In this document: positions 1 through 64,000 of the stretch, in pieces | Layout of the letters: every line of letters begins with the position of its first letter | Position numbering within the stretch: the first letter of the stretch is position 1 | Assembly: GCA_035409945.1 (NCBI GenBank) | Contig: DAONQC010000001.1 | Span: forward strand, 21,571 to 85,570 | Origin: Clostridia bacterium | GTDB taxonomy: Bacteria; Bacillota; Clostridia; Christensenellales; DTU072 | Direction: 5' to 3' | Length of the DNA stretch: 64,000 bases | Notes under the pieces: model-generated | Seen by the model: the letters and a program-made list of their open reading frames with translations, nothing else | Database searches by the model: none | What the model was told of the DNA's origin: nothing | Program-made: the position numbers and the translations under genes

Positions 1-1028
1 TACAATTAGGTGCAAATTTAACTAAAGGACTGGGTGCTGGCTCTGATCCGGAGATAGGAAAAAGAGCTGCGGAAGAGAGTAAGGAAGATATTAGAGAACT
101 AATTGAAGATGCAGATTTATTATTCATAACAGCAGGAATGGGGGGAGGAACAGGCACTGGCGCTGCCCCCGTCATTGCTGAAATGGCGAAAGATATGGGT
201 ATATTAACAATAGCTGTTGTAACAAAACCGTTTGAGCGGTTTGAGGGTCATGTGAGGATGCAAAACGCAGAGAAAGGAATAGAAGAATTGCGTAAATATG
301 TTGATACATTACTGGTTATACCAAACGAAAAACTTCAGCAATTTATGCCAAAAGGCACTCCATTTATAAAAGCCTTCCAGGCAGCAGATGATGTCTTACG
401 TCAGGGGATACAAGGTATTACAGAAATTATTATGACACCTTCATTAATTAATTTGGATTTTAATGATATTAAAAGTATAATAAAAAACCAAGGTTATGCC
501 CATATAGGAATAGGACGTGGCAAAGGGGAGCGAAGGACTTTTGATGCGGTTAAGCAAGCTGTTCAAAGCACGTTACTTGAAACAAATATATCTGGTGCAA
601 AGGGTATTTTAATTTATGTTGCTGGTGACCAGGGACTTACAATGGATGAGGTTTACGATAGTGTTGGACTCATTCGTGAAGTCGTTGCTCAAGATGCAAA
701 AATTATCTTCGGTATGGGGATTGATGATAATTTGGCAGGTGAAGTTGTGATTACCGTGATTGCAACGGGCTTTCAAACAAAGGCAGATGGAACAAGTAAA
801 AATACAAATACTGTAATGCAAAGACAATTCTTTACCGAAAGGGAAGAGCTTGATAAGAAAATGAGTTTAATGTATGGATACTCTGATGAATCTAATACCA
901 ATATTGAAAAAGAAAATGAAAATGATAAGCAGACTGATATAGAGGCGCAGGACGAGTTTAATCCAAGGTTAGATGTATCCAAGAGCAAATTGCCTCCATT
1001 CTTACAAAGGTTCCAAAAAACGAAATAA
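1..1028 (+). CDS. ftsZ: Cell division GTPase FtsZ, 5' end outside window (codon phase starts at nt 3)
   Basis: The frame is open from the window edge (QLGANLTKGLGAGSDPEIGKRAAEES...FITAGMGGGTGTGAAPVIA). It has the tubulin signature GGGTGTG and the typical VVTKPF.FEG and LLVIPNEKL motifs, followed by an acidic variable C-terminus. Confidence 0.95.
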   Translation, partial: QLGANLTKGLGAGSDPEIGKRAAEESKEDIRELIEDADLLFITAGMGGGTGTGAAPVIAEMAKDMGILTIAVVTKPFERFEGHVRMQNAEKGIEELRKYVDTLLVIPNEKLQQFMPKGTPFIKAFQAADDVLRQGIQGITEIIMTPSLINLDFNDIKSIIKNQGYAHIGIGRGKGERRTFDAVKQAVQSTLLETNISGAKGILIYVAGDQGLTMDEVYDSVGLIREVVAQDAKIIFGMGIDDNLAGEVVITVIATGFQTKADGTSKNTNTVMQRQFFTEREELDKKMSLMYGYSDESNTNIEKENENDKQTDIEAQDEFNPRLDVSKSKLPPFLQRFQKTK

Positions 1029-1080
1029 TGATATAAAACATAAGTTTTTATTACAAAAAAGTTATTAAGGTGGAATGGTC

Positions 1081-1548
1081 ATGAAGTGTCCATATTGTGG
1101 AAAGAATAAAAGCAAGGTTATAGATACCAGATTAACGGATGATAATCTAGCTGTGCGGCGTAGACGTGAATGTGAATATTGTAAGAGGCGATATACGACG
1201 TATGAAAAAGCAGATGTTACACCAGTTTTTGTAATTAAAAAAAATGGAACGAGAGAGAGATTCAATATTGATAAAATAAAAATCGGTCTTATAAAAGCTT
1301 GTGAAAAACGACCGGTATCAGCAGAACAAATTGAAACATTGGCTACGGAGATTGAGAGAGATATATATAATTCCTCAGCACAGGAAGTTTATTCTAATAA
1401 AATTGGTGAACTAGTCATGGAGGGGTTACGTGAATTAGATTCTGTAGCATATGTACGGTTTGCCTCAGTCCATAGAGATTTTTCTAGTTTAGATGTTATG
1501 GAAGAAGAAATTAGGCGCATAAAAGAAAGAGCTAATTCCAAAAACTAA
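1081..1548 (+). CDS. nrdR: Transcriptional repressor NrdR (zinc ribbon + ATP-cone)
   Basis: MKCPYCG...CEYC zinc ribbon followed by an ATP-cone-like region. AAGGTGG lies 8 nt upstream of the ATG at 1081, so I prefer 1081 to the track start at 1075. Confidence 0.9.
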   Translation: MKCPYCGKNKSKVIDTRLTDDNLAVRRRRECEYCKRRYTTYEKADVTPVFVIKKNGTRERFNIDKIKIGLIKACEKRPVSAEQIETLATEIERDIYNSSAQEVYSNKIGELVMEGLRELDSVAYVRFASVHRDFSSLDVMEEEIRRIKERANSKN

Positions 1549-1664
1549 TTGTTTTTACTCATTTTAATCTTATTTAAATGTCTACTTATTTAAAACTATT
1601 ATAAACTATCAATTGTATGTTCTCGTCCTGTATTGACAAAAGTTCTGTTTTTTGTTAGCTTATT

Positions 1665-1989
1665 GTTGAGTTGATTGGACGGTTACACAAAAGTGAGGAA
1701 AGTCCGAGCATCATAGAGCAGAATGGCAGAGAAATCCTGCTGAAGGCGACTTCAAGGAAAGTGCAACAGAAAATAACCGCAGTGCATATGTGTTACTGTA
1801 AGGGTGAAAAGGTGTGTTAAGAGCGCACCAGCAGTTTGGCGACAAAATTGGCTGTGTAAACCCCATTCGATGCAAGAAATAGGATAATGAGTTGCTCGCT
1901 CGTCCTATTAATTCGCTAGAGTTATTTGGCGACAAATGACCAAGATAGATGACCGTTGAAACAGAACTCGGCTTATAGATCAACTCATA
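1665..1989 (+). ncRNA. rnpB: RNase P RNA, bacterial type A
   Basis: Universal blocks GAGGAAAGTCCGAGC (5') and ACAGAACTCGGCTTATAG (3') are present. Type-A-like blocks are AGTGCAACAGAAAATAACCGC, GTAAGGGTGAAAAGGTGTGTTAAGAGCGCACC and GTAAACCCCA. P1 pairing is GTTGAGTTGAT (1665-1675) with ATCAACTCA (1979-1987). Confidence 0.93.
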
Positions 1990-2111
1990 AACTAAATTAA
2001 TAACAGTTAGGCGCAGTTTTAACTTTTTTGTATTATGACAATTAAAATCCCAGTTTAACTGTAAGTAATACACTTGAACACACAATTAATTTGTTAAAGG
2101 CAAACTATATT

Positions 2112-3410
2112 ATGAATTTTTTCGACGAAATGAGAATATCGAGTGCACCATTAAGCGAGAGAATGCGTGCGACGAACTTAGATCAATTTATAGGACAAAA
2201 GCACCTAATTAAAGAAGGATCGTTGCTTTTTAGGGCGATTAAAGCTGATAGACTAGGAAATTGTATATTTTATGGCCCGCCTGGCACAGGAAAAACAACC
2301 CTAGCGCGTATTATTGCTACAACTTCCCATGCAGAATATACATACTTAAATGCAGTTTCTTCGGGGGTGGCTGATGTTAAGAAAATTATTAGTGAAGCTA
2401 TCAATAATTTGGAGTTATATGGAAAAAAGACATATCTTATACTAGACGAATGTCACAGATGGAGTAAAGCGCAGTCGGATTCTCTTTTATCTGCTATGGA
2501 GAAAGGTGAAATTATTTTTATTGGTAGTACCACCGAAAACCCATACGTAAACATGACGCCAGCGATTGTGAGTAGATGCAGGCTTTTTGAATTTCATGAA
2601 CTATCTACAGAAGAAATATTAATAAGTCTTAATAGAGCTTTGTCTGATAATATTCGAGGATTAGCCAAATATAATGTTGAGATTAAACCTGATACTTTAA
2701 AACATCTTGCAGTTTGTAGTAATGGAGATTTAAGAGTTGCTTTAGATTCATTAGAATTAGCAACAATTACGACCCCAATTGATATTAGCTCAAATAAAAC
2801 GATTTTAACGCAAGAAATTATTGAAGAAATAACGCAAAAAAGAGTTGTTGGTATGAGTGAAAGCGATTACTATGATTATCTAAGTGCATTCTGTAAAAGT
2901 ATTAGGGGAAGCGACCCTGACGCTGCAGTGTATTACGCAATGAGAATTTTAAATGCTGGATATGACCCTAGACTAGTGGCGAGAAGGCTTATTGTGCATG
3001 CGGCAGAAGACGTAGGTTTAGCTGATACAAATGCTTTAAACGTAAGTGTTAATGCCTTAGCTGCAATTGAAAAAATAGGGATGCCAGAAAGCACTATAAT
3101 TTTAACAGAGGCAATAATATATGTGTCCCTTGCGCCTAAATCCAATTCTGTTATAAAGACAATAGAGAATGTGAACAATACCATTAAAAAAACAGAGAAT
3201 ACAACGATTCCTAGTTACTTACTTGATAATAGTTATAGAAAGAACCCAGATACGAGTTATAAATACCCACACGATTACGGTGGTTGGATTGAACAACAGT
3301 ACCTTCCAAACGAAATTAAAAATGAAAAGTTTTATTTTCCTTCACATAATGGAGCTGAAAGGCTTATAATAAATAAAAGCATTGATAACACAAGGAGAGA
3401 AACAAAATGA
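2112..3410 (+). CDS. rarA: Replication-associated recombination protein A (RarA/MgsA AAA+ ATPase)
   Basis: Walker [16 protein letters not shown], Walker B ILDECHRW, and a MgsA-type C-terminal domain ([13 protein letters not shown]). The ATG at 2112 is preferred over the TTG at 2091. Confidence 0.9.
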
Positions 3411-3946
3411 CAAAAAAATTAAAAGGTTCTAAGACAGAAGCAAATTTACTATACGCATTTGCAGGAGAGAGTCAGGCAAGAAACAAGTATGATTATTTTG
3501 CAAGTCAAGCAAAAAAAGATGGTTTTGAACAAATCGCTGCCATATTTACGGAAACCGCGCTAAATGAAAAAGAGCATGCGAAACTTTGGTTTAAGGCACT
3601 TGCTGGCATTCAAGACACATATAGTAACCTTATATCTGCTGCTGCAGGAGAAAATGAAGAATGGACAAAAATGTATAAAGAATTCGCTGAGATAGCTGAT
3701 GAAGAAGGTTTTTCGGAAATAGCGGAACAGTTTAGAGGTGTGGCAGAAGTTGAAAAAAATCACGAAATTAGATACTTAAAATTAGCAGAAAATGTAAAGG
3801 CAAAAACTGTGTTTGTAAAGCCCCAGAAAGTTGAATGGATTTGTCGTAATTGTGGACATATACTAACAGCAAATGAGGCTCCAGAAGTTTGTCCTGTCTG
3901 TGACCATGAAAGGAAGTATTTTGAAATACATGCCAAAAATTATTAA
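3407..3946 (+). CDS. rbr: Rubrerythrin
   Basis: Ferritin-like di-iron region (E..H motifs, [16 protein letters not shown]) plus a C-terminal rubredoxin-like CRNCGH...CPVCDH. The start overlaps the rarA stop (ATGA). Confidence 0.88.
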
Positions 3947-3948
3947 AG

Positions 3949-4368
3949 ATGCGTAAGTTAGGTTTAGATATAGGAACGGTACGTATAGGTATAGCGTTAA
4001 GCGATAATTTAGGTATTATAGCTTCAGCTTATGAAACTTACTTAAGAAATAACACCAATGCCGATTATGAGCATATAGCAAAAATCTGTAAAGAACAAAA
4101 TGTTGATAAAGTAGTTATAGGTCTCCCTAAAAACATGGATGGCACAACTGGAGATAGAGCAGATTATTCTTTGCAATTTGGAAAGAGTTTAGCTGAATAC
4201 TTACCTACTACTGTATCAATTGAATATATCGATGAAAGGCTTACTACTGTACAGGCTGAACGCATGCTAATATCTCATGATGTGAGAAGAAACAAAAGAA
4301 AACAAGTAATAGACAAAATTGCTGCAACCATTATATTGCAGACCTATCTTGACAAAAACAGTCGATAA
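3949..4368 (+). CDS. ruvX: Putative pre-16S rRNA nuclease / Holliday junction resolvase-like YqgF (RuvX)
   Basis: N-terminal LGLDIGTVRIGIALSD, 139 aa, RNase H-like YqgF pattern. It is followed by a DUF1292 gene, as in many Firmicutes. Confidence 0.85.
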   Translation: MRKLGLDIGTVRIGIALSDNLGIIASAYETYLRNNTNADYEHIAKICKEQNVDKVVIGLPKNMDGTTGDRADYSLQFGKSLAEYLPTTVSIEYIDERLTTVQAERMLISHDVRRNKRKQVIDKIAATIILQTYLDKNSR

Positions 4369-4385
4369 ATAAGTAAAGGTGTAAT

Positions 4386-4673
4386 ATGAATAAATCGGAT
4401 AATACTACGGAAGAAGTAATTGTGCTAGTTGGGGATCAAGGCGATGAGCTCGAGTTTATTGAAATTGCAGTCGTTGAGTTAGGCGATAAGGTATATATCT
4501 GTGTAGAACCAGCTGAGCCTATGGAAGGATTTCTTGATGGAGATTTGTTGATATTTGAGATTAGCCTTAATGAAGAAGGCGAAGAAGTTTTCCTTCCCAT
4601 TCAAGACCAGGAAGAAGTTGATGCTGTATTTCAGGAATTTTTAAAGATGCAAAATGAAGAAGATGAAGACTAG
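4386..4673 (+). CDS. Small acidic DUF1292-family protein
   Basis: 95 aa and very acidic, with a conserved-looking core (DELEFIEIAVVELGDKVYICVEP). Its position after ruvX matches the yrzB-like arrangement. Confidence 0.7.
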   Translation: MNKSDNTTEEVIVLVGDQGDELEFIEIAVVELGDKVYICVEPAEPMEGFLDGDLLIFEISLNEEGEEVFLPIQDQEEVDAVFQEFLKMQNEEDED

Positions 4674-5355
4674 ACGTTTATTTATTCTAATACTAACCGT
4701 CATGCTAGCATGTGTTATGCTTGCATTACCATTAGGATGTAAGAAACATACTGAAGAGAACCCAGACGTAGACAATTCTAACAATGTAACTGAGCCTGTT
4801 CAAACTGTTGTAACTATGGTTTTTAGGCGACAATTAGATTCCAAAGAATTTTCGATTAAGGTTGTACTTTATGAAGATGACGCACCGGAAACTTGTGAAA
4901 ACTTTAAAAACTTGATTCGTGCTGGTCACTATAACGGAACTATCATTCATAGGCTAGTAAAAGATTTTGTTATTCAAGGAGGAGGATATAAATTAACTCC
5001 ATCTGAAGAGAGCCCAAAAGCAATGAAAATTGTTGAATTGGACGATGTTGAGCCTATTAAAAATGAGTATAAAAATGCTGGGTGGGATAAAAACACAATA
5101 AAACATGATCAAGGTGTTATTGCTATGGCGAGAACGTCCAATCCCGATGTGGCTACTGACCAGTTTTATTTTAACTTAAAGGATAATTATGCTCTAGATG
5201 ACGCTTATGCTACTTTTGGCAGGTGTGCCGATGATGTTAGTTTATCAAATCTTATTGAATTAGGTGAAGGAACTACTAAGCAGATACAATCTGGTATTTT
5301 TGATGATTTTCCTATTCCTATAATCGAATTGATAACAGTAACTATTGATGAATGA
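4654..5355 (+). CDS. Cyclophilin-type peptidyl-prolyl cis-trans isomerase, lipoprotein
   Basis: Signal peptide with lipobox LPLGC, and cyclophilin motifs HRLVKDFVIQGGG and QFYFNL. Confidence 0.85.
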   Translation: MKKMKTRRLFILILTVMLACVMLALPLGCKKHTEENPDVDNSNNVTEPVQTVVTMVFRRQLDSKEFSIKVVLYEDDAPETCENFKNLIRAGHYNGTIIHRLVKDFVIQGGGYKLTPSEESPKAMKIVELDDVEPIKNEYKNAGWDKNTIKHDQGVIAMARTSNPDVATDQFYFNLKDNYALDDAYATFGRCADDVSLSNLIELGEGTTKQIQSGIFDDFPIPIIELITVTIDE

Positions 5356-5517
5356 TATAGTTATAATCGTTGTTTAATGACACTAACTTTAGCAAGCGTT
5401 TCGCTTAAATAACATAAAAAATGAATTCTTCACATTATTTAGTTGATGTGGTATCCTATTGTATATATAGTTTGCGTTTTATGAAAAGTATATAAGATTT
5501 ATATCAATATTTAACAA

Positions 5518-6951
5518 TTGTACAAGAAACAACCACTTAGAGGTGATATGTTAATAACGGCAAGAGGGTTAAAAAATATATTATTTTTATTTTCGTTGAT
5601 ATTGCTTATTTGTGCTTTTTTATTCATTATAAGCACACTTGAGCAAAATTCTTATGATTACTTAGCAGAGGCATATAACAATTCTGACTTTTATGTAAAT
5701 TTAACGCCACAAGAATATGAGTATAATGCAACTCCACAATCTTTTGTCGTTGATATTAAATATAACAATGAAGATTTTGATGATTATACTGTCAATTATT
5801 TTAAAGATGGGAGTACAGAGAGGTTGGATGAGCCTCCAACTAATGCAAACAGTTATGATGTGGAAATATTCGTAGATGAATATAACAACTGGAGAACTTC
5901 TTTAATAATTACACCAAAGCCCATTACGGTTAATTATGCGGGTCCATATGAATATACATATTCAGGTTTACGACACGGTAGGACGATCACGGCAATTGGA
6001 GTAATTTCTCCAGATGATGTTGGATTACAAATTCAATATGAAGGTATAAACAATCTAGTTCCTGTTAACGAAATTCCAACCAATGTTGATGATTATGTTA
6101 TAACAGTTACATTATCCAATCAAAACTATTCAATTGGACTAACCACTGGGGAGGAAGTTGGTAAATTGCTGATTAATAAGGCTAATTTAATAGCTCGGGC
6201 TGAAGATGTAATCATAAAACCAGGAGAGACACCAAGATTTAATATAGTATATACTGGGTTTGTCTCGGGTGAAGATGAGAGTAATTTAAAAGAAAAGCCC
6301 ACTATAGTTTTTGAGGAGAGCGATCCAGGTAAATATCCAATAACTCCTCGAGGAGGTATTTCTTCAAACTATAAATTTGTTTATGAAGAGGGTACTGCAA
6401 TTATTGATTTTGATAAAATAGAAACGACGATAGAAGATCATACTTTTACAGTAATAGCATTTTTTGATCCCGATTTTGATTTACAAGTATCAAAAATAAC
6501 AAGTTCAGATGATGCTTTTAATACTGCCAATGAAATAATTAAAAATAGAGGAATGGATACTTATATGGATAAAGTTATCTATGCTTTCGATACTTCGCAG
6601 TCTACAGGAATTTCTAGAGATACAAAATACAAAATTCAGATATCAAATATTAAATTTAATGACATATTTGCATATAAACTATTTATTGTTGACGAGTTAG
6701 GTTTGGTTCATGAAATTAAAAAATTCAGCCGAAATGGTGATACAATTTCATTTACAACGCCCGAGCTGGGAACAATATTTGTGGTGGAAATGCAACTTAG
6801 AACATATTTGATTATTGGTATTTCGGTTGGGGTATGTATCGTTATTATAGCATTTTTCATATTTACCTATGTTAAGTATTTGATGGAGAAAAAGAATATT
6901 GATGAGCGAAATAGAAAACGTAGAAATAAAACACGGTATAAGTGGAATTAG
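5518..6951 (+). CDS. Membrane-anchored surface protein with MBG-like repeat modules (small paralogue of the 2818-aa protein)
   Basis: N-terminal TM helix (ILFLFSLILLICAFLFIIS). Modules of the form ITPKPITV...Y.YSG...NY, and KANL...GFVSGEDES...PGKYPI...NYKF. C-terminal TM helix plus a basic tail (RNRKRRNKTRYKWN). The start is uncertain (TTG 5518 or ATG 5548). Confidence 0.65.
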   Translation: MYKKQPLRGDMLITARGLKNILFLFSLILLICAFLFIISTLEQNSYDYLAEAYNNSDFYVNLTPQEYEYNATPQSFVVDIKYNNEDFDDYTVNYFKDGSTERLDEPPTNANSYDVEIFVDEYNNWRTSLIITPKPITVNYAGPYEYTYSGLRHGRTITAIGVISPDDVGLQIQYEGINNLVPVNEIPTNVDDYVITVTLSNQNYSIGLTTGEEVGKLLINKANLIARAEDVIIKPGETPRFNIVYTGFVSGEDESNLKEKPTIVFEESDPGKYPITPRGGISSNYKFVYEEGTAIIDFDKIETTIEDHTFTVIAFFDPDFDLQVSKITSSDDAFNTANEIIKNRGMDTYMDKVIYAFDTSQSTGISRDTKYKIQISNIKFNDIFAYKLFIVDELGLVHEIKKFSRNGDTISFTTPELGTIFVVEMQLRTYLIIGISVGVCIVIIAFFIFTYVKYLMEKKNIDERNRKRRNKTRYKWN

Positions 6952-7011
6952 ATGTTAATTTGAGTAAAATGAAATTACTTGCCTGCATTTTTCAATGTTA
7001 TGTATGATAGA

Positions 7012-7285
7012 TATTAGCCAACATCAATGTTAGTTATCAAAGTAAGTGCAATGGTAGATAACCCTCGAACGTTACAGGGTAAGTGCAACTTTTGATAGTA
7101 CTCGTAAGAAACTGAAGGTTTTTATTAGCCAACATCAATATATTTGTTGATATATTTGTTGCGGAAAAAATGTTGGCGTGATATTATAATCAAGAATTAA
7201 ACACTTGCATAGGTTCATTCCTGTTCCTTATTAGGTAAATGAACCAAATTATTATTCGCAAGGAAGAAAAAACAGGAGGTTTTAT
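7012..7285 (+). promoter_or_regulatory. Repeat-rich, structured 5' region upstream of rpsB-tsf (candidate cis-regulatory leader)
   Basis: A 17-nt direct repeat TATTAGCCAACATCAAT occurs at 7012-7028 and 7123-7139. A 63-nt symmetric stem-loop spans 7035-7097. The 12-mer ATATATTTGTTG is tandemly duplicated at 7138-7161. ATGTTGGC (7170-7177) is complementary to both 17-mers. The hairpin 7212-7245 has a loop (CCTGTTCCTT) complementary to the rpsB SD region. Confidence 0.4.
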
Positions 7286-8044
7286 ATGTCAGTTGTAACA
7301 ATGAAACAATTATTAGAAGTGGGACTTCATTTTGGGCATCAAGTGAGAAGATGGAATCCTAAGATGAAAGAGTATATCTATGGATCTAGAAATAATATCC
7401 ATATTATTAACCTACAAAAGGCTGTTGAATTAATCGAGGAAGCATATGCTTTTATTCAATCAGTTGCGGCAGAAGGTAAGGATATTCTTTTTGTTGGCAG
7501 AAAAAAACAGGCGAAAGATGTAATTAAGTCAGCTGCAGAGCGTTGCGGAATGTACTACATAAACGAGAGATGGTTAGGGGGGACTTTAACAAACTTTGCA
7601 ACTATTCGTTCCAGAATTGATAGACTAAACAAATTAGATCAAATGGAACAAATAGGTTCCTTTGAACTATTACCAAAAAAAGAGGTTATGCAATTAAACA
7701 AAGAACGCGAAATCCTTAGAAAGAATCTAGGCGGGATTCAAAACATGAGGAGTTTACCAGGAGCTCTTTTTATTGTTGATATTAAAGAAGAACATCTAGC
7801 CGTAGCCGAAGCAAATAAATTGAATATACCTATAGTTGCTTTAGTTGATACGAACTGTGACCCGGATTTGATTGATTATGTTATTCCAGGCAATGACGAT
7901 GCAATTAGAGCAGTGAAATTAATTTCTAACTTGATGGCGGACGCGGTTATCGTTGCTAGAGAGGGAGAGGAGGCTCTTAGTCTAAAACAGGTCGATGAGA
8001 TAGAAGGCGAAGACGCTCAAATAGAAGAAAAAGAAGATAATTAG
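7286..8044 (+). CDS. rpsB: 30S ribosomal protein S2
   Basis: [27 protein letters not shown] is a canonical S2 N-terminus. AGGAGG lies 7 nt upstream. Confidence 0.97.
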
Positions 8045-8091
8045 TTTTACTGTATTTATGATACAAAATTAAGAATGTAAGGAGGTGTGAC

Positions 8092-8763
8092 ATGGCGTTT
8101 ACTGCAAATGATGTTAGAGATTTACGTGTTCGTACTGGTGCTGGAATGATGGACTGTAAAAATGCGTTAGTAGAAACCAATGGGGATGTTGAAAAAGCAA
8201 TTGAATATTTAAGAGAAAAAGGCATTGCAAAAGCTGCTAAAAGGTCTGGACGAATTGCCTCTCAAGGTATTGTAGATAGTTACATACATATGGGTGGTAA
8301 AATAGGAGTGCTGCTAGAGCTTAACTGTGAAACTGACTTTGTAGCAAAGAGTGATATGTTTAAAGATTTAGCACATGATTTGACTTTACAAATTGCTGCA
8401 TCAAAAGCCCTTTATGTTGCCAGAGAAGAGGTTCCCTCTAACGAGATAGAACACGAGAAGAACATAATTAAAGCTCAAATTACAAACGATGAATCAATGA
8501 CTAACAAACCAGAACATGTAAAGGAAAGATTCGTCGAGGGGCGTATGGAAAAGTTTTTCAAAGATATTTGTTTGTTAGAACAGCCTTTTGTTAAAGACCC
8601 GAGTGTAACCGTAAATGATTTAGTTATGGAAGCAACAGCCAAAATCGGTGAAAAAATTTCTGTGAGAAGGTTTGTAAGATATGAAATGGGTGAGGGATTA
8701 GAAAAAAAATCTTGTAACCTAGCGGAAGAGGTTGATGCAGAAATAGCTAAAATGTCTAAATAA
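8092..8763 (+). CDS. tsf: Elongation factor Ts (short form, 223 aa)
   Basis: N-terminal UBA-like [19 protein letters not shown] and the [10 protein letters not shown] motif. It follows rpsB. Confidence 0.95.
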
Positions 8764-8770
8764 AATAAAG

Positions 8771-8796
8771 AGATACCTTAACGGGTATCTTTTTTC
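8771..8796 (+). terminator. Rho-independent terminator after tsf
   Basis: AGATACC-TTAAC-GGGTATCT hairpin followed by TTTTTC. Confidence 0.7.
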
Positions 8797-8810
8797 TTGT
8801 GGGGGATAAT

Positions 8811-9518
8811 ATGGCAATAAAATACAAAAGAGTATTACTAAAGATTTCAGGCGAGGCATTGGCGGGGGAAACCAAATTTGGTATAAATGAAGTTATTTTA
8901 GATAGTATTGTCAATCAAATTAAAGAGGTTCATTCTTTAGGTATTGAGATCGGTATAGTGGTCGGTGGCGGAAACTTTTGGCGAGGCAGGCAGGGTGGTG
9001 GTATGGATCGCACTACTGCGGATCATATGGGCATGCTGGCGACTGTAATCAATGCTTTGGCCATGCAAGATGCCTTAGAAAGAAAAGGTGTGATGACAAG
9101 GATTCAAACAGCTTTAGATATGACAAAAATAGCTGAACCATTTATTCAAAGGAGAGCTATTAGACATCTTGAAAAAGGTCGAGTTGTCATATTTGGGTGC
9201 GGAACTGGGAACCCGTTTTTCACAACAGATACCGCTGCTTCTTTACGTGCAAATGAAATACATGCAGATGTGTTATTACTAGCCAAAAATATTGATGGGG
9301 TTTACGATGCGGATCCTAAAAAATGCCCCAATGCGAAAAAATACAAAACTATTACACATAGAGAATACATTGAAAAAGGTTTAACATTTATGGACACCTC
9401 AGCTGTTGCATTATGTGACGAAAACAACATACCTATAATTGGATTTGGATTGAACGAACCGAGTAGTATAGTTAGGGTCGTTAGGGGCGAAACTATAGGA
9501 ACAATTATTTCACATTAA
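8811..9518 (+). CDS. pyrH: UMP kinase
   Basis: [12 protein letters not shown] and [10 protein letters not shown] motifs. The ATG at 8811 follows GGGGGA and is preferred to the GTG at 8799. Confidence 0.93.
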
Positions 9519-9579
9519 ACTGATTCGCTATTGGTTGAATAATCGGACAAACGTTTTGTTATACATTAGGTTATAAAAA

Positions 9580-9618
9580 TAGACTGTGGTTATAATATTT
9601 ACCACAGTCTATCTTTTT
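9580..9618. terminator. Bidirectional terminator between pyrH (+) and the protease gene (-)
   Basis: TAGACTGTGG / CCACAGTCTA stem with a 12-nt loop. An A-run lies upstream and a T-run downstream. Confidence 0.7.
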
Positions 9619-9649
9619 GTGTTGTTATTATTGGTGCAAGATGGTCTTA

Positions 9650-10930
9650 TTAGGGCGTGTATCCAAATACATATTGTTGCATTGTAAGTTCTACATCAAA
9701 TGTATTCGTAGTAGTAATTTGACCAAATATATTATATTGTCTTCGTTCAATTGTAATAATGATTTGGTCACCAACTTTTAAGTCTTTAATAAAATCTCCT
9801 AATGAGTTTGATTTATCGAAAAGGATAGGGGCTCCATCCTTCTTTTTAACTGCATTTATATAATCTCCTACAGCAATTTTGTTTCCATCAGCAGCCTGTT
9901 TGTTATAAACAGCAACAGTTCCAAAAGGATTTAGTTCATTAATTAAATATTCATACGAATTTGTTTGACCTTTTGCAATACGAACTGTTACTCCTAATCT
10001 AACTTTCCCTTCAACATATCCAAGGTGATTGTATTGTTCAGTTCCAGAGGTTCTAATTATGCTATTTGCAACTCTTTGAACATCGTTAATGTGTATTGCA
10101 TAGCCAATACCTTCTACTCCGCTTCCGGTGCTTTTTGCATTAACAATACCTATTAAATTTCCAGCAATATCAAAAAGGGCGCCCCCGGAGTTACCTTGGT
10201 TGACAGCTACATCAATTTGCAGTAAATTCATAGATACACCATCCATATTGATTACTCTTTCTTTTCCGCTTACAATTCCTTTAGTTACACTTCCGCCAAG
10301 TGTTCCTAAGGGATTCCCTATGGCAAAAACATCTTCACCAGTTTTAATATTTTCATCTTTATTTCTACAACTTACGGTTGAATATTTACCCTCAATGGTT
10401 TGTAAATCATTATCTAATATGGTTAGTATAGCTAAATCTTCTTCATCGTCACCTCCGAGGATTTTACACTCAACTTCCGTACCATCGTGAAGAACGGCAG
10501 TAATTTTTGTTTGTTTGTTTGTAGTTAAAGCATAATCAATCACATGGCAGCAAGTAACGAGTACTGGTTTTTTAGTCTCTTCGTCTTTACCATAAAAAAC
10601 AGCGGAGCCTGCTGATTTACTATTTGTTTCGGGATCAGTAACATATAGAGAAACGACAGAGGTTTCCACGCGTTCTACTGTTTCAGGAAAGGTGTAGGCT
10701 CCTTCGGGAAGAGGATTGCCTTCCTTTATCGTAATGTTGTAACTGGCTGGTGGTGCGATTGCAGATGGTTGGTTAGTTGTGTTATTTGACGAATTATCTG
10801 ATGAGTGAGTATTATCAGAGGAAGTATCATCTTTGAGTCCAACAAAAGATGGGCTGCAACCAGAAATGCTTATGATTACGAAAAAAATTAGCAATATGGA
10901 TATAAGAATAATAAAAGTTTTGCGTTTCAT
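9650..10930 (-). CDS. HtrA/DegP-like trypsin-family serine protease with C-terminal PDZ-like region, lipoprotein
   Basis: Lipobox ISISGC, and an S1 catalytic serine context GNSGGALFD. His and Asp contexts are TCCHVI and EEDLAIL. Confidence 0.85.
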   Translation of the reverse strand: MKRKTFIILISILLIFFVIISISGCSPSFVGLKDDTSSDNTHSSDNSSNNTTNQPSAIAPPASYNITIKEGNPLPEGAYTFPETVERVETSVVSLYVTDPETNSKSAGSAVFYGKDEETKKPVLVTCCHVIDYALTTNKQTKITAVLHDGTEVECKILGGDDEEDLAILTILDNDLQTIEGKYSTVSCRNKDENIKTGEDVFAIGNPLGTLGGSVTKGIVSGKERVINMDGVSMNLLQIDVAVNQGNSGGALFDIAGNLIGIVNAKSTGSGVEGIGYAIHINDVQRVANSIIRTSGTEQYNHLGYVEGKVRLGVTVRIAKGQTNSYEYLINELNPFGTVAVYNKQAADGNKIAVGDYINAVKKKDGAPILFDKSNSLGDFIKDLKVGDQIIITIERRQYNIFGQITTTNTFDVELTMQQYVFGYTP

Positions 10931-11041
10931 TTTTTCTCCTAATTTGTAATTTTACAAAGTCTAACACATCATAGTGAAAATAACGTGAAGTTTATATGCT
11001 CTTCTGTTTACTTTCTTACATAATTATAATACAATTTACCC

Positions 11042-12085
11042 ATGAATAGAACAAAAAAAGTGGTATTAAAAGATATTGATGCGTTAGTGATATCAAGTCC
11101 ATCTAATTTGTTTTACTTTACTGGGTATACTAATGTTGACGCGGTTCTCATAATTTCCCACAATGAGAGTTATTATATTTCTGATAGCAGAGTTGCTGAG
11201 GAGTTCGGAGAGTTTTGTCCAGGTGTGCAATTTGTACAAATTGGAAACGGTAAAACATATTACGAAAAAGCAATTGACGTACTAAAAGAGCTTAAAGCAA
11301 AACACATAGGCTATGAAGAGGATGATATGCTTTTCAAAAACTATGTGCTGTTTGATGAATTTTTTGAAATGCTGCGTTTCTCTAACCAAATAGCTATGCT
11401 CAGATCTATTAAAGATGATTTTGAGATTGAACAAATTATTTCAGCACAAAGTATAACGGATACTGTTTTTCACAATGTTTTAAATTACATAAACCCTGGT
11501 ATCACTGAACTGGAGTTAACAAACTATATTAACAGTAATATATTCGCTCTTGGGGGTAGTTTAGCATTTGATACAATTGTTGCATTTGGCAGAAATACTT
11601 CTAAACCTCACGCACATCCAGGTAAGAATATATTACAGACGAAGGATATTGTAACCATTGATTTTGGGGCTAAATTTAATGGTTATTGTTCAGATATGAC
11701 TAGAAGTTTTTGTGTCGGAAAACCATCGGATAGGTATATCAACACCTACAACCTGGTGTTGGAGGCGCAGTGTAATGCTATAAATCAAATGAAGGCAGGA
11801 TTGACAGGCCAAGAAATTGATGCCTTGGCGAGAAATTATTTTCCAAGTAGCATAGCTAAATACTTTACTCACTCTTTGGGGCATTCGTTTGGTATAGATA
11901 TTCACGAACGCCCAAGTTTAAGTCCATTATATACAGGAATTATCAATAAAAACGTTGTAACGAGCGTTGAGCCTGGATTATATTACACTGGTGATTATGG
12001 TGTACGTATAGAGGATATAGTATTAGTCAAAGAGAACGGTGTGCAAAACTTGACAAAATCGCCAAAAAAATTAATAATAATCTAG
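11042..12085 (+). CDS. M24-family Xaa-Pro aminopeptidase
   Basis: Pita-bread metal ligands ([31 protein letters not shown]). Its position upstream of efp matches other Firmicutes. Confidence 0.85.
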
Positions 12086-12107
12086 GTTACTGTTAGGAGG
12101 TATAAAA

Positions 12108-12674
12108 ATGGCATATATTACAGCAGGTGATTTTAGAAAAGGTGTTACATTTGAAATAGAAAATGGTTCAGTACAAGTGATTATTGATTTTCAACATGTA
12201 AAACCAGGGAAAGGAGCCGCATTCGTCCGAGCAAAAATGAGAAATGTTATGACGGGTGGTGTTATTGAAAGAACATTTAATCCGAACGAAAAATTTGAAC
12301 TTGCTCATATTGAACGCAAAAAGATGGATTATAGTTACAATGATGGTGATTTGTACTATTTCATGGATACTGAAACCTATGATCTAGTTCCGATGAATAA
12401 AGATTTAGTAGAAGATGCTTTACGTTTTATAAAAGAAGGTTCTCAAGTTGATGTTGCTTTTTACAAGGGCTCAGCATTTTCAGTAGAGCCGGAAAATTTT
12501 GTTGAATTGCAAATTGTAGAATGCGAGCCAGGATTGCCTGGAGCTACTGCGCAACCAGGAACTAAAACCGCGGTTTTAGAAACAGGTTTTTCTATTCAAG
12601 TACCTTTATTTGTTAATGAGGGTGAAGTTGTAAGAGTCGATACGAGAACCGGCGAATATATGTCAAGGGCGTAA
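12108..12674 (+). CDS. efp: Elongation factor P
   Basis: The motif [15 protein letters not shown] is present, the length is 188 aa, and AGGAGG lies upstream. Confidence 0.96.
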
Positions 12675-12796
12675 TAAAAAAATAGTTTAGTTTTAAGTTA
12701 TTGATTTGCATTATAAATATTCTTACTTTTCGTATGTTAGGTTTTATAGTTTGAATAAGTTAATTGAAGGAATTCTTGTAAGAATATTATGATATA

Positions 12797-13111
12797 ATGA
12801 GAGCTATGATTAAAATGTCAGAAACAAATTTAGAATTTCGATTAAAGGAACTTATTGAATTAGAAGTTAACAAGGCTATTTCAATGATAGAAGGGGCTGA
12901 GTTAGCGACCAGTTCTGAAGTTAAGAGTGCTGTTGAGATCTTTTTTCTTAATCATATTATCGATATTACAGTTAATGTTGATATGGATTATGGTAGTGTT
13001 ATTACCGATTTGAGTTGCAGTTTACAAGAAAAAATAAAATTATTAATAGAGAAAAATACTAAATTTAATCTTAGGAAAATTAATGTAATTGTACATGACG
13101 TTGTTTTATGA
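12797..13111 (+). CDS. Asp23/Gls24-family (alkaline shock) protein
   Basis: About 100 aa, positioned just before nusB as in Bacillus yqhY. Sequence similarity is weak and read from memory. The start is ambiguous (ATG at 12797, 12806 or 12815). Confidence 0.5.
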   Translation: MRAMIKMSETNLEFRLKELIELEVNKAISMIEGAELATSSEVKSAVEIFFLNHIIDITVNVDMDYGSVITDLSCSLQEKIKLLIEKNTKFNLRKINVIVHDVVL

Positions 13112-13521
13112 GCATAACTACAAGAAGAAAGGCACGAGATAGTGTTTATAAGTTGGTTTTTGAATACTTGTTTACTAATAAAATAAATCAAAAATTATTA
13201 GAGACCACTTATATTGTTAATTTACCAAAAGAAGATGTTGAGTACACACAAACTGTTTATTTTGGAGTAATAGAAAGATTTCAAGATCTTAAGATATATG
13301 TTGAAAAATATGCAGAAGGGTTTGTTTTTGAAAGAATTTATAAAACAGATTTAGCTGCAATCTTAATAGCGACTTATGAAATCATATATATGAAGGATAT
13401 ACCTAACAATGTTGCTATAGCAGAAGCTATAGAGTTAGTTAAAAAGTATTCTACTCCTAAAAGCGGTTCTTTTGTTAATGGGGTTTTAAGTGCTATTAAC
13501 AAAGATGTTTCAAAGGGATGA
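13108..13521 (+). CDS. nusB: Transcription antitermination factor NusB
   Basis: Starts with RRKARDSVYKLVFEY and has AIAEAIELVKKYS....FVNGVL near the C-terminus. Confidence 0.9.
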   Translation: MSITTRRKARDSVYKLVFEYLFTNKINQKLLETTYIVNLPKEDVEYTQTVYFGVIERFQDLKIYVEKYAEGFVFERIYKTDLAAILIATYEIIYMKDIPNNVAIAEAIELVKKYSTPKSGSFVNGVLSAINKDVSKG

Positions 13522-13522
13522 T

Positions 13523-14713
13523 ATGGATTCAAATTACTTAACAGTTTCCGAACTTAATTCATATTTAAAGCTAAAAATTGAAGATGATCGTTTGTTGTGG
13601 GAAGTAAATGTTAAAGGAGAAGTGACTGGTGTTCGCATCCACAAGCGTAATTGTTACTTCACTTTAAAAGATGAATTAGCTCAACTTCAAATGATTTGTT
13701 TTAATGGAGTAGTTTGTGATATCCCGAAAGAAGGGGATTATGTACTTGTTACCGGAAGGGTATCGTTTTATGAAAAAAATGGGAACATATCATTTATCGT
13801 TAAAAAAATAGAGCCTTTCGGCAAGGGGAAAATTAATCAAAACATAGAGCTTCTAAGAGAGCAATTATTCAAAGAAGGTTTATTTGACGCTAAAAGAAAA
13901 AAAACACCACCAATATTACCTCGTAAGATTGGAGTTATAACAAGTAAAGATGGTGCTGTTATACAAGATATTTATAGTACGATTAGGAAGTCAAACAGTT
14001 TCATAGATGTTTATGCTATAAATGTGTCGGTTCAAGGAACTAGTGCCGTTAAAGAAATAACCTATGCCCTAAAAAAAGCCGATGATAGTAATATGTTTGA
14101 TGTAATCATTTTGGCAAGAGGAGGAGGGTCTGCAGAAGATTTGATGGCATTTAATACTGAAGATGTAGTCCGTGCTTTAGCGAATTTAAAAACATTCTCT
14201 ATATCCGCAATTGGACATGAAACCGATAATACTTTATGTGATTACGTGGCAGATGAAAGGTGCTTAACGCCTACGGCTGCGGGCGAGTTTGTTTCTAGAT
14301 TGAGCAATAATACAGTAGAATTAGTTTATTCTTCTTTATTAAACATTGATACATATTTAAATAATCTTATTTTAAAGTACAATCATAAGATTTATGTGCG
14401 ATCTAAAGACTTAATATTTAGCTATCATAATAGGATAGATAATTATGCAAATAGAATAATACAAGCTAGTTCTTCTATGGGCACAAAAGCTGATAAGAAA
14501 TTATCATTAATAGAAACAGCGTTAACTTCAACAATTTCTACATTAAAAGCAATAGACCCTAATAAATTGTTCGAAAATGGTTATTTTAAAATTATGAAAG
14601 ACAATAAAAATATAAATACAGTTAAAACACTTAATGCCCAAGACGATATTAAAATTTTTGGTAAAGATGGTGTTGCGTACGCTACAATAAATAAAACAAT
14701 CGTAAAACAATAA
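13523..14713 (+). CDS. xseA: Exodeoxyribonuclease VII large subunit
   Basis: N-terminal OB-fold LTVSELNSYLK, plus the IGVITS..GAVIQDI and ILARGGGS.EDL motifs. ATG 13523 is preferred to the upstream in-frame start. Confidence 0.92.
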   Translation: MDSNYLTVSELNSYLKLKIEDDRLLWEVNVKGEVTGVRIHKRNCYFTLKDELAQLQMICFNGVVCDIPKEGDYVLVTGRVSFYEKNGNISFIVKKIEPFGKGKINQNIELLREQLFKEGLFDAKRKKTPPILPRKIGVITSKDGAVIQDIYSTIRKSNSFIDVYAINVSVQGTSAVKEITYALKKADDSNMFDVIILARGGGSAEDLMAFNTEDVVRALANLKTFSISAIGHETDNTLCDYVADERCLTPTAAGEFVSRLSNNTVELVYSSLLNIDTYLNNLILKYNHKIYVRSKDLIFSYHNRIDNYANRIIQASSSMGTKADKKLSLIETALTSTISTLKAIDPNKLFENGYFKIMKDNKNINTVKTLNAQDDIKIFGKDGVAYATINKTIVKQ

Positions 14714-14756
14714 TAGATGATTGTAATTAGTTTATAAACAGTTGGAGGATGTGATT

Positions 14757-14963
14757 ATGTCTTTGGAAGATAATATTAAAAAACTTGAGGAAATCGTAAA
14801 AAAGATTGATTCCCAAAATATCAATATAGAAGAAAGCCTTGAATTATATGAAGAGGCAATTAATCTATCTAAACTGTGTTTAAGTGGTGTAAAAAAATAT
14901 AAAGGAAAACTTGTTGCATTAACAAAAGAATTAGAAGAAATTACTCAAGACGGTGAAAGGTGA
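14757..14963 (+). CDS. xseB: Exodeoxyribonuclease VII small subunit
   Basis: About 68 aa with LEDNIKKLEEIVKKI....I.IEESLELYEE. GGAGGA lies upstream of ATG 14757. Confidence 0.9.
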   Translation: MSLEDNIKKLEEIVKKIDSQNINIEESLELYEEAINLSKLCLSGVKKYKGKLVALTKELEEITQDGER

Positions 14964-15778
14964 ATATTTACATAGATAAACTAATAGAAAAGATAGATAT
15001 TGCATTAAAAGACATCCTTAACGGTTACAGGGGTATTATTCCTGATGCTTTGTATGAAGGTATGATATATGCTTGTTTCGGAGGGGGAAAGAGAATTAGA
15101 CCTGTTTTAGCACTTGTGACTTTTGAATCAATGCTAGCCCCTTTAACAGACGAACTTGTGTCTTACGCAATAGCACTTGAAATGATCCATAGTTATTCTC
15201 TTGTACATGACGATCTGCCCGGTATGGACAATGATTTAATGCGGAGAGGGAAACCTACTGTCCATGTAAAATTCGGGCAAGGTATGGCTATACTTATTGG
15301 TGATGCACTACTAAATACAGCATATGAAATAATGAATGGAGCAATAAAGGATGCAAGGAGCTCAAAGGCTTGTTCGTACATAATGAAAAAAGCTGGAGTA
15401 TGCGGAATGATTGCAGGACAAGCTAAAGACATAACATATAGAGATGAGCCTATAGAAGAAATATTAAAAATATACGAATATAAAACATCAGCATTATTTC
15501 AAGCAGCTATCGTAACTCCAGCCATTTTACTGGGGAAAAACAAAACCGAACTGGAATTACTAGAAGAATTAGGGAAAAATTTGGGGCTAATATTTCAATT
15601 TAAAGATGATTTATCTGATATTAATAGATGTAATGAGAAGTTAAATACGGCAAAACTATCAAATAAAAAAACAATTGAAAGTTTAATTATGGAACACAGA
15701 CATAATGGCGAATTGCTACTTGAGAAATTAAACCTAAATAATACTAATTTGCATAAAATTATAAATATATACTTTTAA
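14960..15778 (+). CDS. ispA: Polyprenyl (farnesyl/geranylgeranyl) diphosphate synthase
   Basis: First and second Asp-rich motifs are LVHDDLPGMDND and FQFKDDLSD. GTG start overlaps the xseB stop. Confidence 0.9.
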   Translation: MNIYIDKLIEKIDIALKDILNGYRGIIPDALYEGMIYACFGGGKRIRPVLALVTFESMLAPLTDELVSYAIALEMIHSYSLVHDDLPGMDNDLMRRGKPTVHVKFGQGMAILIGDALLNTAYEIMNGAIKDARSSKACSYIMKKAGVCGMIAGQAKDITYRDEPIEEILKIYEYKTSALFQAAIVTPAILLGKNKTELELLEELGKNLGLIFQFKDDLSDINRCNEKLNTAKLSNKKTIESLIMEHRHNGELLLEKLNLNNTNLHKIINIYF

Positions 15779-15810
15779 GCCTATATTCATTTAAAAGTTA
15801 TAATATAGGC
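15779..15810 (+). terminator. Hairpin immediately after ispA (weak terminator or attenuator)
   Basis: GCCTATATT (15779-15787) pairs with AATATAGGC (15802-15810). Only a weak T-tract follows. Confidence 0.35.
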
Positions 15811-15888
15811 CATTTAACTTCGTTTAATTGGGATTGTATATGTAATGTAAAATTTCACGTACAGCCTCGTTGTGTCGAAGTATGTTAT

Positions 15889-15917
15889 TTGCGTTAAATA
15901 TAGTGCTATGATATAAT
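15889..15917 (+). promoter_or_regulatory. Sigma-70-type promoter for the OLE-like RNA
   Basis: TTGCGT (15889-15894), a 17-nt spacer, then an extended -10 TGaTATAAT (15909-15917). Confidence 0.65.
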
Positions 15918-15922
15918 TAATC

Positions 15923-16495
15923 AAATGGTGGTACAGTATTCTAGTCAGATACGGTACGAGCAAAGGCGGGGTTAAAATACCGTCAAAGAGCATATCGATG
16001 AAGTTTCTTGTGTTAGCTTAGATTGCCCAAATCTGGGTTGATGCTGGGAGTTAAGATTTTTGGGCGTTCGGCAAAGGCATGTCGAAGCCGTCCCAATTAT
16101 CGTGGAGACCTATCTCGGCGGAACAACAGTTCTTCTGAATAGGATTAAACCTGTAATGCGGTAACCAATATCTGTGTACAGTGTAGCTTGCCTTGAGTGA
16201 ATTAATGAGGAATAAGGTTTCGGGTTTCTATAAACACGCGAGTTTTTAGTAACCTTTGCTTATGAAACTTAGTTTGCAAAAGAGGATAGTTCGTATCCAT
16301 TCTGTTAAAGAAATTTTCTAGACTGTTTTAAATTAAGGATTATGGTGTGTTCTTAGTGGCGATTCGGTTATACTGTGAGCAATCCTGTATTGTTTGACTT
16401 AAAAGGAAACTGCTTGTACGGCGACGACGAGTATCAAATAGGGAAATCCTACCGAACCTGATGACGCAAGGTTTACTTAATTTAAGCCACCATTT
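15923..16495 (+). ncRNA. ole: OLE (ornate, large, extremophilic) RNA candidate
   Basis: About 570 nt with no sense ORF, G+C-enriched relative to other intergenic DNA. The terminal helix is AAATGGTGG / CCACCATTT, and several internal helices are present. The synteny xseA-xseB-ispA-[RNA]-4TM protein-nadK-argR-recN matches the published OLE locus. Boundaries are approximate. Confidence 0.8.
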
Positions 16496-16564
16496 ATTAT
16501 ATATTAATAATATCGTTTTACGTGGGGTTTTATCTTGAAAATTCAAAAAGGCAGAGAAAATAAA

Positions 16565-17266
16565 ATGCCATTAGATGCACTGAAATTAGAGGAAGAAGGT
16601 GGGGTACCGAAACGAGTTAATGATTTAGGAACGTCATCGCTCAATCAAGTTGATGAGAATAATGTTAGTTTAACAAAACAAAGACAAAAAAAAGATAAAA
16701 AGTCTATTAAAAAGAAGAGTAGCACTATTAAGTGGACAATTAAAATTACAGTAATAACATTAATTTTAGCTTTAATTTTTTCTTTTGCTTCTGAATATGC
16801 TGGTTTATTACATTATTCCGTGTCAATTATCTTACTAATATTACTCATGGCTATTAGTATTGTTTGCGATGCGATTGGAGTTGCGGTTACTTCTTGCGAC
16901 CCCGAACCTATTCATGCAATGGCGAGTAGAAAAGAACCAGCAAGCCGGCAGGCACTATTATTAGTTAGTAATGCAGAAAAGGTATCAAATATATGTTGTG
17001 ATGTCATAGGAGATATTTGTGGTATTGTTAGTGGAGCTTGTCTAATTATTATAATTACCAAAATGACAGTGAATTTAGAGCCTACTATACAATTAGTTTC
17101 GAATATAGTTTTTTCTAGTATTGTCGCTGCAATTACAGTGGGGGGGAAAGCATTAATGAAAGATGTTGCTGTGAATAAATCTAAAAATCTAGTAATGATT
17201 ACTGCTAAATTAATGTCGATTTTTTACAAGCCAAGAGATAATTCTAAACGGAGAAAAAGAAAATAG
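16565..17266 (+). CDS. oapA: OLE-associated membrane protein OapA candidate (4 TM helices)
   Basis: Four hydrophobic helices and a DVIGD (DxxxD) motif in helix 3. It has a Lys-rich N-terminal extension and a basic C-tail, and sits immediately downstream of the RNA. The start is uncertain (TTG 16535 or ATG 16565). Confidence 0.7.
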   Translation: MPLDALKLEEEGGVPKRVNDLGTSSLNQVDENNVSLTKQRQKKDKKSIKKKSSTIKWTIKITVITLILALIFSFASEYAGLLHYSVSIILLILLMAISIVCDAIGVAVTSCDPEPIHAMASRKEPASRQALLLVSNAEKVSNICCDVIGDICGIVSGACLIIIITKMTVNLEPTIQLVSNIVFSSIVAAITVGGKALMKDVAVNKSKNLVMITAKLMSIFYKPRDNSKRRKRK

Positions 17267-17373
17267 AGATTAAATAATCTTGTTTTAAGTTAATATGCTA
17301 TATATAATTAAAACTATGGTCGGTATTTAATATAACTTCTACGAATAATAGTATGAGGGTGAATATAAAGTAG

Positions 17374-18216
17374 ATGAAAATAGGTATATACACAAATCTT
17401 AATAGAGATCCCGATGGCGCTTCTACAAAAAACTTGTTTACTTTGTTGCAAAAGAGGGTAGATTGCGAGGTTTTTTTATCGGAAGAATTAATGCAATTAA
17501 ATCTCAATGCGACGTATCTAAGTAGAGAATCTCTTGCCAAACTGAGTGATATTGTTGTTGTAATGGGTGGTGACGGCACCATTCTTAGGATTGCCCGGGA
17601 GTGTGCCCTTCACAATGCGTTAATTTATGCAATTAATCTAGGTAGTAAAGGTTTTCTTTCAGAGTCTGAAAACAATGGACTACAATCTCAAGTTGATTTT
17701 TTGCTCTCCAAAAAGTATGCTATTGATGAGAGGCGTTTATTAGAGGTTAAATCACGCAAAGAAACTTTCTTTGCCTTGAATGAAGTAGTATTAGCTCGCG
17801 GAGAAAAAGTTAAAACTATTAAATGTGAAATCCGGCAGAATGATGAACTTATGGATAGATATGTTGCTGACGGGGTTATTATAAGTACTCCGACGGGAAC
17901 TACGGCGTATAATCTTTCTGCAGGTGGACCAATAGTCGCTCCAGATGTGCGAGCTTTAATTGTTACGCCTATTTCTGCGCATTCATTACATTCGAAACCA
18001 GTAGTTGTGAGTGATAAAAATATAATTAATATATCTTTATTAACAGTTGATACTTGTGCGCATTTAAGTATAGATGGAGAAGATGTAATGCATTTAGTAG
18101 AAGGAGACTCCTTTTGTGTAAAAACATCGAATCTAGTAGCTCGATTCATTAGGCAGAGTAATTATAGTTTTTTTGAAAGATTATTATATAAATTTAGGAA
18201 GTGGAGTGAGTTTTAA
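17374..18216 (+). CDS. nadK: NAD kinase
   Basis: GGDGTILR motif and the TPTGTTAYNLSAGGPI motif. Confidence 0.93.
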   Translation: MKIGIYTNLNRDPDGASTKNLFTLLQKRVDCEVFLSEELMQLNLNATYLSRESLAKLSDIVVVMGGDGTILRIARECALHNALIYAINLGSKGFLSESENNGLQSQVDFLLSKKYAIDERRLLEVKSRKETFFALNEVVLARGEKVKTIKCEIRQNDELMDRYVADGVIISTPTGTTAYNLSAGGPIVAPDVRALIVTPISAHSLHSKPVVVSDKNIINISLLTVDTCAHLSIDGEDVMHLVEGDSFCVKTSNLVARFIRQSNYSFFERLLYKFRKWSEF

Positions 18217-18218
18217 GA

Positions 18219-18662
18219 ATGCAAAGAAATAAAAGACAAGAAAAAATATTATATATTATTGACACTGAAAATATAGAAAATCAGCAACAGTTAACGGATA
18301 TTTTGAATAAAGAAGGGTTTAAAATTACGCAGGCAACAGTTTCTCGCGATATTAAAGAACTTGGCTTATCTAAGAGAAAAGGACCAGACGGTATTGCGTG
18401 CTATAAAAGGCCATTAGACCCTAAACTTAGTAAACTCAAAACGTTATTTCATCAATCTGTGACGAAGATTGATTATACTCAAAATATCATTATTATCAAG
18501 ACATTAAGTGGGAGCGCAAATTCAGCTTGTGCTTTAATTGATAAACTCAATCATCCATATATAGTAGGGACAATTGCGGGAGATGACACTATTATGATAG
18601 TCGTTCGCTCTTCAGAATTTGTACCTATCGTACTTAAGTTATTAGAGAGTTATAGGGATTAA
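18219..18662 (+). CDS. argR: Arginine repressor
   Basis: N-terminal wHTH with ITQATVSRDIKELGL, and C-terminal GTIAGDDTIMIV. Confidence 0.92.
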   Translation: MQRNKRQEKILYIIDTENIENQQQLTDILNKEGFKITQATVSRDIKELGLSKRKGPDGIACYKRPLDPKLSKLKTLFHQSVTKIDYTQNIIIIKTLSGSANSACALIDKLNHPYIVGTIAGDDTIMIVVRSSEFVPIVLKLLESYRD

Positions 18663-18666
18663 CATT

Positions 18667-20391
18667 ATGCTTTTGTCATTGCATGTCCAAAATGTTGCGG
18701 TAATTAGCGATTTAACAATTGACTTTGGTTCCGGATTGAATGTGATCACGGGTGAAACGGGGGCTGGAAAATCAATTGTGATTGACAGCCTCAATTTTGT
18801 TTTAGGAGAAAGAGCAGATCGTTCGCTAATTAGACACGGCGAAAATATGGCGGTTGTACAAGCGAGTTTTCATTGTTCAGACAACCTTGCAGTTATGGAA
18901 TTGTTGGATGAATATGGTGTATCTTGTGATGCAGACGGTATAATAATTATTAGGCGTAGTATGACACAAACAGGCCGTTCTGACTGCAAAATTAATGGCT
19001 GGGCGGTAACAGTAGGACAGCTACGCCGTTTAGTTGTATTGTTGATTGACGTTCATTCTCAACATCAAACGCAATCGCTTTTAGATGAGCAGACACATAT
19101 TAACATTTTAGATTCTTATTCGAAAAAAATTATTGAAATTCTCGATAAATATGAAAAATCATTTTTTAAGTATAAAAACTTATTGAAAACGTTATCAGAA
19201 TATCCTGATAGGAGTAATCTTGCTAGAGAAATAGATATGTTAAGCTATCAAATTAACGATATTGAATCTGCGCGTTTAGAACAAGGCGAAGAAGAGCTGT
19301 TGGTAGTAGAAAGAAATAAATTACAAAATAACGAAAGGTTATTAGAAGCTGCTAATATTATTGTTTCTTTGATTGATGGTAGGGACGGGATGGGATTGGA
19401 TTCCGCTCTAACTCTTATGCTAAAGCAAGTCTCGTTTATGACAAAATTTGACCCATCTATATCTGATTTAACGGATAGATTAGAAAGTGTACAGATTGAA
19501 ATTAACGATCTTAAAGATGTGTTTTTAGAATATATTGAAACAAATACAGATGGGATAGAAAAACTTGAACAAATTGAACAACGAATAGATGTTATACGGA
19601 AAATTAAAAGAAAATATGGAACTGACATTGAAGAAGTGCTAAGAAAGCTGGATGAGTATAAAATACGCTTAGATTTTTTAAGCGATGCAGAATCAAATTT
19701 ATCTGAACTTAATAAATGTATAAGCAAAGTGATTTATGAGTTGTTGAGTATAGCTAAAATGCTTAGCGATGAAAGGGATAAGACGGGTCGTTTATTGTCG
19801 CGTGAAATTGTTAAGCAGCTTATAGATTTAGGCATGAAGCATGCGGAATTTAATGTAGATGTAGACTTTTTTGGCGAAGTTGTGGAAAAACTCACTCATA
19901 AAGGTGGGGATAATGTGAGATTTGCTATTAGTCTTAATCCTGGAGAACCTTTAAAACCTCTTTCTAGAGTAGCCAGCGGTGGAGAAATGAGTAGGGTTAT
20001 GTTAGCAATTAAAAACATCACTGCGGATTTAGAAAATATAGACACGCTTATTTTTGATGAAATCGATACGGGAATTTCAGGCAATGCAGCCAAAACTGTG
20101 GCTCAAAAATTACATAACATAGCGAGTAAAAGACAGGTTATAGTTGTTACCCATCTTGCACAAATAGCCGCTATGGCTGATAGTAATTTTTTAATAACTA
20201 AGAGTGTATATGAATCTGAAACGGTTTCAGAAATACATCATTTAACTGATGAAGAAACAATTTATGAATTAATGCGAATTTTAGGGAGTGAATCAAAAAG
20301 CGAAACAGGTTATGGACATGCAAAAGAACTTAAACTAAACGCCAATTTGTATAAAGAGTCGCAAAAACAGCTATTGTATAATAAAAAATAA
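18667..20391 (+). CDS. recN: DNA repair protein RecN
   Basis: Walker A GETGAGKS, a long coiled-coil middle, the ABC signature ASGGEMSRVMLA, and Walker B LIFDEIDTG. Confidence 0.95.
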   Translation: MLLSLHVQNVAVISDLTIDFGSGLNVITGETGAGKSIVIDSLNFVLGERADRSLIRHGENMAVVQASFHCSDNLAVMELLDEYGVSCDADGIIIIRRSMTQTGRSDCKINGWAVTVGQLRRLVVLLIDVHSQHQTQSLLDEQTHINILDSYSKKIIEILDKYEKSFFKYKNLLKTLSEYPDRSNLAREIDMLSYQINDIESARLEQGEEELLVVERNKLQNNERLLEAANIIVSLIDGRDGMGLDSALTLMLKQVSFMTKFDPSISDLTDRLESVQIEINDLKDVFLEYIETNTDGIEKLEQIEQRIDVIRKIKRKYGTDIEEVLRKLDEYKIRLDFLSDAESNLSELNKCISKVIYELLSIAKMLSDERDKTGRLLSREIVKQLIDLGMKHAEFNVDVDFFGEVVEKLTHKGGDNVRFAISLNPGEPLKPLSRVASGGEMSRVMLAIKNITADLENIDTLIFDEIDTGISGNAAKTVAQKLHNIASKRQVIVVTHLAQIAAMADSNFLITKSVYESETVSEIHHLTDEETIYELMRILGSESKSETGYGHAKELKLNANLYKESQKQLLYNKK

Positions 20392-20571
20392 ATATTTACT
20401 CCAAATTCATCACCAAATTAGAACTATGTCGTCTTGAAGTTGTAAATTCACTTCGTGTATAATATCAAGTTAACTGATATATTTTAAATATATTGTTTGT
20501 ATTATTGTAGTTTCTTTTACTTTTTTTATTAATAATGATATAATTTTTTGAATTATTATGTGAGGTTGCTT

Positions 20572-21591
20572 ATGTTAAATACTATCGCTGAAATTAAAGA
20601 AAATGTTTCACTTGCAGTAAAAGAAGCCACATCTGTAGACCAGTTACAAGCCATTAAAATCAAATATCTTGGACGCTCTGGTGTTCTGACCTGTCTTTTA
20701 AAAGATTTAAAAAATGTTAGTCCACAGGATAGGCCTATGTATGGCAAGCTATTAAACGACACACAGCGTTTATTGGAACAAAATATTAATGAAGTTATGG
20801 AATGTCTCATTCAGAAAGAGAAATTACAGCGTGAAAAAAGCGAAGCTTTAGATGTTACATTTGCAAAAATTGTAACTAAGAGAGGTTCATTGCATCCACT
20901 AACTAAAGTTAAAGATGAGATTGTTAACATTTTTATTGGCTTAGGCTTTTCGGTCGAAGATGGACCAGAAATCGAATATACAAAATATAATTTTGAGTTA
21001 TTGAATATTGCCGCAGATCATCCTGCAAGAGCTTTTGCAGATAGTTTTTATATTACTAATGATATATTGTTACGCACACAAACGTCTGGGATACAAGCCA
21101 GGGTAATGGAAAGCCAGTCCCCGCCAATAAAAATCGTATGTCCAGGAAAAGTATACAGGCCAGATGCAGATGCAACGCATTCGCCCATGTTTCAACAAAT
21201 AGAGGGTCTATATGTTGATAAATCAGTATCTTTAGCTGATTTAAAGTATACATTAGAACTTTTTGCAAAGGAGTTTTTTGATAAAGATACAAAAGTTCGT
21301 TTCAGACCATCATATTTCCCTTTTACAGAACCGAGTGTTGAAGTTGACTTAAGTTGTGCAATGTGCCATGGCATAGGCTGTTCTTTATGTAAAGGTACGG
21401 GCTGGTTAGAACTATTAGGTGCTGGGGTTGTTAATCCAATAGTATTAGAAAACTGTGGTATTGATTCTACTCATTATTCGGGGTACGCATTTGGTATAGG
21501 TGTTGAAAGAGCAACTATGGTTAAGTACGGGATTCCCGATATGAGATTATTGTTTGAAAATGACATTAGAATGTTAGAACAATTTAAATAA
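20572..21591 (+). CDS. pheS: Phenylalanine--tRNA ligase alpha subunit
   Basis: Class II motifs (HPARAFADSFY, FRPSYFPFTEPS, GIGVERATM). GAGG lies upstream of ATG 20572. Confidence 0.95.
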   Translation: MLNTIAEIKENVSLAVKEATSVDQLQAIKIKYLGRSGVLTCLLKDLKNVSPQDRPMYGKLLNDTQRLLEQNINEVMECLIQKEKLQREKSEALDVTFAKIVTKRGSLHPLTKVKDEIVNIFIGLGFSVEDGPEIEYTKYNFELLNIAADHPARAFADSFYITNDILLRTQTSGIQARVMESQSPPIKIVCPGKVYRPDADATHSPMFQQIEGLYVDKSVSLADLKYTLELFAKEFFDKDTKVRFRPSYFPFTEPSVEVDLSCAMCHGIGCSLCKGTGWLELLGAGVVNPIVLENCGIDSTHYSGYAFGIGVERATMVKYGIPDMRLLFENDIRMLEQFK

Positions 21592-21610
21592 ATTTAACTG
21601 GAGATAAAAA

Positions 21611-23989
21611 ATGTTAGTTCCAATAAGTTGGTTAAAAGATTACGTCGAGATATCACTTACTCCTGAAGAATTAAGTGAGAAACTTGTTTCATGCGGCTTT
21701 GAAATAGAAGAAATAATTGATTTATCTAAGCGAGTGCAAAACGTATATACAGCAAAATTACTAGATGTGAAAGAGCATCCAAATACTAATAAACTCTTGC
21801 TTTGTAAAACTGATGTGGCTGACAAAGGTGTTTTATCAATTGTTACAAATGATTTGTCATTAAAAGTTAATGACATTGTTCCTGTAGCGCTAGATAACGC
21901 CACATTATATGATGGCAAAACAGTGAAAAAGTGCTTTATAAAAAACGTAGAATCCGATGGAATGTTTTGTGGGCTTTCTGAGCTTGGATGTGATGAAAAC
22001 GATTTTATAGGTGCTTCATACGATTCAGTCCTCAAACTTCCAGAAGATACACCGATAGGTTGCAATATTAATAACATACTGGGAAGAAACGATTTTGTTT
22101 TAGATGTATCGGTTACGGCGAATAGACCCGATGCAAATAGTATAATAGGCATCGCACGTGAAGTTGCTGCTATAACACATCAAAAAATGAAAAAAACTAT
22201 TTTAGATGAAGTGCAAACAAAATTTCATACTTTAACATTAAATAACGATGCTCCTGATCTATGTCGTAGATACATGGGCGCATTGGTGAAGGATGTAAAG
22301 GTAACAGAATCCCCCGCAGTAATTAAAAACAGATTAAGGAGTGTAGGGATTCGGCCTATTAACAATATTGTAGACATAACGAATTATGTTTTAATCGCTA
22401 CAGGTCAACCTATGCATGCATTTAACGCAGATAAAGTTGAAGCAAACACTATTATAGTAAGGAGGGCAGCAGAGGGGGAAAGTATAATTGCTTTAGACGG
22501 TAACAAATATGCTCTTGATAGTAGTATGCTAACAATTTGTGATGTAAATAAACCTTTGGCAATAGCTGGTGTTATGGGAGGTATGGATTCTTCTATAACG
22601 GATGCTACAACAACGATCATTTTAGAAAGTGCTAATTTTGCAAGAGACAATATTAGGTATACTTCTAGGAAGTTAGGCTTACAGTCTGATAGTTCAAGTA
22701 GGTTTGAAAAAGGTATAGATTTATATTCTCAAGAATTAGGTATGCAATTAGCGATTGAATTAATTAAAAAGTTTAATTGGGGAACTTTTCAGGAAGTTAC
22801 TGATAGTTTAAAAGAGATAGTCATTCCAAAAAAAATCACATTTACTAGACAGGATATTGAAAAAATTCTAGGTATTAATTTAACAGACAGGCAAATATTA
22901 TCTGTTCTTACGGGACTTGAGTTTAATGCTACAAAAGATGCTAACTATGATTCATTTATCGTAACTATACCTCGTTGGCGCGAAGATATAGTTGGAGTAA
23001 ACGATATAGCGGAAGAAATAATTAGAATTATAGGCTTTGATAATATTGGAGCTGTATCTTACAAGGAAATGAGTTTGTTGCGTGGAAGTAAACCAAAGAG
23101 ACAAACAACGATTAGCAAAATTAAGGAATTATTACTTGGCTGTGGGGCAAGTGAAATTATTACCTATTCTTTTATCAACCCTAATTTTTCAAACTTGTTA
23201 AAAACCCCCATTGATAAACATATAAAACTGTTAAATCCCTTAAGCGAAGATTTTTCAATTATGAGAACCAATTTGGCATTCAGCATGTTGAAAACAATGT
23301 CTTCTAACTATAATCACGGGAATAAAAAGCTGCGTCTTTTCGAAGTAGCAAATGTCTATATTCCAAAAGAATTGCCATTGCAATGTTTACCAAAGGAAGA
23401 ATTGACATTATGTATTTCTGCAACAGGGGAAGATTTTTACGAATTTAAATCGATGATTGATATGATTTTTGATGTTTTAAGAATCAGCATAAAAATTGAC
23501 AAGATTGATAACTTGTTATATATGCACCCCTACCGACTTGCGAGAATAAGTGAAAATAACTCTGGTGAGAGTATTGGATATTTTGGTGAAGTTAATTCTT
23601 CGGTGACAGGGGAGTTAAATATTAATTCTAAAATGTATATAGCAGAATTAAATTTGGAAAAAATGCTCGAGATGTCTTCTGACTTTACGACATTTAAAGA
23701 AATATCAAAATATCAAGCTTCAGAAAGAGATATTGCTATTTTAGTGAATGAAAATGTGGTCGCAGCGGACATTCTTAATGTCATTAAAGAATTAAATCAA
23801 GATAATTTAGTAGATTATAAAATATTTGACATTTATTCAGGAACGCGAGTTAAGGAAGGCAGTAAGAGCGTAGCGATTAACCTCAAATACCAAAATTCTG
23901 ACAAAACATTAACAGAAGACGAGATTAATGCAGATGTTGCTGCTGTTTTAGATTCTTTGAAAATTAAATTATGTGCAAGCTTACGATAA
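21611..23989 (+). CDS. pheT: Phenylalanine--tRNA ligase beta subunit
   Basis: Starts MLVPISWLKDYV and has tRNA-binding, B3/4, B5 and FDX-ACB-like regions. It is 792 aa and follows pheS. Confidence 0.95.
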   Translation: MLVPISWLKDYVEISLTPEELSEKLVSCGFEIEEIIDLSKRVQNVYTAKLLDVKEHPNTNKLLLCKTDVADKGVLSIVTNDLSLKVNDIVPVALDNATLYDGKTVKKCFIKNVESDGMFCGLSELGCDENDFIGASYDSVLKLPEDTPIGCNINNILGRNDFVLDVSVTANRPDANSIIGIAREVAAITHQKMKKTILDEVQTKFHTLTLNNDAPDLCRRYMGALVKDVKVTESPAVIKNRLRSVGIRPINNIVDITNYVLIATGQPMHAFNADKVEANTIIVRRAAEGESIIALDGNKYALDSSMLTICDVNKPLAIAGVMGGMDSSITDATTTIILESANFARDNIRYTSRKLGLQSDSSSRFEKGIDLYSQELGMQLAIELIKKFNWGTFQEVTDSLKEIVIPKKITFTRQDIEKILGINLTDRQILSVLTGLEFNATKDANYDSFIVTIPRWREDIVGVNDIAEEIIRIIGFDNIGAVSYKEMSLLRGSKPKRQTTISKIKELLLGCGASEIITYSFINPNFSNLLKTPIDKHIKLLNPLSEDFSIMRTNLAFSMLKTMSSNYNHGNKKLRLFEVANVYIPKELPLQCLPKEELTLCISATGEDFYEFKSMIDMIFDVLRISIKIDKIDNLLYMHPYRLARISENNSGESIGYFGEVNSSVTGELNINSKMYIAELNLEKMLEMSSDFTTFKEISKYQASERDIAILVNENVVAADILNVIKELNQDNLVDYKIFDIYSGTRVKEGSKSVAINLKYQNSDKTLTEDEINADVAAVLDSLKIKLCASLR

Positions 23990-24036
23990 ATTATTAAAGA
24001 ACTCAAAATCTAATCAAATAAATGCTGAGGTATTAA

Positions 24037-25167
24037 ATGATATATTTTGATAATGCCGCTACAACAAAATGCTCAAGTGAAGCACTGGATATATATAATG
24101 AATATGCAAGAGATTATTTTTATAATCCATCAACTTTATATGCTCAAGGTGTTAAAGTTAAAAGAGAAATTAATCAAGCTCGTACCGATATTTTAAATAT
24201 AATTAATGCTAGTTCATCAGATAATTTAATATTTACGTCCAGTGGAACTGAAAGTAATGTGACTGCATTGCTCGGGACGAAGAAAAAACCCGGAACTAGA
24301 ATAATAATATCAGCATCAGAACATAATTCGGTATATCAAACGTCAATGGAACTAAAACGCAGAGGTTTTGAAGTTGTATTTGTACCTGTTGATTCTAGAG
24401 GCTTAGTTAACGTTGATGCTTTTTCTACATTGTTATCTAAAAATGTATCGTTAGTTTCAATTATGCATGTAAATAATGAAACGGGGGGGATAAATAATAT
24501 TAAAAAACTCGCAGAAATGGCAAAAAAAGCTTCGAGAGATATCCTTTTTCATTCTGATGGGGTACAGGCTCTTGGCAAAATAAAAATAGATATAACGGAT
24601 TTAGGTGTTGATTTTTATTCTTGTTCTGCGCATAAAATAGAAGGCCCAAAAGGTTGCGGGGCGCTTTTTATAAAAAACAATCAATATATTGCTCCTTTAA
24701 TTTGGGGAGGCGGACAAGAGTTTAATATTCGTTCTTCTACTGAAAACGTACCAGCAATAATGTCTTTTAGTTATGCGTTAAGAAATAGTTACAAATCGCT
24801 GGATGAAAATTTAAAAAAAGTAAATTTGTTATTTAACATATTATATGATTACTTTTCTACGTACAAAGATGTTAAGATTTTATCACCTCATAACGGTTCT
24901 CCATATATCCTTACAGTTTCGTTAGCAGGTATTAGAGGAGAAGTTATGCAGCATGCGCTAGAAACAGAAGATATTTTAATAGGTACAGGAAGTGCATGCG
25001 TTTCCAACAAAAAGAATAAACGTATCCCGGAAGCATTAAATTTAGAGACTCCCTTTGCAAATGGTCTCATTAGGATTAGCTTTAATCACAACAATACCAC
25101 AGAAGAAGCGTCACGATTTATTACATCCTTTGAAAAGATATATAAAAAATTATCAAACCATAATTAG
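24037..25167 (+). CDS. Class V aminotransferase-fold cysteine desulfurase (NifS/IscS-like, ThiI partner)
   Basis: MIYFDNAATT start and PLP-lysine context SAHKIEGPKG. Active-site Cys context is GTGSACVS. It lies directly upstream of thiI. Confidence 0.85.
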   Translation: MIYFDNAATTKCSSEALDIYNEYARDYFYNPSTLYAQGVKVKREINQARTDILNIINASSSDNLIFTSSGTESNVTALLGTKKKPGTRIIISASEHNSVYQTSMELKRRGFEVVFVPVDSRGLVNVDAFSTLLSKNVSLVSIMHVNNETGGINNIKKLAEMAKKASRDILFHSDGVQALGKIKIDITDLGVDFYSCSAHKIEGPKGCGALFIKNNQYIAPLIWGGGQEFNIRSSTENVPAIMSFSYALRNSYKSLDENLKKVNLLFNILYDYFSTYKDVKILSPHNGSPYILTVSLAGIRGEVMQHALETEDILIGTGSACVSNKKNKRIPEALNLETPFANGLIRISFNHNNTTEEASRFITSFEKIYKKLSNHN

Positions 25168-25176
25168 GAGTTTATA

Positions 25177-26355
25177 ATGAATATTGAGCAATATGAATAT
25201 AATTGTATACTAATTAGACAAGGAGAAATATTTCTAAAGGGCAAAAATCGAAATAAATTCGAATCATTACTTATAAAGAATATTAAACAAAAATTAAAAG
25301 CTTTTAAATGTACTTTTACATCATCACAGAATCGAATTTATGTAGAAGATTTTAATAAAGAAGATTTACACAAAATTATTGTTACGTTATCTAAAACTTT
25401 TGGAATTGTTAGTTTAAGCAAGGCAATAAAAGTTTCAACAGATATTGATAAAATTATAGATATAGCTAGACAGATTGTTATACCATTAAAAGGAACCTTT
25501 AGAGTTACCGTTAAGAGGGCAGATAAAAAGGTTAATAAAACATCGACAGAGATTGCTGCATATGTTGGTGGAAAAATATTAGAACATAACGCGAATCTTA
25601 AAGTTGACTTACATAATTACGACCATAATGTAAGTATTGACATAAGAGAAAATGGTTTCACTTATATATTTACGACTATAATACCTGGTGTAAGTGGCTT
25701 GCCAGTAGGTTGTAGCGGTAGTGGAATTCTTTTACTTTCAGGTGGGATAGATAGTCCAGTTGCTGGATATTATATGAGTAAAAGAGGTCTTAAATTATCA
25801 GGTATCCATTTTTATTCTTTTCCTTATACTAGTGAGTCTGCTCTTCAAAAGGTTAGAGATTTATCTAAAATTTTATCGGAATATAATAATGGTTTTGAGT
25901 TATACATCGTTCCTTTTACCGACATCCAGATAGCAATTAGAGATGCTTGCCCCTCTGAGTTTACAATTACAATTATGAGACGATTTATGATGAGGATAGC
26001 CCAAATAATTGCTAAAACTAATAATGCGAATACGATAGTAACAGGTGAGAGTTTAGGACAAGTAGCGAGCCAAACAATTAAAGGAATGGTTTCAACAGAT
26101 CAAGTTTTAGATGAAGATATTTTGGTATTAAGGCCACTAATTGGTTTTGATAAGGAGGAAACCATCGATATCTCAAAGTCTATTGGTTCTTTTGATATTA
26201 GTATTTTACCTTATGATGATTGTTGTACACTGTTTGTCCCCAAAAGTCCATCGATAAATCCTAACCTTAAATCTGTCATAGAAAGGGAGTCGGTTTTAGA
26301 TATTGAATATTTAGTTAATAAGGCAATATCTGATACAGTTATTGAACATTTTTAA
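25177..26355 (+). CDS. thiI: tRNA 4-thiouridine synthase ThiI
   Basis: N-terminal ferredoxin-like/THUMP region and the PP-loop LLSGGIDSPVA. Confidence 0.9.
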   Translation: MNIEQYEYNCILIRQGEIFLKGKNRNKFESLLIKNIKQKLKAFKCTFTSSQNRIYVEDFNKEDLHKIIVTLSKTFGIVSLSKAIKVSTDIDKIIDIARQIVIPLKGTFRVTVKRADKKVNKTSTEIAAYVGGKILEHNANLKVDLHNYDHNVSIDIRENGFTYIFTTIIPGVSGLPVGCSGSGILLLSGGIDSPVAGYYMSKRGLKLSGIHFYSFPYTSESALQKVRDLSKILSEYNNGFELYIVPFTDIQIAIRDACPSEFTITIMRRFMMRIAQIIAKTNNANTIVTGESLGQVASQTIKGMVSTDQVLDEDILVLRPLIGFDKEETIDISKSIGSFDISILPYDDCCTLFVPKSPSINPNLKSVIERESVLDIEYLVNKAISDTVIEHF

Positions 26356-26372
26356 GCATGATTCGTTAATTG

Positions 26373-26401
26373 TTGCTAACCCTTGAACGATTTAGTATAA
26401 T
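26373..26401 (+). promoter_or_regulatory. Promoter for miaB with leaderless geometry
   Basis: TTGCTA (26373-26378), a 17-nt spacer, then TATAAT (26396-26401). The predicted +1 coincides with the A of ATG 26408, and there is no SD. Confidence 0.5.
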
Positions 26402-26407
26402 TTTCAT

Positions 26408-27760
26408 ATGTGTAATTTGCCATATTTTTATATTGAAACATTTGGTTGTCAAATGAATATTTATGATTCTGAAAAGATAGCTGGAATTCTTTCAACACTT
26501 GGATATTTACCGACAAATATTGTTTCTCAAGCTAGTATAATAATTCTTAATACATGTTGTATTCGCAACACGGCCGAAAATAGAATTTTAGGTCGTATTG
26601 GTGAACTTAAAATACTAAAGAAGCAAAATAAAGACATGTTAATCATATTAGTAGGGTGTATGATACAACAGGAGGGTATGGCGACAAAACTTTTAAAAAG
26701 TTATCCATTTATTGATATTTTATTGGGAACCAAAAACTTTAATAAATTATCTGATATAATTAAAAACACTCTTGAAAATAAAAAACTTAAAAAAAATAGT
26801 GAAAAATCATTTGTAGAAGCGTTTGTAACAGGGGATGATTATATGCAACAGGTATCAGTGCCTGCTTATAGAAGCTCTTTTCCAAATGCGTGGGTTAACA
26901 TTATAAGTGGCTGTAATAATTTTTGTTCATATTGTATTGTCCCCTATGTACGCGGAAGAGAAAAAAGTATACATCCAGATATAATATACAAAGAAGTTAT
27001 AGATTTACTTGAAAAGGGATATAAAGAAATAACTCTTTTAGGTCAAAACGTGAATAGTTATGGCAACGATAGCAAAGAGGGTTGGAATTTTAATGATTTG
27101 CTTAAAAGACTTGCAACAATTAACAAAAAATTTAGATTGAGATTTATGACATCTAATCCCAAAGATCTTACTCCTGAAATTATTTCCACTATTGGGAAAT
27201 ATGACAATATATCTAAACATATTCACCTTCCTATACAGTCTGGCTCAAACAGGATATTGCAATTGATGAATCGTAAATATACATATGAAGATTATTATGA
27301 GTTAACGAAATTAATTAAACAGATTCCAGACATAGCAATAACTACAGATATTATGGTTGGATTCCCTACTGAAACAGAAGAGGACTTTTTGGACACACTT
27401 CGTGCAGTAGAAGAAATTAATTTTCACAATGCGTTTATGTTTGTTTACTCCCCAAGAAGTGGAACAAAAGCAGCACTAATGCCTCAAATTACATATAAGG
27501 TTAAAAAGGATAGAATAACTCGATTAATCGAAAAACAAAATAATATTTCTCAAGAAATCAGCCAAAAATATATAGGTAAAATATATGAGATATTAATTGA
27601 AGATACCGCCAAGGGTTTGCATAAAGTATGTGGACGCACAGATAATGGGAGACTAGTTAGTTTGCCTGGAGACAGCGACTTAATTGGTAAGTTTGTTGAT
27701 GTAAAAATTACAGCCAATAAAGGCTCATCGCTAATGGGAGAAATTATTCATGTCAAATAA
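26408..27760 (+). CDS. miaB: tRNA-i6A37 methylthiotransferase MiaB
   Basis: UPF0004 N-domain with TFGCQMN..DSE, radical-SAM CNNFCSYCIVP, and a C-terminal TRAM domain. Confidence 0.92.
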   Translation: MCNLPYFYIETFGCQMNIYDSEKIAGILSTLGYLPTNIVSQASIIILNTCCIRNTAENRILGRIGELKILKKQNKDMLIILVGCMIQQEGMATKLLKSYPFIDILLGTKNFNKLSDIIKNTLENKKLKKNSEKSFVEAFVTGDDYMQQVSVPAYRSSFPNAWVNIISGCNNFCSYCIVPYVRGREKSIHPDIIYKEVIDLLEKGYKEITLLGQNVNSYGNDSKEGWNFNDLLKRLATINKKFRLRFMTSNPKDLTPEIISTIGKYDNISKHIHLPIQSGSNRILQLMNRKYTYEDYYELTKLIKQIPDIAITTDIMVGFPTETEEDFLDTLRAVEEINFHNAFMFVYSPRSGTKAALMPQITYKVKKDRITRLIEKQNNISQEISQKYIGKIYEILIEDTAKGLHKVCGRTDNGRLVSLPGDSDLIGKFVDVKITANKGSSLMGEIIHVK

Positions 27761-30380
27761 AGCACCAGAGTTATCCGAAATGATGAAACACTATTTCTAT
27801 ATAAAAGAACAGTATAATGACTGTATCATTTTTTATAGACTTGGGGATTTTTATGAAATGTTTTTTGATGACGCACTCGTTGCAAGCAAGGTTCTTAATA
27901 TAACGCTTACTGGACGAGATTGTGGATTATCAGAACGTGCACCTATGTGTGGCGTACCTTATCATGCAGCGGACACATACATTGCAAAACTAGTGCAAGA
28001 GGGATATAAGGTTGCTATCTGTGAACAACTGTCTACTCCTGCCGATCAAAAAGGCATGGTGAAAAGAGATGTAGTTAGAGTTATAACGCCTGGTACAATA
28101 ACGGATGATAATTCATTAGATTCTGACTCCAACAACTATTTACTTTCAGTATATAAAGCGGGTGAGCAGGCAGGTTTTGCGTGGACTGATATATCAACTG
28201 GCGTGCTGAAAGTTAGTCAACAAAAATTCGGCAATGTAAATCAAATTATAGATCAAATTTTATCAATAGGTCCATCAGAAATCATTTCTAATAAGGAAGC
28301 ATATACTACAATCGTTTCGGCTGACTATGTTTCAACTGAAGCAATAGTAAAACCAGAACATTTTTATGAATTATCTTTCGAATATGGTAATGCAACTGAT
28401 TCAATTCTGAAATTTTACAAAATACAATCAATACAAGCACTTGGGATAGAAACTACACCTTTTGCAGTTTGTGCACTAGGTGCGTTATTGAGATATGTTG
28501 AACTAACTCAAAAACAAATGTTAGAACATGTAAAAATGCCACAGGTTATTATGGATAATAATAGAATGTTCTTAGATTTTACAACAAAAAGAAATTTAGA
28601 ATTAGTACAGACATTAATTGATAATCACAAACAAGGTAGCTTATTAGGTGTTCTGGATAAAACGTCTACAAGTATGGGTGCTAGAGAATTGAGAACAACC
28701 ATTTTAGAACCGACACGGGATTATGTTGCGATTAATAATAGATTAGATGTTGTAGAAGAATTGATTGAAAATACAAATAGACGTTTAGATGTTAAAACTG
28801 CTTTATCCGAAATACGAGATATTGAAAGGTTGTGTAATAAAATATCTTATAATAGCATAAATCCCCGAGAAGTTATTAGTATAATGATTTCGCTAAAGAA
28901 AATATTAGAAATCAAAAATTTATTAAAAACAAGCAAAAGCAAATTGCTTAAATCGATACATAATGAACTCGACGGTTTGCCAAAACTTATCAGTATCATT
29001 GAAGATTCTATAACAGAAAATCCGCCAACAACACTTAAAGAGGGCATGGTAATAAAAGAAGGGTTTGATAAGGAACTTGATAAGTTAAGAAATGCTCAGA
29101 AAAATGCAAATAACTGGTTGTTAGAATATGAGCAACAACAGAAGGAAACAACTAATTTAAAAACATTAAAGGTGGGCTATAATAAAGTCTTTGGTTACTA
29201 TATTGAAGTAAGCAATTCATATCTTGATAAGGTTCCAGATCACTATATAAGAAAACAAACTTTAAAAAGTGGCGAGCGGTTCATAACTGAAGAACTTAAG
29301 AATATGGAAGAATTGATATTAAATTCAGTAGAGAGATCGATTGAGTTAGAAACGAAAATATTTGATAGTATTAAATACGAACTAAGATTAAATATGAAAG
29401 TTATTCAACAAAATGCAACATTAATTTCTCAATTGGATGTATTGATATCATTTGCTGAGGTTTCTGTTCAAAATAATTATGTTAGACCGCTAATTAATTT
29501 CAAAAACAACGATATTGTTATTAAGAATGGCAGGCATCCCGTCGTTGAATCGCAAAAGAAAAGCAGAGCCTTCATACCTAATGATATAACATTAAATGAT
29601 GATGCTAAAACATTAATAATTACAGGGCCAAACATGGGTGGTAAATCCACATATATGAGGCAGGTAGCATTAATTGTGCTAATGTGTCACATGGGCTGTT
29701 TTGTGCCAGCAGAGTATGCTTTAATAAGGCCTGTCGATAGGGTCTTTACAAGGATTGGTGCTAGCGATAATCTTGCTGCAGGTCAATCTACATTTATGGT
29801 TGAGATGACCGAAGTAGCTAATATTATTAATAATTCTACATCAAATAGCCTAATTTTATTTGATGAAATAGGTAGGGGTACCTCTACATTAGATGGACTA
29901 GCAATTGCCTGGGCTATTGTTGAATTTGTGTCGTTAAAAATTAACGCATACACATTATTTGCAACACACTATCACGAGTTATCGGAATTAGAATACATAA
30001 TCCCCACTATTAAAAATTATCACTTATTGATAAAGTACACTGGTGGTGAAATGGTTTTCTTATACAAAATTACAAGAGGGAGTACAAATAAAAGTTTTGG
30101 AGTAGAAGTGGCATCAATGGCAGGGGTCAATGATATAGTTATAACGAGAGCAAAAAAAATTATGGAACTACTCGAAAAGACTCATAAAATATATGATATT
30201 AAAGAAATAGTAACTTCAGAACCCGGTAAAGATGCAGTACCATTAAATCAAATAGGTTTTTTCGAGGAAGACACAAAGACTAAAGAAATACTTAATATAG
30301 TAGATGCTGTGGACATAAATAATTGTACGCCATTTGAAGCTCTGACAATTTTATCAAATTTAAAAAACCTTCGAAAATAG
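27750..30380 (+). CDS. mutS: DNA mismatch repair protein MutS
   Basis: The motifs FYRLGDFYEMF, Walker A GPNMGGKST, DEIGRGTST and ATHYHEL are all present. Confidence 0.96.
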   Translation: MSNKAPELSEMMKHYFYIKEQYNDCIIFYRLGDFYEMFFDDALVASKVLNITLTGRDCGLSERAPMCGVPYHAADTYIAKLVQEGYKVAICEQLSTPADQKGMVKRDVVRVITPGTITDDNSLDSDSNNYLLSVYKAGEQAGFAWTDISTGVLKVSQQKFGNVNQIIDQILSIGPSEIISNKEAYTTIVSADYVSTEAIVKPEHFYELSFEYGNATDSILKFYKIQSIQALGIETTPFAVCALGALLRYVELTQKQMLEHVKMPQVIMDNNRMFLDFTTKRNLELVQTLIDNHKQGSLLGVLDKTSTSMGARELRTTILEPTRDYVAINNRLDVVEELIENTNRRLDVKTALSEIRDIERLCNKISYNSINPREVISIMISLKKILEIKNLLKTSKSKLLKSIHNELDGLPKLISIIEDSITENPPTTLKEGMVIKEGFDKELDKLRNAQKNANNWLLEYEQQQKETTNLKTLKVGYNKVFGYYIEVSNSYLDKVPDHYIRKQTLKSGERFITEELKNMEELILNSVERSIELETKIFDSIKYELRLNMKVIQQNATLISQLDVLISFAEVSVQNNYVRPLINFKNNDIVIKNGRHPVVESQKKSRAFIPNDITLNDDAKTLIITGPNMGGKSTYMRQVALIVLMCHMGCFVPAEYALIRPVDRVFTRIGASDNLAAGQSTFMVEMTEVANIINNSTSNSLILFDEIGRGTSTLDGLAIAWAIVEFVSLKINAYTLFATHYHELSELEYIIPTIKNYHLLIKYTGGEMVFLYKITRGSTNKSFGVEVASMAGVNDIVITRAKKIMELLEKTHKIYDIKEIVTSEPGKDAVPLNQIGFFEEDTKTKEILNIVDAVDINNCTPFEALTILSNLKNLRK

Positions 30381-30399
30381 TGTAAATAGTGAGGATTAA

Positions 30400-32322
30400 A
30401 TGATTATCAATGTGTTAGATAGTTCGATTTATAATCGTATTGCTGCAGGAGAAGTAATAGAGAGACCTTCTTCAGTAGTTAAAGAATTAATTGACAATAG
30501 TATAGATGCTGGCGCGACAGAAATTAAGGTTTTTATCGAACAGGGCGGCATCAAATGTATAGAAGTTTCTGATAATGGCTCAGGCATACCAAAGACTGAA
30601 CTTTATAAAACGATTTTACCTCATGCAACAAGCAAAATATCCAGCGCGGAAGATCTTTTTTCTATATCTACCTTAGGTTTTAGAGGTGAGGCCTTAGCTT
30701 CGATTGCAGCGGTAAGCGAATTTGAAATTAAGACAAAATATCACGCAGAAACTAACGGAGCGAGACTGTATTCACAAGGCAGCGAGTACGTAGTTGCTGA
30801 TACGGCGTGGACAAACGGAACTATCGTTATAGTTAAAAACTTATTTTATAATATGCCTGCTAGATTTAAGTTTTTAAGTTCGCGCGTAAGCGAAGAAAAT
30901 AATATTAAAAAAGTTGTTAGTCAATTTATTTTATCGCATCCTAACATAGCATTTTCTCTGTATTGCAATGACAGGTTAATATTTGCTAGTGAGGGCTTGG
31001 GTCTAGAAGAAGCCTTACAGGTTGTTTTTGGAAGAGAGATTGCTACTGGTTTAATACCACTAAATGATAAACGCTTAAGTAGTAACAGTTATAAGATACA
31101 AGGCTATATTTCTCCACCTAACTTATACAAAAACAATAGGTCGTATCAATATATAATTGTTAATGGGAGAGTAGTGGTAGATAGTAATATATCTGCAACT
31201 GTACAAAATGCATATTCTGATAGGCTAATGAAACACGCATTTCCTATATTTGTTTTAGATATTGCAATTCCTTTCGATGAAGTTGATGTAAATGTTCATC
31301 CCACCAAGCGTGAAATCAGGTTAGCTTTTTCAAAAAAGCTATTTGGTTCAATTTACCGTTCAATACAAGAAACACTCCTAGATTTTGAACTTTCTAAACA
31401 GGCTGAATTTTTTCAAGTTAATACTCTGTTAATGGAAAACAAAAAAGACAATAATGGTGAAACAAATAATGATGCCTCTGTTAATCCAGATAAACAAAAT
31501 AAAAATGATGCTCAAATAAATAAAAATAATTATGCGTGTCAAGTGCTCTTTGATGGCGATTCTCAAAAAAACTTGATAGATGATAGTGGTGCATTAGTTG
31601 ATGACTACATTCCATCGCTAGCGAACATAAAAAAACAATCAGCTATCATCGAGCAGAGGGCTAGCATTGTTTCTAAAGAAATAAATGATGATAATTCTAA
31701 TAATACATTAGCTAAATCATTATTTAATCAGGAAAAAAACATATCATATCGAATTGTAGGTCAGATATTTAATACTTACTTGATTATAGAAGCTTATGAT
31801 AAGGTATTATATATTGATCAACATGCTGCGCATGAAAGGATTTTATTTGATAAATACAATGAAGCAATACAAAGAAAAGTTGTCGCTTCTCAGCAGATGC
31901 TTATTCCTTTTTTATATGAATGCACTATCGCTGAGCATGACGTTTTAATGAAGGCTAAGGAGACTTTGATGCAATTGGGTTTTGAAATAGAGAGTCTTGG
32001 AGTTAATACTATTAGAGTTTCTGCGATTCCATTAGTATTGGCGGAAAAGATCAACTTGAAAAAGGTGTTTGATGACATTATAAGTTTATCCATGTCAGGA
32101 ATTGATGCATTATCATTAAAGAGCCTTATTAAAGACAGTATCGCATCGATTGCCTGTAAGGCCGCAATTAAAGGGAATTTGAGTTTATCAAGTGAGAGTA
32201 TTAAATATATAATAGAATATTTTTTTTCTGAAGGGATGCCCCTACAATGTCCACATGGTAGACCCACAATTATAGCTTATGATAAAACTGGCTTTGAAAA
32301 GGAATTCAAAAGAAGAGTATGA
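30400..32322 (+). CDS. mutL: DNA mismatch repair protein MutL
   Basis: GHKL ATPase motifs (IAAGEVIERP..VKEL.DNS.DAGA, LGFRGEAL) and the C-terminal endonuclease motif DQHAAHERILFD. Confidence 0.95.
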   Translation: MIINVLDSSIYNRIAAGEVIERPSSVVKELIDNSIDAGATEIKVFIEQGGIKCIEVSDNGSGIPKTELYKTILPHATSKISSAEDLFSISTLGFRGEALASIAAVSEFEIKTKYHAETNGARLYSQGSEYVVADTAWTNGTIVIVKNLFYNMPARFKFLSSRVSEENNIKKVVSQFILSHPNIAFSLYCNDRLIFASEGLGLEEALQVVFGREIATGLIPLNDKRLSSNSYKIQGYISPPNLYKNNRSYQYIIVNGRVVVDSNISATVQNAYSDRLMKHAFPIFVLDIAIPFDEVDVNVHPTKREIRLAFSKKLFGSIYRSIQETLLDFELSKQAEFFQVNTLLMENKKDNNGETNNDASVNPDKQNKNDAQINKNNYACQVLFDGDSQKNLIDDSGALVDDYIPSLANIKKQSAIIEQRASIVSKEINDDNSNNTLAKSLFNQEKNISYRIVGQIFNTYLIIEAYDKVLYIDQHAAHERILFDKYNEAIQRKVVASQQMLIPFLYECTIAEHDVLMKAKETLMQLGFEIESLGVNTIRVSAIPLVLAEKINLKKVFDDIISLSMSGIDALSLKSLIKDSIASIACKAAIKGNLSLSSESIKYIIEYFFSEGMPLQCPHGRPTIIAYDKTGFEKEFKRRV

Positions 32323-33269
32323 TTAATAACGTCCCATTAAATAATAAGTTAATTATAATTTGCGGTTCAACTGCTTCAGGGAAAACATATATTGCAGAGA
32401 AATTTGCATTGGAATATGGCATGGAAATTATTTCTGCCGATTCTATGCAAATTTATAAAGATATGGATATAGGTACTGCAAAAGCAAAAAATTTAAAAGT
32501 CAAACAACATATGATTGACATAGTAAAACCTAACGATGAATATAATGTATTTATGTATCAAAAGGATGTTAAGTCAATTATTAATAATACTAAAAACGCT
32601 TCCGAACAGTATGTAGTATGTGGCGGAACTGGATTATATATAGATTCACTTTATTATAAAATGAATTTTGGACATGGTATTGAAAAAGAAAATATGGAGT
32701 TAAAAAATAAACTTGATGACATTCTAGAAAAACATGGTAAACAATACATTTATAATTTACTAATGATGTCAGATCCAGAGGCTGCGAAACAATTACATCC
32801 AAATAATTCTAGACGGGTTTTAAGAGCGTTATATTTAGTAACTTTATATGAACAACCTTTATCTCGAATACAAACTAGAAAAATTAATGACGGAATTAAA
32901 CTTGTTATATTACACACCAATCGTGAATGTCTTAGGCAACGTGTAGAAAATAGGGTTGAAGAAATGGTAAAAATGGGGCTCGTAGATGAAGTTAAAATGT
33001 TAATTGAGAAATATAATTTAACATTTCAAAACCAATCGTTCCAAGGCATAGGCTATAAAGAATGGGAATCCTATTTGCTAGGAAATGCCGATATGGAATC
33101 TACTAAAAAGTTAATAATAACTAATACTATGCAATACGCAAAACGTCAAACCACTTGGTTTAACAATAGATATAAAAATAACTTAATTAAAATTGATACC
33201 ACATCACTATATGATGATGAAAGCGAAATATTAAAGCAAATTAGTAATTTTGTTTTAAATACAATATAG
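32319..33269 (+). CDS. miaA: tRNA dimethylallyltransferase MiaA
   Basis: P-loop GSTASGKT plus the DSMQIYKDMDIGTAK and YAKRQ.TWF motifs. Confidence 0.93.
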   Translation: MINNVPLNNKLIIICGSTASGKTYIAEKFALEYGMEIISADSMQIYKDMDIGTAKAKNLKVKQHMIDIVKPNDEYNVFMYQKDVKSIINNTKNASEQYVVCGGTGLYIDSLYYKMNFGHGIEKENMELKNKLDDILEKHGKQYIYNLLMMSDPEAAKQLHPNNSRRVLRALYLVTLYEQPLSRIQTRKINDGIKLVILHTNRECLRQRVENRVEEMVKMGLVDEVKMLIEKYNLTFQNQSFQGIGYKEWESYLLGNADMESTKKLIITNTMQYAKRQTTWFNNRYKNNLIKIDTTSLYDDESEILKQISNFVLNTI

Positions 33270-33318
33270 TTAGGCAAGCAAGTGGTGTAAGTTTTGAATT
33301 TATAAGGAAATAATAATT

Positions 33319-34548
33319 ATGCAAAACCCAAATATAAATGACTTAGTATTAAATGTTGAAAATGAATGTGTAGATTTGTTTAAACAAATTTCTAAAATTT
33401 CTTTCCAAAACCAAGTTAAAATTTTAAATGCATTTCGTAAAAATCGTGTTTCTACTAGACATTTTATACCTTCTACGGGCTATGGTTATGGAGATGATTC
33501 TAGAGATACGCTATATAAATTGTATGCTGATGTTTTTGGCGCAGAAGATGCTATCGTTTCGCCTCTCATAACATCTGGAACCCATATGCTTTCTATAGTA
33601 TTTTTCGGGTCGTTGTTACCAGGAGACCGCATTCTTTGTATCACCGGAACACCATATGATACGCTACATAAGGTAATAAAAGGAAAGAATACAGGTTCCT
33701 TAGAAGATTTTGGTATTACATATTCGGAAATACCATTACTTTCTAATGGAAAGTTTGATTTTACGAATATAAAGAACAAGTTAGGGCGCTTATCACCCAA
33801 AATGGTATTTATTACAAGGTCAAAAGGTTATTCATGGCGCCAAGCTCTTTCTATTAGCGAAATTGCAGAAGCTTGTGAATATATAAAAAAGATTTCACCT
33901 AATACTATTATTTTTGTTGATAACTGTTATGGTGAATTTGTGGATTGTAAAGAGCCTACGGAGGTAGGCGCAGATTTAATAGCAGGGTCCTTAATAAAGA
34001 ATCCTGGTGGAGGAATAGCAACAACTGGAGGATATGTTGCTGGGAAATCGGTTCTTATAGACAGAATCGCTTCGAGGTTTACATCTCCAGCACTAAAGAC
34101 CGAATTAGGTTCATATAATGCATCGTACTTGCCATTTTATCAAGGATTATTTCTAGCTCCAAGTGTGGTCGCAAATGCATTGAAAGGCTCTGTACTTTTT
34201 GGACATTGTTTTGCAAAACTGGGCTATGATGTAAATCCAGAAATAAATTCTCTCCCAACAGATATAATTAGAGCAATAAAATTCGATTCAAAAGAAGAAC
34301 TTATAACATTTATTCAAAAAATACAATATTCCTCGCCGGTAGATAGTTTTGTAACACCGATTCCAGGAGCAATGCCTGGATATCACAATAAAGTAATAAT
34401 GGCCGCTGGAACGTTTGTACAAGGTTCATCAATTGAATTAAGCGCAGATTCACCAATAAAAGAACCATATATCGCATACCTACAAGGAGGATTAACTTAC
34501 GAGCATTGTAGGCTTGCTGTTATTGAAACATTGAAATCATTATTATAA
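33319..34548 (+). CDS. YnbB-like 'aluminium resistance' / methionine gamma-lyase-family PLP protein
   Basis: 409 aa with motifs recalled for this family (TRSKGYSWR, SLIKNPGGGIA). It follows mutSL-miaA as in other Firmicutes. Confidence 0.7.
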   Translation: MQNPNINDLVLNVENECVDLFKQISKISFQNQVKILNAFRKNRVSTRHFIPSTGYGYGDDSRDTLYKLYADVFGAEDAIVSPLITSGTHMLSIVFFGSLLPGDRILCITGTPYDTLHKVIKGKNTGSLEDFGITYSEIPLLSNGKFDFTNIKNKLGRLSPKMVFITRSKGYSWRQALSISEIAEACEYIKKISPNTIIFVDNCYGEFVDCKEPTEVGADLIAGSLIKNPGGGIATTGGYVAGKSVLIDRIASRFTSPALKTELGSYNASYLPFYQGLFLAPSVVANALKGSVLFGHCFAKLGYDVNPEINSLPTDIIRAIKFDSKEELITFIQKIQYSSPVDSFVTPIPGAMPGYHNKVIMAAGTFVQGSSIELSADSPIKEPYIAYLQGGLTYEHCRLAVIETLKSLL

Positions 34549-34736
34549 AATCTCTAAATCAAAATATTAAACACAGATTTTTTAATAATTCCATCTGTAA
34601 TATATTTTATTTTTAAGCCATTTTTTTAGAATTTTGTAAAAAATATAAAAATACTTGGATTGCAAACAATTTTTAATTATTTGCGTATTTTGTCATTTTT
34701 TGACTAAAAATAACCATTATTCATCGCCCCCTATTT

Positions 34737-34774
34737 GCATCTATTCGCAAAATCGGTATTTTGCGAATAGATGC
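34737..34774. repeat. Perfect 17-bp inverted repeat with 4-bp centre (candidate dif-like / operator site)
   Basis: The sequence is GCATCTATTCGCAAAAT-cggt-ATTTTGCGAATAGATGC. CCCCT (34728-34732) / AGGGG (34775-34779) extend the stem across a 4-nt bulge. The direct repeat CCCCTATTTG occurs at 34728-34737 and 34805-34814. Confidence 0.9.
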
Positions 34775-34871
34775 AGGGGTAATATGTTTGTTATTTTCCC
34801 TTTTCCCCTATTTGAGAATAAACATTTGCATGCCTTTAAATTAAATATAAACAATAAATAATTCGCTTCTA

Positions 34872-34902
34872 TTACAATTAATATGTTTAAATATGGTATA
34901 AT
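34872..34902 (+). promoter_or_regulatory. Promoter for the recombinase-lexA operon with leaderless geometry
   Basis: TTACAA (34872-34877), a 19-nt spacer, then TGgTATAAT (34894-34902). The predicted +1 is the A of ATG 34909, and there is no SD. Confidence 0.45.
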
Positions 34903-34908
34903 AAATTT

Positions 34909-35991
34909 ATGGAAAAGACTAACTATTTTGAATTAAAAAAGTATAACCAATTATCTAAGTTAAATGATATTTTGGAAAATAATCTACCATTTTTTTGTAG
35001 GGAATTCTTCGTAGGAATTTCAATGCGTGTAGCATCATCAACTCAATTGAATTATGCTAGAGATTTAGTCATATTTTTCGATTTTCTTGTAAAAAAAATT
35101 AACCATTTCTATGGAAAATCCATAAACTCAATAACATTGGCTGATTTAGATGCTTTAGAAAGTCAACATATAGAGTTTTATTTGAGTTATCTATCCTACT
35201 ATAAATTTAATGGAAAAATCAGAACTAATAATGAAAGAGGCAAAGCAAGAAAGCTAAGCGCTATTAAATCTATGTTAAATTATTTTTATAAGAGAGATTT
35301 AATTCAAGAAAATGTCAGTTTAAAAGTTGATACTCCAAAAATTCACGATAAACCCATTATTCGTCTTGATAATGACGAAGTCGAATCAATGTTATCAGTA
35401 GTTGAAAAAGAATCTAAGTTTCATTCATCACGTCAAGATAATTATAATTCAAGAGTTATTAAACGCGATACTGCCCTATTAACACTACTTTTAGGTACTG
35501 GTATAAGAGTTAGTGAATGCGTCGGTCTAAATTTACTAGATATAGACTTTAAAAATAATGCCTTTAAAGTAACTCGAAAAGGTGGTAATATATCAGTGCT
35601 CTATTTTTCTAACGAAATTAAACAGGCACTTGATGACTATATTATATGGAGGTATGAACGATTGGCGAAAGCAAATAAACTCGATACGCCTGCTTTGTTT
35701 ATAAGCCTTCAAAACAAGCGTATTACTACACGCGCAGTTGAAAATATTGTAAAAAAATATGCGAAATTAATTTCTCCATTAAAATCTATATCTCCACATA
35801 AACTACGAAGCACATATGGTACTGCTTTATACAGAGAAACTAAAGATATCTTTATTGTAGCTGAAGTATTAGGACATAAGGATGTAAATACAACAAAAAA
35901 ACATTATGCTGCTATATCTGAAGACATAAAAAAAGATGCTGCGACGAGAGTAAAATTACGTAGACATTCTCAAATAGACACAGACAAGTGA
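34909..35991 (+). CDS. XerS-like tyrosine site-specific recombinase
   Basis: A complete R-K-H-R-H-Y catalytic set is present (GIRVSE, VTRKGG, HKLRST, LGHKD, KKHY). The N-terminal core-binding region has an XerS-like pattern (LPFFCREFF...FFDFLV), as recalled from memory. Confidence 0.8.
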   Translation: MEKTNYFELKKYNQLSKLNDILENNLPFFCREFFVGISMRVASSTQLNYARDLVIFFDFLVKKINHFYGKSINSITLADLDALESQHIEFYLSYLSYYKFNGKIRTNNERGKARKLSAIKSMLNYFYKRDLIQENVSLKVDTPKIHDKPIIRLDNDEVESMLSVVEKESKFHSSRQDNYNSRVIKRDTALLTLLLGTGIRVSECVGLNLLDIDFKNNAFKVTRKGGNISVLYFSNEIKQALDDYIIWRYERLAKANKLDTPALFISLQNKRITTRAVENIVKKYAKLISPLKSISPHKLRSTYGTALYRETKDIFIVAEVLGHKDVNTTKKHYAAISEDIKKDAATRVKLRRHSQIDTDK

Positions 35992-36071
35992 AATTATTAA
36001 TCAAGATTTAGAATCATTATTTACTTTAATTAACGATAATTATTGAGAGTATAGCCAGAAGAGGACTTTAA

Positions 36072-36695
36072 ATGAAAAATGATATTATAACCAACAAATT
36101 AAATAAATTGAGGTTTTTTTTAAAGGAGTATTTTATTAAAAACACCTATCCACCCACTATTAGAGAAATTTGTAACTATATGGGTTTCAAATCTACGTCC
36201 AGTGCACATAAATATCTTAGATTGTTAAGAGATTTAGGAGAGATATCGATTGATTCCAATATAAGTAGAGGTATTAAGCTAGAAAAGAACATTTTTGAAT
36301 TGCCAGGAATTAATTTAGTCCCCCTACTTAGTAGTATTGTTTCGGGTCAACAGCTCTTCGCGGAGGAGTCATATACCAAGCATATTCCCCTTCCTCAATC
36401 ATTTTTTGGTTACAATGATAATTTATTGTTGATTAAAGTTTCAGGTTCAAGCATGATAGATGTAGGCATTAATGATGGGGATTATATTGTAATTCATAAA
36501 CAACCATTTGCTTCTAGCGGTGATATAATAGCTGCTTTAATTGACAACGAATATATAACAGTTAAAAGATATTATATAGACCATAATAACGTGGTTAGAT
36601 TGCACCCTGAAAATAAAAACATGAGTGATGTTTATCCTGAAAACATTCAAGTTTTGGGTATAGTAAAAGGACTTATTCGTACAGAGGTAAAATAA
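36072..36695 (+). CDS. lexA: LexA repressor (S24 peptidase)
   Basis: wHTH with YPPTIREI, catalytic Ser in GSSMID and Lys in TVKRYY. The cleavage-site position reads VS-GQ rather than the usual A-G. Confidence 0.88.
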   Translation: MKNDIITNKLNKLRFFLKEYFIKNTYPPTIREICNYMGFKSTSSAHKYLRLLRDLGEISIDSNISRGIKLEKNIFELPGINLVPLLSSIVSGQQLFAEESYTKHIPLPQSFFGYNDNLLLIKVSGSSMIDVGINDGDYIVIHKQPFASSGDIIAALIDNEYITVKRYYIDHNNVVRLHPENKNMSDVYPENIQVLGIVKGLIRTEVK

Positions 36696-38077
36696 TGAAT
36701 AAAATTAACACAATTAATACTGACTTATTTAGGAGTAGAGTGGACACGATTGTGTTGAATACCCTATCGGAAAAAGATAGGTATGGTTATGAAATTCTAG
36801 AAATAATCGCACAAAATTCAGTTAGTCACTATGAAATTAAGCAATCAACATTATATAGTATTTTAAAACGACTAGAAAACTTAGAGTATATATCGTCATA
36901 TGATGGACTCGAAACTAATGGCGCGCAACGTAAATACTATACTCTAACAGACAAAGGTAGAAGTTTTTTAGAAACACAGAAATATGAATGGGAGTATACA
37001 AGGACTCTATTAGACAAATTGGTTAGTAATAAGCCTGTTGACTTAATTGATTCTTTATCCACATTCCCTTATAATCCAAATGATTTAAAGCCAAAGACGC
37101 CTAGAAAATCAAAATTACAAGGTCAACAGGAGTATGATGATAATATAAATATGCAACAAGATGCAAAAGATATGAATAATAATATTGATTTATCTACTGA
37201 AACAACAAGTTTTAACATAAATCAAACGCTAGAATCAGACATGAGTTTTAAAAATCAAAGGGAAAACAATCAATCACCATCTATGGAAGAACAATTAGAA
37301 AGAGAACGGGCCGAAAAGCTTTTAGGATTAGGAGTATACTTACCACTAGAATCAACTGATGTGTCCAATAAGAATGCTGACGACATAAACGTACAACCTA
37401 CGCTTTCGACCATAGGAGTCGCAGAAAATAGTATAATAAATGCTACGCCAAGTTTAAACTATAGAGAAGCCCTAGGCTTATTATATACCGATGACAACAG
37501 TCTTTTTCATGATGGAGAGATTACTAATGAAGCAAACGAAGAGGCGCTGTATATCAAGGCTGAAAACTCTCGTTTCCCGCACTATAACGATATGAAAAAA
37601 AGGCTATTTGATGAAGGGTACACCGTAAAGACATACAACAAGGCAAACTCTAGTAATTTTTATTATATGAACTATTATTATTCTAACAAACTATTTAGAG
37701 ATTTAACACTTATTGTTTATATATTTTATGCTACCCTACTTACGATATTAAGCTTTTTGCCCGAAGCATTACAATTGTCAAGACCTTCTTTTTTATCCGC
37801 ACTAGGTATTGGGTTAATAGTTCCAACAGTTAGATTATTAATATATTTACAAAACCCACTCAAGAGAATAAGAGCAAAATTTAACGCATTAAAAATAATA
37901 TTATATTTTACCCTATGGATGACTTTTTCAGTATTAATAATTTTTCTTATCAATTTAATAAATGATACAATTTGTGATAGTTTATATTTAGTATTTATTC
38001 TATACTCAAGCATACCATTTGCAATGCTAATATACTATTTGATGTTTAGATCAAATAAATATCATTTAAAGAAATAG
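36695..38077 (+). CDS. PadR-family wHTH protein fused to a low-complexity linker and a 4-TM C-terminal membrane domain
   Basis: PadR signature (LSEKDRYGYEILE...STLYSILKRLE...RKYYTLTDKG). An Asn/Gln/Asp-rich linker follows, then four hydrophobic helices at aa ~335-455. The start overlaps the lexA stop (TAATG). Confidence 0.75.
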   Translation: MNKINTINTDLFRSRVDTIVLNTLSEKDRYGYEILEIIAQNSVSHYEIKQSTLYSILKRLENLEYISSYDGLETNGAQRKYYTLTDKGRSFLETQKYEWEYTRTLLDKLVSNKPVDLIDSLSTFPYNPNDLKPKTPRKSKLQGQQEYDDNINMQQDAKDMNNNIDLSTETTSFNINQTLESDMSFKNQRENNQSPSMEEQLERERAEKLLGLGVYLPLESTDVSNKNADDINVQPTLSTIGVAENSIINATPSLNYREALGLLYTDDNSLFHDGEITNEANEEALYIKAENSRFPHYNDMKKRLFDEGYTVKTYNKANSSNFYYMNYYYSNKLFRDLTLIVYIFYATLLTILSFLPEALQLSRPSFLSALGIGLIVPTVRLLIYLQNPLKRIRAKFNALKIILYFTLWMTFSVLIIFLINLINDTICDSLYLVFILYSSIPFAMLIYYLMFRSNKYHLKK

Positions 38078-38085
38078 AAATATTG

Positions 38086-38535
38086 CTATCTGTTATTTGA
38101 TTTAGTCAAAGATTCTCTTCGAGCCATTTCATCACATTTATTGTTATATTGGTTATCAGAATGCCCTTTTACTTTATTAAATGTAACGATATGAGGCTGT
38201 ATTGCATAAACAAGCCTTTCCCATAGATCTTTATTTTTGACTGGTTGGCGAGTTTTTGTTTTCCAATCATTATTTTTCCAGTTAGTAATCCACCCTTCTT
38301 GAAATGCATTTACTAAATATGCACTATCTGAGTATAAATTTACAAAACACGGTTCTTTTAAAGCCTCAATACCTTTTATTGCAGCAAGTAATTCCATTCT
38401 ATTATTTGTTGTTTCCGGCACGTTACCATATAAGATTTTTTCATGTTGTTGATAAATTAAGATTGCACACCATCCACCGTTTCCAGGGTTACCGCTACAG
38501 GCTCCATCAGTATAAATATCTACTCTTTTATTCAT
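38086..38535 (-). CDS. rnhA: Ribonuclease HI
   Basis: The motifs IYTDGACSGNPG.GGW, NNRMEL.A and KGHS....N..CD are present. Confidence 0.92.
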   Translation of the reverse strand: MNKRVDIYTDGACSGNPGNGGWCAILIYQQHEKILYGNVPETTNNRMELLAAIKGIEALKEPCFVNLYSDSAYLVNAFQEGWITNWKNNDWKTKTRQPVKNKDLWERLVYAIQPHIVTFNKVKGHSDNQYNNKCDEMARRESLTKSNNR

Positions 38536-39347
38536 TGTTTAACCTCTGAGAGTTGTTTTGATCGTGCAGCACAGGCTTTAACGCCATTCAGTATAATCTC
38601 ATCCAAGTTTTCAGTTCGGAACACATTAATAGCTTCTACAGTTGTTCCACCTTTGCTGGAAACTTTTGTAATTAATTCTTCTAATGAATCTTTAGAATTA
38701 ATAGCGAACAGAGTACTTCCTAGAAAAGTATTAAATACAAGTTTACTACTGATTTCCTGCGTGAGCCCAACATCAACGCCTGCATCAATTAATGACTTTA
38801 AAAAGTAGAATACATATGCTGGTCCACTACCGCTAATGCTTGTAAGGGCATCAAATTGATGTTCAGGAATTTCAATGGTTTCACCACATACATTAAAGAT
38901 ACTATTAATAAGGTTCATTTCTTGACGATTACACGTATTAGGATAGGTAATACCTATAGTACCATTTCCATCTAGGCAGGGCAAGTTGGGCATTGCTCTG
39001 ATAATAGGTCCATTAAAATTCGTAACTTCTCTAATTTTTGCAATACTTACTCCAGCCATAATTGATACAATATATTGCGATAATATGCTTTTATTACTAA
39101 ATGAAAGCTGGGAAAATGTTTGTGGTTTGATGGCAAAAAAAGTAATATTTGCTTTATTTAATACATCATCAATATTCGTTGTTGTATTAAAACCCAAACT
39201 TTCATAATATGATAATTTATTTAAATCGGTATCGCATATGATGATATTATTGCTATCTAGATTAACTAAATGCTTATTCTGAAAAACATTATTAATTATT
39301 GCACCACCCATATTGCCTGCACCAACGAACCCTATTTCAAATCTCAT
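38532..39347 (-). CDS. proC: Pyrroline-5-carboxylate reductase
   Basis: The true start is MRFEIGFVGAGNMGGAI (Rossmann GxGxxG), with AAAGGAG upstream. The track ORF extension to 39494 reads antisense through tRNA-Trp. Confidence 0.88.
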   Translation of the reverse strand: MRFEIGFVGAGNMGGAIINNVFQNKHLVNLDSNNIIICDTDLNKLSYYESLGFNTTTNIDDVLNKANITFFAIKPQTFSQLSFSNKSILSQYIVSIMAGVSIAKIREVTNFNGPIIRAMPNLPCLDGNGTIGITYPNTCNRQEMNLINSIFNVCGETIEIPEHQFDALTSISGSGPAYVFYFLKSLIDAGVDVGLTQEISSKLVFNTFLGSTLFAINSKDSLEELITKVSSKGGTTVEAINVFRTENLDEIILNGVKACAARSKQLSEVKQ

Positions 39348-39364
39348 AAGACGCTCCTTTTTCA

Positions 39365-39394
39365 TTGACATAATATCTTTTAAATATATATAAT
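39365..39394 (+). promoter_or_regulatory. Promoter for tRNA-Trp
   Basis: TTGACA (39365-39370), an 18-nt spacer, then TATAAT (39389-39394). Confidence 0.6.
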
Positions 39395-39407
39395 AAACAT
39401 TAGTTAA

Positions 39408-39483
39408 AGGGGAGTGGCTCAATTGGTAGAGCATCGGTCTCCAAAACCGACGGTTGCGTGTTCGAGTCGCGTCTCCCCTGCCA
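39408..39483 (+). tRNA. trnW: tRNA-Trp (anticodon CCA), CCA end encoded
   Basis: Cloverleaf: acceptor AGGGGAG/CTCCCCT, D-arm GCTC..GAGC, anticodon stem TCGGT/ACCGA with loop CTCCAAA, and T-arm GCGTG-TTCGAGT-CGCGT, ending in GCCA. Confidence 0.93.
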
Positions 39484-39486
39484 ACC

Positions 39487-39522
39487 ATGTCCATTATGTA
39501 ACTACATAATGGACATTTTTAT
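39487..39522 (+). terminator. Rho-independent terminator after tRNA-Trp
   Basis: A 14-bp stem, ATGTCCATTATGTA / TACATAATGGACAT, followed by TTTTTATT. Confidence 0.8.
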
Positions 39523-39654
39523 TACTATAACATACTCGATTATAACATTTTGTTTTATTACATAAAAGTATATTTACTAAATGAATTTTCAATTTTACTA
39601 GATATAATTATGCTTGTGTAATGCCAGACAGCTTATATTATGTTATATACGGTA

Positions 39655-39698
39655 ACAAAAAAACAAAAGCCAGAAAAATTATGAATTATTCTGGCTTT
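39655..39698 (-). terminator. Terminator after the ispH/rpsA fusion gene (bidirectional shape)
   Basis: GCCAGAA (39668-39674) pairs with TTCTGGC (39688-39694). A long T-run follows on the - strand. Confidence 0.7.
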
Positions 39699-39728
39699 TA
39701 GTTTAGTTATAATGGAATGGATTTTTTA

Positions 39729-42005
39729 TTACTTATTATTTTTATCCTCTTGTAGCTGTTTAAACAATTTTTGACCTTGTTCGGTATCACCAAATGTTGC
39801 TCCTGTAGTAGTGCTTGAAATATAACTACTATCGGAATCATTATTATTTTCTTTTTTCTTTGTTTTTGGTTTTGCCTTGGATTCTTCTCTGCTAACCTTG
39901 ACTGCTTCTTTATCCAATTTGTTTTTCAATAGTCTATTTTCATCGTGTTCTGGCTTTTCAATAAGTTCTTTTATGCTAAGGCTAATTTTATTCTTATCAT
40001 ATTTAGTTACTTTTGCTTTAATAGTATCTCCTACTTTAAGAAAATCATTTATATCTTCGACGCGCTGATGTGCAATCTGTGATATATGAACTAAACCATC
40101 AATGTTTTCTCCCATAGATACAAAAGCACCAAATGGCATAATTCGTTCTACTTTGCCTTCAACAGTAGATCCAACTGGATATTTTTCTTCAATAATTTCA
40201 ATTGGGGATTTTTGGAGTTCTCTATAACTTAAAGAAACTTTATTTGTAGCCCTGTCAGCTTCCTTTACAATAAAATCGTACTCTTCTCCTTCAGTAAGGA
40301 CTTCGGATGGATCTTTGATTCTATTCCAACTTAATTCGGAAATATGTGCCAAACAGTCATGTCCATTAACAGAAACAAAAGCTCCAAAAGGATGGTTGTT
40401 TTTCTTTCCAAATCTTACGACTGTACCTTTAACTACATTACCAACAACAGCAACTTCATTCCAAAAAGCATCTTCTTTTTCTTGTAATATTTCTTTTTGT
40501 CCTGCATGCAATACCTTGTTCGATTTGATATGTTTTTTAGTTCCTTCTTTTGGTTCCTCATCATCTTCTGTCAATAGTCTTAGTGTTAGAGTTTTGCCAA
40601 TATATTGATCAAGTTTTCCTTTAACACCGTTTAACTCAATTTTACTTTTTGGCACAAAAACTTTATATCTTCCAACTTCACAAAGCAATTTAGTTTCGTT
40701 TCTATTTACTCCTGTGCATTTAAGTTCGACATCGTGACCTTGTTTAAGTAACTCTATTTTTTCTTCTTCTTTTATGATTGCTACACATTTAATGTGCGAG
40801 AATAAAATTTGATGTTTTTGTTCGGTATTGATCACAACCGCCAGTATGTCATCGCCCTCTTTTATATCAGCATCTGGGTCGATTTCATCCTTTTCTATGA
40901 TGCCTAAATCATTCTTTATACTTCCATCACCGTAAGATACTTGTAATCTCCCCTCGTCATCGATTGCAACAACATGAACTGATTTGATGTCTCCTATATT
41001 TAATTGTTTCGAATTGTTTGGAACTGGCATAGACATGACTTTATCCATAAATTCATTTTGTTGGTCTGAACTATTTACTTCAGGTGTTCTGATATTGACT
41101 TCGTTATTAGTGTTAGATTCGTCAGTATCAACGATTTCGATGTTTGTGCTTTCTTCTTTCATTAATTTAATAACCTCCAAAACCAACCCATTTGGGGTCG
41201 ATGCTCCAGTAAAAATACCGATGTTTTTATTATTCATTATCTCTTTCAAATTTATATTTAACTCGTCTAAATTTGAAATGAAATAGACTTTATTGCAATT
41301 AGCTCTTGCGATGTTATAAAGCTCTACCGTATTATTGCTTGCTTTATCACCTAATATAATCATTACATCTGATAATGATAATACTTTACTGCAACTATCT
41401 CTTCTTGCTAAAGTAGTATAACAAATGCTATTGAATATATCAACTGATTTATTATCTTTTATCGCAATAGATTGCAAGTTATTTAATAAATAGGAGATAT
41501 CTTTTGTTGAGAAAGTTGTTTGAAATACAATATAAAATTTGTCTGATAATGTTAAAAAAGTAAAGTCATTAATATCTTCTATAATAACTGCATTTTTAGC
41601 TATGGAGGCAATGCCCTTTACTTCGGGATGATTAGGATTTCCATATATTATAATTTGAAAACCATTATTGCTATATTGTAAAACATTTTTATGTATTATT
41701 TTAACCGATGGACATGTAGCATCTATTAATTTACAGTTTTTTTCTTTTAATAAATCAAGTGTAGATGATTCACAACCGTGTGCTCTTATTAGCACCGTTG
41801 AATTATTTGGAATTTCATCTGCCTTTTCAACTGTTATTAATCCTTTTTCGGATAGTTGTGAAATTACGATTTCATTATGTATTATAGACCCAATACTATA
41901 TAAGAATTGGTTATGTTTATCAAGGAATTGTTTTGCAAGAGTCACAGCGTTAGCTACTCCCCCACAAAATCCTATAGATTTACTAGCTATTATAATTCTG
42001 TGCAT
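39729..42005 (-). CDS. ispH: Bifunctional 4-hydroxy-3-methylbut-2-enyl diphosphate reductase (IspH/LytB) / ribosomal protein S1-domain fusion
   Basis: The N-terminal ~280 aa is IspH-like (GFCGGV..AV, ATCP.V). Repeated S1 domains follow (G.VV.G.V......GAFV). The C-terminus is a basic/acidic tail. Confidence 0.88.
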   Translation of the reverse strand: MHRIIIASKSIGFCGGVANAVTLAKQFLDKHNQFLYSIGSIIHNEIVISQLSEKGLITVEKADEIPNNSTVLIRAHGCESSTLDLLKEKNCKLIDATCPSVKIIHKNVLQYSNNGFQIIIYGNPNHPEVKGIASIAKNAVIIEDINDFTFLTLSDKFYIVFQTTFSTKDISYLLNNLQSIAIKDNKSVDIFNSICYTTLARRDSCSKVLSLSDVMIILGDKASNNTVELYNIARANCNKVYFISNLDELNINLKEIMNNKNIGIFTGASTPNGLVLEVIKLMKEESTNIEIVDTDESNTNNEVNIRTPEVNSSDQQNEFMDKVMSMPVPNNSKQLNIGDIKSVHVVAIDDEGRLQVSYGDGSIKNDLGIIEKDEIDPDADIKEGDDILAVVINTEQKHQILFSHIKCVAIIKEEEKIELLKQGHDVELKCTGVNRNETKLLCEVGRYKVFVPKSKIELNGVKGKLDQYIGKTLTLRLLTEDDEEPKEGTKKHIKSNKVLHAGQKEILQEKEDAFWNEVAVVGNVVKGTVVRFGKKNNHPFGAFVSVNGHDCLAHISELSWNRIKDPSEVLTEGEEYDFIVKEADRATNKVSLSYRELQKSPIEIIEEKYPVGSTVEGKVERIMPFGAFVSMGENIDGLVHISQIAHQRVEDINDFLKVGDTIKAKVTKYDKNKISLSIKELIEKPEHDENRLLKNKLDKEAVKVSREESKAKPKTKKKENNNDSDSSYISSTTTGATFGDTEQGQKLFKQLQEDKNNK

Positions 42006-42661
42006 ATTTTCTCAATCCTTGCAACTACTTCATCAATACTTAAACCGCTAGTATCAATCTGAACCGCATCTTCAGTACAAATCAAAGGCGCAAAATCACG
42101 TGTCATATCTTGATGATCTCTGGTTTTAATTTCTTGTAAAATTGTTTGAAAGTTATCTTCTGCACCTTTTTCCATGAGTTCTTTATTTCGTCTCTGCGCT
42201 CTGACTTCTGGTTTAGCTGTCAAGTAAATTTTAACGTTGGCATTTGGTAGTACATAACTTCCAATATCTCTCCCATCTAATACGCAATTACATTGCGCTG
42301 CAATCTCACGCTGAATAGTTACAAGTTTTATTCTTACAATAGGATTTTTTGAAATGGTTGAAGCGCCCATGCTAATTTCATTTGTACGTATTTTATTAGT
42401 AACATCGATACCGTTTATAAAGACATGTTGTTTATTGTCAATATAGTCAATTGATAATTCGATATCATCAATCATATTATTAATTTTTTCTGTTTCATGT
42501 GGTTGAATGCCGTTTTCTAGAAAATAGTAAGCTATAGCGCGATACATAGCCCCAGTGTCCAGATATACTAAATTCATTTTTTCTGATAAGATTTTTGCAA
42601 CTGTGCTTTTACCCGATCCTGCAGGTCCATCTATTGCTATGTTTATAACTTTTTTTGTCAT
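41990..42661 (-). CDS. cmk: Cytidylate kinase
   Basis: The motifs IAIDGPAGSGKST and LDTGAMYRA are present, and the gene lies upstream of the S1 gene as usual. Confidence 0.93.
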   Translation of the reverse strand: MTKKVINIAIDGPAGSGKSTVAKILSEKMNLVYLDTGAMYRAIAYYFLENGIQPHETEKINNMIDDIELSIDYIDNKQHVFINGIDVTNKIRTNEISMGASTISKNPIVRIKLVTIQREIAAQCNCVLDGRDIGSYVLPNANVKIYLTAKPEVRAQRRNKELMEKGAEDNFQTILQEIKTRDHQDMTRDFAPLICTEDAVQIDTSGLSIDEVVARIEKICTEL

Positions 42662-43930
42662 TTATTTATTATATCCTCCGTTTTATTAATATATTCGCAT
42701 ACGCCTCTCCCCGCCGTAACACCAGAAGAGAACGCAAATTGTAAATTATATCCACCTGTAAGAGCATCAACATCAATAATTTCTCCAGCAAAAAATAAAT
42801 TATCAATGATTTTGCTCTGCATAGTTTTAGGATTTATTTGTTTAACATCGACACCACCAGCTGTAACAACAGCCCGTTCAGTATCTAGAGATGAAATTTG
42901 ATACTTTACACCTTTAAGAGAATTAGCTAGTTTTCTAATATCCTCGCTTGTTAGATTTGCGAGTTGCTTACATGGATTAATATTGGATTGTAAAAGTATC
43001 TTAGATGTCATCTTCTTAACAGTGAGTTTTGGTATAATATGTTTTACTTGTTGTTTGCCATACAGTGGCACCATATTAATTATTCTATCTTCTAACACTT
43101 CTATAGGTAATGCTGGTTTCAAATCAATCGATGCAAATAATGTTTCGTTTAAGAGTTTGCGATTGATTTTTGAAGATAAGCTTAAAACAATAGGACCTGA
43201 AATTCCATTGTTTGTAAAAATCATTTCTCCAAAATCATTAGCAATTACCAGGTCGTTAGTATTAATAATCGATAATGATACATTTTTAAGAGACAGCCCT
43301 TCGGGAAGTTCTTGACTTGTGTCATCGAATAGCATACTAGTTAGAGCTGGGACTGGTGGAATAAGAGTTACACCTAGTTTCTTAAGAATATCAAAACCTA
43401 ATCCATCAGAGCCAGTATGAGGATAATAGATTCCTCCTGTTGCCATAATAACGGCATCTGAACACATTTTTTGTTTGGTTGTAATAATTTCTTTAATAAT
43501 ATTGTTTTCTTGAATTAAGCTAATTACAGTTTCATTAAAATATATGGTAATTCCTCGTGATATCAATTCATTATAAATTATATCTATTACATCCGAACTT
43601 TTGTTGCTTTTAGGGAACATCCTTCCCCCTCTCTCTTCTACTATCTCAAGCCCTCGTGACTTAAAAAAAATGCACAGTGTCATTGTATGTGAATTGAGAA
43701 AATGAACTGTATGTAAATTTAGGATTTGAAATAATTTTAGAAATAGGGTTATTGTTACTGTTTGTTAAATTACATCGCCCTTTTCCTGTAATATATAGTT
43801 TCCTACCAATCTTATGATTTCTCTCAATTAAAATAACTTCTATATTAGGATTGTTTTCGGCAATTGCTAAAGCTGCAAATGGTCCTGCAGCGCCTCCTCC
43901 AATAACTACAACTCTTGATTTCCTATACAT
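42658..43930 (-). pseudogene. HI0933/YhiN/BaiN-like FAD-dependent oxidoreductase interrupted by a frameshift in a T8 run
   Basis: The N-terminal ORF (43661..43930) carries VVVIGGGAAG and GKGRCNLTN. The C-terminal ORF (42658..43683) carries GRMFP.S.K..DV and the rest of the family. Removing one T from the run at 43663-43670 gives a continuous HFFKSRGLEIVEE reading. Confidence 0.75.
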
Positions 43931-43939
43931 ATTAGTGAA

Positions 43940-44695
43940 TTAACTCCCTTTAGGTAATATTCTCCGTTTAAGCAAATTGAGAGCTTTAATGTCGGTTGAA
44001 TTGTATTGAATCGGAGTAATTGTTGTATAGCCTTTATTTAACCAAACGACATCAGTATCTAAATCATTTTCAATAGGTATAGGATTGCCGATTAGAGTCC
44101 AAGAAAGTGTATCTGTCCCACTAGGATCTATAAGATAAATGTCGCAAAATTGTCTTTTCCCTAACTTGCAAATCACCTTGTCTATATTTCCTATATATTC
44201 ATTATTAATATTAATGTTTAGTGCATATTTAGGGGATAATAATGATAGATAATAATCAAAATCTTTTAAGAATGTATCAACAACGTAATTAAATTGTTCG
44301 TTTTCGATAACCTTAGTGGATATTGCCATTGATGGAATATTATTTAAACTACCTTCAATTGCAGCATTTGCTGTTCCCGAGTAAAAAACATCTGTTCCGA
44401 TGTTAAAATCCGTATTAATACCTGATATTATCAATTCGGGTCTAGTCGTTGAAAAAAGTTCGACACCTATTTTGACGCAGTCAGAAGGCGTTCCTGTTAC
44501 TGAATAACATAGATATGGATATCCAGGTACTTCTCGAATATAAATTGGTTTGTGAAATGTAACGGCTGCAGACATTCCACTGTTACATTTATGTGGGGCA
44601 ACAACTCGTACATCGTGATATTTTGATAGGATAGTGGCAAGCTTAACAAGCCCAGGACAATTATATCCATCATCATTTACGATTAAAATTTTCAT
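43940..44695 (-). CDS. surE: 5'/3'-nucleotidase SurE
   Basis: MKILIVNDDGY N-terminus and the SGIN....G.DV.YSGT motif. Confidence 0.9.
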   Translation of the reverse strand: MKILIVNDDGYNCPGLVKLATILSKYHDVRVVAPHKCNSGMSAAVTFHKPIYIREVPGYPYLCYSVTGTPSDCVKIGVELFSTTRPELIISGINTDFNIGTDVFYSGTANAAIEGSLNNIPSMAISTKVIENEQFNYVVDTFLKDFDYYLSLLSPKYALNININNEYIGNIDKVICKLGKRQFCDIYLIDPSGTDTLSWTLIGNPIPIENDLDTDVVWLNKGYTTITPIQYNSTDIKALNLLKRRILPKGS

Positions 44696-45422
44696 TATTT
44701 TCCCCCTTTATATAATTTTTGAGTAATTTAATCTCATTTCTATTAAGCTCTCTATATTTGCCTCTAGCAACATTTGATAACTGCAGAGGTCCAAATGCAA
44801 CACGTTTTAAACTAACTACATTTTTATTTATTGAATTAAACATTTTGTGAATTTGTCTATTTTTACCTTCTTTAATCACCACCTCTATTGTAGTAGTTGT
44901 GTTAGTTTTGTTTATAATTTTAAAAGATGCTGGTTTTGTCTTATAACCATTATCTATAAGAACTCCATTTCGTAAAAGTTGTAGTTCACTATCAGTTATA
45001 GAGCCATTAATTCGGGCTATATAGGTTTTTGTAACTTCGAATGTTGGATGAGATAATTTATGTGTTATGTCTCCATCATTTGTTAAAATTAAAAGTCCTT
45101 CGGTATTATAGTCTAGCCTTCCTATGGAAAAAAGTCTATATGGAGAGTTGATAAAATCATATATAGTCTGCCTGCCCTTCTCATCTTGTGCAGTGCAAAC
45201 ACAACCTTTTGGTTTATTGAACATTAAATATACATTTTGTTGATTTGTTTTACTATGTAAATAAATGTTATCAACAGATACCACGTCATAAGTTAAATCA
45301 ACTTTGAACCCAAAGTCTATAACTATTTCGCCATTAACTTTTACTTTTTTATTAGATATTAACTCATCTGCTTTTCTACGAGAGCATAACCCACTAGTAG
45401 AAATATATTTATTTAATCTCAT
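44673..45422 (-). CDS. rluB: RsuA/RluB-family pseudouridine synthase with S4 domain
   Basis: S4 domain MRLNKYIS..G.CSRRKADELI and the catalytic GRLDYNTEGLLILTNDG. Confidence 0.85.
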   Translation of the reverse strand: MRLNKYISTSGLCSRRKADELISNKKVKVNGEIVIDFGFKVDLTYDVVSVDNIYLHSKTNQQNVYLMFNKPKGCVCTAQDEKGRQTIYDFINSPYRLFSIGRLDYNTEGLLILTNDGDITHKLSHPTFEVTKTYIARINGSITDSELQLLRNGVLIDNGYKTKPASFKIINKTNTTTTIEVVIKEGKNRQIHKMFNSINKNVVSLKRVAFGPLQLSNVARGKYRELNRNEIKLLKNYIKGENNENFNRK

Positions 45423-45430
45423 ATGTGGTA

Positions 45431-48400
45431 TTATTTCCTTTTAGAACGGTTGTTTGTGAAAGCTTTGAGCATTGATTTTTTGCTTAAAATAGATATAATC
45501 GTTATTAATATAATTAACCCTGCAATTGAAGCTAAAATTATATACATCACATTATTAGAGGAAGTAATCGGTTTCTCATAAACGATTTCATATTCTTCTG
45601 TTATATATTCGTATTCATAATTTGAGTCAAGCCCCCCACTAGGTTGTGCAATGTTAGTTCCAACTAGTGTACTAGATAAATTGAGTGAAGGAAGCCCTTC
45701 TAAATCTTCTTCAGAATCACCTGGTAAAAAGCCTTCATATTGAAGTGTATAGCCTGGTTTTTGTCCTGCAGGAGTAGCCTTATCGATAACAGGAATGACT
45801 TTTAAAACAGCTTTTTTTACTCTAAACGATATAGAACTTGTTCCTGCAATGTAATAACTATCATTTGACACCCCTACATTAACAAAATATTGCGCAGCAT
45901 CAATGATTTGGTTTTGCGTAAACGGTTGATTGTCTTTGCGTATTTGTAAAACAGGCTTACAAATATCGTTAGGTGCCACACCTATTATAGAAATGCCAAG
46001 TTCAGGGCCCCCTATTTCAGGATAATTCTTTATTTTATCTCTTCCATTGTATACAAATTCATCTATTAAGTTACCTTCTATGTCTTTTGGTCTTAGGTCA
46101 AAAACTACACGAACTTGTTTCTGCGAAATTTTTATTTCTTTAGTAATTTCTGTCGAAATATAATTACTAAAAGGATTTAATTCTGTTTGAGCTGGAGCAT
46201 TATATTTTGCAGTTACGGTGTGGTATCCGGCTTTCGGATATAGTGGTAATGTACCATCTTCGTTTGCAAACGAATAAGTAACATTTACCGTTTCGTTAAG
46301 CCCTTCTGCGGTCACTCTTGCAGTAAATTTTTGGAAAATATTGCCATATTCTTGATAAGAATTCCCCGATAATTCTATGTAAGGTTTTACCTTTTTAATT
46401 TCTAATTCTGTGGTAGGTCCTCGTAAAGTATATCCAGAATCATTTGTTATTTCTGAAGACACAATATATATGCCCGCATTTTTAGGCGGTATGCTATCTC
46501 TAGTGTAAAATACTCCTTCCTTACCTTCGTAATATATTTTTATGTTAACTGTAGTATTATATCCGTCTAAAGTACTATCTGTACTACCTGGCACGATTAC
46601 CCCGTCATTAATCTTCAATGTCGCTCCAGGTAGATAGTATTCTATGATAGGCTCAACAATAACTTGACTGTTATTAAAATGCGTCGCATCTGGTTTATTA
46701 AGTTTAATTTTTGCTAATGATAATATGCGAGCTTCTATTTCAAAGCTATCATTAGAAAGTGTATAGTTGTGACTTTGTGAACCGCCAGAGATATAAACAT
46801 TATTAACTAGAACTTTTGTGTTTGGGACATCTGGAAGGGATTCATTTAATTTAGAAGTATATGAAATTTCGACTAACTCTTTATCTTTTTCAAGTAATCC
46901 TAACAATTTAAAGTGTTCATTGGTGATATTAGCTTTAGTATCATTATTTGCTGGTTTCTTAAAAACAAGACCACTTTGAACTACTTCAATAGTTCTGGGA
47001 ATGATTGTGAAGTCAGAAGAAAACCTGGTGGGATCATTAAACACTGAATCATTTTCATTTGCTTTACATATAACATTATAATTTTTTAAATTGGCACCAG
47101 ACTTTAGGGCTAGTTTAACTACATAATTGCCAACATCTTTAATGTTATCGCCACATACAACAGTTTCATTTATATCTTGATATACTACTTCGAAAGTAAG
47201 GTTAAGTAGTGAAGGCGTGTCAGTTCCTACAAATGAATATGTAGTGTCATTATACTTGCCATAGTTGATATAAAACTGCACATCTTCATTCCCTTCATAT
47301 AGTATAGATTCACTATCATTATATTTTGAAAAAACAGACGGGCTGTCGCCGTAACGTATTTCCGCTTTATCACCAGTTAGTTTACGAGAAATAGTAATTG
47401 GTATTGTGACTTTATCAATTCGTCCACGCTCACTCATAGTAATCGGTTCTGGGAGTTGAAAATTATTAGCAGAATCAGCATTTACACTAAATGAAATTTT
47501 TATTTTTTTATTCTCACCTGCATCAGAATCTGTTTCTCCTAAGGTTGTAGAAATAAATGTTCCAGAGATAGTGAAGCCTCTATTAAATAATTCTGGACTG
47601 TTAGCATATAAATAATCTCTCTTCTGAGGGGTTAGTGAAATTTTTCTTTGGTCTAATCTATTGTTACCATCATAAATCTTATTAAACCTCTCGTTACCAT
47701 CGTGTATATTATTATAAACTATGTCTTCAGCACTAACCTCCACCACACATTTTGTAATCATTAAAATGGCTGAATCTTTTATTGTTTCAAAAACATCTTC
47801 TTCATTGTACTCATACAGTTGCAACCGGTAGTTTTTAGCCTCTTCTGTGATAAAGGAATATGAAATTTGGTATCCTTCTTGAATGTAGTTTTCGCCCAAT
47901 TGTCTTGTGCATCTTATTAATTCTGGCCAGTTAAAGTTACTAGGGTTTGACAGATAGTCGCTTTTTATAGCAGTTGGAAGATCGTCAATTCTTACATTGA
48001 AATTGCTCGGGTTATAAAAGTCCGGATCGTTTTTTCCGTAGACTTTGGTGAAATCTTTAATTTGTAGAGCAACTGGTCTGCCTAAAATTACATATTTGCC
48101 TTTCCCACCGGATTTGTTTATTCCACTAATTACGAATGAAATATTTGGATTATCATCATATATTACATCATCTATGTCATATGACCCGGCATCTGGATAA
48201 TCTCCGCCAGTTCTTGAGTAAGTAAGTTCAACGGGTATGGTGCTTAGGGGCATAATAACATTGACTGTCTCTTTAGGAACAAGTGGAAGAATGGGAATGG
48301 AATCATTCCATTCATCCCATTGAATTGAAAACTGTTTTGGTGTAATGCTGTAAACTCTTTCAGTTATTTCAAATTTGAACACATTTCCATTATTATCCAT

Positions 48401-51400
48401 TGCACTTGTGTTAACAGAAACAGCATAGTTTAAGCTACCATCATATGTATAACCTGTATAATAGTAGGAACCCACGTCTTCTCCTACATCACGGATTAGC
48501 GTCGCACTAATTATAACCAGTTCGCCGTCACCAGGTTCATCATGAATTCCAGTTTGATCAATCATAATTGTTTTGTTTACAGTGAGACTATCTATATTAT
48601 CCAACTCACCGTATGTTTTTATTATATTTGTGGGTATCAAAGTTATTGAATATGGTGTGACATTAAAGGTTTTTTCATCAAATACTGTTTCACTAGTATA
48701 TATATAATAGTTGGAATTATCAGTTAAAGCTGCCTTTACAGTATACTGTCCACAATCTTTGTAACTGGTTTTGCTCCCCGGTTCATAATATGTTATATCT
48801 GTGTTTTCTATATCTCTGCTCTTGTCAACAAAAGAATATACATAGGCTCCCAGATTAATGTTGTCACCTTCAACTATGCCAGAATAATAATTGTCACCTT
48901 CGCTAACATATCCCACCCCGCTGCTTAATTCTACTTGTATATCATTGCTATTTCCATTAAATACAATATTATTATCCAAACCAAAGGTAACTTGAATGGG
49001 TCGAGGTTTAATTTTGAAATGTCTTTCTAAAACGCTACCTTCAGCAAGTAATACATAGTTTTTTTCTGTGTTAGCAAGACTTATCATAATTTTGTAACTG
49101 TCAGAAACAGCGTAAGCAGCATCAATTCGTTGCTGTCCATTATGAACAACTTTATCAATTCTAGGTTCATCTCCAGAAATGAAAGAATATCCTGGCTGGT
49201 ACGCATATCCGATCGAATTTGCGAAATTTTGATTAGAACCACCATAAATAAATTCCATATTCTCTTCTAGTGGTTGACTGTTGTATACCAAATATGCTTT
49301 CAGAGGTTTTGGCGTAATTTCAAATTGTACGTTATTAGGGATGGTACTCTCCACTTTATAGTTATTGTTGTGCGAATGAGCAGTCACAGTATACACTCCA
49401 GTTTGCGATACGGCAGTTGTGGTTACTCCAGAAATGTTTGTATATTGTAGCCTTATTATGCTATCTAGCGTATCTGTTCCAAGTGGTCCATACCCTGCTG
49501 TTGCAGAATATTGGATGTGTTGGATTGTCTTGTTGTACACTCTAGTATTTGTTGAATCAAATTCAATTATTAAATCCTTTGGTTTTACGGAGTAATTTAA
49601 TATATTGCAATTTTGTGCGTTAGTGTTAGATAAATTACTGCTTGTAATTATATAATTAAGATGATTTGTTAAACCACTGTCTCCTGTAAGAGTTACGGTT
49701 GTTTGATAACTACCGGCATTTAATATTTGTCCTACAGAAACCCTACTAGTTGGGGGACCATACATATGATCTTGTTTCAACGAAACCAATCCAGCATCTG
49801 CTTCCGCAAGAGGTTTCGTAGGGTCAAATTGTACTCCAATAGAAAGAGGTTCGTTATTAAAAACTAAGTTAGAATATGCAGAGAATTGTATCCCTAATTC
49901 TCTCTTTAAAATAGTAAATAATCTTGTTCTGTTTGTTTCAGGAGGCATACTATAATTTACTTCGTTAAAGTTTATAATTACCTTATAATTCCCTGCAGTT
50001 TTTGGTTCAGGAACTAACGCTAATGTTGAAGCATCGTAAAAAACATAGCTGATATTTGGTGTTTGGTCGTTTGGGATTACACCAGTTAACGTGGCACTAA
50101 TTTCAGATTTTTTTGAGGTTGCATCATATATTAATGTCTGTGGAATAGAAATGTTAACACCTAATGGTTTTTTTGCGATTGTGAAACTAGTAGTAATTGA
50201 ATCTTTGAAGTTTCCTTTACCAGTAATCTCAATACTAGCGTTACCAGCATCCTTATGATTAGAATAAACGAGAGTAAAATCTGTATCTTTATAGAGTAAG
50301 TTTTCTTTATATTTGATGGTTGGTTTCGGCGTTATATTGGCAAAACAATAGCTTTGTGATTCTATAGGAGCAACTGTTAGAAGTGGTTCGTTTTTGATAC
50401 TACAAGCCGTTATTGTTATACTACGGGTTATGTCTGCAGGCCTAATTTTATATGAAGGATTAGATAAGCTGCAAGTTAATGTATATGTGCCTACATTTAT
50501 TACAGTATCAGAGCCCCAGCTTTTATTTACAGCCACTGAATCGCCTAGAATTATGTCAGAGACTTTTACCTGTACTTCAACATTATCGCTCTTGCTCGTA
50601 GAATCATAAACAAATGACAAAGTTCCAAAATCAAGAGAGACTTCTTTAGGTGTGACCTCTATTTCTTGATAATTATCACTAGCATTAATCACATAATTTA
50701 GAGTTAAGAACCTTAAATTACCTTCTGTGCCATTCTTTACATATGCTGATGCATTGTACTTTCCAACTGTCTTAATTTCGGTTATAGGAGTACCATTTAT
50801 GTTCTTATATGATAAACCTAAATAGCTAGGAGATAATTCTGTATTTACTGTTGAAACGTTAACCTTTAAACCAAGGTCAGAACCAATATAGTTAGTGCCA
50901 TTATACACAAGAGGTTGAACAGAAGAACCGGTTCCCGTCTTAAAAGTCACGTTAACAACCCAAGGATTTATTTTAATGTCATTAACATTAGTTTGTGAAG
51001 CGTTGGTAATATAGTAGTTATTTCTACCAGAGCCCTCTGTTTTTAATGCAGTTGCAGAGTAGGTTCCAGCATTTCTCAATTCATCAACAACATTGTTGCT
51101 TGCATTTTTATATACAGTACTTATAGTTACCGTGTCTCTTTCATATATTGCCGAATTTGCGTCTTCAATCGTACACACAAACGGGTGTGGGTTTTTATTG
51201 AATGTAAATGTTTTATTTTCAGGCCAAATAACTTTTATGCCTTTAGGCGTGATTTCAAAAGGAATACTGTAGCTATTAATAACGTTCTGGTCTGTAGGTA
51301 GCCTATAATTAGCTACATCTGCTCCAGAAAGAATCCCAACTCTAGCATGATAAGTGCCAGCATCAAAACATTCGTATGGTTCAGTTGATGAACTGTTCCG

Positions 51401-53887
51401 AAATGTTAATGACGAAATGTGAACCTCATCGCTTCCGATAGCATTATTTACATGCAAACTTGGTAATATGCGCTGCCCATTGTACACGAAAATATAGTCA
51501 CTATCTAGACTTTGCACATCTCCATCACTAGTGTGCCACTCTAGTGTCACTGTTCTTTTTGTGATACTACAGTTGTACAGTATAATATCAATAGAGCCAC
51601 CTCCAACTGGGGGATTAATTTTGTAGTTAATGTTGTTAACACTACAATTCACTAATTTAACATTAACAGAACCACTGCCCGTTACATTTGAAACAGGGAC
51701 GCCACTAGAGTTTACAAAACTGCTTAGAGTATCATCAAATGTTATATATGTATTGCTTTCATCTCCTGGGAGGAGTCCATTAAGAAGATAATGTTCATTT
51801 AAACGCAATCCTATTACACTTGAAGAACCATCATATTCTTTAGAGTACGACATTTGCGCCCCTTCTGTTTGCACCGTAATAACTCTCTGTTCAATTTGTA
51901 CAGTTAAAGGGGATGCTGGAGCTGTATACGTGTAGACTTCACTAGGATTATTACTGGAATTCCCTGCTATTACTTCGCCATCTTGTAATGGAACCTCTTG
52001 ATTTTGATCTGTTGTTCTATACAGTAAAACGGTATAAGTACCTACTCTTGAGTGGGTAGTAACATTTCTGCTCCCTGATATTCCTACTGTATCATAGGCT
52101 GAATTAGCAACATTATCTAAATCTTTATATTGGCTTACCCATTTAATCCCTGGAAATAATGACGAAGTACCTGAAGGAGCTCCAGAAAATAAAACACCTG
52201 TCCTATCATATGTTTTTTTGTCGTCTACTACATCTGCAAACGAAGTTACCATGGGTGACGAGTTAATTGTGAAGAAGTAAACTATATGGTTTTTAGAATT
52301 CTTAGGGAAATTAAAACTCACTGAATTTAATTCAGATAGCGAATAGTCGTCATACACAGTAATGTAGTATTTATGGTCGTACCTATCGTCATATGTACCA
52401 GCAGATACGTAATACATATTGGTCTGTGTTACATTAGCTACTAGGATTATTTCACCTTGCGGGTTGATTGTTGTATAATCTAAAGTTCCGTATGCAGCAC
52501 CACTGGAATCTTTATATTTGGCAGCTGTTTCAGGATTTAACTCATTAATATTATTTGTAGATGTATGACTTCCAAAGCCCCAACCTAGGTAAAACAATCC
52601 ACCATCTTTACCAGCTTCCTGTTTGCCATTTTCTCCGATAGCAGTTTTAGTGGTGGAACTGCCACCAGTAAAGTCATATGAAGTAAGTATTTGTAATTTA
52701 CCTCTATTATTAGAAACCTCACCGTCTGCTTTGACTTTAAACACATTAGAAATAATTAAATTGGAACCTGCAGAACCTCCCCAAGTGCCAGCTTTATTAA
52801 CAGTTCCTATAGGAGCAGTTGCAGATTTATTTGCTGATTTATACAGTAGTCCATCGACAGAGAAATTAGCAGCGCGATTCGAACCAAAAACATTTCCTGC
52901 ATAACCGGTGGTAAGGTCAACATTGTTTGAGGGTTTTAGGTTAGATGCAATAACCCCATTCCCTTTTAAAGTGAAATTGACTAGAGTTGGGCTGGCGTTT
53001 GATACTGTATGAAGCTCACCGACGACCCCTCCTGCAATAGAACGGCAGGGATTATTATCAGCGGTTATCTCTATTTTTGAAGCAATTTGACTATTACCAC
53101 CCCAAGGTATCTTTTTGCCGTTGACATTTTTGTTTTCCGCACGAGACGATATTAGGCCGTTGTTGTTTAGAGTTGAATGATAAATCTTACCTGCCCCTTG
53201 TGCGGTCCCTACGAAACCTCCTGCAATTCCTCCTGCTCCTCCTAAATAATTAATGTCAGATTCCGATCCGCGCCCATCAATCCCTAACGCAGAAAAAGCA
53301 GCATTTTCACTAATATTTAGTTGGACTTTTTCTATCTTTCCAGTTGTATCTAAAAGTCCAGCGATTATTCCTGCACTGATAAAAAAGGAATTTTCCTCTA
53401 CAACTTCTTTACGGCTATAGCCTGTCAAAATATTGTTTGTTAATGTAAAGTGTAGATTGGCATTATAATTTATAGTTACGTCTTTGAATGTTCCACTAAG
53501 TTTACCTGTAAAAAGCCCTGCATATACGTTGGCAGCATCTGTATGGTTATGTTTCTTGTATCCGTTTATAGTAATTGTATGCCCATTTCCATTAAACGTT
53601 CCACTATAAACGTTATTTTTACCATGTTGATCTGTTGTCCCTAAATTAATAGTTATATCTTGAGTTAGTTCAACACTCTCTGAAGTTGTGCTATTCAAAA
53701 TACTTAGAAGTGCATCGCCTGAACTGACTGCAGTCGCTTCAGCATTATTATTCTGTGTAACCGTAAGACAAGTAATTGTCTGTGTTGATAAAAATGTTAT
53801 CAAAAATAAACTCACTAAAAAAAGAATTAGCAAGCTAATTTTGGATAATTTGTAAAATACAGTTGGTAGAAAAGTATCGTGTTTCAA
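45431..53887 (-). CDS. Giant (2818 aa) tail-anchored cell-surface repeat protein with a GLUG-like N-terminal region and many MBG-like modules
   Basis: TTG start with GAGG 6 nt upstream, and an N-terminal signal/TM helix. The first ~450 aa has Gly-rich motifs (AGLFTG, GGIAGGFVG, SIAGGVVG, GYAGNVFG). Next come dozens of ~80-90 aa modules (ITPK..., Y[DN]G..., [AV]G[TK]Y..., NY...). The C-terminus has a TM helix plus the basic tail NNRSKRK, with no LPXTG. Confidence 0.85.
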   Translation of the reverse strand: MKHDTFLPTVFYKLSKISLLILFLVSLFLITFLSTQTITCLTVTQNNNAEATAVSSGDALLSILNSTTSESVELTQDITINLGTTDQHGKNNVYSGTFNGNGHTITINGYKKHNHTDAANVYAGLFTGKLSGTFKDVTINYNANLHFTLTNNILTGYSRKEVVEENSFFISAGIIAGLLDTTGKIEKVQLNISENAAFSALGIDGRGSESDINYLGGAGGIAGGFVGTAQGAGKIYHSTLNNNGLISSRAENKNVNGKKIPWGGNSQIASKIEITADNNPCRSIAGGVVGELHTVSNASPTLVNFTLKGNGVIASNLKPSNNVDLTTGYAGNVFGSNRAANFSVDGLLYKSANKSATAPIGTVNKAGTWGGSAGSNLIISNVFKVKADGEVSNNRGKLQILTSYDFTGGSSTTKTAIGENGKQEAGKDGGLFYLGWGFGSHTSTNNINELNPETAAKYKDSSGAAYGTLDYTTINPQGEIILVANVTQTNMYYVSAGTYDDRYDHKYYITVYDDYSLSELNSVSFNFPKNSKNHIVYFFTINSSPMVTSFADVVDDKKTYDRTGVLFSGAPSGTSSLFPGIKWVSQYKDLDNVANSAYDTVGISGSRNVTTHSRVGTYTVLLYRTTDQNQEVPLQDGEVIAGNSSNNPSEVYTYTAPASPLTVQIEQRVITVQTEGAQMSYSKEYDGSSSVIGLRLNEHYLLNGLLPGDESNTYITFDDTLSSFVNSSGVPVSNVTGSGSVNVKLVNCSVNNINYKINPPVGGGSIDIILYNCSITKRTVTLEWHTSDGDVQSLDSDYIFVYNGQRILPSLHVNNAIGSDEVHISSLTFRNSSSTEPYECFDAGTYHARVGILSGADVANYRLPTDQNVINSYSIPFEITPKGIKVIWPENKTFTFNKNPHPFVCTIEDANSAIYERDTVTISTVYKNASNNVVDELRNAGTYSATALKTEGSGRNNYYITNASQTNVNDIKINPWVVNVTFKTGTGSSVQPLVYNGTNYIGSDLGLKVNVSTVNTELSPSYLGLSYKNINGTPITEIKTVGKYNASAYVKNGTEGNLRFLTLNYVINASDNYQEIEVTPKEVSLDFGTLSFVYDSTSKSDNVEVQVKVSDIILGDSVAVNKSWGSDTVINVGTYTLTCSLSNPSYKIRPADITRSITITACSIKNEPLLTVAPIESQSYCFANITPKPTIKYKENLLYKDTDFTLVYSNHKDAGNASIEITGKGNFKDSITTSFTIAKKPLGVNISIPQTLIYDATSKKSEISATLTGVIPNDQTPNISYVFYDASTLALVPEPKTAGNYKVIINFNEVNYSMPPETNRTRLFTILKRELGIQFSAYSNLVFNNEPLSIGVQFDPTKPLAEADAGLVSLKQDHMYGPPTSRVSVGQILNAGSYQTTVTLTGDSGLTNHLNYIITSSNLSNTNAQNCNILNYSVKPKDLIIEFDSTNTRVYNKTIQHIQYSATAGYGPLGTDTLDSIIRLQYTNISGVTTTAVSQTGVYTVTAHSHNNNYKVESTIPNNVQFEITPKPLKAYLVYNSQPLEENMEFIYGGSNQNFANSIGYAYQPGYSFISGDEPRIDKVVHNGQQRIDAAYAVSDSYKIMISLANTEKNYVLLAEGSVLERHFKIKPRPIQVTFGLDNNIVFNGNSNDIQVELSSGVGYVSEGDNYYSGIVEGDNINLGAYVYSFVDKSRDIENTDITYYEPGSKTSYKDCGQYTVKAALTDNSNYYIYTSETVFDEKTFNVTPYSITLIPTNIIKTYGELDNIDSLTVNKTIMIDQTGIHDEPGDGELVIISATLIRDVGEDVGSYYYTGYTYDGSLNYAVSVNTSAMDNNGNVFKFEITERVYSITPKQFSIQWDEWNDSIPILPLVPKETVNVIMPLSTIPVELTYSRTGGDYPDAGSYDIDDVIYDDNPNISFVISGINKSGGKGKYVILGRPVALQIKDFTKVYGKNDPDFYNPSNFNVRIDDLPTAIKSDYLSNPSNFNWPELIRCTRQLGENYIQEGYQISYSFITEEAKNYRLQLYEYNEEDVFETIKDSAILMITKCVVEVSAEDIVYNNIHDGNERFNKIYDGNNRLDQRKISLTPQKRDYLYANSPELFNRGFTISGTFISTTLGETDSDAGENKKIKISFSVNADSANNFQLPEPITMSERGRIDKVTIPITISRKLTGDKAEIRYGDSPSVFSKYNDSESILYEGNEDVQFYINYGKYNDTTYSFVGTDTPSLLNLTFEVVYQDINETVVCGDNIKDVGNYVVKLALKSGANLKNYNVICKANENDSVFNDPTRFSSDFTIIPRTIEVVQSGLVFKKPANNDTKANITNEHFKLLGLLEKDKELVEISYTSKLNESLPDVPNTKVLVNNVYISGGSQSHNYTLSNDSFEIEARILSLAKIKLNKPDATHFNNSQVIVEPIIEYYLPGATLKINDGVIVPGSTDSTLDGYNTTVNIKIYYEGKEGVFYTRDSIPPKNAGIYIVSSEITNDSGYTLRGPTTELEIKKVKPYIELSGNSYQEYGNIFQKFTARVTAEGLNETVNVTYSFANEDGTLPLYPKAGYHTVTAKYNAPAQTELNPFSNYISTEITKEIKISQKQVRVVFDLRPKDIEGNLIDEFVYNGRDKIKNYPEIGGPELGISIIGVAPNDICKPVLQIRKDNQPFTQNQIIDAAQYFVNVGVSNDSYYIAGTSSISFRVKKAVLKVIPVIDKATPAGQKPGYTLQYEGFLPGDSEEDLEGLPSLNLSSTLVGTNIAQPSGGLDSNYEYEYITEEYEIVYEKPITSSNNVMYIILASIAGLIILITIISILSKKSMLKAFTNNRSKRK

Positions 53888-53952
53888 ATACTGCCTCTTT
53901 TAACTTAGAATTTATTTTTTATGGTAAGATAGACATATTCCTATTTTATTAT

Positions 53953-53981
53953 ATTATATACTATGCGCACGCGTGTGTCGA
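53953..53981 (-). promoter_or_regulatory. Promoter of the giant surface-protein gene with a G+C-rich palindromic spacer
   Basis: Read on the - strand: TCGACA (53976-53981), the 17-nt spacer CACGCGTGCGCATAGTA, then TATAAT (53953-53958). Confidence 0.5.
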
Positions 53982-54067
53982 CATAAGTTATGAATTTTCA
54001 CAACAATTTCACGAACCGTTAAACCTACTGAATTGTGTAGCTTATAGAAAAGCAGAGGATATCTATA

Positions 54068-54733
54068 CTATTCGACCTCAATTATATCTTCATCTTTTAG
54101 AAAGTCGGGTAAAGCATCTGACGAGTCTTTTATAACAGCCTTTTGAACTTGTGTTGAACCTGTTGTTGGGTCGCGATACAATTCGTCTGTTTTTGGGTAA
54201 TATTTATCATGGTTATTTTTTATTTTGTTTAACAATCCTTCATAATCTGGAAGATCGTTGATGGAAGAAATGCCAAATTTACGCAAGAATTCAACAGTTG
54301 TACCGTATAGGATAGGTCTACCAACTGTTTCTTTTCTGCCAATACCATCAATTAACCCTAAGTTTAACAGCATTGATACTACATAATCGGAATTAACTCC
54401 TCTTAATTCTTCTATTTCGGCTTTGGTGACAGGTTGTTTATACGCAATTATAGCGAGAACTTGTAGTAGAGTTTTGCTAAGTTCGCGCTCTCTTGTTTCT
54501 TTTAAGATATCAGATAGAATTACTCCATATTTTGGATTTGATTGAAATTGTAAAGTTTTATTCACTTCTATTAGAATAATTCCACGTTCGCCACCATAGG
54601 TGTTTTTTAAGTTTTTTATAGCTTCTAAAACATCTTGTTCAGAATAATCACTTTTAAGGCTATCAATTATTTTTTCAATAGACAGCCCATGACCGCTAGC
54701 AAAAATAAGAGCTTCAATTATACTCATCAACAT
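54068..54733 (-). CDS. scpB: Segregation and condensation protein B
   Basis: IEALIFASG..LS..KI N-terminus and two wHTH-like repeats. It follows scpA with an overlap. Confidence 0.9.
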   Translation of the reverse strand: MLMSIIEALIFASGHGLSIEKIIDSLKSDYSEQDVLEAIKNLKNTYGGERGIILIEVNKTLQFQSNPKYGVILSDILKETRERELSKTLLQVLAIIAYKQPVTKAEIEELRGVNSDYVVSMLLNLGLIDGIGRKETVGRPILYGTTVEFLRKFGISSINDLPDYEGLLNKIKNNHDKYYPKTDELYRDPTTGSTQVQKAVIKDSSDALPDFLKDEDIIEVE

Positions 54734-55538
54734 TTTTCAATAAAATCTCCTTTAAACTATTAATTTTATGTGCGTCTGCATCTTTATTTAAGTGTAGCCA
54801 AATAGATTCAATTTTGTCATTTTCCTCTTGTGAAACTGACAAAAACTGTTCTTTGCATAGTTCCAGAACTGCTAAAAAAGTGTTAATTACTTCTACTTTC
54901 GAAAAATCGGGCTCTATGAAATCAACAAATTTAGCAGTTTTATATACCTCCATATATTCTAATATAAACTTAATCCGATCGGACACTTTAAATCTTTCTG
55001 TAGGGATTTTTTTAATAACATTTGAATCTTCAGTAAATTCTATCACCTCTAGTAAGGTTGAAAATGCAGATATCATTTTATTAACATCGAAATTTTTTAT
55101 AATGAGGTTATATTCTTTTTCGTCGTACTCTGGTTCTCTGTAAAACCTGTTTAGTATTTCAGTTTTCGCTAGCTTGCCGGCAGCTTCTTTGTACACCAAG
55201 TAATTCTCAGCACGTAATTCAAACAATTTTTCATCGGAAATAATAAATCCATCTTCTAGTTCGTCAAACTCAATCTTTGGTAATAAACGAGAAGATTTTA
55301 ACTCTAATAACGTTGCAGCCAAGAGCAAAAAAGAAGAAATTTCTTCGTAATTTTTGTCTTTAAGGGAACTAACGTAGTCGATGAACTGTCTTGTAATATC
55401 TGATACAAAAATATCTTCAATTGCCACTTCTTCTTTGGAGCACATCGATAATAGCACGTCTAGAGGGACATCTTCGTTGTAGAGGTGATAACTTAATGGG
55501 GAGGTTTGTTTTGCCGTATAATCAATATTATTTTCCAT
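54714..55538 (-). CDS. scpA: Segregation and condensation protein A (kleisin)
   Basis: PLDVLL motif, F.DY.....SSFLLLAATLLELKS and a C-terminal winged helix. It is adjacent to scpB. Confidence 0.88.
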   Translation of the reverse strand: MENNIDYTAKQTSPLSYHLYNEDVPLDVLLSMCSKEEVAIEDIFVSDITRQFIDYVSSLKDKNYEEISSFLLLAATLLELKSSRLLPKIEFDELEDGFIISDEKLFELRAENYLVYKEAAGKLAKTEILNRFYREPEYDEKEYNLIIKNFDVNKMISAFSTLLEVIEFTEDSNVIKKIPTERFKVSDRIKFILEYMEVYKTAKFVDFIEPDFSKVEVINTFLAVLELCKEQFLSVSQEENDKIESIWLHLNKDADAHKINSLKEILLKNVDEYN

Positions 55539-55539
55539 T

Positions 55540-56265
55540 TTAACTCCCCCAATAAAATTTTATGCTTGCGATTTCTACTTTATTCAAAAGCTTAATGATA
55601 AGATCATCATAACTTCCAAATAAATCTAACCAAGGAATATTTGTGTAGCGACCTACTATGCCTAGCGCAACGATGACGAAGATTATTATTTGACCCCATT
55701 TTATCATAAATTTTTGATATCCGATACATCTAGGTAATAAAGTAGCAATGAAGTTATACCCGTCCAAAGGATAAATAGGTAACAAATTGAACAAAGCTAG
55801 CATAAAATTGATTCTGACACCTATTACAATGAATGTATAGAAAAAGTTTTTTAAGAAATCTAGAACTATATTAGAAGCGAACTTATAAAATAATGGTAAT
55901 GCAAAAAAATACACACATAACAACAAGCCAGCAATTAGGCAATTTGTTACTATACCAGCTAAAGAAACTGTTATCATTCCTTTTTTGTAATGATTGAAGT
56001 TTGAAGAATTTACTGGAATCGGTTTAGCCCATCCAAATCCAACTAGAAAAAACATTATGGTACCAAGAGGTTCAAAGTGATGGGATGGATTAAACTTTAG
56101 TCGACCATTTTCCTTTGCGGTAGTATCGCCATTTAGTAAAGCTGCATAGCCATGGCTAATTTCGTGTGATATTATCGAAAACATAGTAATTGAGATAAAT
56201 CCTATTAAAATGGCTAATTTATCGATTAATGTTCCTGGACCTGTTAACAATTTTATTGTAAACAT
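55540..56265 (-). CDS. M50-family (site-2 protease-like) membrane metalloprotease
   Basis: HEISH zinc motif within a TM helix, a second motif NLLPIYPLDG, and multiple TM helices. Confidence 0.8.
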   Translation of the reverse strand: MFTIKLLTGPGTLIDKLAILIGFISITMFSIISHEISHGYAALLNGDTTAKENGRLKFNPSHHFEPLGTIMFFLVGFGWAKPIPVNSSNFNHYKKGMITVSLAGIVTNCLIAGLLLCVYFFALPLFYKFASNIVLDFLKNFFYTFIVIGVRINFMLALFNLLPIYPLDGYNFIATLLPRCIGYQKFMIKWGQIIIFVIVALGIVGRYTNIPWLDLFGSYDDLIIKLLNKVEIASIKFYWGS

Positions 56266-56385
56266 TAAATAACTTCCTAAATTTAACTGTGCTTGTAGTC
56301 TTGTAGTAGTGCTAATGTAATAGTATTCATATAATATAGGTATAATTAAATAAATTCAACTAATTGAGGGAATCTGTTGGGTAAT

Positions 56386-57234
56386 TTACCGTTTACTTAA
56401 ATAATATTTTTTCATTGTGATTGCATCTTCAGCTTGAGTTCCGTCACTTTCACATACAACATATGGAGTAAGATTAAATTTAATCAATGCGTCAATCATT
56501 GGTTCATAATCTGGACCATATTTAGAATCTTCAAAAGTCAAATGCCTGATTTCTCCCCTTGGACCATATTCGATTTTGCTAAAGTGAGAATGCATATTCG
56601 CGACCTTATCAAAACCTAGATTATCTAACAGCTTTTGGAATAAAGTGTTATAATTTTCCGGATAATTTAGAACACCTTGTTCTCTGGCATTGATATGGCC
56701 ATAATCGATACAGGGAATAAATCTATAGTCAAGTTTGCATATATTAATAATTTCATCTACTGTTCCCATTTGTCCCACCTTGCCCATGGTTTCCCAGCAC
56801 AACAATACATCACTAATGTCGTGATGATTTAAAATATCTATTAATTTTTTAATATTGTCTAGCATGATTAACTCTGCTTCTTTTCGCTCCAATTTACCTT
56901 GCGAAGCAGGGTGTATTATTACACGGTTAGCTCCGAGTTCAATTGCTTTTATGATAGAATTAATTATATATGTAAACGATTTCTCAATCATTTCATTGTC
57001 AGTATTGGATAGATTAATATAATATGGTGCGTGCACTGTTAATATTACATTTTCTTTTTGAAACGCATTTTTAATTTGATTAGCAGCAACTTGGGATAAA
57101 TTAATCCCCCTACCAAATGAGTATTCAAATATATCTATACCACGCTGTTTGCACCAGCTAGCTGCGTCAACGGTTTTATTTAAACCCTCTTCATAAAAAC
57201 TGTTTGAATTACCTGCTACTCCAAATTTAATCAT
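56386..57234 (-). CDS. TIM-barrel AP endonuclease family 2 / endonuclease IV-like protein
   Basis: The spacing of metal-ligand-like residues (HAPYYINL, IHPAS, WETMG, IDYGH, MHSHFS, CES) resembles the Nfo/xylose-isomerase-like fold. The specific function is not certain. Confidence 0.55.
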   Translation of the reverse strand: MIKFGVAGNSNSFYEEGLNKTVDAASWCKQRGIDIFEYSFGRGINLSQVAANQIKNAFQKENVILTVHAPYYINLSNTDNEMIEKSFTYIINSIIKAIELGANRVIIHPASQGKLERKEAELIMLDNIKKLIDILNHHDISDVLLCWETMGKVGQMGTVDEIINICKLDYRFIPCIDYGHINAREQGVLNYPENYNTLFQKLLDNLGFDKVANMHSHFSKIEYGPRGEIRHLTFEDSKYGPDYEPMIDALIKFNLTPYVVCESDGTQAEDAITMKKYYLSKR

Positions 57235-57256
57235 ATTTTTTCTAACTCCTTAATTT

Positions 57257-58138
57257 CTAATTATTAATTATAGATTTCAAGTCCATCTCAATTTGGTTTT
57301 TTAACTCATTTTTGTTCGGGAACATTATATTTTCGCGTATTTTTTTTACGAAATCGATTTTAATAGCTTCACCATATATGTCTTCATCAAAATCAGTAAT
57401 TAACGTTTCTATCGTGTGTTTGTAATAATTAAATGTAGGACAGGGACCAATATGGGTTAATGATTTCTTACATTGACCGTTTATATGTGTTTTTGTTGAA
57501 TATACACCAGGTGGTGGTAGAATTTTTACGCATGGTATTTCAATATTTGCTGTTTTTACTCCATATTTATGTCCTTCTCCTCGCCCTTTTATAACTATTC
57601 CATACAGTGAATATGATGAATATAATAATTTGTTAGCTTGTTCTAATTTACCTTCCTTTATAAAAATTCTTATGCTTTCTGATGAAATTTTTACATTATT
57701 AATTTTTAATAATGGTTCTATCAGAACATTTACATTATGCAATGATAAAAAATTTGCTAGATCATTCGCACCATTTTGTGCATTTTTACCGTATCTGAAA
57801 TCAGATCCTATTATTACGTATTCTAGATTAAAAGTCGCTAAAAGAAAATTATGAAAATCGTCTGCTGTCATTTGTAAAAATTTAGTAGTCGGATTAGCAA
57901 AATATATATTATTGATGCCCAACATTTTTAGTTTTTGTTCTTTTTCAAATTTAAGATCTATTAATTGCGTTGGAATGTTCCTAATTTGGAAAAAATCATC
58001 CCCAAACGTAAATACTGCAGTTTCACAGTTTATTAATTTAGCCCGTTCTATCGCTTTATTAAGCAATGATAAATGCCCTAAATGAATTCCATCAAAAAAA
58101 CCTATAGCTAAAACAACTCTTTCCACTCTACTCACCAC
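57257..58138 (-). CDS. ribF: Bifunctional riboflavin kinase / FMN adenylyltransferase
   Basis: GFFDGIHLGH nucleotidyltransferase motif and a C-terminal riboflavin kinase region (G.V..G...G...G..TAN). Confidence 0.9.
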   Translation of the reverse strand: MVSRVERVVLAIGFFDGIHLGHLSLLNKAIERAKLINCETAVFTFGDDFFQIRNIPTQLIDLKFEKEQKLKMLGINNIYFANPTTKFLQMTADDFHNFLLATFNLEYVIIGSDFRYGKNAQNGANDLANFLSLHNVNVLIEPLLKINNVKISSESIRIFIKEGKLEQANKLLYSSYSLYGIVIKGRGEGHKYGVKTANIEIPCVKILPPPGVYSTKTHINGQCKKSLTHIGPCPTFNYYKHTIETLITDFDEDIYGEAIKIDFVKKIRENIMFPNKNELKNQIEMDLKSIINN

Positions 58139-58167
58139 ATATGTAATCAGACTTTATGTTAATTATA

Positions 58168-59064
58168 TTATACAAGCCATGTTTTAATTTTTAATTGATT
58201 CTCAAAGACAAAACCTATACCTACAATTTTATCATTTAAAATAACTGAATATAGTATTTTAGGTTCTAAATGCGCAAGTTCAACTTCAACGTTCATACCA
58301 TTTCTAATCCGAACAAACTGTTCATCATTAATTGGAATTTTGGGAAACGATATAAATTTTTCTATCGGGATTATATGCATTTCTGGATTATTTTTGAACT
58401 CGTCAATGGAAATTGAGTGTTTTATATCAAAACACCCACTTCTTTCACGCCTTAAAAACGACATTGTTCCCTTAGTACCCAATAAATGCGCCATATCTCT
58501 TGCAATTGATCTAATATATGTCCCAGCAGAACATATTATTTTAAATGCAAATTCATTGTTATTATTTATACAACTATTTTCATCTAAAAACTGTATTTGT
58601 TCAATAGTAATTTTCTTCGGCTTTAAGTCAAATTCAACACCTTTTCGTGCTAATGAATATGCTCTCTGACCATTGATAAGTTTTGCAGAATATTTAGGTG
58701 GCAATTGGAACCCTACTCCTTCTAGTTGTTTAGATACTCTTTTTATATCGTCAACAGATGGTATTATTTGGGTAGTTTCAATAATATTTCCAGAGAGATC
58801 TAGTGTATCTGTAGTAAATCCAAAAACAAATTTAGCATAGTATGTTTTTGTATCCTCTAAATGGTAATTAAATAAACGTGTCGCGCGACCCAAGGCAATG
58901 GGCAAAACACCCTCTGCTTCAGGATCTAAGGTCCCAAAATGTCCAACTTTTAATGGTTTAGGATATGGTAGTTCTGAGTTAAAAACAATTTTTTTTATTT
59001 TGGAAACGACTTGAGCAGACGAATCTCCTTTTGCTTTATTAATAACAACAATTCCATTTATCAT
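58168..59064 (-). CDS. truB: tRNA pseudouridine-55 synthase
   Basis: INGI.V.NK..G.SS and the catalytic GHFGTLDPEAEGVLPI. Confidence 0.92.
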   Translation of the reverse strand: MINGIVVINKAKGDSSAQVVSKIKKIVFNSELPYPKPLKVGHFGTLDPEAEGVLPIALGRATRLFNYHLEDTKTYYAKFVFGFTTDTLDLSGNIIETTQIIPSVDDIKRVSKQLEGVGFQLPPKYSAKLINGQRAYSLARKGVEFDLKPKKITIEQIQFLDENSCINNNNEFAFKIICSAGTYIRSIARDMAHLLGTKGTMSFLRRERSGCFDIKHSISIDEFKNNPEMHIIPIEKFISFPKIPINDEQFVRIRNGMNVEVELAHLEPKILYSVILNDKIVGIGFVFENQLKIKTWLV

Positions 59065-59127
59065 AATTTAACTCACTGTTTTGTGTTATAAAATTTCATA
59101 CTTGTATATAATTTAATACTTAAACAT

Positions 59128-60117
59128 TCAATTAATATCGTTTTGTAATAATTTTTCAGCATAATATAAAATATTACTAATTACTTGATCATATGGTTTG
59201 TTGATTTTGCAACCGCTGGCATGTTTATGCCCTCCACCTCCAAAATATCGTGCAAATTCATTTGCATTTATATTGTGTTTTGAGCGTACACTAATTTTAA
59301 AAGCATCTTGGTTATTTTCTTCAGCAATTGCGACAGCTAACAAGACCCCTTCGATTTCTATTATTGAGTTTATAATACCCTCTGTACTTGATATATTAGT
59401 ATTAGTAATTTCAAAATCATTTTGTTTAAATGTAATAATACCGAGTTTGTTATTAAAATAAAATTTTGCGTTATTTAGGACAGAGGCCATCAGCCTAAAT
59501 TCACCCACAGTGCGTTCTTTATATACCTTCATGGAAATTTCGGGTCCGTTGATATTATATTTCAGTAATTTGGATGCGACAGTTAAAGTTTCTGCAGTGG
59601 TTGAACTAAATGAAAATATTCCAGTGTCTGCGGCAATCGCTCCATACAGGCAGGCAGCAATTTCCTTATCAATTTTGGAACTATCATAATATTCAAAAAT
59701 TTCAAATAAGATTTGTGCAGTTGCTCCGGCTTTAGAGTCTATTATAGAATCGTTTTTGGGAGGTTTGTCTGTATATTCGTGATGGTCAATCCATAATTTT
59801 TCATCACAATTATTTATAAACATATTGGTTGATTTTTTTCCCATCCTGTCTATAGTAGCACAATCTAAACAAATTCCTAAATCATAGATATCTTTTGAAT
59901 TATAACTATCTTGCACAACATTTGCATTAGGAAAGTATTCTAAATTTTTACGTATTACATTACCAGGTTCAAGAAATACACTAGCATTTTTTCCTAAGTT
60001 ATTTAAATACTTATGCATTGCGAGCGAACTCCCAAAGCAATCCGCATCTGGATTAATATGCATAAATATTGCAATTTTTTCTGCAGGTTGTATTTTATCT
60101 TTGAATAATTGGTACAT
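59128..60117 (-). CDS. nrnA: DHH/DHHA1 phosphoesterase (NrnA-like oligoribonuclease / pAp phosphatase)
   Basis: HINPDADCFGS, DHH (IDHHE) and GGGHKHASG motifs. Its position between rbfA and truB is conserved. Confidence 0.8.
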   Translation of the reverse strand: MYQLFKDKIQPAEKIAIFMHINPDADCFGSSLAMHKYLNNLGKNASVFLEPGNVIRKNLEYFPNANVVQDSYNSKDIYDLGICLDCATIDRMGKKSTNMFINNCDEKLWIDHHEYTDKPPKNDSIIDSKAGATAQILFEIFEYYDSSKIDKEIAACLYGAIAADTGIFSFSSTTAETLTVASKLLKYNINGPEISMKVYKERTVGEFRLMASVLNNAKFYFNNKLGIITFKQNDFEITNTNISSTEGIINSIIEIEGVLLAVAIAEENNQDAFKISVRSKHNINANEFARYFGGGGHKHASGCKINKPYDQVISNILYYAEKLLQNDIN

Positions 60118-60485
60118 TAATCTATTTCTTCCTTATTTGATGAATTTGCATTTGCTTGTTCTAATAACGCATCAATATGCTCTGCGTATTTTAAGCTTTC
60201 ATCTAGTATAAACATTAGGTTAGGTACCTTACGTATTTTTAATTTGCCGTATAATTGCTTTTTAATATAACCAGCCGTGTTTTGTACAATTTTAATTGCT
60301 TCTTTTCCCGTAATTAAACTATTATAAAAACTTAAGTAAACTTTACTTATTTCTAAATCTACAGAGGTGTTCACCTCCATGACCGTAATAATACCTAAAT
60401 CATTAAATCTAGGATCTTTTATCTCACTATTAAATATTTCAGTAATTTTCTTTTTTAATTCATTATTTACGCGTTCTATATTCAT
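60117..60485 (-). CDS. rbfA: Ribosome-binding factor A
   Basis: 122 aa with the pattern RV..L.K.I..I.....KDPR....ITV..V..S.DL..... It lies downstream of infB. Confidence 0.9.
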   Translation of the reverse strand: MNIERVNNELKKKITEIFNSEIKDPRFNDLGIITVMEVNTSVDLEISKVYLSFYNSLITGKEAIKIVQNTAGYIKKQLYGKLKIRKVPNLMFILDESLKYAEHIDALLEQANANSSNKEEID

Positions 60486-60520
60486 TTAAACCTCTAGTTC
60501 GAATTAAATGTTGCATGTTT

Positions 60521-62896
60521 TTATTTTGTTTGATTTTCTACTAACTTGAAAGATTCTATAATATCGCCGTCTTCAAAATCTTGGAAGTCTTTTAGACCAA
60601 TGCCGCATTCAAAACCCGCAACGACCTCTCTTGCATCGTCTTTAAGCCGTTTTAGCGAAGAAATAGTTGTGTCTGCAATTATAATATCATTTCTGATAAC
60701 TCGAACATTTGCATTTCTTACAATTTTTCCATCTTTTACCATAGAGCCAGCTATTTGTCCTACAGTAGGAATTTTATAGACAGCCCGAACTTCGGCCTTA
60801 CCGAGGTATTCTTCTCTATATACAGGCTTAAGCATACCTTTAATTGCATTATTAATATCATCTATGGCATCGTATATGATTCGATATAATCTAATATCTA
60901 CGTTTCTGCTTTCAGCTGCTAATTTAGCTTTAGTATCGGGTCTAACATTGAATCCAATAATAACAGCATTGACAGTATTTGCTAATAAGACATCACTTTC
61001 GTTAATTGCCCCAGGAATGGCTGAGATTGTAGAAACCTTAACTTCATCATTCGATAATTGTTCTAAACTCTCTTTTAATGCTTCGACTGAACCTTGCACA
61101 TCTCCTTTAATGATTATATTTAAAGTTTTTACTTCGCCTTCTTGAAAACTTTTATGAAAATCATCTAAAGTAAAAGCTTTTTTAGAAATTAAACTTAATT
61201 TTTCTTTAGCAATTCGTTCTTCAGCTACCTCTTTTGTTAATTTCTCATCATTTGTAGCAAGCAGGTTATCGCCAGTATTGGGAACATCTTTTAAACCTAA
61301 AATCATAACTACTGAAGAAGGGTCCGCCTTGGTTATACGTTTACCTTTATCGTCCTCCATTGAGCGTATTTTACCTACTACAGTGCCTGCTACAATATAA
61401 TCACCAGTTTTTAGAGTGCCATTTTGTACAATAACAGTTGCTAACGGCCCTCGTTGAGGATCTAGGCGAGCTTCTAATATGGTGCCGCGTCCTTTTCTGT
61501 TAGGATTAGCTTTTAACTCCATAACTTCAGAAGTTACTATAATTGTCTCTAATAAATCATCAATACCCTCTCCAGTCTTTGCAGAAACTCTTATACAAGG
61601 AATGTCTCCACCCCATTCTTCAGGGACAAGACCTTGTTCAGAAATTTGAGTTAAGGTTTTGTCTATATCAATATCTCTCTTGTCAATTTTATTTATTGCT
61701 ACAATTATATTTACACCGGCTGCTTTACTATGATTGATTGCTTCAATAGTTTGTGGCATTATTCCATCATCTGCTGCAACTACAATAACAACTATATCAG
61801 TAATATTTGCACCTCTTTCCCTCATCGCGGTAAATGCAGCATGTCCTGGCGTATCAACAAATGTAATTTTACCAGTTTTTGTTTTTACAGAATAAGCCCC
61901 AATGTGTTGAGTAATACCTCCGGCTTCTCCCCTGGCAACATGGGACTTTCTGATGTAATCTAAAATAGAGGTTTTTCCATGGTCAACGTGTCCCATGATG
62001 GTTACAATAGGAGGCCTCGGTTGTAAATCTTTTTCATTATCCTCTTCTCCGTCGTGAAATGCTTCCATTTTTTCTTCTGATGTTTGAGCAACTTGTAACT
62101 CCAAAGTCACTCCTAATTCTCCAGCTACTAATTCAGCAGTATCAAAATCAATAGTTTCATTAATAGTTCTTTGAATATTTAGTATTGACAATTGTTTAAT
62201 AATATCAGTACTAGTTTTGCCGATTTTTTCTGATAATTCCCTAATTGATATAATTGATTTATCTATGACAGCATGTTCAATAATTTTGACCTCAGATAAA
62301 TTAAACTTATTTTTCTTTTTAATTCCGCTTTTTTTGGGTTTAATTTTTACTACATCCTCTTCTTCTTGGTCAAAATTAAAATTCTTACTACGATAGTCGT
62401 CAATACGCGGTTTTGCCTTGGGTACCCTTATTTCATCTTCATTTTCGTAACGACCTTTCATCCTTTGATTTTTGGGTTTCGTTGGAATCGGAGGGATTTG
62501 TTGATACGCACCTGGCGGAGGAGTGACCGTCTTTTGCGGTTTATTTGTTGGCTGATAACCTCCCGATGGTGGAATATAAATGGTTTCTCTTTCGGGAATT
62601 GTATCGTCATTATTGTGAACAATCGACGTCTTCGATTCGTCAACAGAATTTACTGGTTCATTAGTATTTAATTCCTCAAAAGTCACTGCTTCTTCAGCTG
62701 TGTTAGTATCAATAATTTGTTCTACTATGACTTCTGGATTTTGCCGTTCTAACTCAACACGCCTTTCAGCAAATGCCATTCTAGCAGCTGAAATAGTTTT
62801 TGTTAACTCTTTAAGTTTATTGCGCAGTATACTGGAAATACTGCTAGTTTCTTCAACAGTTAATTCTCTTTCTTGAATATTGTTTTCTTTATTCAT
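60521..62896 (-). CDS. infB: Translation initiation factor IF-2
   Basis: The G-domain motifs [14 protein letters not shown] and NKID are present, with a low-complexity N-terminal region. Length is 791 aa. Confidence 0.96.
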
Positions 62897-63157
62897 TAAA
62901 TTCTCCTTTGTAATTAGTCAATAAATATATAATATTTTTTTACGTAACTCCGACAACATCATAACTTATTTTTACTTTAATATTTTCGAATTAATTAATA
63001 AGAATTTAAAGTCAGTTACTCCTAATCAAGTTTATTTAAGTACATAACGTTATATTTTAACAAAGTATTGGCAAATATTTTTAATCTATTTTTGAAACTG
63101 AATTATATTTTCATAGTTAATACATCTTGTTATTAATTGAATTGCAGTACTATAAAT

Positions 63158-63430
63158 TTATAAATTTTTCAAGAGTTCATTTCGGATCGTTTCACAATTT
63201 ACATCGTTTATGTTATTTTTAAATGCTTTTTTGAGATATATAGCACTAGTTCCCTTATTTATACATTGAGCATTATTACATAAATACGCTCCTCTACCTG
63301 TTCCTTTTTTGTTTTTATCTACCTCTATTATGTTTTTATCATTCTTCACTAATCTAATTAGTTCGTCTTTGTTTCGTTTAGTTCTACAAACTATGCACAT
63401 TCTAATGTTTTTTACATTTTTCATTTTCAA
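63158..63430 (-). CDS. ylxR: YlxR-family (DUF448) RNA-binding protein
   Basis: The RMCIVCR...K.ELIR and GRGAY.C motifs are present, and the gene sits between nusA and infB. Confidence 0.88.
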   Translation of the reverse strand: MKMKNVKNIRMCIVCRTKRNKDELIRLVKNDKNIIEVDKNKKGTGRGAYLCNNAQCINKGTSAIYLKKAFKNNINDVNCETIRNELLKNL

Positions 63431-63448
63431 TCGTGAGTATTAATTAAT

Positions 63449-64000
63449 CTAATTGAATTTGTTAGAAATGATTTCATTATTGAATTCTTCTTTTTCTTCT
63501 AAATTACCCATGACATCACTATATGCTTTGACATCTATTTTATATCCAGTAAGCTTCATCGCTAATCTTGCATTTTGTCCTCTCTTTCCAATAGCTAAGG
63601 ATAGCTTATCATCGGGCACAACAACTTTTGCAGTATTTTCTACCTGATTTAATTTGACCATAAGAACTTTAACATGCCCTAACGCTCTTGTTATATATTC
63701 ATTAGGATCGTTTGAATATAGTATTACATCAACTTTTTCGCCATTTAATTCGGATACAATTGCATTAACTCTAACTCCTTTCTGACCTATACAAGCTCCA
63801 GTACTGTCTACATTAGGATCATCGCTATAAACAGCAATTTTTGTTCTTGCTCCCGCATCTCTAACAATATTTTTAATTTTTACTAGATTAGAACGGATTT
63901 CTGGGACTTCAATTTCGAATAGTTTTCTAACAAAGCCAGCATCACTTCTACTTACAATTACTTGTTGTTGACCTCTATTATTAATTTTAACTTTTTTTAC
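63449..64000 (-). CDS. nusA: Transcription termination/antitermination factor NusA, C-terminal part (5' end outside window)
   Basis: The frame stays open to the window edge. KH-domain motifs are present (LAIGKRGQNARLA) along with upstream residues DPNEYITRALGHVKV. Confidence 0.9.
   Translation of the reverse strand, partial: VKKVKINNRGQQQVIVSRSDAGFVRKLFEIEVPEIRSNLVKIKNIVRDAGARTKIAVYSDDPNVDSTGACIGQKGVRVNAIVSELNGEKVDVILYSNDPNEYITRALGHVKVLMVKLNQVENTAKVVVPDDKLSLAIGKRGQNARLAMKLTGYKIDVKAYSDVMGNLEEKEEFNNEIISNKFN

Follow-up and report, generated by a model that had tools for sequence, protein, structure and literature searches.

Evidence for a full-length-type OLE RNA gene next to oapA in a genome of the Clostridia

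On the forward strand of the stretch of DNA analysed here (the window, 64 kb), the farnesyl diphosphate (FPP) synthase gene ispA is followed by a gap that raises a simple question: which kind of gene, if any, fills it? No + strand open reading frame of at least 50 aa was detected between 15779 and 16534, and the ORFs within the ispA-oapA gap are all antisense (16340-16546, 68 aa; 15814-15993, 59 aa). A first-pass annotation of the same DNA had correctly described the gap as free of sense ORFs, but had overlooked the shorter antisense ORF, taking the 68-aa one as the only ORF present. It had also proposed that the gap harbors an OLE RNA and that the following gene encodes the protein OapA. As set out below, covariance-model, comparative and structure-prediction analyses make it almost certain that the gap is the gene for a full-length-type OLE (ornate, large, extremophilic) RNA and that OapA, the membrane partner of this RNA, is the product of the next gene.

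Gene order and identity of the RNA

Assignment of the neighboring genes with Pfam and NCBIfam yielded the order nusB-xseA-xseB-ispA-ole-oapA-nadK-argR-recN. Thereby, the order from xseA to recN given in the first-pass annotation was borne out, and related loci are ordered alike. The protein-coding genes flanking the ole-oapA pair are:

13490-14713, + strand: xseA (Pfam/NCBIfam)
14742-14963, + strand: xseB (Pfam/NCBIfam)
14960-15778, + strand: ispA, FPP synthase (Pfam polyprenyl_synt, NCBIfam FPP synthase)
17374-18216, + strand: nadK (Pfam/NCBIfam)
18219-18662, + strand: argR (Pfam/NCBIfam)
18667-20391, + strand: recN (Pfam/NCBIfam)

Using tblastn with Pfam-verified queries from related loci, neither dxs nor tlyA was detected anywhere in the 64-kb window. 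Their absence from the cluster, noted earlier as unusual, is thus real but a trait of this clade, common to the nearest relatives (loci L001 and L006). Since ispH is present in addition to ispA, dxs is expected to lie elsewhere in the genome. The nearest loci are found in genomes of Christensenellaceae and Ca. Stercoripulliclostridium. Among the long ORFs of the 64-kb window, Pfam scans detected neither oapB (KOW-type, YbzG) nor oapC (YbxF/L7Ae-type). The host belongs to the Bacillota (Clostridia), as is typical of OLE carriers, with a presumably anaerobic or extremophilic lifestyle; the OapA sequence is identical to that of an NCBI metagenome-assembled genome labelled Clostridia bacterium.

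The search with the Rfam OLE model RF01071 that had been suggested for the gap was positive over the full length of the model. Using cmscan, positions 15912-16506 on the + strand were matched with 416.9 bits (E 4.9e-119; gathering score 50 bits), and the match covered model positions 1-616 of 616 and was not truncated. Rfam likewise confirmed OLE in three relatives, namely L001 (409.6 bits), L006 (391.5 bits) and L011 (444 bits), and nhmmer comparison of ole with relatives returned E values down to 1e-119. The RNA has a length of 573-595 nt, the closest relatives have 591-599 nt and the OLE RNA of C. acetobutylicum has 577 nt, so that the RNA is not at the short end of the range as had been assumed. 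Its G+C content is 40.3% in comparison to 32.8% for the window; the local counts reported before (29/60 in 16021-16080 and 10/60 in 20461-20520) proved to be exact. Over the 595 window positions of the match, 121 columns are invariant and about 70 more are at least 90% conserved among related loci. At all 121 invariant columns, and at almost all of the others, the window has the conserved residue. A large invariant fraction, about 25% of nucleotides, is also described for OLE RNA in the literature. Two parts are reduced: the RNA lacks the small hairpin of model positions 424-435, as do the closest relatives, and its P7 loop falls 9 nt short of the Rfam consensus length.

Conserved fold and functional sites

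For analysis of the secondary structure, an alignment of 43 sequences was used, comprising the window and 42 relatives. Of the pairing cells, 84.6% can form the consensus pairs in comparison to 40-44% when the partners are slid, and compensatory changes occur in 133 of 178 base pairs; the observed values were reached by none of 500 shuffles. The gene, the fold and its helices are located as follows:

15912-16506, + strand: OLE RNA gene as matched by RF01071 (cmscan), a few flanking bases included at either end
15923-16495, + strand: conserved OLE fold from P1 to P1, 573 nt (covariation, 43 sequences)
15923-15931 / 16487-16495, + strand: P1, AAATGGTGG with CCACCATTT; in relatives, both sides differ at 7 of 9 pairs
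15933-15937 / 16322-16326, + strand: P2, plus CUAG 15941-15944 / 16318-16321
15946-15954 / 16291-16304, + strand: P3 and P3.1
15965-15984, + strand: P4 hairpin with the A-rich loop GUUAAAAU at 15971-15978 (Rfam alignment, covariation helix)
15994-16057, + strand: k-turn region around P5/P5.1 (Rfam alignment)
16004-16050, + strand: P5/P5.1 with the conserved loop GCCCA at 16025-16029
16055-16101, + strand: P6/P6.1 with the loop AAGGCA at 16074-16079 (Rfam alignment, covariation)
16109-16143, + strand: P7, 35 nt, covarying (Rfam alignment)
16151-16181, + strand: P8, 31 nt, covarying (Rfam alignment)
16190-16286, + strand: P9 arm, 97 nt, with the apical loop ACGCGA at 16236-16241 (Rfam alignment, covariation)
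16327-16486, + strand: 3' domain P12-P15 (Rfam alignment, covariation)
16370-16390, + strand: P13 with the GNRA tetraloop GCAA at 16379-16382 and the bulged U16376 (Rfam alignment, fold)
16412-16432, + strand: P14.1 with the tetraloop GCGA at 16421-16424 (Rfam alignment)

P1, P2 and P3 are all supported by covariation, and the pairing of the two ends of the gap noticed in the first-pass annotation corresponds to P1. In the helices of the 3' domain (helices 18-24), 74-97% of the cells pair and compensatory changes occur in all of them, while the P7 hairpin folded alone reaches -13.1 kcal/mol (z = -4.3). Three further local helices had been suggested from the sequence. The complementary strings do exist, but their membership in the conserved fold was rejected because each of them uses a strand that belongs to a consensus helix supported by covariation: ACGGTA/TACCGT competes with P3.1 (15949-15954 / 16291-16296) and with P4 (15965-15970 / 15979-15984), GCCCAAATCT/AGATTTTTGGGC takes up the P5.1 loop together with the 5' strand of P6, and GGATA..TATCC occupies the 3' strand of P3.1.

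Judged from the alignment, all published functional sites are kept, i.e. the dimer contacts (P4, P5.1/P6.1 and P9), the OapC k-turn and the OapB motif in P13. The A-rich loop of P4 is a dimerization contact according to cryo-EM (PMC12265935), and the loops of P5.1 and P6.1 form an intermolecular kissing contact in the published dimer (PMC12265935); here, the GGC of the P6.1 loop is complementary to the GCC of the P5.1 loop. In the k-turn region, a sequence test identified the 5' strand AUC-GAU-GAAG (15994-16003) and the 3' strand UUAAGAU (16051-16057). Since the Rfam alignment is gap-free at the k-turn, the model numbering equals that of H. halodurans, and the essential C85-G144 pair is kept as C15996-G16055. 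According to the published definition of the k-turn and the OapC site (PMC9723947), this element can be regarded as a putative OapC site. In P13, a GNRA loop and a bulged U constitute the recognition motif of OapB (PMC7936274). The U16376 bulge is located 2 nt upstream of GCAA, and the minimum free energy fold of 16369-16391 gives the same bulge and tetraloop.

The apical loop of P9 contains the palindrome CGCG (16237-16240). Among 69 OLE RNAs, 53 have GGCC as the core of this loop, 8 (this clade) have CGCG, 4 have AGCU, a single one has a non-palindromic core and 3 lack it. A fourth P9 palindrome in this clade, next to the known GGCC, GAUC and AGCU loops from which it differs, agrees with the symmetric kissing loop of P9 described for the homodimer (Kretsch et al.).

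With its helices P1-P15, conserved loops, k-turn and P13 motif, the RNA resembles the full-length OLE RNAs of H. halodurans and those resolved by cryo-EM from C. acetobutylicum and C. botulinum, and it shares with them the position between ispA and oapA as well as a host from the Bacillota (here Clostridia); unlike them, it lacks the 424-435 hairpin and has the shortened P7 loop. Two shorter variants of OLE are known, variant 1, in which P7-P9 are shortened and P13 has lost the OapB site, and variant 2 without P7 and P8. The slightly trimmed RNA and the host, an uncultured, presumably anaerobic bacterium known only as a metagenome-assembled genome, recall these variants. Both were excluded, and the RNA was assigned to the full-length type, since it has P7, P8 and a full-length P9 together with an intact P13 motif.

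The protein encoded downstream of the RNA

The gene directly downstream of ole lies on the same strand:

16535-17266, + strand: oapA, 243 aa, TTG start (ORF, homologues, hydropathy, AF2, Foldseek)

A start of the coding sequence at about 16565 had been assumed before. TTG at 16535 is most likely instead, since the closest homologues open with MKVKK or MKTKK, similar to MKIQK here. The NCBI record calls the product 'hypothetical protein'. The protein begins with a tail of 66 residues, in which residues 1-51 are disordered and residues 48-66 are Lys-rich; this tail distinguishes it in the comparison with OapA. Length and sequence of the N-terminal tail vary widely among relatives and most of them have a Lys-rich one, so that the extension, previously listed as unusual, turned out to be common. 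Four hydropathy peaks (about 68-86, 98-116, 157-175 and 185-203) lie inside long helices predicted by AF2 (58-88, 90-120, 147-178 and 183-214), the block-averaged pLDDT being 77-95 for residues 61-230. The DVIGD motif consists of D156-V-I-G-D160 (encoded at 17000-17014), and both Asp residues are invariant in 30 homologues. The four transmembrane helices and the DVIGD motif proposed initially are thereby recovered, the former as four predicted hydrophobic helices. The DxxxD motif is distinctive of OapA and lacking in CNNM domains (PMC11332333). Basic clusters are located beside the membrane segments (KQRQKKDKKSIKKK at residues 48-61 and KRRKRK at the C-terminus), and the C-terminus extends 40 residues past the last membrane helix.

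A Foldseek search of the PDB returned as its top four matches the transmembrane domains of CNNM/CorB/CorC proteins (7m1t, 7cfg, 7cff) with probabilities of 0.99-1.0, all other matches having at most 0.11, and a CNNM-like fold has been published for OapA (PMC11332333). At the sequence level, the Pfam family CNNM (PF01595) scored 19.1 bits and remained below its cutoff of 28.4, NCBIfam gave none above cutoff (a single match with 16.6 bits, cutoff 43), and the sequence search against PDB chains returned nothing. These negatives were expected and say little, because the libraries do not contain the OapA family. The transmembrane-domain fold, which is the sole convincing structural match, is shared with the CNNM/CorB/CorC/MpfA Mg2+ transporters (PF01595; 7m1t, 7cfg). 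Unlike CNNM/MpfA, however, the protein has no CBS and CorC_HlyC domains, carries DxxxD and is linked to an RNA gene. With just the sub-threshold PF01595 match and no further domain, a CNNM/MpfA Mg2+ transporter was ruled out. The occurrence of MpfA is anticorrelated with that of OLE (PMC11332333).

In total, 3651 homologues were found, many of them with PF01595. Of 80 loci in other genomes, 73 have OLE as the immediate upstream neighbor of the homologue, in the same orientation; three of the seven exceptions are truncated contigs. The comparison with OapA proposed in the first-pass annotation was therefore positive with respect to the four helices, DxxxD, the CNNM-like fold and the linkage to OLE. 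Judged by published OapA traits (position directly downstream of ole on the same strand, four predicted transmembrane helices, DVIGD, basic clusters and CNNM-like fold) and by the context of its homologues, the protein fits OapA.

Transcription, alternative readings and significance

Upstream of P1 and between the two genes, the following elements were identified:

15889-15917, + strand: candidate sigma-A type promoter of ole (read from sequence)
16496-16534, + strand: AU-rich ole-oapA spacer, 39 nt (sequence)

The promoter consists of a -35 element TTGCGT (15889-15894), a 17-nt spacer and an extended -10 element TGaTATAAT (15909-15917), exactly as described earlier; a second -10 candidate, TGcTATGAT (15904-15912), overlaps the first. 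The site was not listed by a consensus promoter scan because no more than three of the six -35 positions agree with the consensus. We nevertheless accepted it because the -10 element is conserved across related loci: in nearly all of 67 related OLE loci, a -10-like hexamer is found 16-28 nt upstream of the invariant TATTCTAGTC motif, and these elements are mostly of the extended type TGnTAnnnT. Transcription would start from this conserved extended -10 promoter a few bases ahead of P1, with a predicted start at about 15919-15925 at the 5' edge of P1. The cluster of H. halodurans has been reported as a single polycistronic transcript, whereas ole has an apparent promoter of its own here. No terminator was detected between ole and oapA by a site scan, the fold of the spacer (z = 0.18) being no better than that of shuffles, and in 64 of 74 related loci the two genes are also connected without a terminator-like hairpin. 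Since no terminator intervenes, read-through from ole into oapA is probable, and the mature 3' end of OLE would therefore arise by processing. The spacer contains GGGG (16524-16527) as a weak Shine-Dalgarno candidate.

This arrangement leads to the question of whether the region is merely a cis-acting 5' leader of the oapA mRNA, controlling its expression or localization without giving rise to a separate stable RNA. With a promoter just ahead of P1 and no terminator, RNA and mRNA probably begin as one transcript, and the start codon follows P1 after just 39 nt. Nevertheless, we consider a mere leader very unlikely, given that members of the OLE family have been shown to be abundant RNAs that bind OapA, OapB and OapC and form RNA-only dimers, that every mapped protein and dimer contact site is kept here, and that a terminator-like hairpin follows OLE in some relatives.

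Still less probable is a decaying OLE relic, recognizable yet functionless, in a streamlined genome. Losses do occur, as dxs and tlyA are missing from cluster and window, the RNA has a deletion of model positions 424-435 and a shorter P7 loop, and three relatives (L015, L032 and L051) have kept oapA while OLE is gone. In these three loci OLE is truly absent, because the ispA-oapA spacer measures just 50-90 nt, and runs of N (masked sequence) were found in none of the four loci without an OLE match. The RNA in the window, in contrast, scores as high as those of relatives and retains the residues of the invariant and nearly invariant columns; compensatory changes keep its helices within the clade, and the P9 loop has switched from palindrome to palindrome and not to random sequence. 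Furthermore, oapA is intact and has kept all invariant residues. Finally, a chance likeness of ordinary G+C-rich intergenic DNA or of the two antisense ORFs, which do exist, has a negligible probability and is refuted by the covariance-model and nhmmer E values and by the substitutions in relatives, which preserve the pairing.

The reading as an OLE RNA with its partner OapA also suggests how the locus may work. By homology to the H. halodurans system and the cryo-EM structures from clostridia, the OLE RNA would form a dimer and be held at the membrane by OapA dimers, and on the same grounds the particle may help the cell to face short-chain alcohols, cold, excess Mg2+ and poor carbon sources. 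In an extension that we rate as unlikely, ole and oapA may be one self-contained unit here: with the promoter at P1, the oapA mRNA would carry OLE at its 5' end, the RNA would be brought to the membrane in cis as OapA is inserted during translation, and the CGCG loop of P9 would limit dimers to like-looped RNAs.

The OLE/OapA locus is of an already known and well-catalogued kind. With 2,822 OLE genes catalogued in Bacillota (PMC11332333) and the public model matched from end to end, the OLE copy described here adds little by itself. For annotation, an ncRNA gene should be entered at 15912-16506 and oapA at 16535-17266. Useful information was obtained from the 73 related loci, namely the recurring -10 element before P1, the fact that a terminator almost never lies between ole and oapA, and the CGCG loop of P9. 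OLE RNA is among the largest conserved bacterial non-coding RNAs without a known biochemical function, and for this reason each confirmed locus adds comparative data.

OLE RNA between ispA and oapA

The gap downstream of ispA, which ends at 15778, had been described as free of sense ORFs with a single antisense ORF; no (+) strand ORF of at least 50 aa was found up to 16534, but two antisense ORFs (16340-16546 and 15814-15993) overlap the gap. The G+C counts given in the first-pass annotation (29/60 in the gap, 10/60 in other intergenic DNA) were exact on recount, and all sequence facts listed there were found where they had been placed. The proposed check with the Rfam OLE model, carried out as a whole-window scan (Rfam 15), revealed a full-length RF01071 match at 15912-16506 (+), covering model positions 1-616 with 416.9 bits (gathering score 50; E 4.9e-119).

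The G+C content of this RNA is 40.3%, compared with 32.8% for the window. It departs from the Rfam consensus only by a P7 loop shortened by 9 nt and by loss of a 12-nt hairpin (model positions 424-435), which is absent from the closest relatives too. The RNA (573 nt between the outer ends of P1, 595 nt in the Rfam match) is not at the short end of the range, as had been stated, but typical in length (nearest relatives 591-599 nt, C. acetobutylicum 577 nt). As it has P7, P8, P9 and the OapB site, it belongs to the full-length OLE type and to neither variant 1 nor variant 2 of Fernando and Breaker.

Rfam helices were mapped onto window coordinates, and the long-range helices left unpaired in the Rfam structure line were then added:

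15923-15931 / 16487-16495 (+), P1
15933-15937 / 16322-16326 (+), P2
15946-15954 / 16291-16304 (+), P3 and P3.1

Pairing in this structure was scored after the window RNA and 42 relatives, taken from other genomes, had been aligned with MAFFT. Paired cells amounted to 84.6%, versus 40-44% with the 3′ partners slid, and compensatory changes were present in 133 of 178 pairs; none of 500 shuffles reached the observed values. The noted pairing of the gap ends, AAATGGTGG with CCACCATTT, is P1 and shows covariation in 7 of 9 pairs. Three proposed local helices fall outside the OLE fold and were rejected, their strands being taken by consensus helices: ACGGTA/TACCGT overlaps strands of P3.1 and P4, GCCCAAATCT/AGATTTTTGGGC occupies the conserved P5.1 loop and a P6 strand, and GGATA..TATCC occupies the 3′ strand of P3.1.

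OapA and its association with OLE RNA

The ORF at 16535-17266 (+) encodes 243 aa from a TTG start, which is supported by the closest homologues beginning with MKVKK or MKTKK, the window protein with MKIQK. Under the name "hypothetical protein", a sequence with 100% identity is encoded in an NCBI metagenome-assembled genome (MAG) labelled Clostridia bacterium. The product has 3651 homologues, many with a precomputed CNNM (PF01595) match; its own PF01595 match is below threshold. Four hydrophobic segments (residues 68-86, 98-116, 157-175 and 185-203) form long helices in the AF2 model (block-averaged pLDDT 77-95, residues 61-230), the only convincing structural matches are CNNM/CorB/CorC transmembrane domains, and both DVIGD aspartates are invariant in 30 homologues. 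The published properties of OapA, including its CNNM relationship and the DxxxD motif separating it from CNNM proteins (PMC11332333), are common to the window protein.

Association with OLE was tested by nhmmer with the window RNA in 80 loci of GTDB species representatives encoding a homologue (handles L001 and following). In 73 of these, OLE lies immediately upstream on the same strand, with Rfam confirmation for L001, L006 and L011; three of the other seven are contigs ending too near the gene. Together with the four segments, the invariant aspartates and the CNNM-like fold, this bears out the earlier assignment to OapA. The Lys-rich N-terminal extension is not unusual, as had been thought: the tail is disordered in the model (pLDDT <50, residues 1-51), and most relatives have tails of very variable length ending in a Lys-rich stretch.

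In three loci, an oapA homologue with intact DVIGD follows ispA after a spacer of only 50-90 nt, and no OLE match was found anywhere in these 16-kb loci:

L015 7831-7923, ispA-oapA spacer without OLE
L051 7879-7950, ispA-oapA spacer without OLE
L032 7894-7944, ispA-oapA spacer without OLE

L034 likewise has oapA without OLE. In these four, either OLE has been relocated in the genome or OapA persists without it.

Transcription, gene order and other features of the window

A promoter-like element was read from the sequence upstream of ole:

15889-15894 (+), -35 box TTGCGT, followed by a 17-nt spacer
15909-15917 (+), extended -10 element TGaTATAAT

The extended -10 promoter is supported by comparison: in nearly all of 67 related loci, the invariant TATTCTAGTC motif is preceded at 16-28 nt by a -10-like hexamer, mostly of the TGnTAnnnT type with a TTG... 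-35 box before it at usual spacing. Transcription of ole would thus start only a few bases away from P1. The 39-nt spacer separating P1 from the oapA start contains no terminator-like structure, and 64 of 74 related spacers likewise have none, so transcription probably yields a joint precursor of OLE RNA and the oapA message, in which processing would generate the OLE 3′ end. Directly 3′ of the oapA stop, an AU-rich hairpin (17266-17286, +; GAGAUU-AAAU-AAUCUU, then GUUUU) may be a weak terminator closing an ole-oapA unit before nadK. Most Clostridia loci have no terminator-like hairpin between OLE and oapA. One is present 3′ of OLE, e.g. AAGGGAUUAUCCCUU followed by a U run, in L025, L039, L070, L072 and L074. 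Most of these MAGs bear the label Bacilli or Bacillales (L074: Erysipelotrichaceae), and in these lineages OLE may be transcribed as its own unit.

The noted absence of dxs and tlyA is real for the cluster and for the entire 64-kb window, but is not unusual among close relatives: L001 and L006 alone, of 69 related loci whose downstream sequence is long enough, also pass straight from oapA to nadK (oapA-dxs-tlyA-nadK in 43, tlyA without dxs in 14), and the absence is a clade trait. Given that the window encodes IspA and an IspH-S1 fusion, dxs is presumably located elsewhere in the genome. This fusion is a 758-aa ORF (39729-42005, -) that joins an IspH (LytB) domain to RNA-binding S1 repeats; it shows that the MEP pathway is present although the OLE cluster lacks dxs.

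Further features were observed in the window:

1667-1991 (+), bacterial RNase P RNA class A, 255 bits
34909-38077 (+), consecutive genes for a phage-type integrase, LexA and a 460-aa protein with N-terminal PadR domain
39408-39483 (+), tRNA-Trp (CCA), overlapping the 5′ end of the longest P5C-reductase-like ORF (38532-39494, -)
43661-43930 and 42658-43683 (-), HI0933-like flavoprotein in two ORFs, consecutive parts of PF03486
45431-53887 (-), 2818-aa Ser/Asn/Thr-rich ORF with N-terminal hydrophobic segment and C-terminal membrane anchor with basic tail

The 124-aa antisense ORF overlapping RNase P RNA (1711-2085) is almost certainly spurious, and the P5C-reductase-like gene probably starts further downstream than its longest ORF. 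The split flavoprotein points to a frameshift, pseudogene or assembly error. The 2818-aa ORF, without any Pfam or NCBIfam match, seems to encode a giant surface protein whose family is undescribed.

Predicted binding sites on the RNA and probable function of the locus

Since Rfam model and H. halodurans numbering agree over the first 200 positions, published sites there can be read directly on the window RNA. At 15994-16003 and 16051-16057 the window RNA keeps the complete k-turn reported to bind OapC (nucleotides 83-92 and 140-146, essential pair C85-G144; PMC9723947). Also kept is the OapB site, made up of a P13 GNRA tetraloop and one bulged nucleotide two positions before it (PMC7936274): it reads GCAA (16379-16382) with bulged U16376, exactly as in the local minimum-energy fold. 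The secondary P14.1 loop GCGA (16421-16424) is retained too.

The four dimer contacts described from cryo-EM (PMC12265935; PMC12286853) are all represented by the A-rich P4 loop, P5.1 GCCCA facing P6.1 AAGGCA, and the palindromic P9 loop. The latter is CGCG (16237-16240), with a matching loop in L001-L007. Of 69 OLE RNAs, 53 have GGCC as P9 core, 8 have CGCG (those of the window and its closest relatives), 4 have AGCU and one, L016, has the non-palindromic GGCA. Distal P9, including the dimer-contact loop, is missing in 3 (L008 7007-7570, L017 1176-1740, L076 2848-3437). The accessible part of Kretsch et al. (PMC12286853) names GGCC, GAUC and AGCU as palindromes; CGCG is a further one, compatible with the symmetric kissing loop described for these.

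The OLE RNA/OapA interpretation is supported, and the published account fits best because nothing in the locus differs from the known system. Sequence, structure and synteny support the locus itself, and homology suggests the mechanism in this host. The two-domain RNA would dimerize via the P4, P5.1/P6.1 and P9 loops and be bound at the membrane by dimeric OapA, as well as by OapB and OapC where present; the particle would support tolerance to alcohols, cold, excess Mg2+ and poor carbon sources. The locus is thus of an already known RNA-protein kind, which a routine Rfam scan detects.

Follow-up and report, generated by a model that had tools for sequence, protein, structure and literature searches.

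The palindrome upstream of an XerS-like recombinase gene in this Clostridia bacterium is, with a probability of about 0.8, the dif site at which chromosome dimers are resolved, both in this bacterium and in a large clade of Clostridia that includes Christensenellales-type gut lineages. On this reading, site and gene together form a dif/Xer module of the XerS/XerH type that is seemingly undescribed for Clostridia. The preliminary description of this DNA had already proposed a dif site. That reading is supported by the conservation of the site across species, the flip of the GC skew, the match of the recombinase to XerS, the insertion of prophages, and a negative control of loci that carry the gene only. 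No description of a Clostridial XerS-like/dif system is found in the searchable literature, and this absence does not prove that the system is new. In the supplementary table of dif predictions by Kono et al. 2011, a few Clostridium genomes are covered, with sites of the XerCD type only.

Candidate site and gene neighborhood

The window, meaning the whole stretch of DNA that was analyzed (64,000 nucleotides), contains the features collected in Table 1.

Table 1. Positions of the candidate dif site, the associated genes and the replichore junction in the window.
Feature	Position	Strand	Description or basis
Full perfect palindrome	34736..34775	.	18-nt arms (34736-34753 and 34758-34775) with a 4-nt centre; repeat finder, 100% complementary
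Candidate dif site, 34 bp, 14-6-14	34739..34772	.	Sequence, consensus from 56 sites, interspecies conservation, skew flip, prophage insertion
Left arm of the dif site, ATCTATTCGCAAAA	34739-34752		
Centre of the dif site, TCGGTA	34753-34758		
Right arm of the dif site, TTTTGCGAATAGAT	34759-34772		
Extended -10 element TGGTATAAT of the recombinase gene	34894..34902	+	Sequence and intergenic conservation
XerS-like tyrosine recombinase, 360 aa, presumed enzyme of the site	34909..35991	+	NCBIfam, PF00589, catalytic residues
lexA	36072..36695	+	TIGR00498, 150 bits, above cutoff
Replichore junction	34700..38100	.	GC-skew sign change and gene-orientation switch

The arms of the palindrome match at 18 of 18 positions, which makes it the longest perfect inverted repeat (loop of at most 10) in the 64-kb window. 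When the window is simulated 40 times with a first-order Markov model, the longest arm is 12, reached in two runs, and it is shorter than 12 in the others. In the candidate dif site, a 6-bp centre separates the 14-nt arm ATCTATTCGCAAAA from its complement, and the outermost pairs of the palindrome lie beyond these conserved arms. The site is located between genes, here as in related loci. It fits the generic criteria for chromosomal dif sites taken from PMC9765430 and PMC3025954, which ask for a non-coding, AT-rich and partly palindromic sequence of about 30 bp with two arms around a centre of 6-8 bp. It occurs once within the 64-kb window and, as a rule, once per related locus of about 20 kb, a count that does not include whole genomes. 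A second copy, either degenerate or in tandem, is found in a few loci.

Most details of the preliminary description are reproduced. It had given the palindrome as GCATCTATTCGCAAAAT-CGGT-ATTTTGCGAATAGATGC at 34737-34774 with 17/17 arms; this sequence is present and extends by one more pair to 18/18. The site lies 135 nt from the ATG of the recombinase (34909), exactly as reported, and 189 nt from the stop at 34548, which agrees with the earlier figure of about 190 bp beyond the preceding stop codon. The direct repeat CCCCTATTTG is present at 34728-34737 and 34805-34814. The CCCCT/AGGGG flanks stand only in part, since CCCC...GGGG is present but its left side is reached only via a 4-nt bulge. 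The CCCCT/AGGGG extension and the CCCCTATTTG repeat were considered as parts of the element and rejected, as they are unconserved in the nearest relatives, whose recombinase is 83% identical; both are therefore left out. The sequence comparison marks the flanking repeats and the perfect symmetry as incidental; that the flanks and the direct repeat are left over from an old insertion is not excluded.

The best NCBIfam match of the recombinase is XerS (NF003462), with 175.3 bits over model positions 7-357 of 360, followed by XerA (153 bits), XerC (150 bits) and XerD (143 bits). Membership of the XerS equivalog is not met, as the cutoff of NF003462 is 267 bits. The residues R200, K224, H297, R300, H323, and Y333 are invariant among 16 homologues, and the protein aligns pairwise with XerD 1a0p through the catalytic motifs, with the tyrosine offset by one residue. 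The earlier claim of a full RKHRHY set and of XerS-likeness is confirmed by these invariant residues and by the family match. The recombinase belongs to a large and well-conserved Clostridial family. A scan of a genome collection matched at least 598 species genomes, from which 80 loci with 48-58% identity were kept.

The gene order in the window is mutS, mutL, miaA, a ynbB-like gene of PF06838 (methionine-gamma-lyase family), the palindrome, the recombinase gene, lexA, and a PadR-family gene that encodes 460 aa. RNase H and proC are located 3' of the PadR-family gene on the opposite strand. The region is AT-rich, with about 30-35% G+C. The lexA gene is a common but not obligatory downstream neighbor: many loci with both site and xer lack it or have it elsewhere. 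It is not part of the recombination module. The 22 contigs of the bacterium's own species that were examined reduce to two nearly identical contexts, and the one that was compared has an identical spacer. No insertion polymorphism at the site is seen among these 22 contigs.

Conservation of the site across Clostridia

The set of orthologous loci comprises 81 sequences with a total of 1.41 Mb and about 20 kb per related locus. A palindrome scan upstream of each recombinase orthologue returns the same kind of sequence repeatedly. The pattern TTCGYAAAA-N6-TTTTRCGAA is found in 59 of the 81 sequences, so the palindrome passes the check, suggested in the preliminary description, of conservation beside orthologous recombinases. 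With at most two mismatches, the pattern yields 58 sites in 1.41 Mb versus 0-3 in simulations. The best site that the motif search gives in a locus is 5' of the recombinase gene without exception, and its position ranges from -39 to about -8.8 kb.

The alignment of 56 sites gives the consensus A-W-C-T-A-T-K-C-G-Y-A-A-A-A, followed by N6 and the complement. Conservation extends outside the search pattern, which defines arms of 14 nt, and the 6-bp centre varies. Both arms have one consensus and co-vary symmetrically (TTCG..CGAA versus TGCG..CGCA). In the relatives with the 83% identical recombinase, the spacer between ynbB and xer has diverged except for two islands, which are the site itself and an extended -10 element, TGnTATAAT. 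The palindrome of these nearest relatives is imperfect, with TTCGT in the left arm and GCGAA in the right arm, and the 14-6-14 core is kept. This conserved architecture is computed directly from the loci.

The linkage of the site to the recombinase gene is equally a direct observation. The site is located at most 700 bp upstream of the gene in 33 of the 56 loci with a site, and 2-4 kb from it in 13 loci. Some species have the recombinase gene without a nearby full site. Two synteny arrangements exist. The window is of the type mutS-mutL-miaA-ynbB, site, xer-lexA-padR. The other arrangement has the site-xer-lexA block turned around as a unit. Its flanks are unchanged (mutSL-miaA-ynbB at one end, padR-rnhA-proC at the opposite end), and the site is still 5' of xer. 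The genes that flank the conserved site are varied and include ynbB, padR, rnhA, dtd, serS, thioredoxin, and others. A link between the orientation of the centre and synteny was also considered and dropped, as only a weak trend was found (keto-rich 5 versus 3 in arrangement A, and 3 versus 9 in arrangement B).

Location at the replication terminus

Genes are on the + strand up to 38077 and on the - strand from 38086, and the orientation switch is thus found where it had been reported, 3.3 kb from the site. In the window, the left 34 kb have positive and the right 26 kb negative GC skew. The cumulative skew peaks in the 36-38 kb bin, with its maximum at 37617. This raw maximum falls at the end of the + strand xer-lexA-padR block, with the site 2.9 kb to its left. 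At the 2.9-kb scale, skew is inseparable in the window from gene orientation and coding-strand bias.

The orthologous loci were examined for the same feature where at least 3 kb was available on each side of the site (n = 48). The skew is positive on the left in 43 loci and negative on the right in 45; both hold in 41 loci, and one has the reverse pattern. The clean (+,-) pattern is missing in 7 of the 48 loci with a site. In the pooled profile anchored on the site, the eight 1-kb bins on the left are all positive (0.04-0.10) and the eight bins on the right are all negative. Coincidence with the cumulative-skew maximum, which the preliminary description had named as a check, is supported by the window itself, to within 2.9 kb, and by the flip at the site in 41 of the 48 orthologous loci.

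The loci in which site and gene are apart are informative on which of the two marks the terminus. When 2-4 kb separate site and gene, as in 13 loci, the skew changes sign at the site (+0.067 to -0.084), 2-3 kb upstream of the gene. Between the distant site and xer lie serS and another ORF; both are encoded on the minus strand, as genes of the other replichore should be. Loci with the gene only (no full site within 10 kb) have monotonic skew, and the (+,-) pattern is present in none of the 12 with usable flanks. The contrast between 41/48 with the site and 0/12 with the gene only (Fisher's exact p = 4e-8) therefore indicates that the full site, and not merely the gene, tracks the terminus. This location is a computed result.

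Words of the KOPS type are oriented toward the site, with ratios of 49:2 for GGGNAGGG and 28:3 for GAGAAGGG. The polarity check that had been proposed for such motifs is met in so far as octamers of the kind that guide FtsK/SpoIIIE point siteward on both sides. Although strongly positive, the result is subject to confounding by G-skew, by the orientation of the genes, and by Shine-Dalgarno-like words. It is for this reason only supporting, and it bears on a dependence on FtsK only indirectly.

Placement of the locus on a near-complete genome was tried and set aside. On a 2.39-Mb scaffold with P0038, the gene is at 1.62 Mb, and since the start of the scaffold is arbitrary, this position is uninformative on the distance from the origin.

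Phage insertions at the site

Mobile elements inserted at the site are observed directly in related genomes. A 14.4-kb metagenome contig (L106) has host genes on either side of such an element. Its host housekeeping genes are followed by a degenerate copy of the site at 5514, with a 1-nt insertion in the right arm. The element of 6.5 kb comprises a rolling-circle Rep (phrog_3419) and a Zot-like ATPase (phrog_197), and no recombinase domain is found in any of its sizeable ORFs. A perfect site at 12083, dtd, and xer come next. The centres of attL and attR are unlike (TGGGTG versus CATGAG), so that one simple exchange does not account for the insertion. The same phage is carried by three further contigs (L085, L088, and L094). 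In L085, a Zot-family ATPase and a G2P-type Rep lie between two copies of the site, beside the host D-Tyr-tRNA deacylase gene, and no integrase was found in the element.

Two conspecific loci, L147 and L104, are 98.9% identical rightwards from the outer edge of the left arm of the site. The homology breaks at L147:7385, equal to L104:2436, which is 4 nt before the 30-bp motif match. Left of the break the two are unrelated, and each has a different inovirus-like element. Such prophage junctions are the signature of integrative elements that exploit the host Xer system at dif (IMEX). The IMEX criterion of a recombinase-less element at the site, flanked by dif-like copies, is met by L106.

An exact-pattern scan of viral contigs finds the full site on 21 of them, 19 of which have no nearby xer, lexA, or ynbB. 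A motif-first scan of metagenomes gives at least 120 loci. Among the 120 matches listed, xer is in the stretch in 39, and at least one marker of the terminus neighborhood in about 60. Where the loci listed have at least 2.5 kb on both sides, xer is present in 14 of 27. The other contexts of the motif-first matches are housekeeping genes of various kinds (thioredoxin, thioesterase, a sigma factor, hydrolases, permeases) or phage packaging modules.

These insertions leave room for a reading in which the palindrome is a genuine Xer site, used by the neighboring recombinase and by mobile elements, and not the main site of dimer resolution, which would be an XerCD/dif system elsewhere. The module would then be a domesticated integration module, an attB hotspot, or a site for decatenation. 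XerC and XerD are reported to be widespread and ancient in Firmicutes (PMC8136486), Lactobacillus helveticus has both XerCD and XerS, and the prophages do use the site. The motif copy number and the XerCD content of the clade genomes are undetermined. Even so, this accessory role is unlikely, though not excluded. The flip of the skew at the site in 41 of 48 loci, together with the absence of the site where there is no flip, is what a dif site, but not an arbitrary attB, should show. The canonical Firmicutes dif ATATATTATGTAAACT has only chance-level matches with three mismatches in the 64-kb window, a search that reaches 34 kb left and 29 kb right of the skew switch. Within this terminus window only, the check for a canonical site raised in the preliminary description thus comes out in favor of the dif reading, with no XerCD-type dif present. 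The inserted elements, moreover, are integrase-less, like the IMEX found at true dif sites.

Promoter of the recombinase gene and regulatory readings

The extended -10 element TGGTATAAT ends 6 nt before the ATG of the recombinase gene. It is about 120 bp downstream of the site, with no overlap between the two. A simple promoter scan did not list it, and a Shine-Dalgarno sequence for the recombinase gene is absent. Because the -10 element ends so close to the ATG and no Shine-Dalgarno sequence is present, the mRNA of the recombinase is inferred to be probably leaderless.

In seven species where the gene is away from the terminus, the xer promoter (TTGACA-TTTTGCGAATAGTT...TAAAAT) has a lone arm in its 17-bp spacer. 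The TTGACA upstream of the lone arm is a perfect -35, and the arm sits in the spacer at the position of a repressor operator. On sequence grounds alone, this suggests auto-regulation of the recombinase. It is also independent evidence that links the arm sequence with the recombinase.

A regulatory role for the whole palindrome has been considered as well. It would be an operator for a dimeric regulator of xer-lexA, either a divergent LexA box, a target of the PadR-like protein, or a sequence for auto-repression by the recombinase; the preliminary description had listed LexA, the PadR-like protein, or another regulator as its alternative. The palindrome does precede xer-lexA, the search for a Cheo box of lexA was negative, and the lone arm in the promoter spacer of the seven species has the position of an operator. 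The motif is also present on phage contigs, and phages often carry boxes for host repressors. The LexA Cheo box GAAC-N4-GTTC is not found at 34.5-36.1 kb, its counts across the window are at chance level, and the palindrome differs from it in sequence and spacing.

The operator reading is disfavored and very unlikely. The site does not overlap the promoter, as the conserved -10 lies about 120 bp downstream of it. Thirteen loci have 2-4 kb between site and xer, with housekeeping genes of opposite orientation in between. The site is present where lexA or padR is missing, distant, or on the other side. The motif-first matches listed contain no regulon of SOS or other recurrent targets, and no pattern of the recA/uvr/dinB type is seen among them. 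An operator would leave the skew flip and the site-flanked prophages unexplained. Auto-repression via a half-site can coexist with the dif reading and does not take its place.

Structural readings of the palindrome

A purely structural hairpin, as the terminator of ynbB, an attenuator of xer, or an unrelated stem-loop, is hardly tenable. RNA folding predicts a very stable hairpin (MFE -37.8 kcal/mol for 131 nt, z = -5.8), and the co-variation of the arms keeps the palindrome. The Y/R position, however, is discordant in both directions, with about 10 loci having C/A and about 9 loci having T/G, and therefore no single RNA strand keeps the pairing. As far as the sequences can tell, the pattern of the arms fits one homodimeric protein on both arms and not a hairpin or RNA structure. 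The invariant A4-N6-T4 with a variable 6-nt centre is the layout of a recombinase core site. No T-tract follows the stem, as the preliminary description had stated; the sequence 3' of it is GGGGTAATATG, and the terminator scan called no terminator at the palindrome. There is no Rfam match at the site, the Rfam scan of 33.5-40.5 kb having returned a tRNA only. The site, in addition, lies between convergent, divergent, or co-oriented genes depending on the locus.

A site for a protein that arrests forks or organizes the terminus without recombination (Ter/RTP-like or MatP-like) would agree with the strict terminus location and is scarcely credible otherwise, since a single symmetric site would not arrest forks polarly, terminus-organizing sites are many-copy and not one per locus, and neither the recombinase linkage that moves with the site nor the site-flanked integrase-less prophages would be explained.

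Proposed mechanism and significance

In the dif reading, two monomers of the adjacent 360-aa XerS-like recombinase would bind the two identical 14-nt arms (ATCTATTCGCAAAA). Two sites on a chromosome dimer would synapse at the division septum. Strand cleavage and exchange would occur at the borders of the 6-bp centre and would proceed via a Holliday junction. The exchange would probably be activated by a translocase of the FtsK/SpoIIIE type that is guided toward the terminus. Site and gene would make up a genetic module, like XerS/difSL and XerH/difH, and integrase-less filamentous phages may hijack the same reaction to integrate, like IMEX elements. The identity of the enzyme is an inference, as are binding, cleavage and its positions, the dependence on a translocase, and a role as the sole means of dimer resolution.

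A broader reading joins these points, and is offered tentatively, at slightly worse than even odds. It holds that the site and gene belong to an unrecognized single-recombinase Xer system, sister or ancestral to XerS/difSL, which is the main means of dimer resolution in much of Clostridia (the family of at least 598 species genomes). This system would have a symmetric 14-6-14 dif and auto-repression through a lone arm. Its dif would be a hotspot for integrase-less filamentous phages, and possibly for tailed phages that have the site beside their terminase genes. If this is true, the inserted elements are the first IMEX elements described for Clostridia.

Dimer resolution is core chromosome maintenance, and few Xer systems are characterized, namely XerCD, XerS, XerH, XerA, and XerL. 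An XerS-like system that is distinct and has a dif of its own would extend this list, and would close a gap for a very large and mostly uncultured group of gut Clostridia. It suggests an origin of the streptococcal XerS/difSL module. The site would mark the replication terminus exactly, which is of use for the assembly and orientation of genomes and MAGs. It would also expose integrase-less prophages (IMEX) of Firmicutes that are missed by prophage finders keyed to integrases. A compact symmetric site of 34 bp with a single recombinase of 360 aa could, finally, serve as a genetic tool in organisms that resist engineering.

Comparison with known Xer systems

The known single-recombinase systems are XerS/difSL, XerH/difH, archaeal XerA, and XerL. 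The XerCD/dif system and its IMEX (CTX-phi, VGJ-phi, and TLC-phi; PMC5357621) have a site at the terminus, arms of 11-14 nt, and a 6-bp centre, like the Clostridial site. Integrase-less filamentous phages there likewise leave one functional and one degenerate copy. In contrast, XerCD consists of two paralogous recombinases and acts on two unlike arms, whereas the Clostridial site has one arm consensus.

The dif of Legionellales, which is used by XerL, has arms that are long uninterrupted inverted repeats, and is thus a precedent for near-perfect symmetry (PMC9765430). It was recognized via an integrating mobile element, LME-1, by the same logic as applies to the inovirus insertions (PMC9765430). 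XerL is of another recombinase family, and xerL is more than 400 kb from dif, while the Clostridial gene usually abuts the site.

Archaeal XerA/dif also has a single recombinase, with 11-6-11 sites and a gene that is sometimes adjacent to the site and sometimes apart. XerA is the second-best NCBIfam match of the Clostridial recombinase. It differs in being independent of FtsK, in its shorter protein, and in the other sequence of its arms.

XerH/difH of Helicobacter and Campylobacter (PMC3325230, PMC5241119) has a single recombinase of 354-362 aa and a site near the gene. The inner ends of the difH arms are GAAAA...TTTTC, as in the Clostridial site, and the centre is 6 bp in the definition from the crystal structure. 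The difH arms, in contrast, are imperfect and have unequal affinities. XerH itself has only weak similarity to the Clostridial recombinase (PDB 5jjv, E = 2e-8), weaker than that of XerD.

XerS/difSL of streptococci and lactococci (Le Bourgeois 2007, PMC1914069; Nolivos 2010, PMC2965235) likewise has a single long Xer-type recombinase (356 aa, compared with 360 aa here) and a module at the replication terminus in which the site is immediately upstream of the gene. Several features set the two apart. The difSL site is 31 bp long, with unequal arms, the right one having an extra base, and a larger centre, given as 11 bp in a review. The Clostridial site has the 14-6-14 layout with one arm consensus and a 6-bp centre. 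The Clostridial protein is below the equivalog cutoff, and its host belongs to Clostridia and not to Streptococcaceae. In some Clostridial species, kilobases of DNA lie between gene and site, or the two are wholly separate.

The arm sequence is similar, but not identical, to the left arm of difSL. The difSL of L. lactis that was used in vitro is ATCTTTCCGAAAA-ACTGTAA-TTTTCTTGACA (PMC2965235), and the arm TTCCGAAAA, which the preliminary description had given, is correct according to this source. Runs of A4 and T4 flank the centre in both systems, and the left arm ATCTTTCCGAAAA resembles ATCTATTCGCAAAA. An alignment by eye of ATCTATTCGCAAAA with this high-affinity left arm of difSL matches at 11 of 14 positions with one gap.

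Mobile elements at the site

The loci with L handles comprise orthologous xer loci, viral contigs and metagenome contigs with the site motif. The site that adjoins dtd-xer is the exact integration point of inovirus-type prophages. These contain a rolling-circle Rep and a Zot-like ATPase but no integrase, and across related or conspecific strains the same site holds at least three different elements of this type. They are candidates for the first IMEX elements (integrative mobile elements that exploit Xer, using dif without a recombinase of their own) of Clostridia.

Tailed-phage contigs have one copy of the full site beside the terminase genes, and no xer homologue is found near it on these contigs. 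Possible roles for this copy are integration that relies on Xer and the resolution of multimers, if the prophage is plasmid-like.

Several metagenome contigs contain exact full sites as tandem pairs with two classes of spacing. Such pairs may have been left behind by elements that were excised, or they may be mini dif-modules. In some loci, a second degenerate site or a half-site lies between the full site and xer. The stretch from the full site to the degenerate copy encloses 0.3-5 kb with small ORFs, and the second sites may be scars of earlier insertions. The CCCCTATTTG repeat region of the window could be an insertion scar of the same kind.

Coordinates and loci of the features described
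Feature	Locus	Position	Remark
Inovirus-type prophage at site	L106	5514-12112	Further carriers L085, L088, L094
Inovirus-type prophage at site	L147 and L183		
Inovirus-type prophage at site	L104	1-2440	
Full site, tailed-phage contigs	L083, L090, L091, L092, L100		20-55 bp past an ORF of ~140 aa, 0.6-0.8 kb ahead of terL
Full site, further tailed-phage contigs	L095; L097; L082	3131; 5446; 389	
Tandem full sites	L144; L145; L206	242, 370; 4875, 5003; 163, 290	127-128 bp apart
Tandem full sites	L157; L159; L185	410, 572; 2546, 2708; 844, 1007	162-163 bp apart
Full and second degenerate site or half-site	L018; L014; L101	7935 and 9801; 557 and 897; 3569 and 8476	
CCCCTATTTG repeat region	Window	34805-34832	Non-conserved
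Lone arm in xer promoter	L023, L038, L040, L044, L045, L054, L077	-56 to -87 from xer start	
site-xer-lexA block, first orientation	L009, L011, L031, L033, L035, L050, L056, L062, L071, L073		
site-xer-lexA block, opposite orientation	Window, L001, L002, L018, L039, L058, L074, L079		
Extended -10 TGGTATAAT	Window	34894-34911 region	Conserved
PadR-family protein	Window	36695-38077	460 aa
tRNA-Trp (CCA)	Window	39408-39483	+ strand
Perfect 14-nt inverted repeat	Window	39487-39516	3' of tRNA-Trp

The xer promoter

The extended -10 in the window stops 6 nt short of the recombinase ATG. Because this spacing is also found in relatives, and a Shine-Dalgarno sequence is absent before the ATG in the window, the recombinase mRNA is probably leaderless.

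In seven loci, a single site arm, TTTTRCGMATAGTT, lies directly 3' of a perfect -35 (TTGACA) and occupies the whole 17-bp spacer up to the -10 (TAAAAT, TACAAT or TATACT). This position suggests that the recombinase represses its own gene. None of the four lone-arm loci with sufficiently long flanks (L023, L038, L044, L054) has a (+,-) skew flip, the mark of a replication terminus, at xer.

Neighbouring genes

The site, xer and lexA invert as one unit between unchanged flanks, with mutSL-miaA-ynbB at one end and padR-rnhA-proC at the opposite end. Upstream of lexA (window 35991-36072) and of the xer-lexA pair (window 34500-36100) there is no LexA box of the Gram-positive type (GAAC-N4-GTTC). 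The lexA stop shares one base with the start of the PadR-family gene. Its product is unusually long, with a low-complexity linker and a hydrophobic C-terminal region that apparently spans the membrane. The inverted repeat after tRNA-Trp is probably its terminator. The tRNA gene and the minus-strand proC ORF (320 aa) overlap at the 5' end of the latter, and the true proC start must therefore be further downstream.

Follow-up and report, generated by a model that had tools for sequence, protein, structure and literature searches.

The closest described counterparts of the locus reported here are the single-recombinase Xer systems. XerS/difSL of streptococci and lactococci has one tyrosine recombinase of roughly 356–360 aa, and its site lies immediately beside the recombinase gene, near the terminus, with arms that end in A/T runs at the centre (PMC5357621). 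XerH/difH of Helicobacter and Campylobacter also has a single recombinase (354–362 aa), with difH located near xerH, and such linkage of site and gene is a described hallmark of single-recombinase systems (PMC3325230, PMC5357621). How these systems are controlled in time and place is only partly understood, and a literature search found no dif/Xer system described for Christensenellales or related gut Clostridia.

The window analysed in the current study is a 64,000-nucleotide stretch of a Clostridia bacterium (contig DAONQC010000001.1, positions 21,571 to 85,570). As originally predicted, three open reading frames on the plus strand follow one another in it:

34909–35991, plus strand: xer, a 360-aa XerS/XerH-like tyrosine recombinase
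35992–36071, plus strand: xer–lexA spacer of 80 bp, with the Shine-Dalgarno sequence AGAAGAGGA
36072–36695, plus strand: lexA, 207 aa, with LexA_DNA_bind and Peptidase_S24 domains
36695–38077, plus strand: PadR-TM gene, 460 aa, with a PadR winged helix, a linker and four transmembrane (TM) helices

The arrangement is not known to have been functionally described, and our literature search found no paper on this trio. The best explanation overall is that the locus represents the dif–Xer module for dimer resolution at the chromosome terminus of a Christensenellales-like bacterium of low GC, with lexA and the PadR-TM gene attached, a composite reading to which we give an even chance of being right.

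The xer product matched Pfam Phage_integrase (E = 3e-30) and has the complete catalytic set (R200, K224, H297, R300, H323 and Y333), i.e. the R-K-H-R-H/W-Y residues and the length of about 355–360 aa of a single recombinase. Its top NCBIfam match, and best family match, was XerS (NF003462, 175.3 bits), and the XerA, XerC and XerD models scored nearly as high. The earlier label "XerS-like" is therefore apt as a likeness but not as an equivalog assignment, since the score is well below the curated cutoff of 267 bits. Similarity to XerH was weak (PDB 5jjv, E = 2e-8), below that to XerD or XerA, and XerH belongs to another phylum. Taken together, a recombinase of the single-recombinase XerS/XerH kind is strongly indicated. 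Unlike XerS, the window gene has lexA and PadR-TM attached, and the available sections of PMC3325230 and PMC5357621 report no membrane-PadR/lexA neighbour for XerH.

Upstream of xer lies a palindrome whose 18-nt arms are perfect and 4 nt apart (34736–34775); it is slightly longer than the one first noted at 34737–34774. It encloses a 34-bp core, located 136 bp upstream of xer:

34739–34772, unstranded: dif-like core site, 14-bp arm, 6-bp centre, 14-bp arm
34739–34752, unstranded: left arm, ATCTATTCGCAAAA
34753–34758, unstranded: centre, TCGGTA
34759–34772, unstranded: right arm, TTTTGCGAATAGAT

A single copy of the core site was found in the window, and likewise one at each related locus. In the relatives the sites are always near xer, and the arm sequence is conserved while the centre varies (upstream of xer in L004, L007, L009–L014, L024, L086–L088, L130 and L159). 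Among 120 distinct metagenomic sites, conservation stopped exactly 14 bp out and more than 40 different non-palindromic centres were seen; in the L015 variant both outer arms are altered together. When loci were collected by the palindrome motif alone, Xer was the commonest neighbour (49 of 140, median distance 130 bp). About half of the motif-bearing metagenomic loci had no xer within 3 kb and showed trx/uvrB/nifS contexts instead, indicating that the linkage of site and gene is clade-specific. In the window the core site is genetically linked to the recombinase gene, and this linkage is kept in many relatives. The perfectly symmetric arms imply that one recombinase species occupies both.

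The window site shares with difSL its position beside the recombinase gene near the terminus and the A/T runs at the arm ends, but difSL is an asymmetric 31-bp site with an 11-bp centre, whereas the window site is a perfect 14-6-14 palindrome with another arm sequence. The layout of an arm ending in AAAA, six base pairs and an arm beginning with TTTT matches that of difH (TGAAAA-N6-TTTTCA against GCAAAA-N6-TTTTGC in the window) and resembles difSL. A dif-type core site for the recombinase is the most likely identity of the palindrome, and we are highly confident that the locus is a dif/Xer dimer-resolution module.

The palindrome could alternatively be an RNA hairpin or terminator, or an operator for LexA or PadR-TM, with no role as a recombination site. 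A transcript of it would form a very stable fold (−33.5 kcal/mol, z = −7.6), and its position downstream of a ynbB-like gene and upstream of xer would suit such a role. However, no U-tract follows the hairpin, no Rfam family matched, and the palindrome is conserved as sequence, not merely as pairing, in genomes of 31–48% GC, with the loop or centre free to vary. A dimeric winged-helix protein could likewise have a palindromic operator with a free centre, and where the two genes diverge, xer and padR-TM have the palindrome between them, as expected of an operator. In many relatives a single arm is also found between the −35 and −10 elements of the xer promoter; these single-arm copies fit either Xer autoregulation or a transcription factor. 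Against this explanation, the palindrome is unlike the Cheo boxes evidently used by the LexA of the relatives; inovirus contigs contain it, and copies of it enclose an integrated element. We consider the hairpin or operator explanation very unlikely. The proposal that the palindrome is a LexA site gave way to the dif-type reading on account of the layout, the conserved arms, the terminus position and the phage context.

As for that phage context, L221, L228 and L229/L087/L014 carry inovirus-like elements (rolling-circle Rep, Zot/pI) that abut the site beside xer, and two dif-like sites enclose such an element in L212. Integrative mobile elements exploiting Xer (IMEX), such as CTXphi, VGJphi and TLCphi, integrate at dif by means of the host Xer, and the inovirus-like Rep and Zot/pI ATPase at a palindrome beside xer are similar. 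Unlike in those cases, the hosts here are Clostridia with a single-recombinase-type Xer, and integration is deduced from sequence alone. These observations suggest that filamentous-phage elements integrate at dif-like sites in Clostridia.

Mobile elements commonly carry an integrase paired with an S24 repressor, and with inovirus-like elements at the locus in relatives, the unit itself might be taken for part of a prophage or integrative element, with xer as integrase and a LexA-like S24 protein as repressor. This is extremely improbable. The window LexA scored above the curated equivalog cutoff (150.1 bits against TIGR00498, cutoff 110.95) and belongs to that family, the unit is flanked by housekeeping genes, and the three genes are vertically conserved (40–85% identity) at the same place across the order. 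Domain and family searches revealed no phage genes in the window unit, and PADLOC defence-system models gave no match to the three proteins at E ≤ 1e-3.

The GC skew changes sign from plus to minus at 36–38 kb of the window, and the core site lies at this shift point. Immediately behind the trio the gene orientation is reversed:

38078–38085, unstranded: gene-orientation flip, coinciding with the cumulative GC-skew maximum and marking the replication terminus region

To the left of the flip nearly all genes are on the plus strand, and to the right they are on the minus strand except for one tRNA gene. The surrounding mutL-miaA-ynbB…rnhA-proC neighbourhood is syntenic, and the same housekeeping flanks occur in most relatives. 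In Bacillus subtilis the order is mutS-mutL-miaA-ynbB-lexA, a few tens of kb from dif. The original prediction took the adjacency of recombinase and lexA as a coupling of recombinational repair to dimer resolution, but part of this adjacency may instead be inherited terminus synteny.

Carried further, the three genes could be neighbours without any functional coupling, retained in a slowly rearranging terminus-proximal block of Firmicutes ancestry (mutS-mutL-miaA-ynbB-…-lexA-…-rnhA-proC). Both the syntenic flanks and the B. subtilis order speak for this possibility, which we nevertheless regard as somewhat unlikely in view of the arrangements found in relatives:

Xer>LexA>PadR-TM: window, L004, L008–L014, L086–L088, L130, L159 and L174
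Xer>PadR-TM without lexA: L006, L007, L017 and L230
PadR-TM>Xer with gaps of 2–13 bp: L020 and L234
xer and PadR-TM divergent around dif: L024, L110 and others
Xer>69-aa ORF>TM protein: L235
LexA-like>PadR-TM without xer: L232

Gene pairs survive inversions and order swaps with gaps of 2–13 bp or overlaps (PadR-TM>Xer in L020 and L234, divergent in L024 and L110), and they persist despite changed flanks in L230, L232 and L235. Insertions of up to 3 kb pile up upstream of xer, and none falls inside the trio. Among 40 Xer lineages, lexA was present within 4 kb in 21 and PadR-TM in 17. The survey of trio conservation that had been suggested found the same-strand order Xer>LexA>PadR-TM in 6 of the 40, and much wider pairwise linkages, which supports the trio as a unit that is conserved; the pairs Xer–PadR-TM, Xer–LexA and LexA–PadR-TM are each found, too, where the remaining gene is missing. 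LexA is nearby and PadR-TM absent in at least 13 Xer lineages.

A promoter-like element lies directly in front of the recombinase gene:

34894–34902, plus strand: extended −10 element of xer, TGgTATAAT, read directly from the sequence, ending 6 nt before the ATG

With so short a distance to the ATG, and without a Shine-Dalgarno sequence upstream of the xer start in the window, the xer mRNA is probably leaderless and read from this extended −10 promoter. The same geometry (TGnTAnAAT-N6-ATG) was found at xer in at least 11 relatives. As claimed before, the 80-bp xer–lexA spacer showed neither a promoter nor an SOS box: scanning it revealed no promoter-like or terminator-like match, no GAAC-N4-GTTC and no relaxed variants. 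The corresponding spacer is only 24 bp long in L004, a relative with 62% identity, whereas in more distant relatives it is 180–250 bp long, with two promoters and a Cheo box. The stop codon of lexA and the ATG of the PadR-TM gene have one base in common (TAATG), an overlap that had been noticed earlier. The public gene call P0001 (441 aa) begins at an internal GTG (V20); the overlap is taken as real because homologue alignment shows the N-terminus to be conserved from the ATG. In the window the three genes likely form a single operon, since no promoter or terminator was found between them, lexA and padR overlap, and the spacer in L004 is so short. The window unit is thus probably a dif–Xer module at the terminus in which lexA and the PadR-TM gene ride along as one transcription unit.

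The Ser/Lys dyad of the window LexA is intact (GSSM serine, VKR lysine). Its cleavage site is VS|GQQ, with Ser-Gly in place of the Ala-Gly found in 14 of 15 relatives examined, the exception being the degenerate L232. No LexA box was recognisable near the operon, either in the xer–lexA spacer or upstream of xer. In relatives, a box was present upstream of lexA in 19 of 34 cases, in addition to GCAAAC variants; these Cheo-type SOS boxes overlap the lexA promoter, and PadR-TM follows 12–25 bp behind lexA. The suggestion that the third protein is SOS-linked accordingly finds support in the gene arrangement of relatives and not in the window, and in relatives with a Cheo-type box before lexA, PadR-TM is plausibly SOS-induced.

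In the PadR-TM protein, the PF03551 PadR domain was detected at residues 20–93 (67 bits, cutoff 27), and residues 7–124 aligned to LmrR and other PadR structures of 105–125 aa. The LmrR-type winged helix spans about residues 7–120, with an AF2 pLDDT of about 90 across residues 10–110, and the winged helix, together with the one dimerisation helix on its C-terminal side, places it in the LmrR-like subfamily 2 of PF03551. It is not a small, soluble, cytoplasmic PadR: the protein has 460 aa, a conserved C-terminal tail and four predicted TM helices (330–353, 363–386, 398–423 and 426–452). Both termini are predicted to be cytoplasmic by the positive-inside rule, with extracellular loops of only about 2–9 residues. 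The PadR domain and four TM helices agree with the architecture first described, but the residues enriched in the linker are N (12.7%), S, E and D, with little of the Gln named at first (Q 4.5%). It is partly, not uniformly, disordered and holds conserved islands. PadR-TM proteins form a small, coherent family of 152 clusters at 50% identity, with members of 440–1000 aa and linkers of 200 to over 600 residues. The membrane domain gave no Pfam or PDB match and no informative homologue.

In Firmicutes, lexA neighbours membrane division inhibitors, and Clostridia are not known to have an SOS division inhibitor. Following the original prediction, PadR-TM could be the SOS-induced effector of this clade, a functional counterpart of YneA, SosA or ChiZ that holds back division once DNA has been damaged, acting through its membrane domain or through DNA held at the membrane as in nucleoid occlusion. 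As in lexA-yneA (Bacillus), lexA-sosA (Staphylococcus) and lexA-chiZ (Mycobacterium), a membrane-protein gene adjoins lexA, immediately behind it in at least six Xer lineages (1-nt overlap to 25 bp), and relatives of the window have an SOS-box promoter, the Cheo-type boxes overlapping it. The parallel fails on size, topology and domains. The inhibitors known so far span the membrane once, are small and mostly extracellular, and are encoded divergently from lexA, whereas PadR-TM is large (440–1000 aa), has a cytoplasmic winged helix, four TM helices and almost no extracellular part, and is co-directional with lexA; the window operon also has no SOS box. PadR-TM is moreover unlinked to lexA in L006, L007, L017, L020, L230 and L234. 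In the first three of these it lies at a distance behind xer, and the spacer upstream of it has a sigma-70-like promoter and no SOS box. We judge a role as division inhibitor to be quite unlikely. In its genomic context PadR-TM is tied more strongly to xer/dif.

PadR proteins are typically local repressors, and the N-terminal module of PadR-TM is a complete LmrR-type PadR. It could thus be a membrane-tethered transcription repressor that autoregulates and controls xer and/or lexA or a small regulon, with a membrane domain that senses a signal or sequesters the protein, much as in BcrR and other one-component membrane regulators. BcrR is membrane-bound and shares with PadR-TM the order of an N-terminal DNA-binding domain (HTH) and a C-terminal bundle of four TM helices; unlike PadR-TM it has an XRE HTH, its linker is not the 200 to over 600 residues seen here, and the two are not known to be homologous. 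PadR-TM adjoins xer in both orientations, including the classic divergent layout of regulator and target, and the conserved single-arm motif inside xer promoters of many relatives would suit a repressor. This motif is, however, identical to the dif arm, and its 14-bp length and the phage and IMEX contexts suit a recombinase better. The xer–lexA spacers contain no conserved operator-like palindrome beyond dif arms, the Cheo box and promoters, and the short extracellular loops offer no obvious sensor surface. A repressor function is possible, though we lean against it.

Our preferred reading is that PadR-TM ties terminus/dif DNA, or the Xer reaction, to the membrane. It is taken as an accessory of the module because its gene stays beside xer, lexA or both through many rearrangements. 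PadR-TM would be a dimeric LmrR-type winged-helix DNA binder, held at the cytoplasmic face of the membrane by the four-helix anchor and the long flexible linker. In most relatives it would be made together with LexA from an SOS-controlled promoter, and dimer resolution or segregation would thereby be linked to DNA-damage status. A tether or accessory factor linked to Xer/dif or the terminus is proposed only tentatively. The narrower version, a dedicated, membrane-anchored and possibly septal winged-helix accessory of single-recombinase Xer/dif that contacts either DNA in or around the terminus/dif or Xer itself, tethers dif to the membrane or licenses recombination by Xer there, and is supplied under LexA control in most lineages, is in our view improbable as it stands.

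FtsK has an N-terminal septal anchor of four TM helices, a long linker, a motor and an Xer-activating gamma winged helix. Compared with FtsK/XafT, PadR-TM combines the same elements of architecture only, i.e. a four-helix anchor, a long low-complexity linker and a winged helix in an Xer-tied protein; its domain order is reversed, it lacks the motor domain, and homology was not detectable. Xer activators other than FtsK have a precedent in phage XafT, according to the abstract of bioRxiv 10.1101/2021.09.09.459576.

For an abundant, little-studied gut order, the locus supplies a clear dif candidate with its recombinase, evidence of filamentous phages exploiting a dif-like site in Clostridia, and a small family of membrane-anchored DNA-binding proteins, uncharacterised so far, encoded by a gene locked to xer and lexA. 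If, under SOS control, PadR-TM connects the terminus or Xer with the membrane, this would be a new coupling of DNA damage, dimer resolution and division, and PadR-TM might also be the missing SOS effector of Clostridia. Were it merely a local repressor, the gain would be a modest improvement in annotation.

As an accessory, PadR-TM would in effect correspond to the anchor and gamma domain of FtsK, but with no motor. A variant of this reading would make it a membrane-anchored protein that binds the terminus or arrests replication forks.

The palindrome upstream of the recombinase gene xer had been proposed as a possible LexA/SOS site. It exists and is slightly longer than described (34736-34775; perfect 18-nt arms, 4-nt gap), but its geometry and distribution fit a dif-type site, i.e. 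an Xer recombination site for chromosome dimers, and it is very probably of that kind. The three ORFs that follow were placed as in the original prediction, all on the plus strand. The third, here called PadR-TM, encodes a PadR winged helix, a linker and transmembrane (TM) helices.

Features of the unit
34739-34772, probable dif-type core site, 14-6-14: ATCTATTCGCAAAA, centre TCGGTA, TTTTGCGAATAGAT
34909-35991, plus strand, xer, tyrosine recombinase of 360 aa
36072-36695, plus strand, lexA, 207 aa
36695-38077, plus strand, PadR-TM gene, 460 aa with an N-terminal PadR domain

The 34-bp site occurred as a single copy in the 64-kb window. In relatives with genomes of 31 to 48% GC, the same arms enclosed another 6-bp centre and lay 130 bp to 2.8 kb upstream of xer. 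A scan of metagenome contigs with the exact DNA pattern of the site alone detected at least 119 loci, each with one copy, and Xer was the commonest gene neighbour of the motif (49 of 140 loci, median distance 130 bp). Conservation among 120 distinct sites ended exactly 14 bp out from the centre, and the centres comprised more than 40 different, non-palindromic hexamers. In one variant (locus L015; L-numbers denote related loci from other genomes or metagenomes) the outer portions were altered together in both arms. About half of the motif-bearing loci had thioredoxin, uvrB or nifS/nifU beside the site and lacked xer within 3 kb, so that the site does not adjoin the gene in other clades. The rearranged loci L020, L230 and L232 showed no full site nearby; all that L230 has is a half-site resembling a dif arm, in its xer promoter. 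A Spo0A box, an operator and a terminator were considered as alternative identities of the palindrome and rejected, as there was no U-tract and no Rfam match, and geometry and distribution fit a recombinase site.

The layout of the site (an arm ending in AAAA, 6 bp, an arm starting with TTTT) is that of difH, TGAAAA-N6-TTTTCA (PMC3325230; PMC5357621), and resembles difSL. In the single-recombinase systems XerS and XerH, physical linkage between the site and the gene of its recombinase is described as a hallmark (PMC3325230; PMC5357621). The perfectly symmetric arms argue for one recombinase species acting on both arms. The recombinase matched Pfam Phage_integrase (E 3e-30) and retained six of six catalytic residues (R200, K224, H297, R300, H323 and Y333). 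XerS was its best curated family, so the earlier label 'XerS-like' was fair; assignment to XerS proper was rejected, the score of 175 bits falling under the cutoff of 267, with the XerA, XerC and XerD models close behind. The site is thus closest in layout to difH and the recombinase closest in family score to XerS, and by the tests run they are members of neither system. They appear to be a previously unrecorded member of the known single-recombinase Xer/dif kind.

Genes 5' of the unit (mutS, mutL, miaA and a ynbB-like gene of the Met_gamma_lyase family) lie on the plus strand, and those 3' of it (rnhA, proC, ispH-S1, cmk) on the minus strand, the orientation switching between 38077 and 38086. 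Between 34 and 40 kb GC skew fell from about +0.14 to about -0.12, and cumulative skew reached its maximum at 36-38 kb. Since the orientation flip, the sign change and the cumulative peak coincide there, the region bears the replication terminus signature of a low-GC Firmicute. A dif-Xer dimer-resolution module at the terminus is strongly indicated. The GC content of the window was 33%. Identical DNA was present on JGI metagenome contigs, and the closest named relative was a Christensenellales MAG (PadR-TM about 62% identical, Xer 83%).

The same setting bears on the view that the three genes are not coupled and stay together by inertia of position, which overlaps with other explanations. The block as a whole lies near the terminus and keeps broad synteny, and mutSL-miaA-ynbB-lexA is also the gene order of Bacillus subtilis, not far from its dif. 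For these reasons inertia stays a serious rival, if a somewhat doubtful one.

Some minor observations were made on gene calls. A tRNA-Trp gene (39408-39483, plus strand) lies within the block of minus-strand genes, and the mechanical proC ORF (38532-39494, 320 aa) overruns it; the public proC call has 279 aa. On the minus strand, 45431-53887 is taken up by a very long ORF (2818 aa, TTG start). In one metagenome sample (L003, 2568-3797) the ynbB-like Met_gamma_lyase gene was broken into two calls of 170 and 202 aa, a frameshift or assembly error.

The xer gene has no Shine-Dalgarno sequence, and its extended -10 element (TGgTATAAT, 34894-34902) ends 6 nt before the ATG. Because this geometry (TGnTAnAAT-N6-ATG) recurred in at least 11 relatives, including L004 (the 62%-identity relative), L009-L014, L087, L088 and L130, the xer mRNA is likely leaderless. 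In nine relatives the -35 and -10 elements of the xer promoter enclosed one dif arm (TTTTGCGAATAGAT), which was absent from that position in the window: L009 (4053-4066), L010 (4015-4028), L011, L012 (4048-4061), L014 (4042-4055), L017 (629-642), L087 (5039-5052), L088 (5046-5059) and L230 (about 4770). L009-L012 and L088 had further single arms, some 100-120 bp away from the full site. The promoter arm may be an autoregulatory half-site for an Xer monomer. The strongest argument for a transcription-factor reading is likewise this promoter arm. A conserved PadR operator was sought in the xer-lexA spacers of nine relatives, where just two promoters and a LexA (SOS) box of the Firmicute Cheo type were conserved. 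A role of PadR-TM as a membrane-tethered local repressor is a rival reading, held tentatively.

The 80-bp xer-lexA spacer of the window contained no promoter-like or SOS-box-like sequence, as originally observed, and no terminator-like sequence; it holds a good Shine-Dalgarno sequence. Searches of the window for GAAC-N4-GTTC, RAAC-N4-GTTY and CGAA-N6-TTCG gave no match at the unit, and window-wide counts were at chance level. One GAAT-N4-ATTT candidate upstream of xer and another in the spacer were rejected as weak and not conserved in L004 or L130. Spacers were similarly short within this lineage (24 bp in L004, about 80 bp in L130), with no recognisable SOS box there or upstream of xer, and the upstream regions of the window, L004 and L130 had only the dif site and the xer promoter in common. 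The three genes of the window are probably transcribed together from the xer promoter as one operon, for which SOS control is no more than a possibility.

The only possibly intergenic Cheo-like sequences of the window were AAACATAAGTTT (1036-1047), between an ORF ending at 1028 and one starting at 1075, and GAACAACAGTTC (16121-16132), about 400 bp upstream of an ORF at 16535. The recN gene (18667-20391) directly follows the preceding ORF.

More distant relatives (L008-L014, L086-L088, L159, L174) had xer-lexA spacers of 180-250 bp, in which two promoters are conserved and a Cheo-type box (CGAAC-N4-GTTTG or GCAAAC-TTTT-GTTTGC) overlaps the first. In the 300 bp preceding the gene, 19 of 34 relatives had a Cheo-like box at lexA, GCAAAC variants not counted, and only 4 of 71 had one at xer. 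Judged from these boxes, lexA and PadR-TM would be an SOS-controlled pair in such relatives, with xer separate. The original idea that PadR-TM is an SOS division inhibitor appears quite unlikely.

LexA itself is strongly indicated to be genuine (TIGR00498, 150 bits against a cutoff of 111; both LexA domains present). Its self-cleavage site (residues ~88-96) reads VPLLSSIVS followed by GQQ, i.e. Ser-Gly, with catalytic Ser and Lys intact. The canonical Ala-Gly was found in 14 of 15 relatives examined, including the 64%-identical protein of L004, so that the window LexA may cleave slowly or differently. The exception, a degenerate LexA-like protein upstream of the PadR-TM gene in L232 (5279-5953), has GCRM in place of GSSM and no Ala-Gly at the usual place, and is probably non-cleavable.

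The lexA stop codon shares one base with the ATG of the PadR-TM gene (TAATG), as had been claimed. The public call of this gene begins at an internal GTG; the overlap is nonetheless real, since homologues (16, then 58) are conserved from the ATG onward (N8, R13, V16 and D17 invariant, and T9 too among 17 sequences). Residues 7-124 (model pLDDT ~90) aligned to complete LmrR-type (subfamily 2) PadR structures, with E values down to 6e-23 and a Foldseek TM-score of ~0.8. The four predicted C-terminal TM helices were borne out by hydropathy and AlphaFold (330-353, 363-386, 398-423, 426-452). The positive-inside rule places both termini and the NPxKRI(K/R)A loop in the cytoplasm and leaves just 2-9 residues facing outward. 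Conserved islands in the linker comprise residues 116-137 (D-L…P-[FY]-x-P-x-[ED]-L-[RK]-P-x-T-x-R), a short helix (197-210), an N-Y-R-E-A-L element (~256) and a juxtamembrane segment (290-336), and the tail (Y/F)RSNxYHLKK is nearly invariant. PadR-TM is probably a dimeric, membrane-anchored PadR-type DNA binder.

When the last 210 residues were run with HMMER against all 1.84 billion representative proteins, just 152 clusters were detected for the membrane half. Virtually all full-length members had the same N-terminal PadR module, a few having a divergent N-terminus. The membrane half had no match in Pfam, PDB folds or PADLOC, and PADLOC gave none for the unit. A scan of genome contigs returned mostly generic PadR domains, only about 14 loci being true family members. 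PF22194, reported in some homologues, only overlaps the winged helix, and a faint RTP match was not significant (E 0.14).

The Xer proteins of all loci were clustered into 40 lineages at 75% identity. lexA lay within 4 kb of xer in 21 lineages and PadR-TM in 17, and the same-strand trio was found in six; each pair also occurred without the third gene.

Arrangements in related loci
Xer then PadR-TM, no lexA: L006, L007, L017, L230 (a spore-former with different left flanks)
PadR-TM then Xer: L020 (13-bp gap), L234 (2-bp gap)
Xer, 69-aa ORF, PadR-TM family member with divergent N-terminus: L235
Divergent xer and PadR-TM on either side of dif, often separated by a YgjP-like metallopeptidase gene: L024, L110, L140 and others
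Xer then LexA without PadR-TM: at least 10 lineages
Degenerate LexA-like gene then PadR-TM, no xer nearby: L232

Insertions of up to several kb gather upstream of xer near dif, and none was found inside the trio. This triangular linkage favours a functional module. The preferred reading, held tentatively, is that PadR-TM is an accessory factor by which DNA of the terminus/dif region, or the Xer reaction, would be linked to the membrane; it would be produced with LexA from an SOS-regulated promoter in most lineages. The preference is based on three points: the gene keeps to xer, the protein has almost no extracellular sensor surface, and its architecture recalls the anchor, linker and winged helix of FtsK, a likeness in architecture only. 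In its most novel form, with PadR-TM as an Xer/dif accessory or terminus tether, the reading is rather unlikely. Literature searches on membrane-anchored PadR, LexA-PadR and Xer/dif in Clostridia returned nothing relevant. The original remark that the arrangement is undescribed held, in that no description was found of lexA and a dedicated membrane-anchored PadR family attached to Xer/dif.

A YgjP-like metallopeptidase gene (PF01863, related to WLM/SprT) divergently adjoins the PadR-TM gene in about seven lineages (L140 2798-3484 and L015 5214-5804, both minus strand; also L110, L122, L155, L169, L179, L199). The window contained no homologue. The peptidase may act as a protease partner of the tethered regulator.

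The dif-type site appears to be used by mobile DNA too. Two inovirus hallmarks, a rolling-circle Rep and a morphogenesis ATPase of the Zot/pI type, are encoded on small IMG/VR contigs that bear the motif. Rep genes adjoin the site beside xer in L228 and in L229, L087 and L014, the last three having one arm replaced to give a hybrid site; a second dif-like junction was sought within 7 kb in L229 and not found. The Rep-Zot element of L212, about 5.4 kb long, has a dif-like site (496) on one side and a full site (5954) on the other, and its outer flank is the host flank adjoining the site in L221 and L215, both arms being intact in L215.

Inovirus-like elements at the dif-like site
L212, 496-5987
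L221, 2390-6656
L228, 3570-4705
L229, 6206-7318

The Rep-Zot elements match the IMEX pattern of CTXphi-type phages, and are candidate IMEX elements of gut Clostridia. In one gut lineage (L215 at about 5540-5680, L212 at about 480 and 5940) the dif site sits inside a longer inverted repeat (GGTATATATAG… on both sides) that extends beyond the 14-bp arms.
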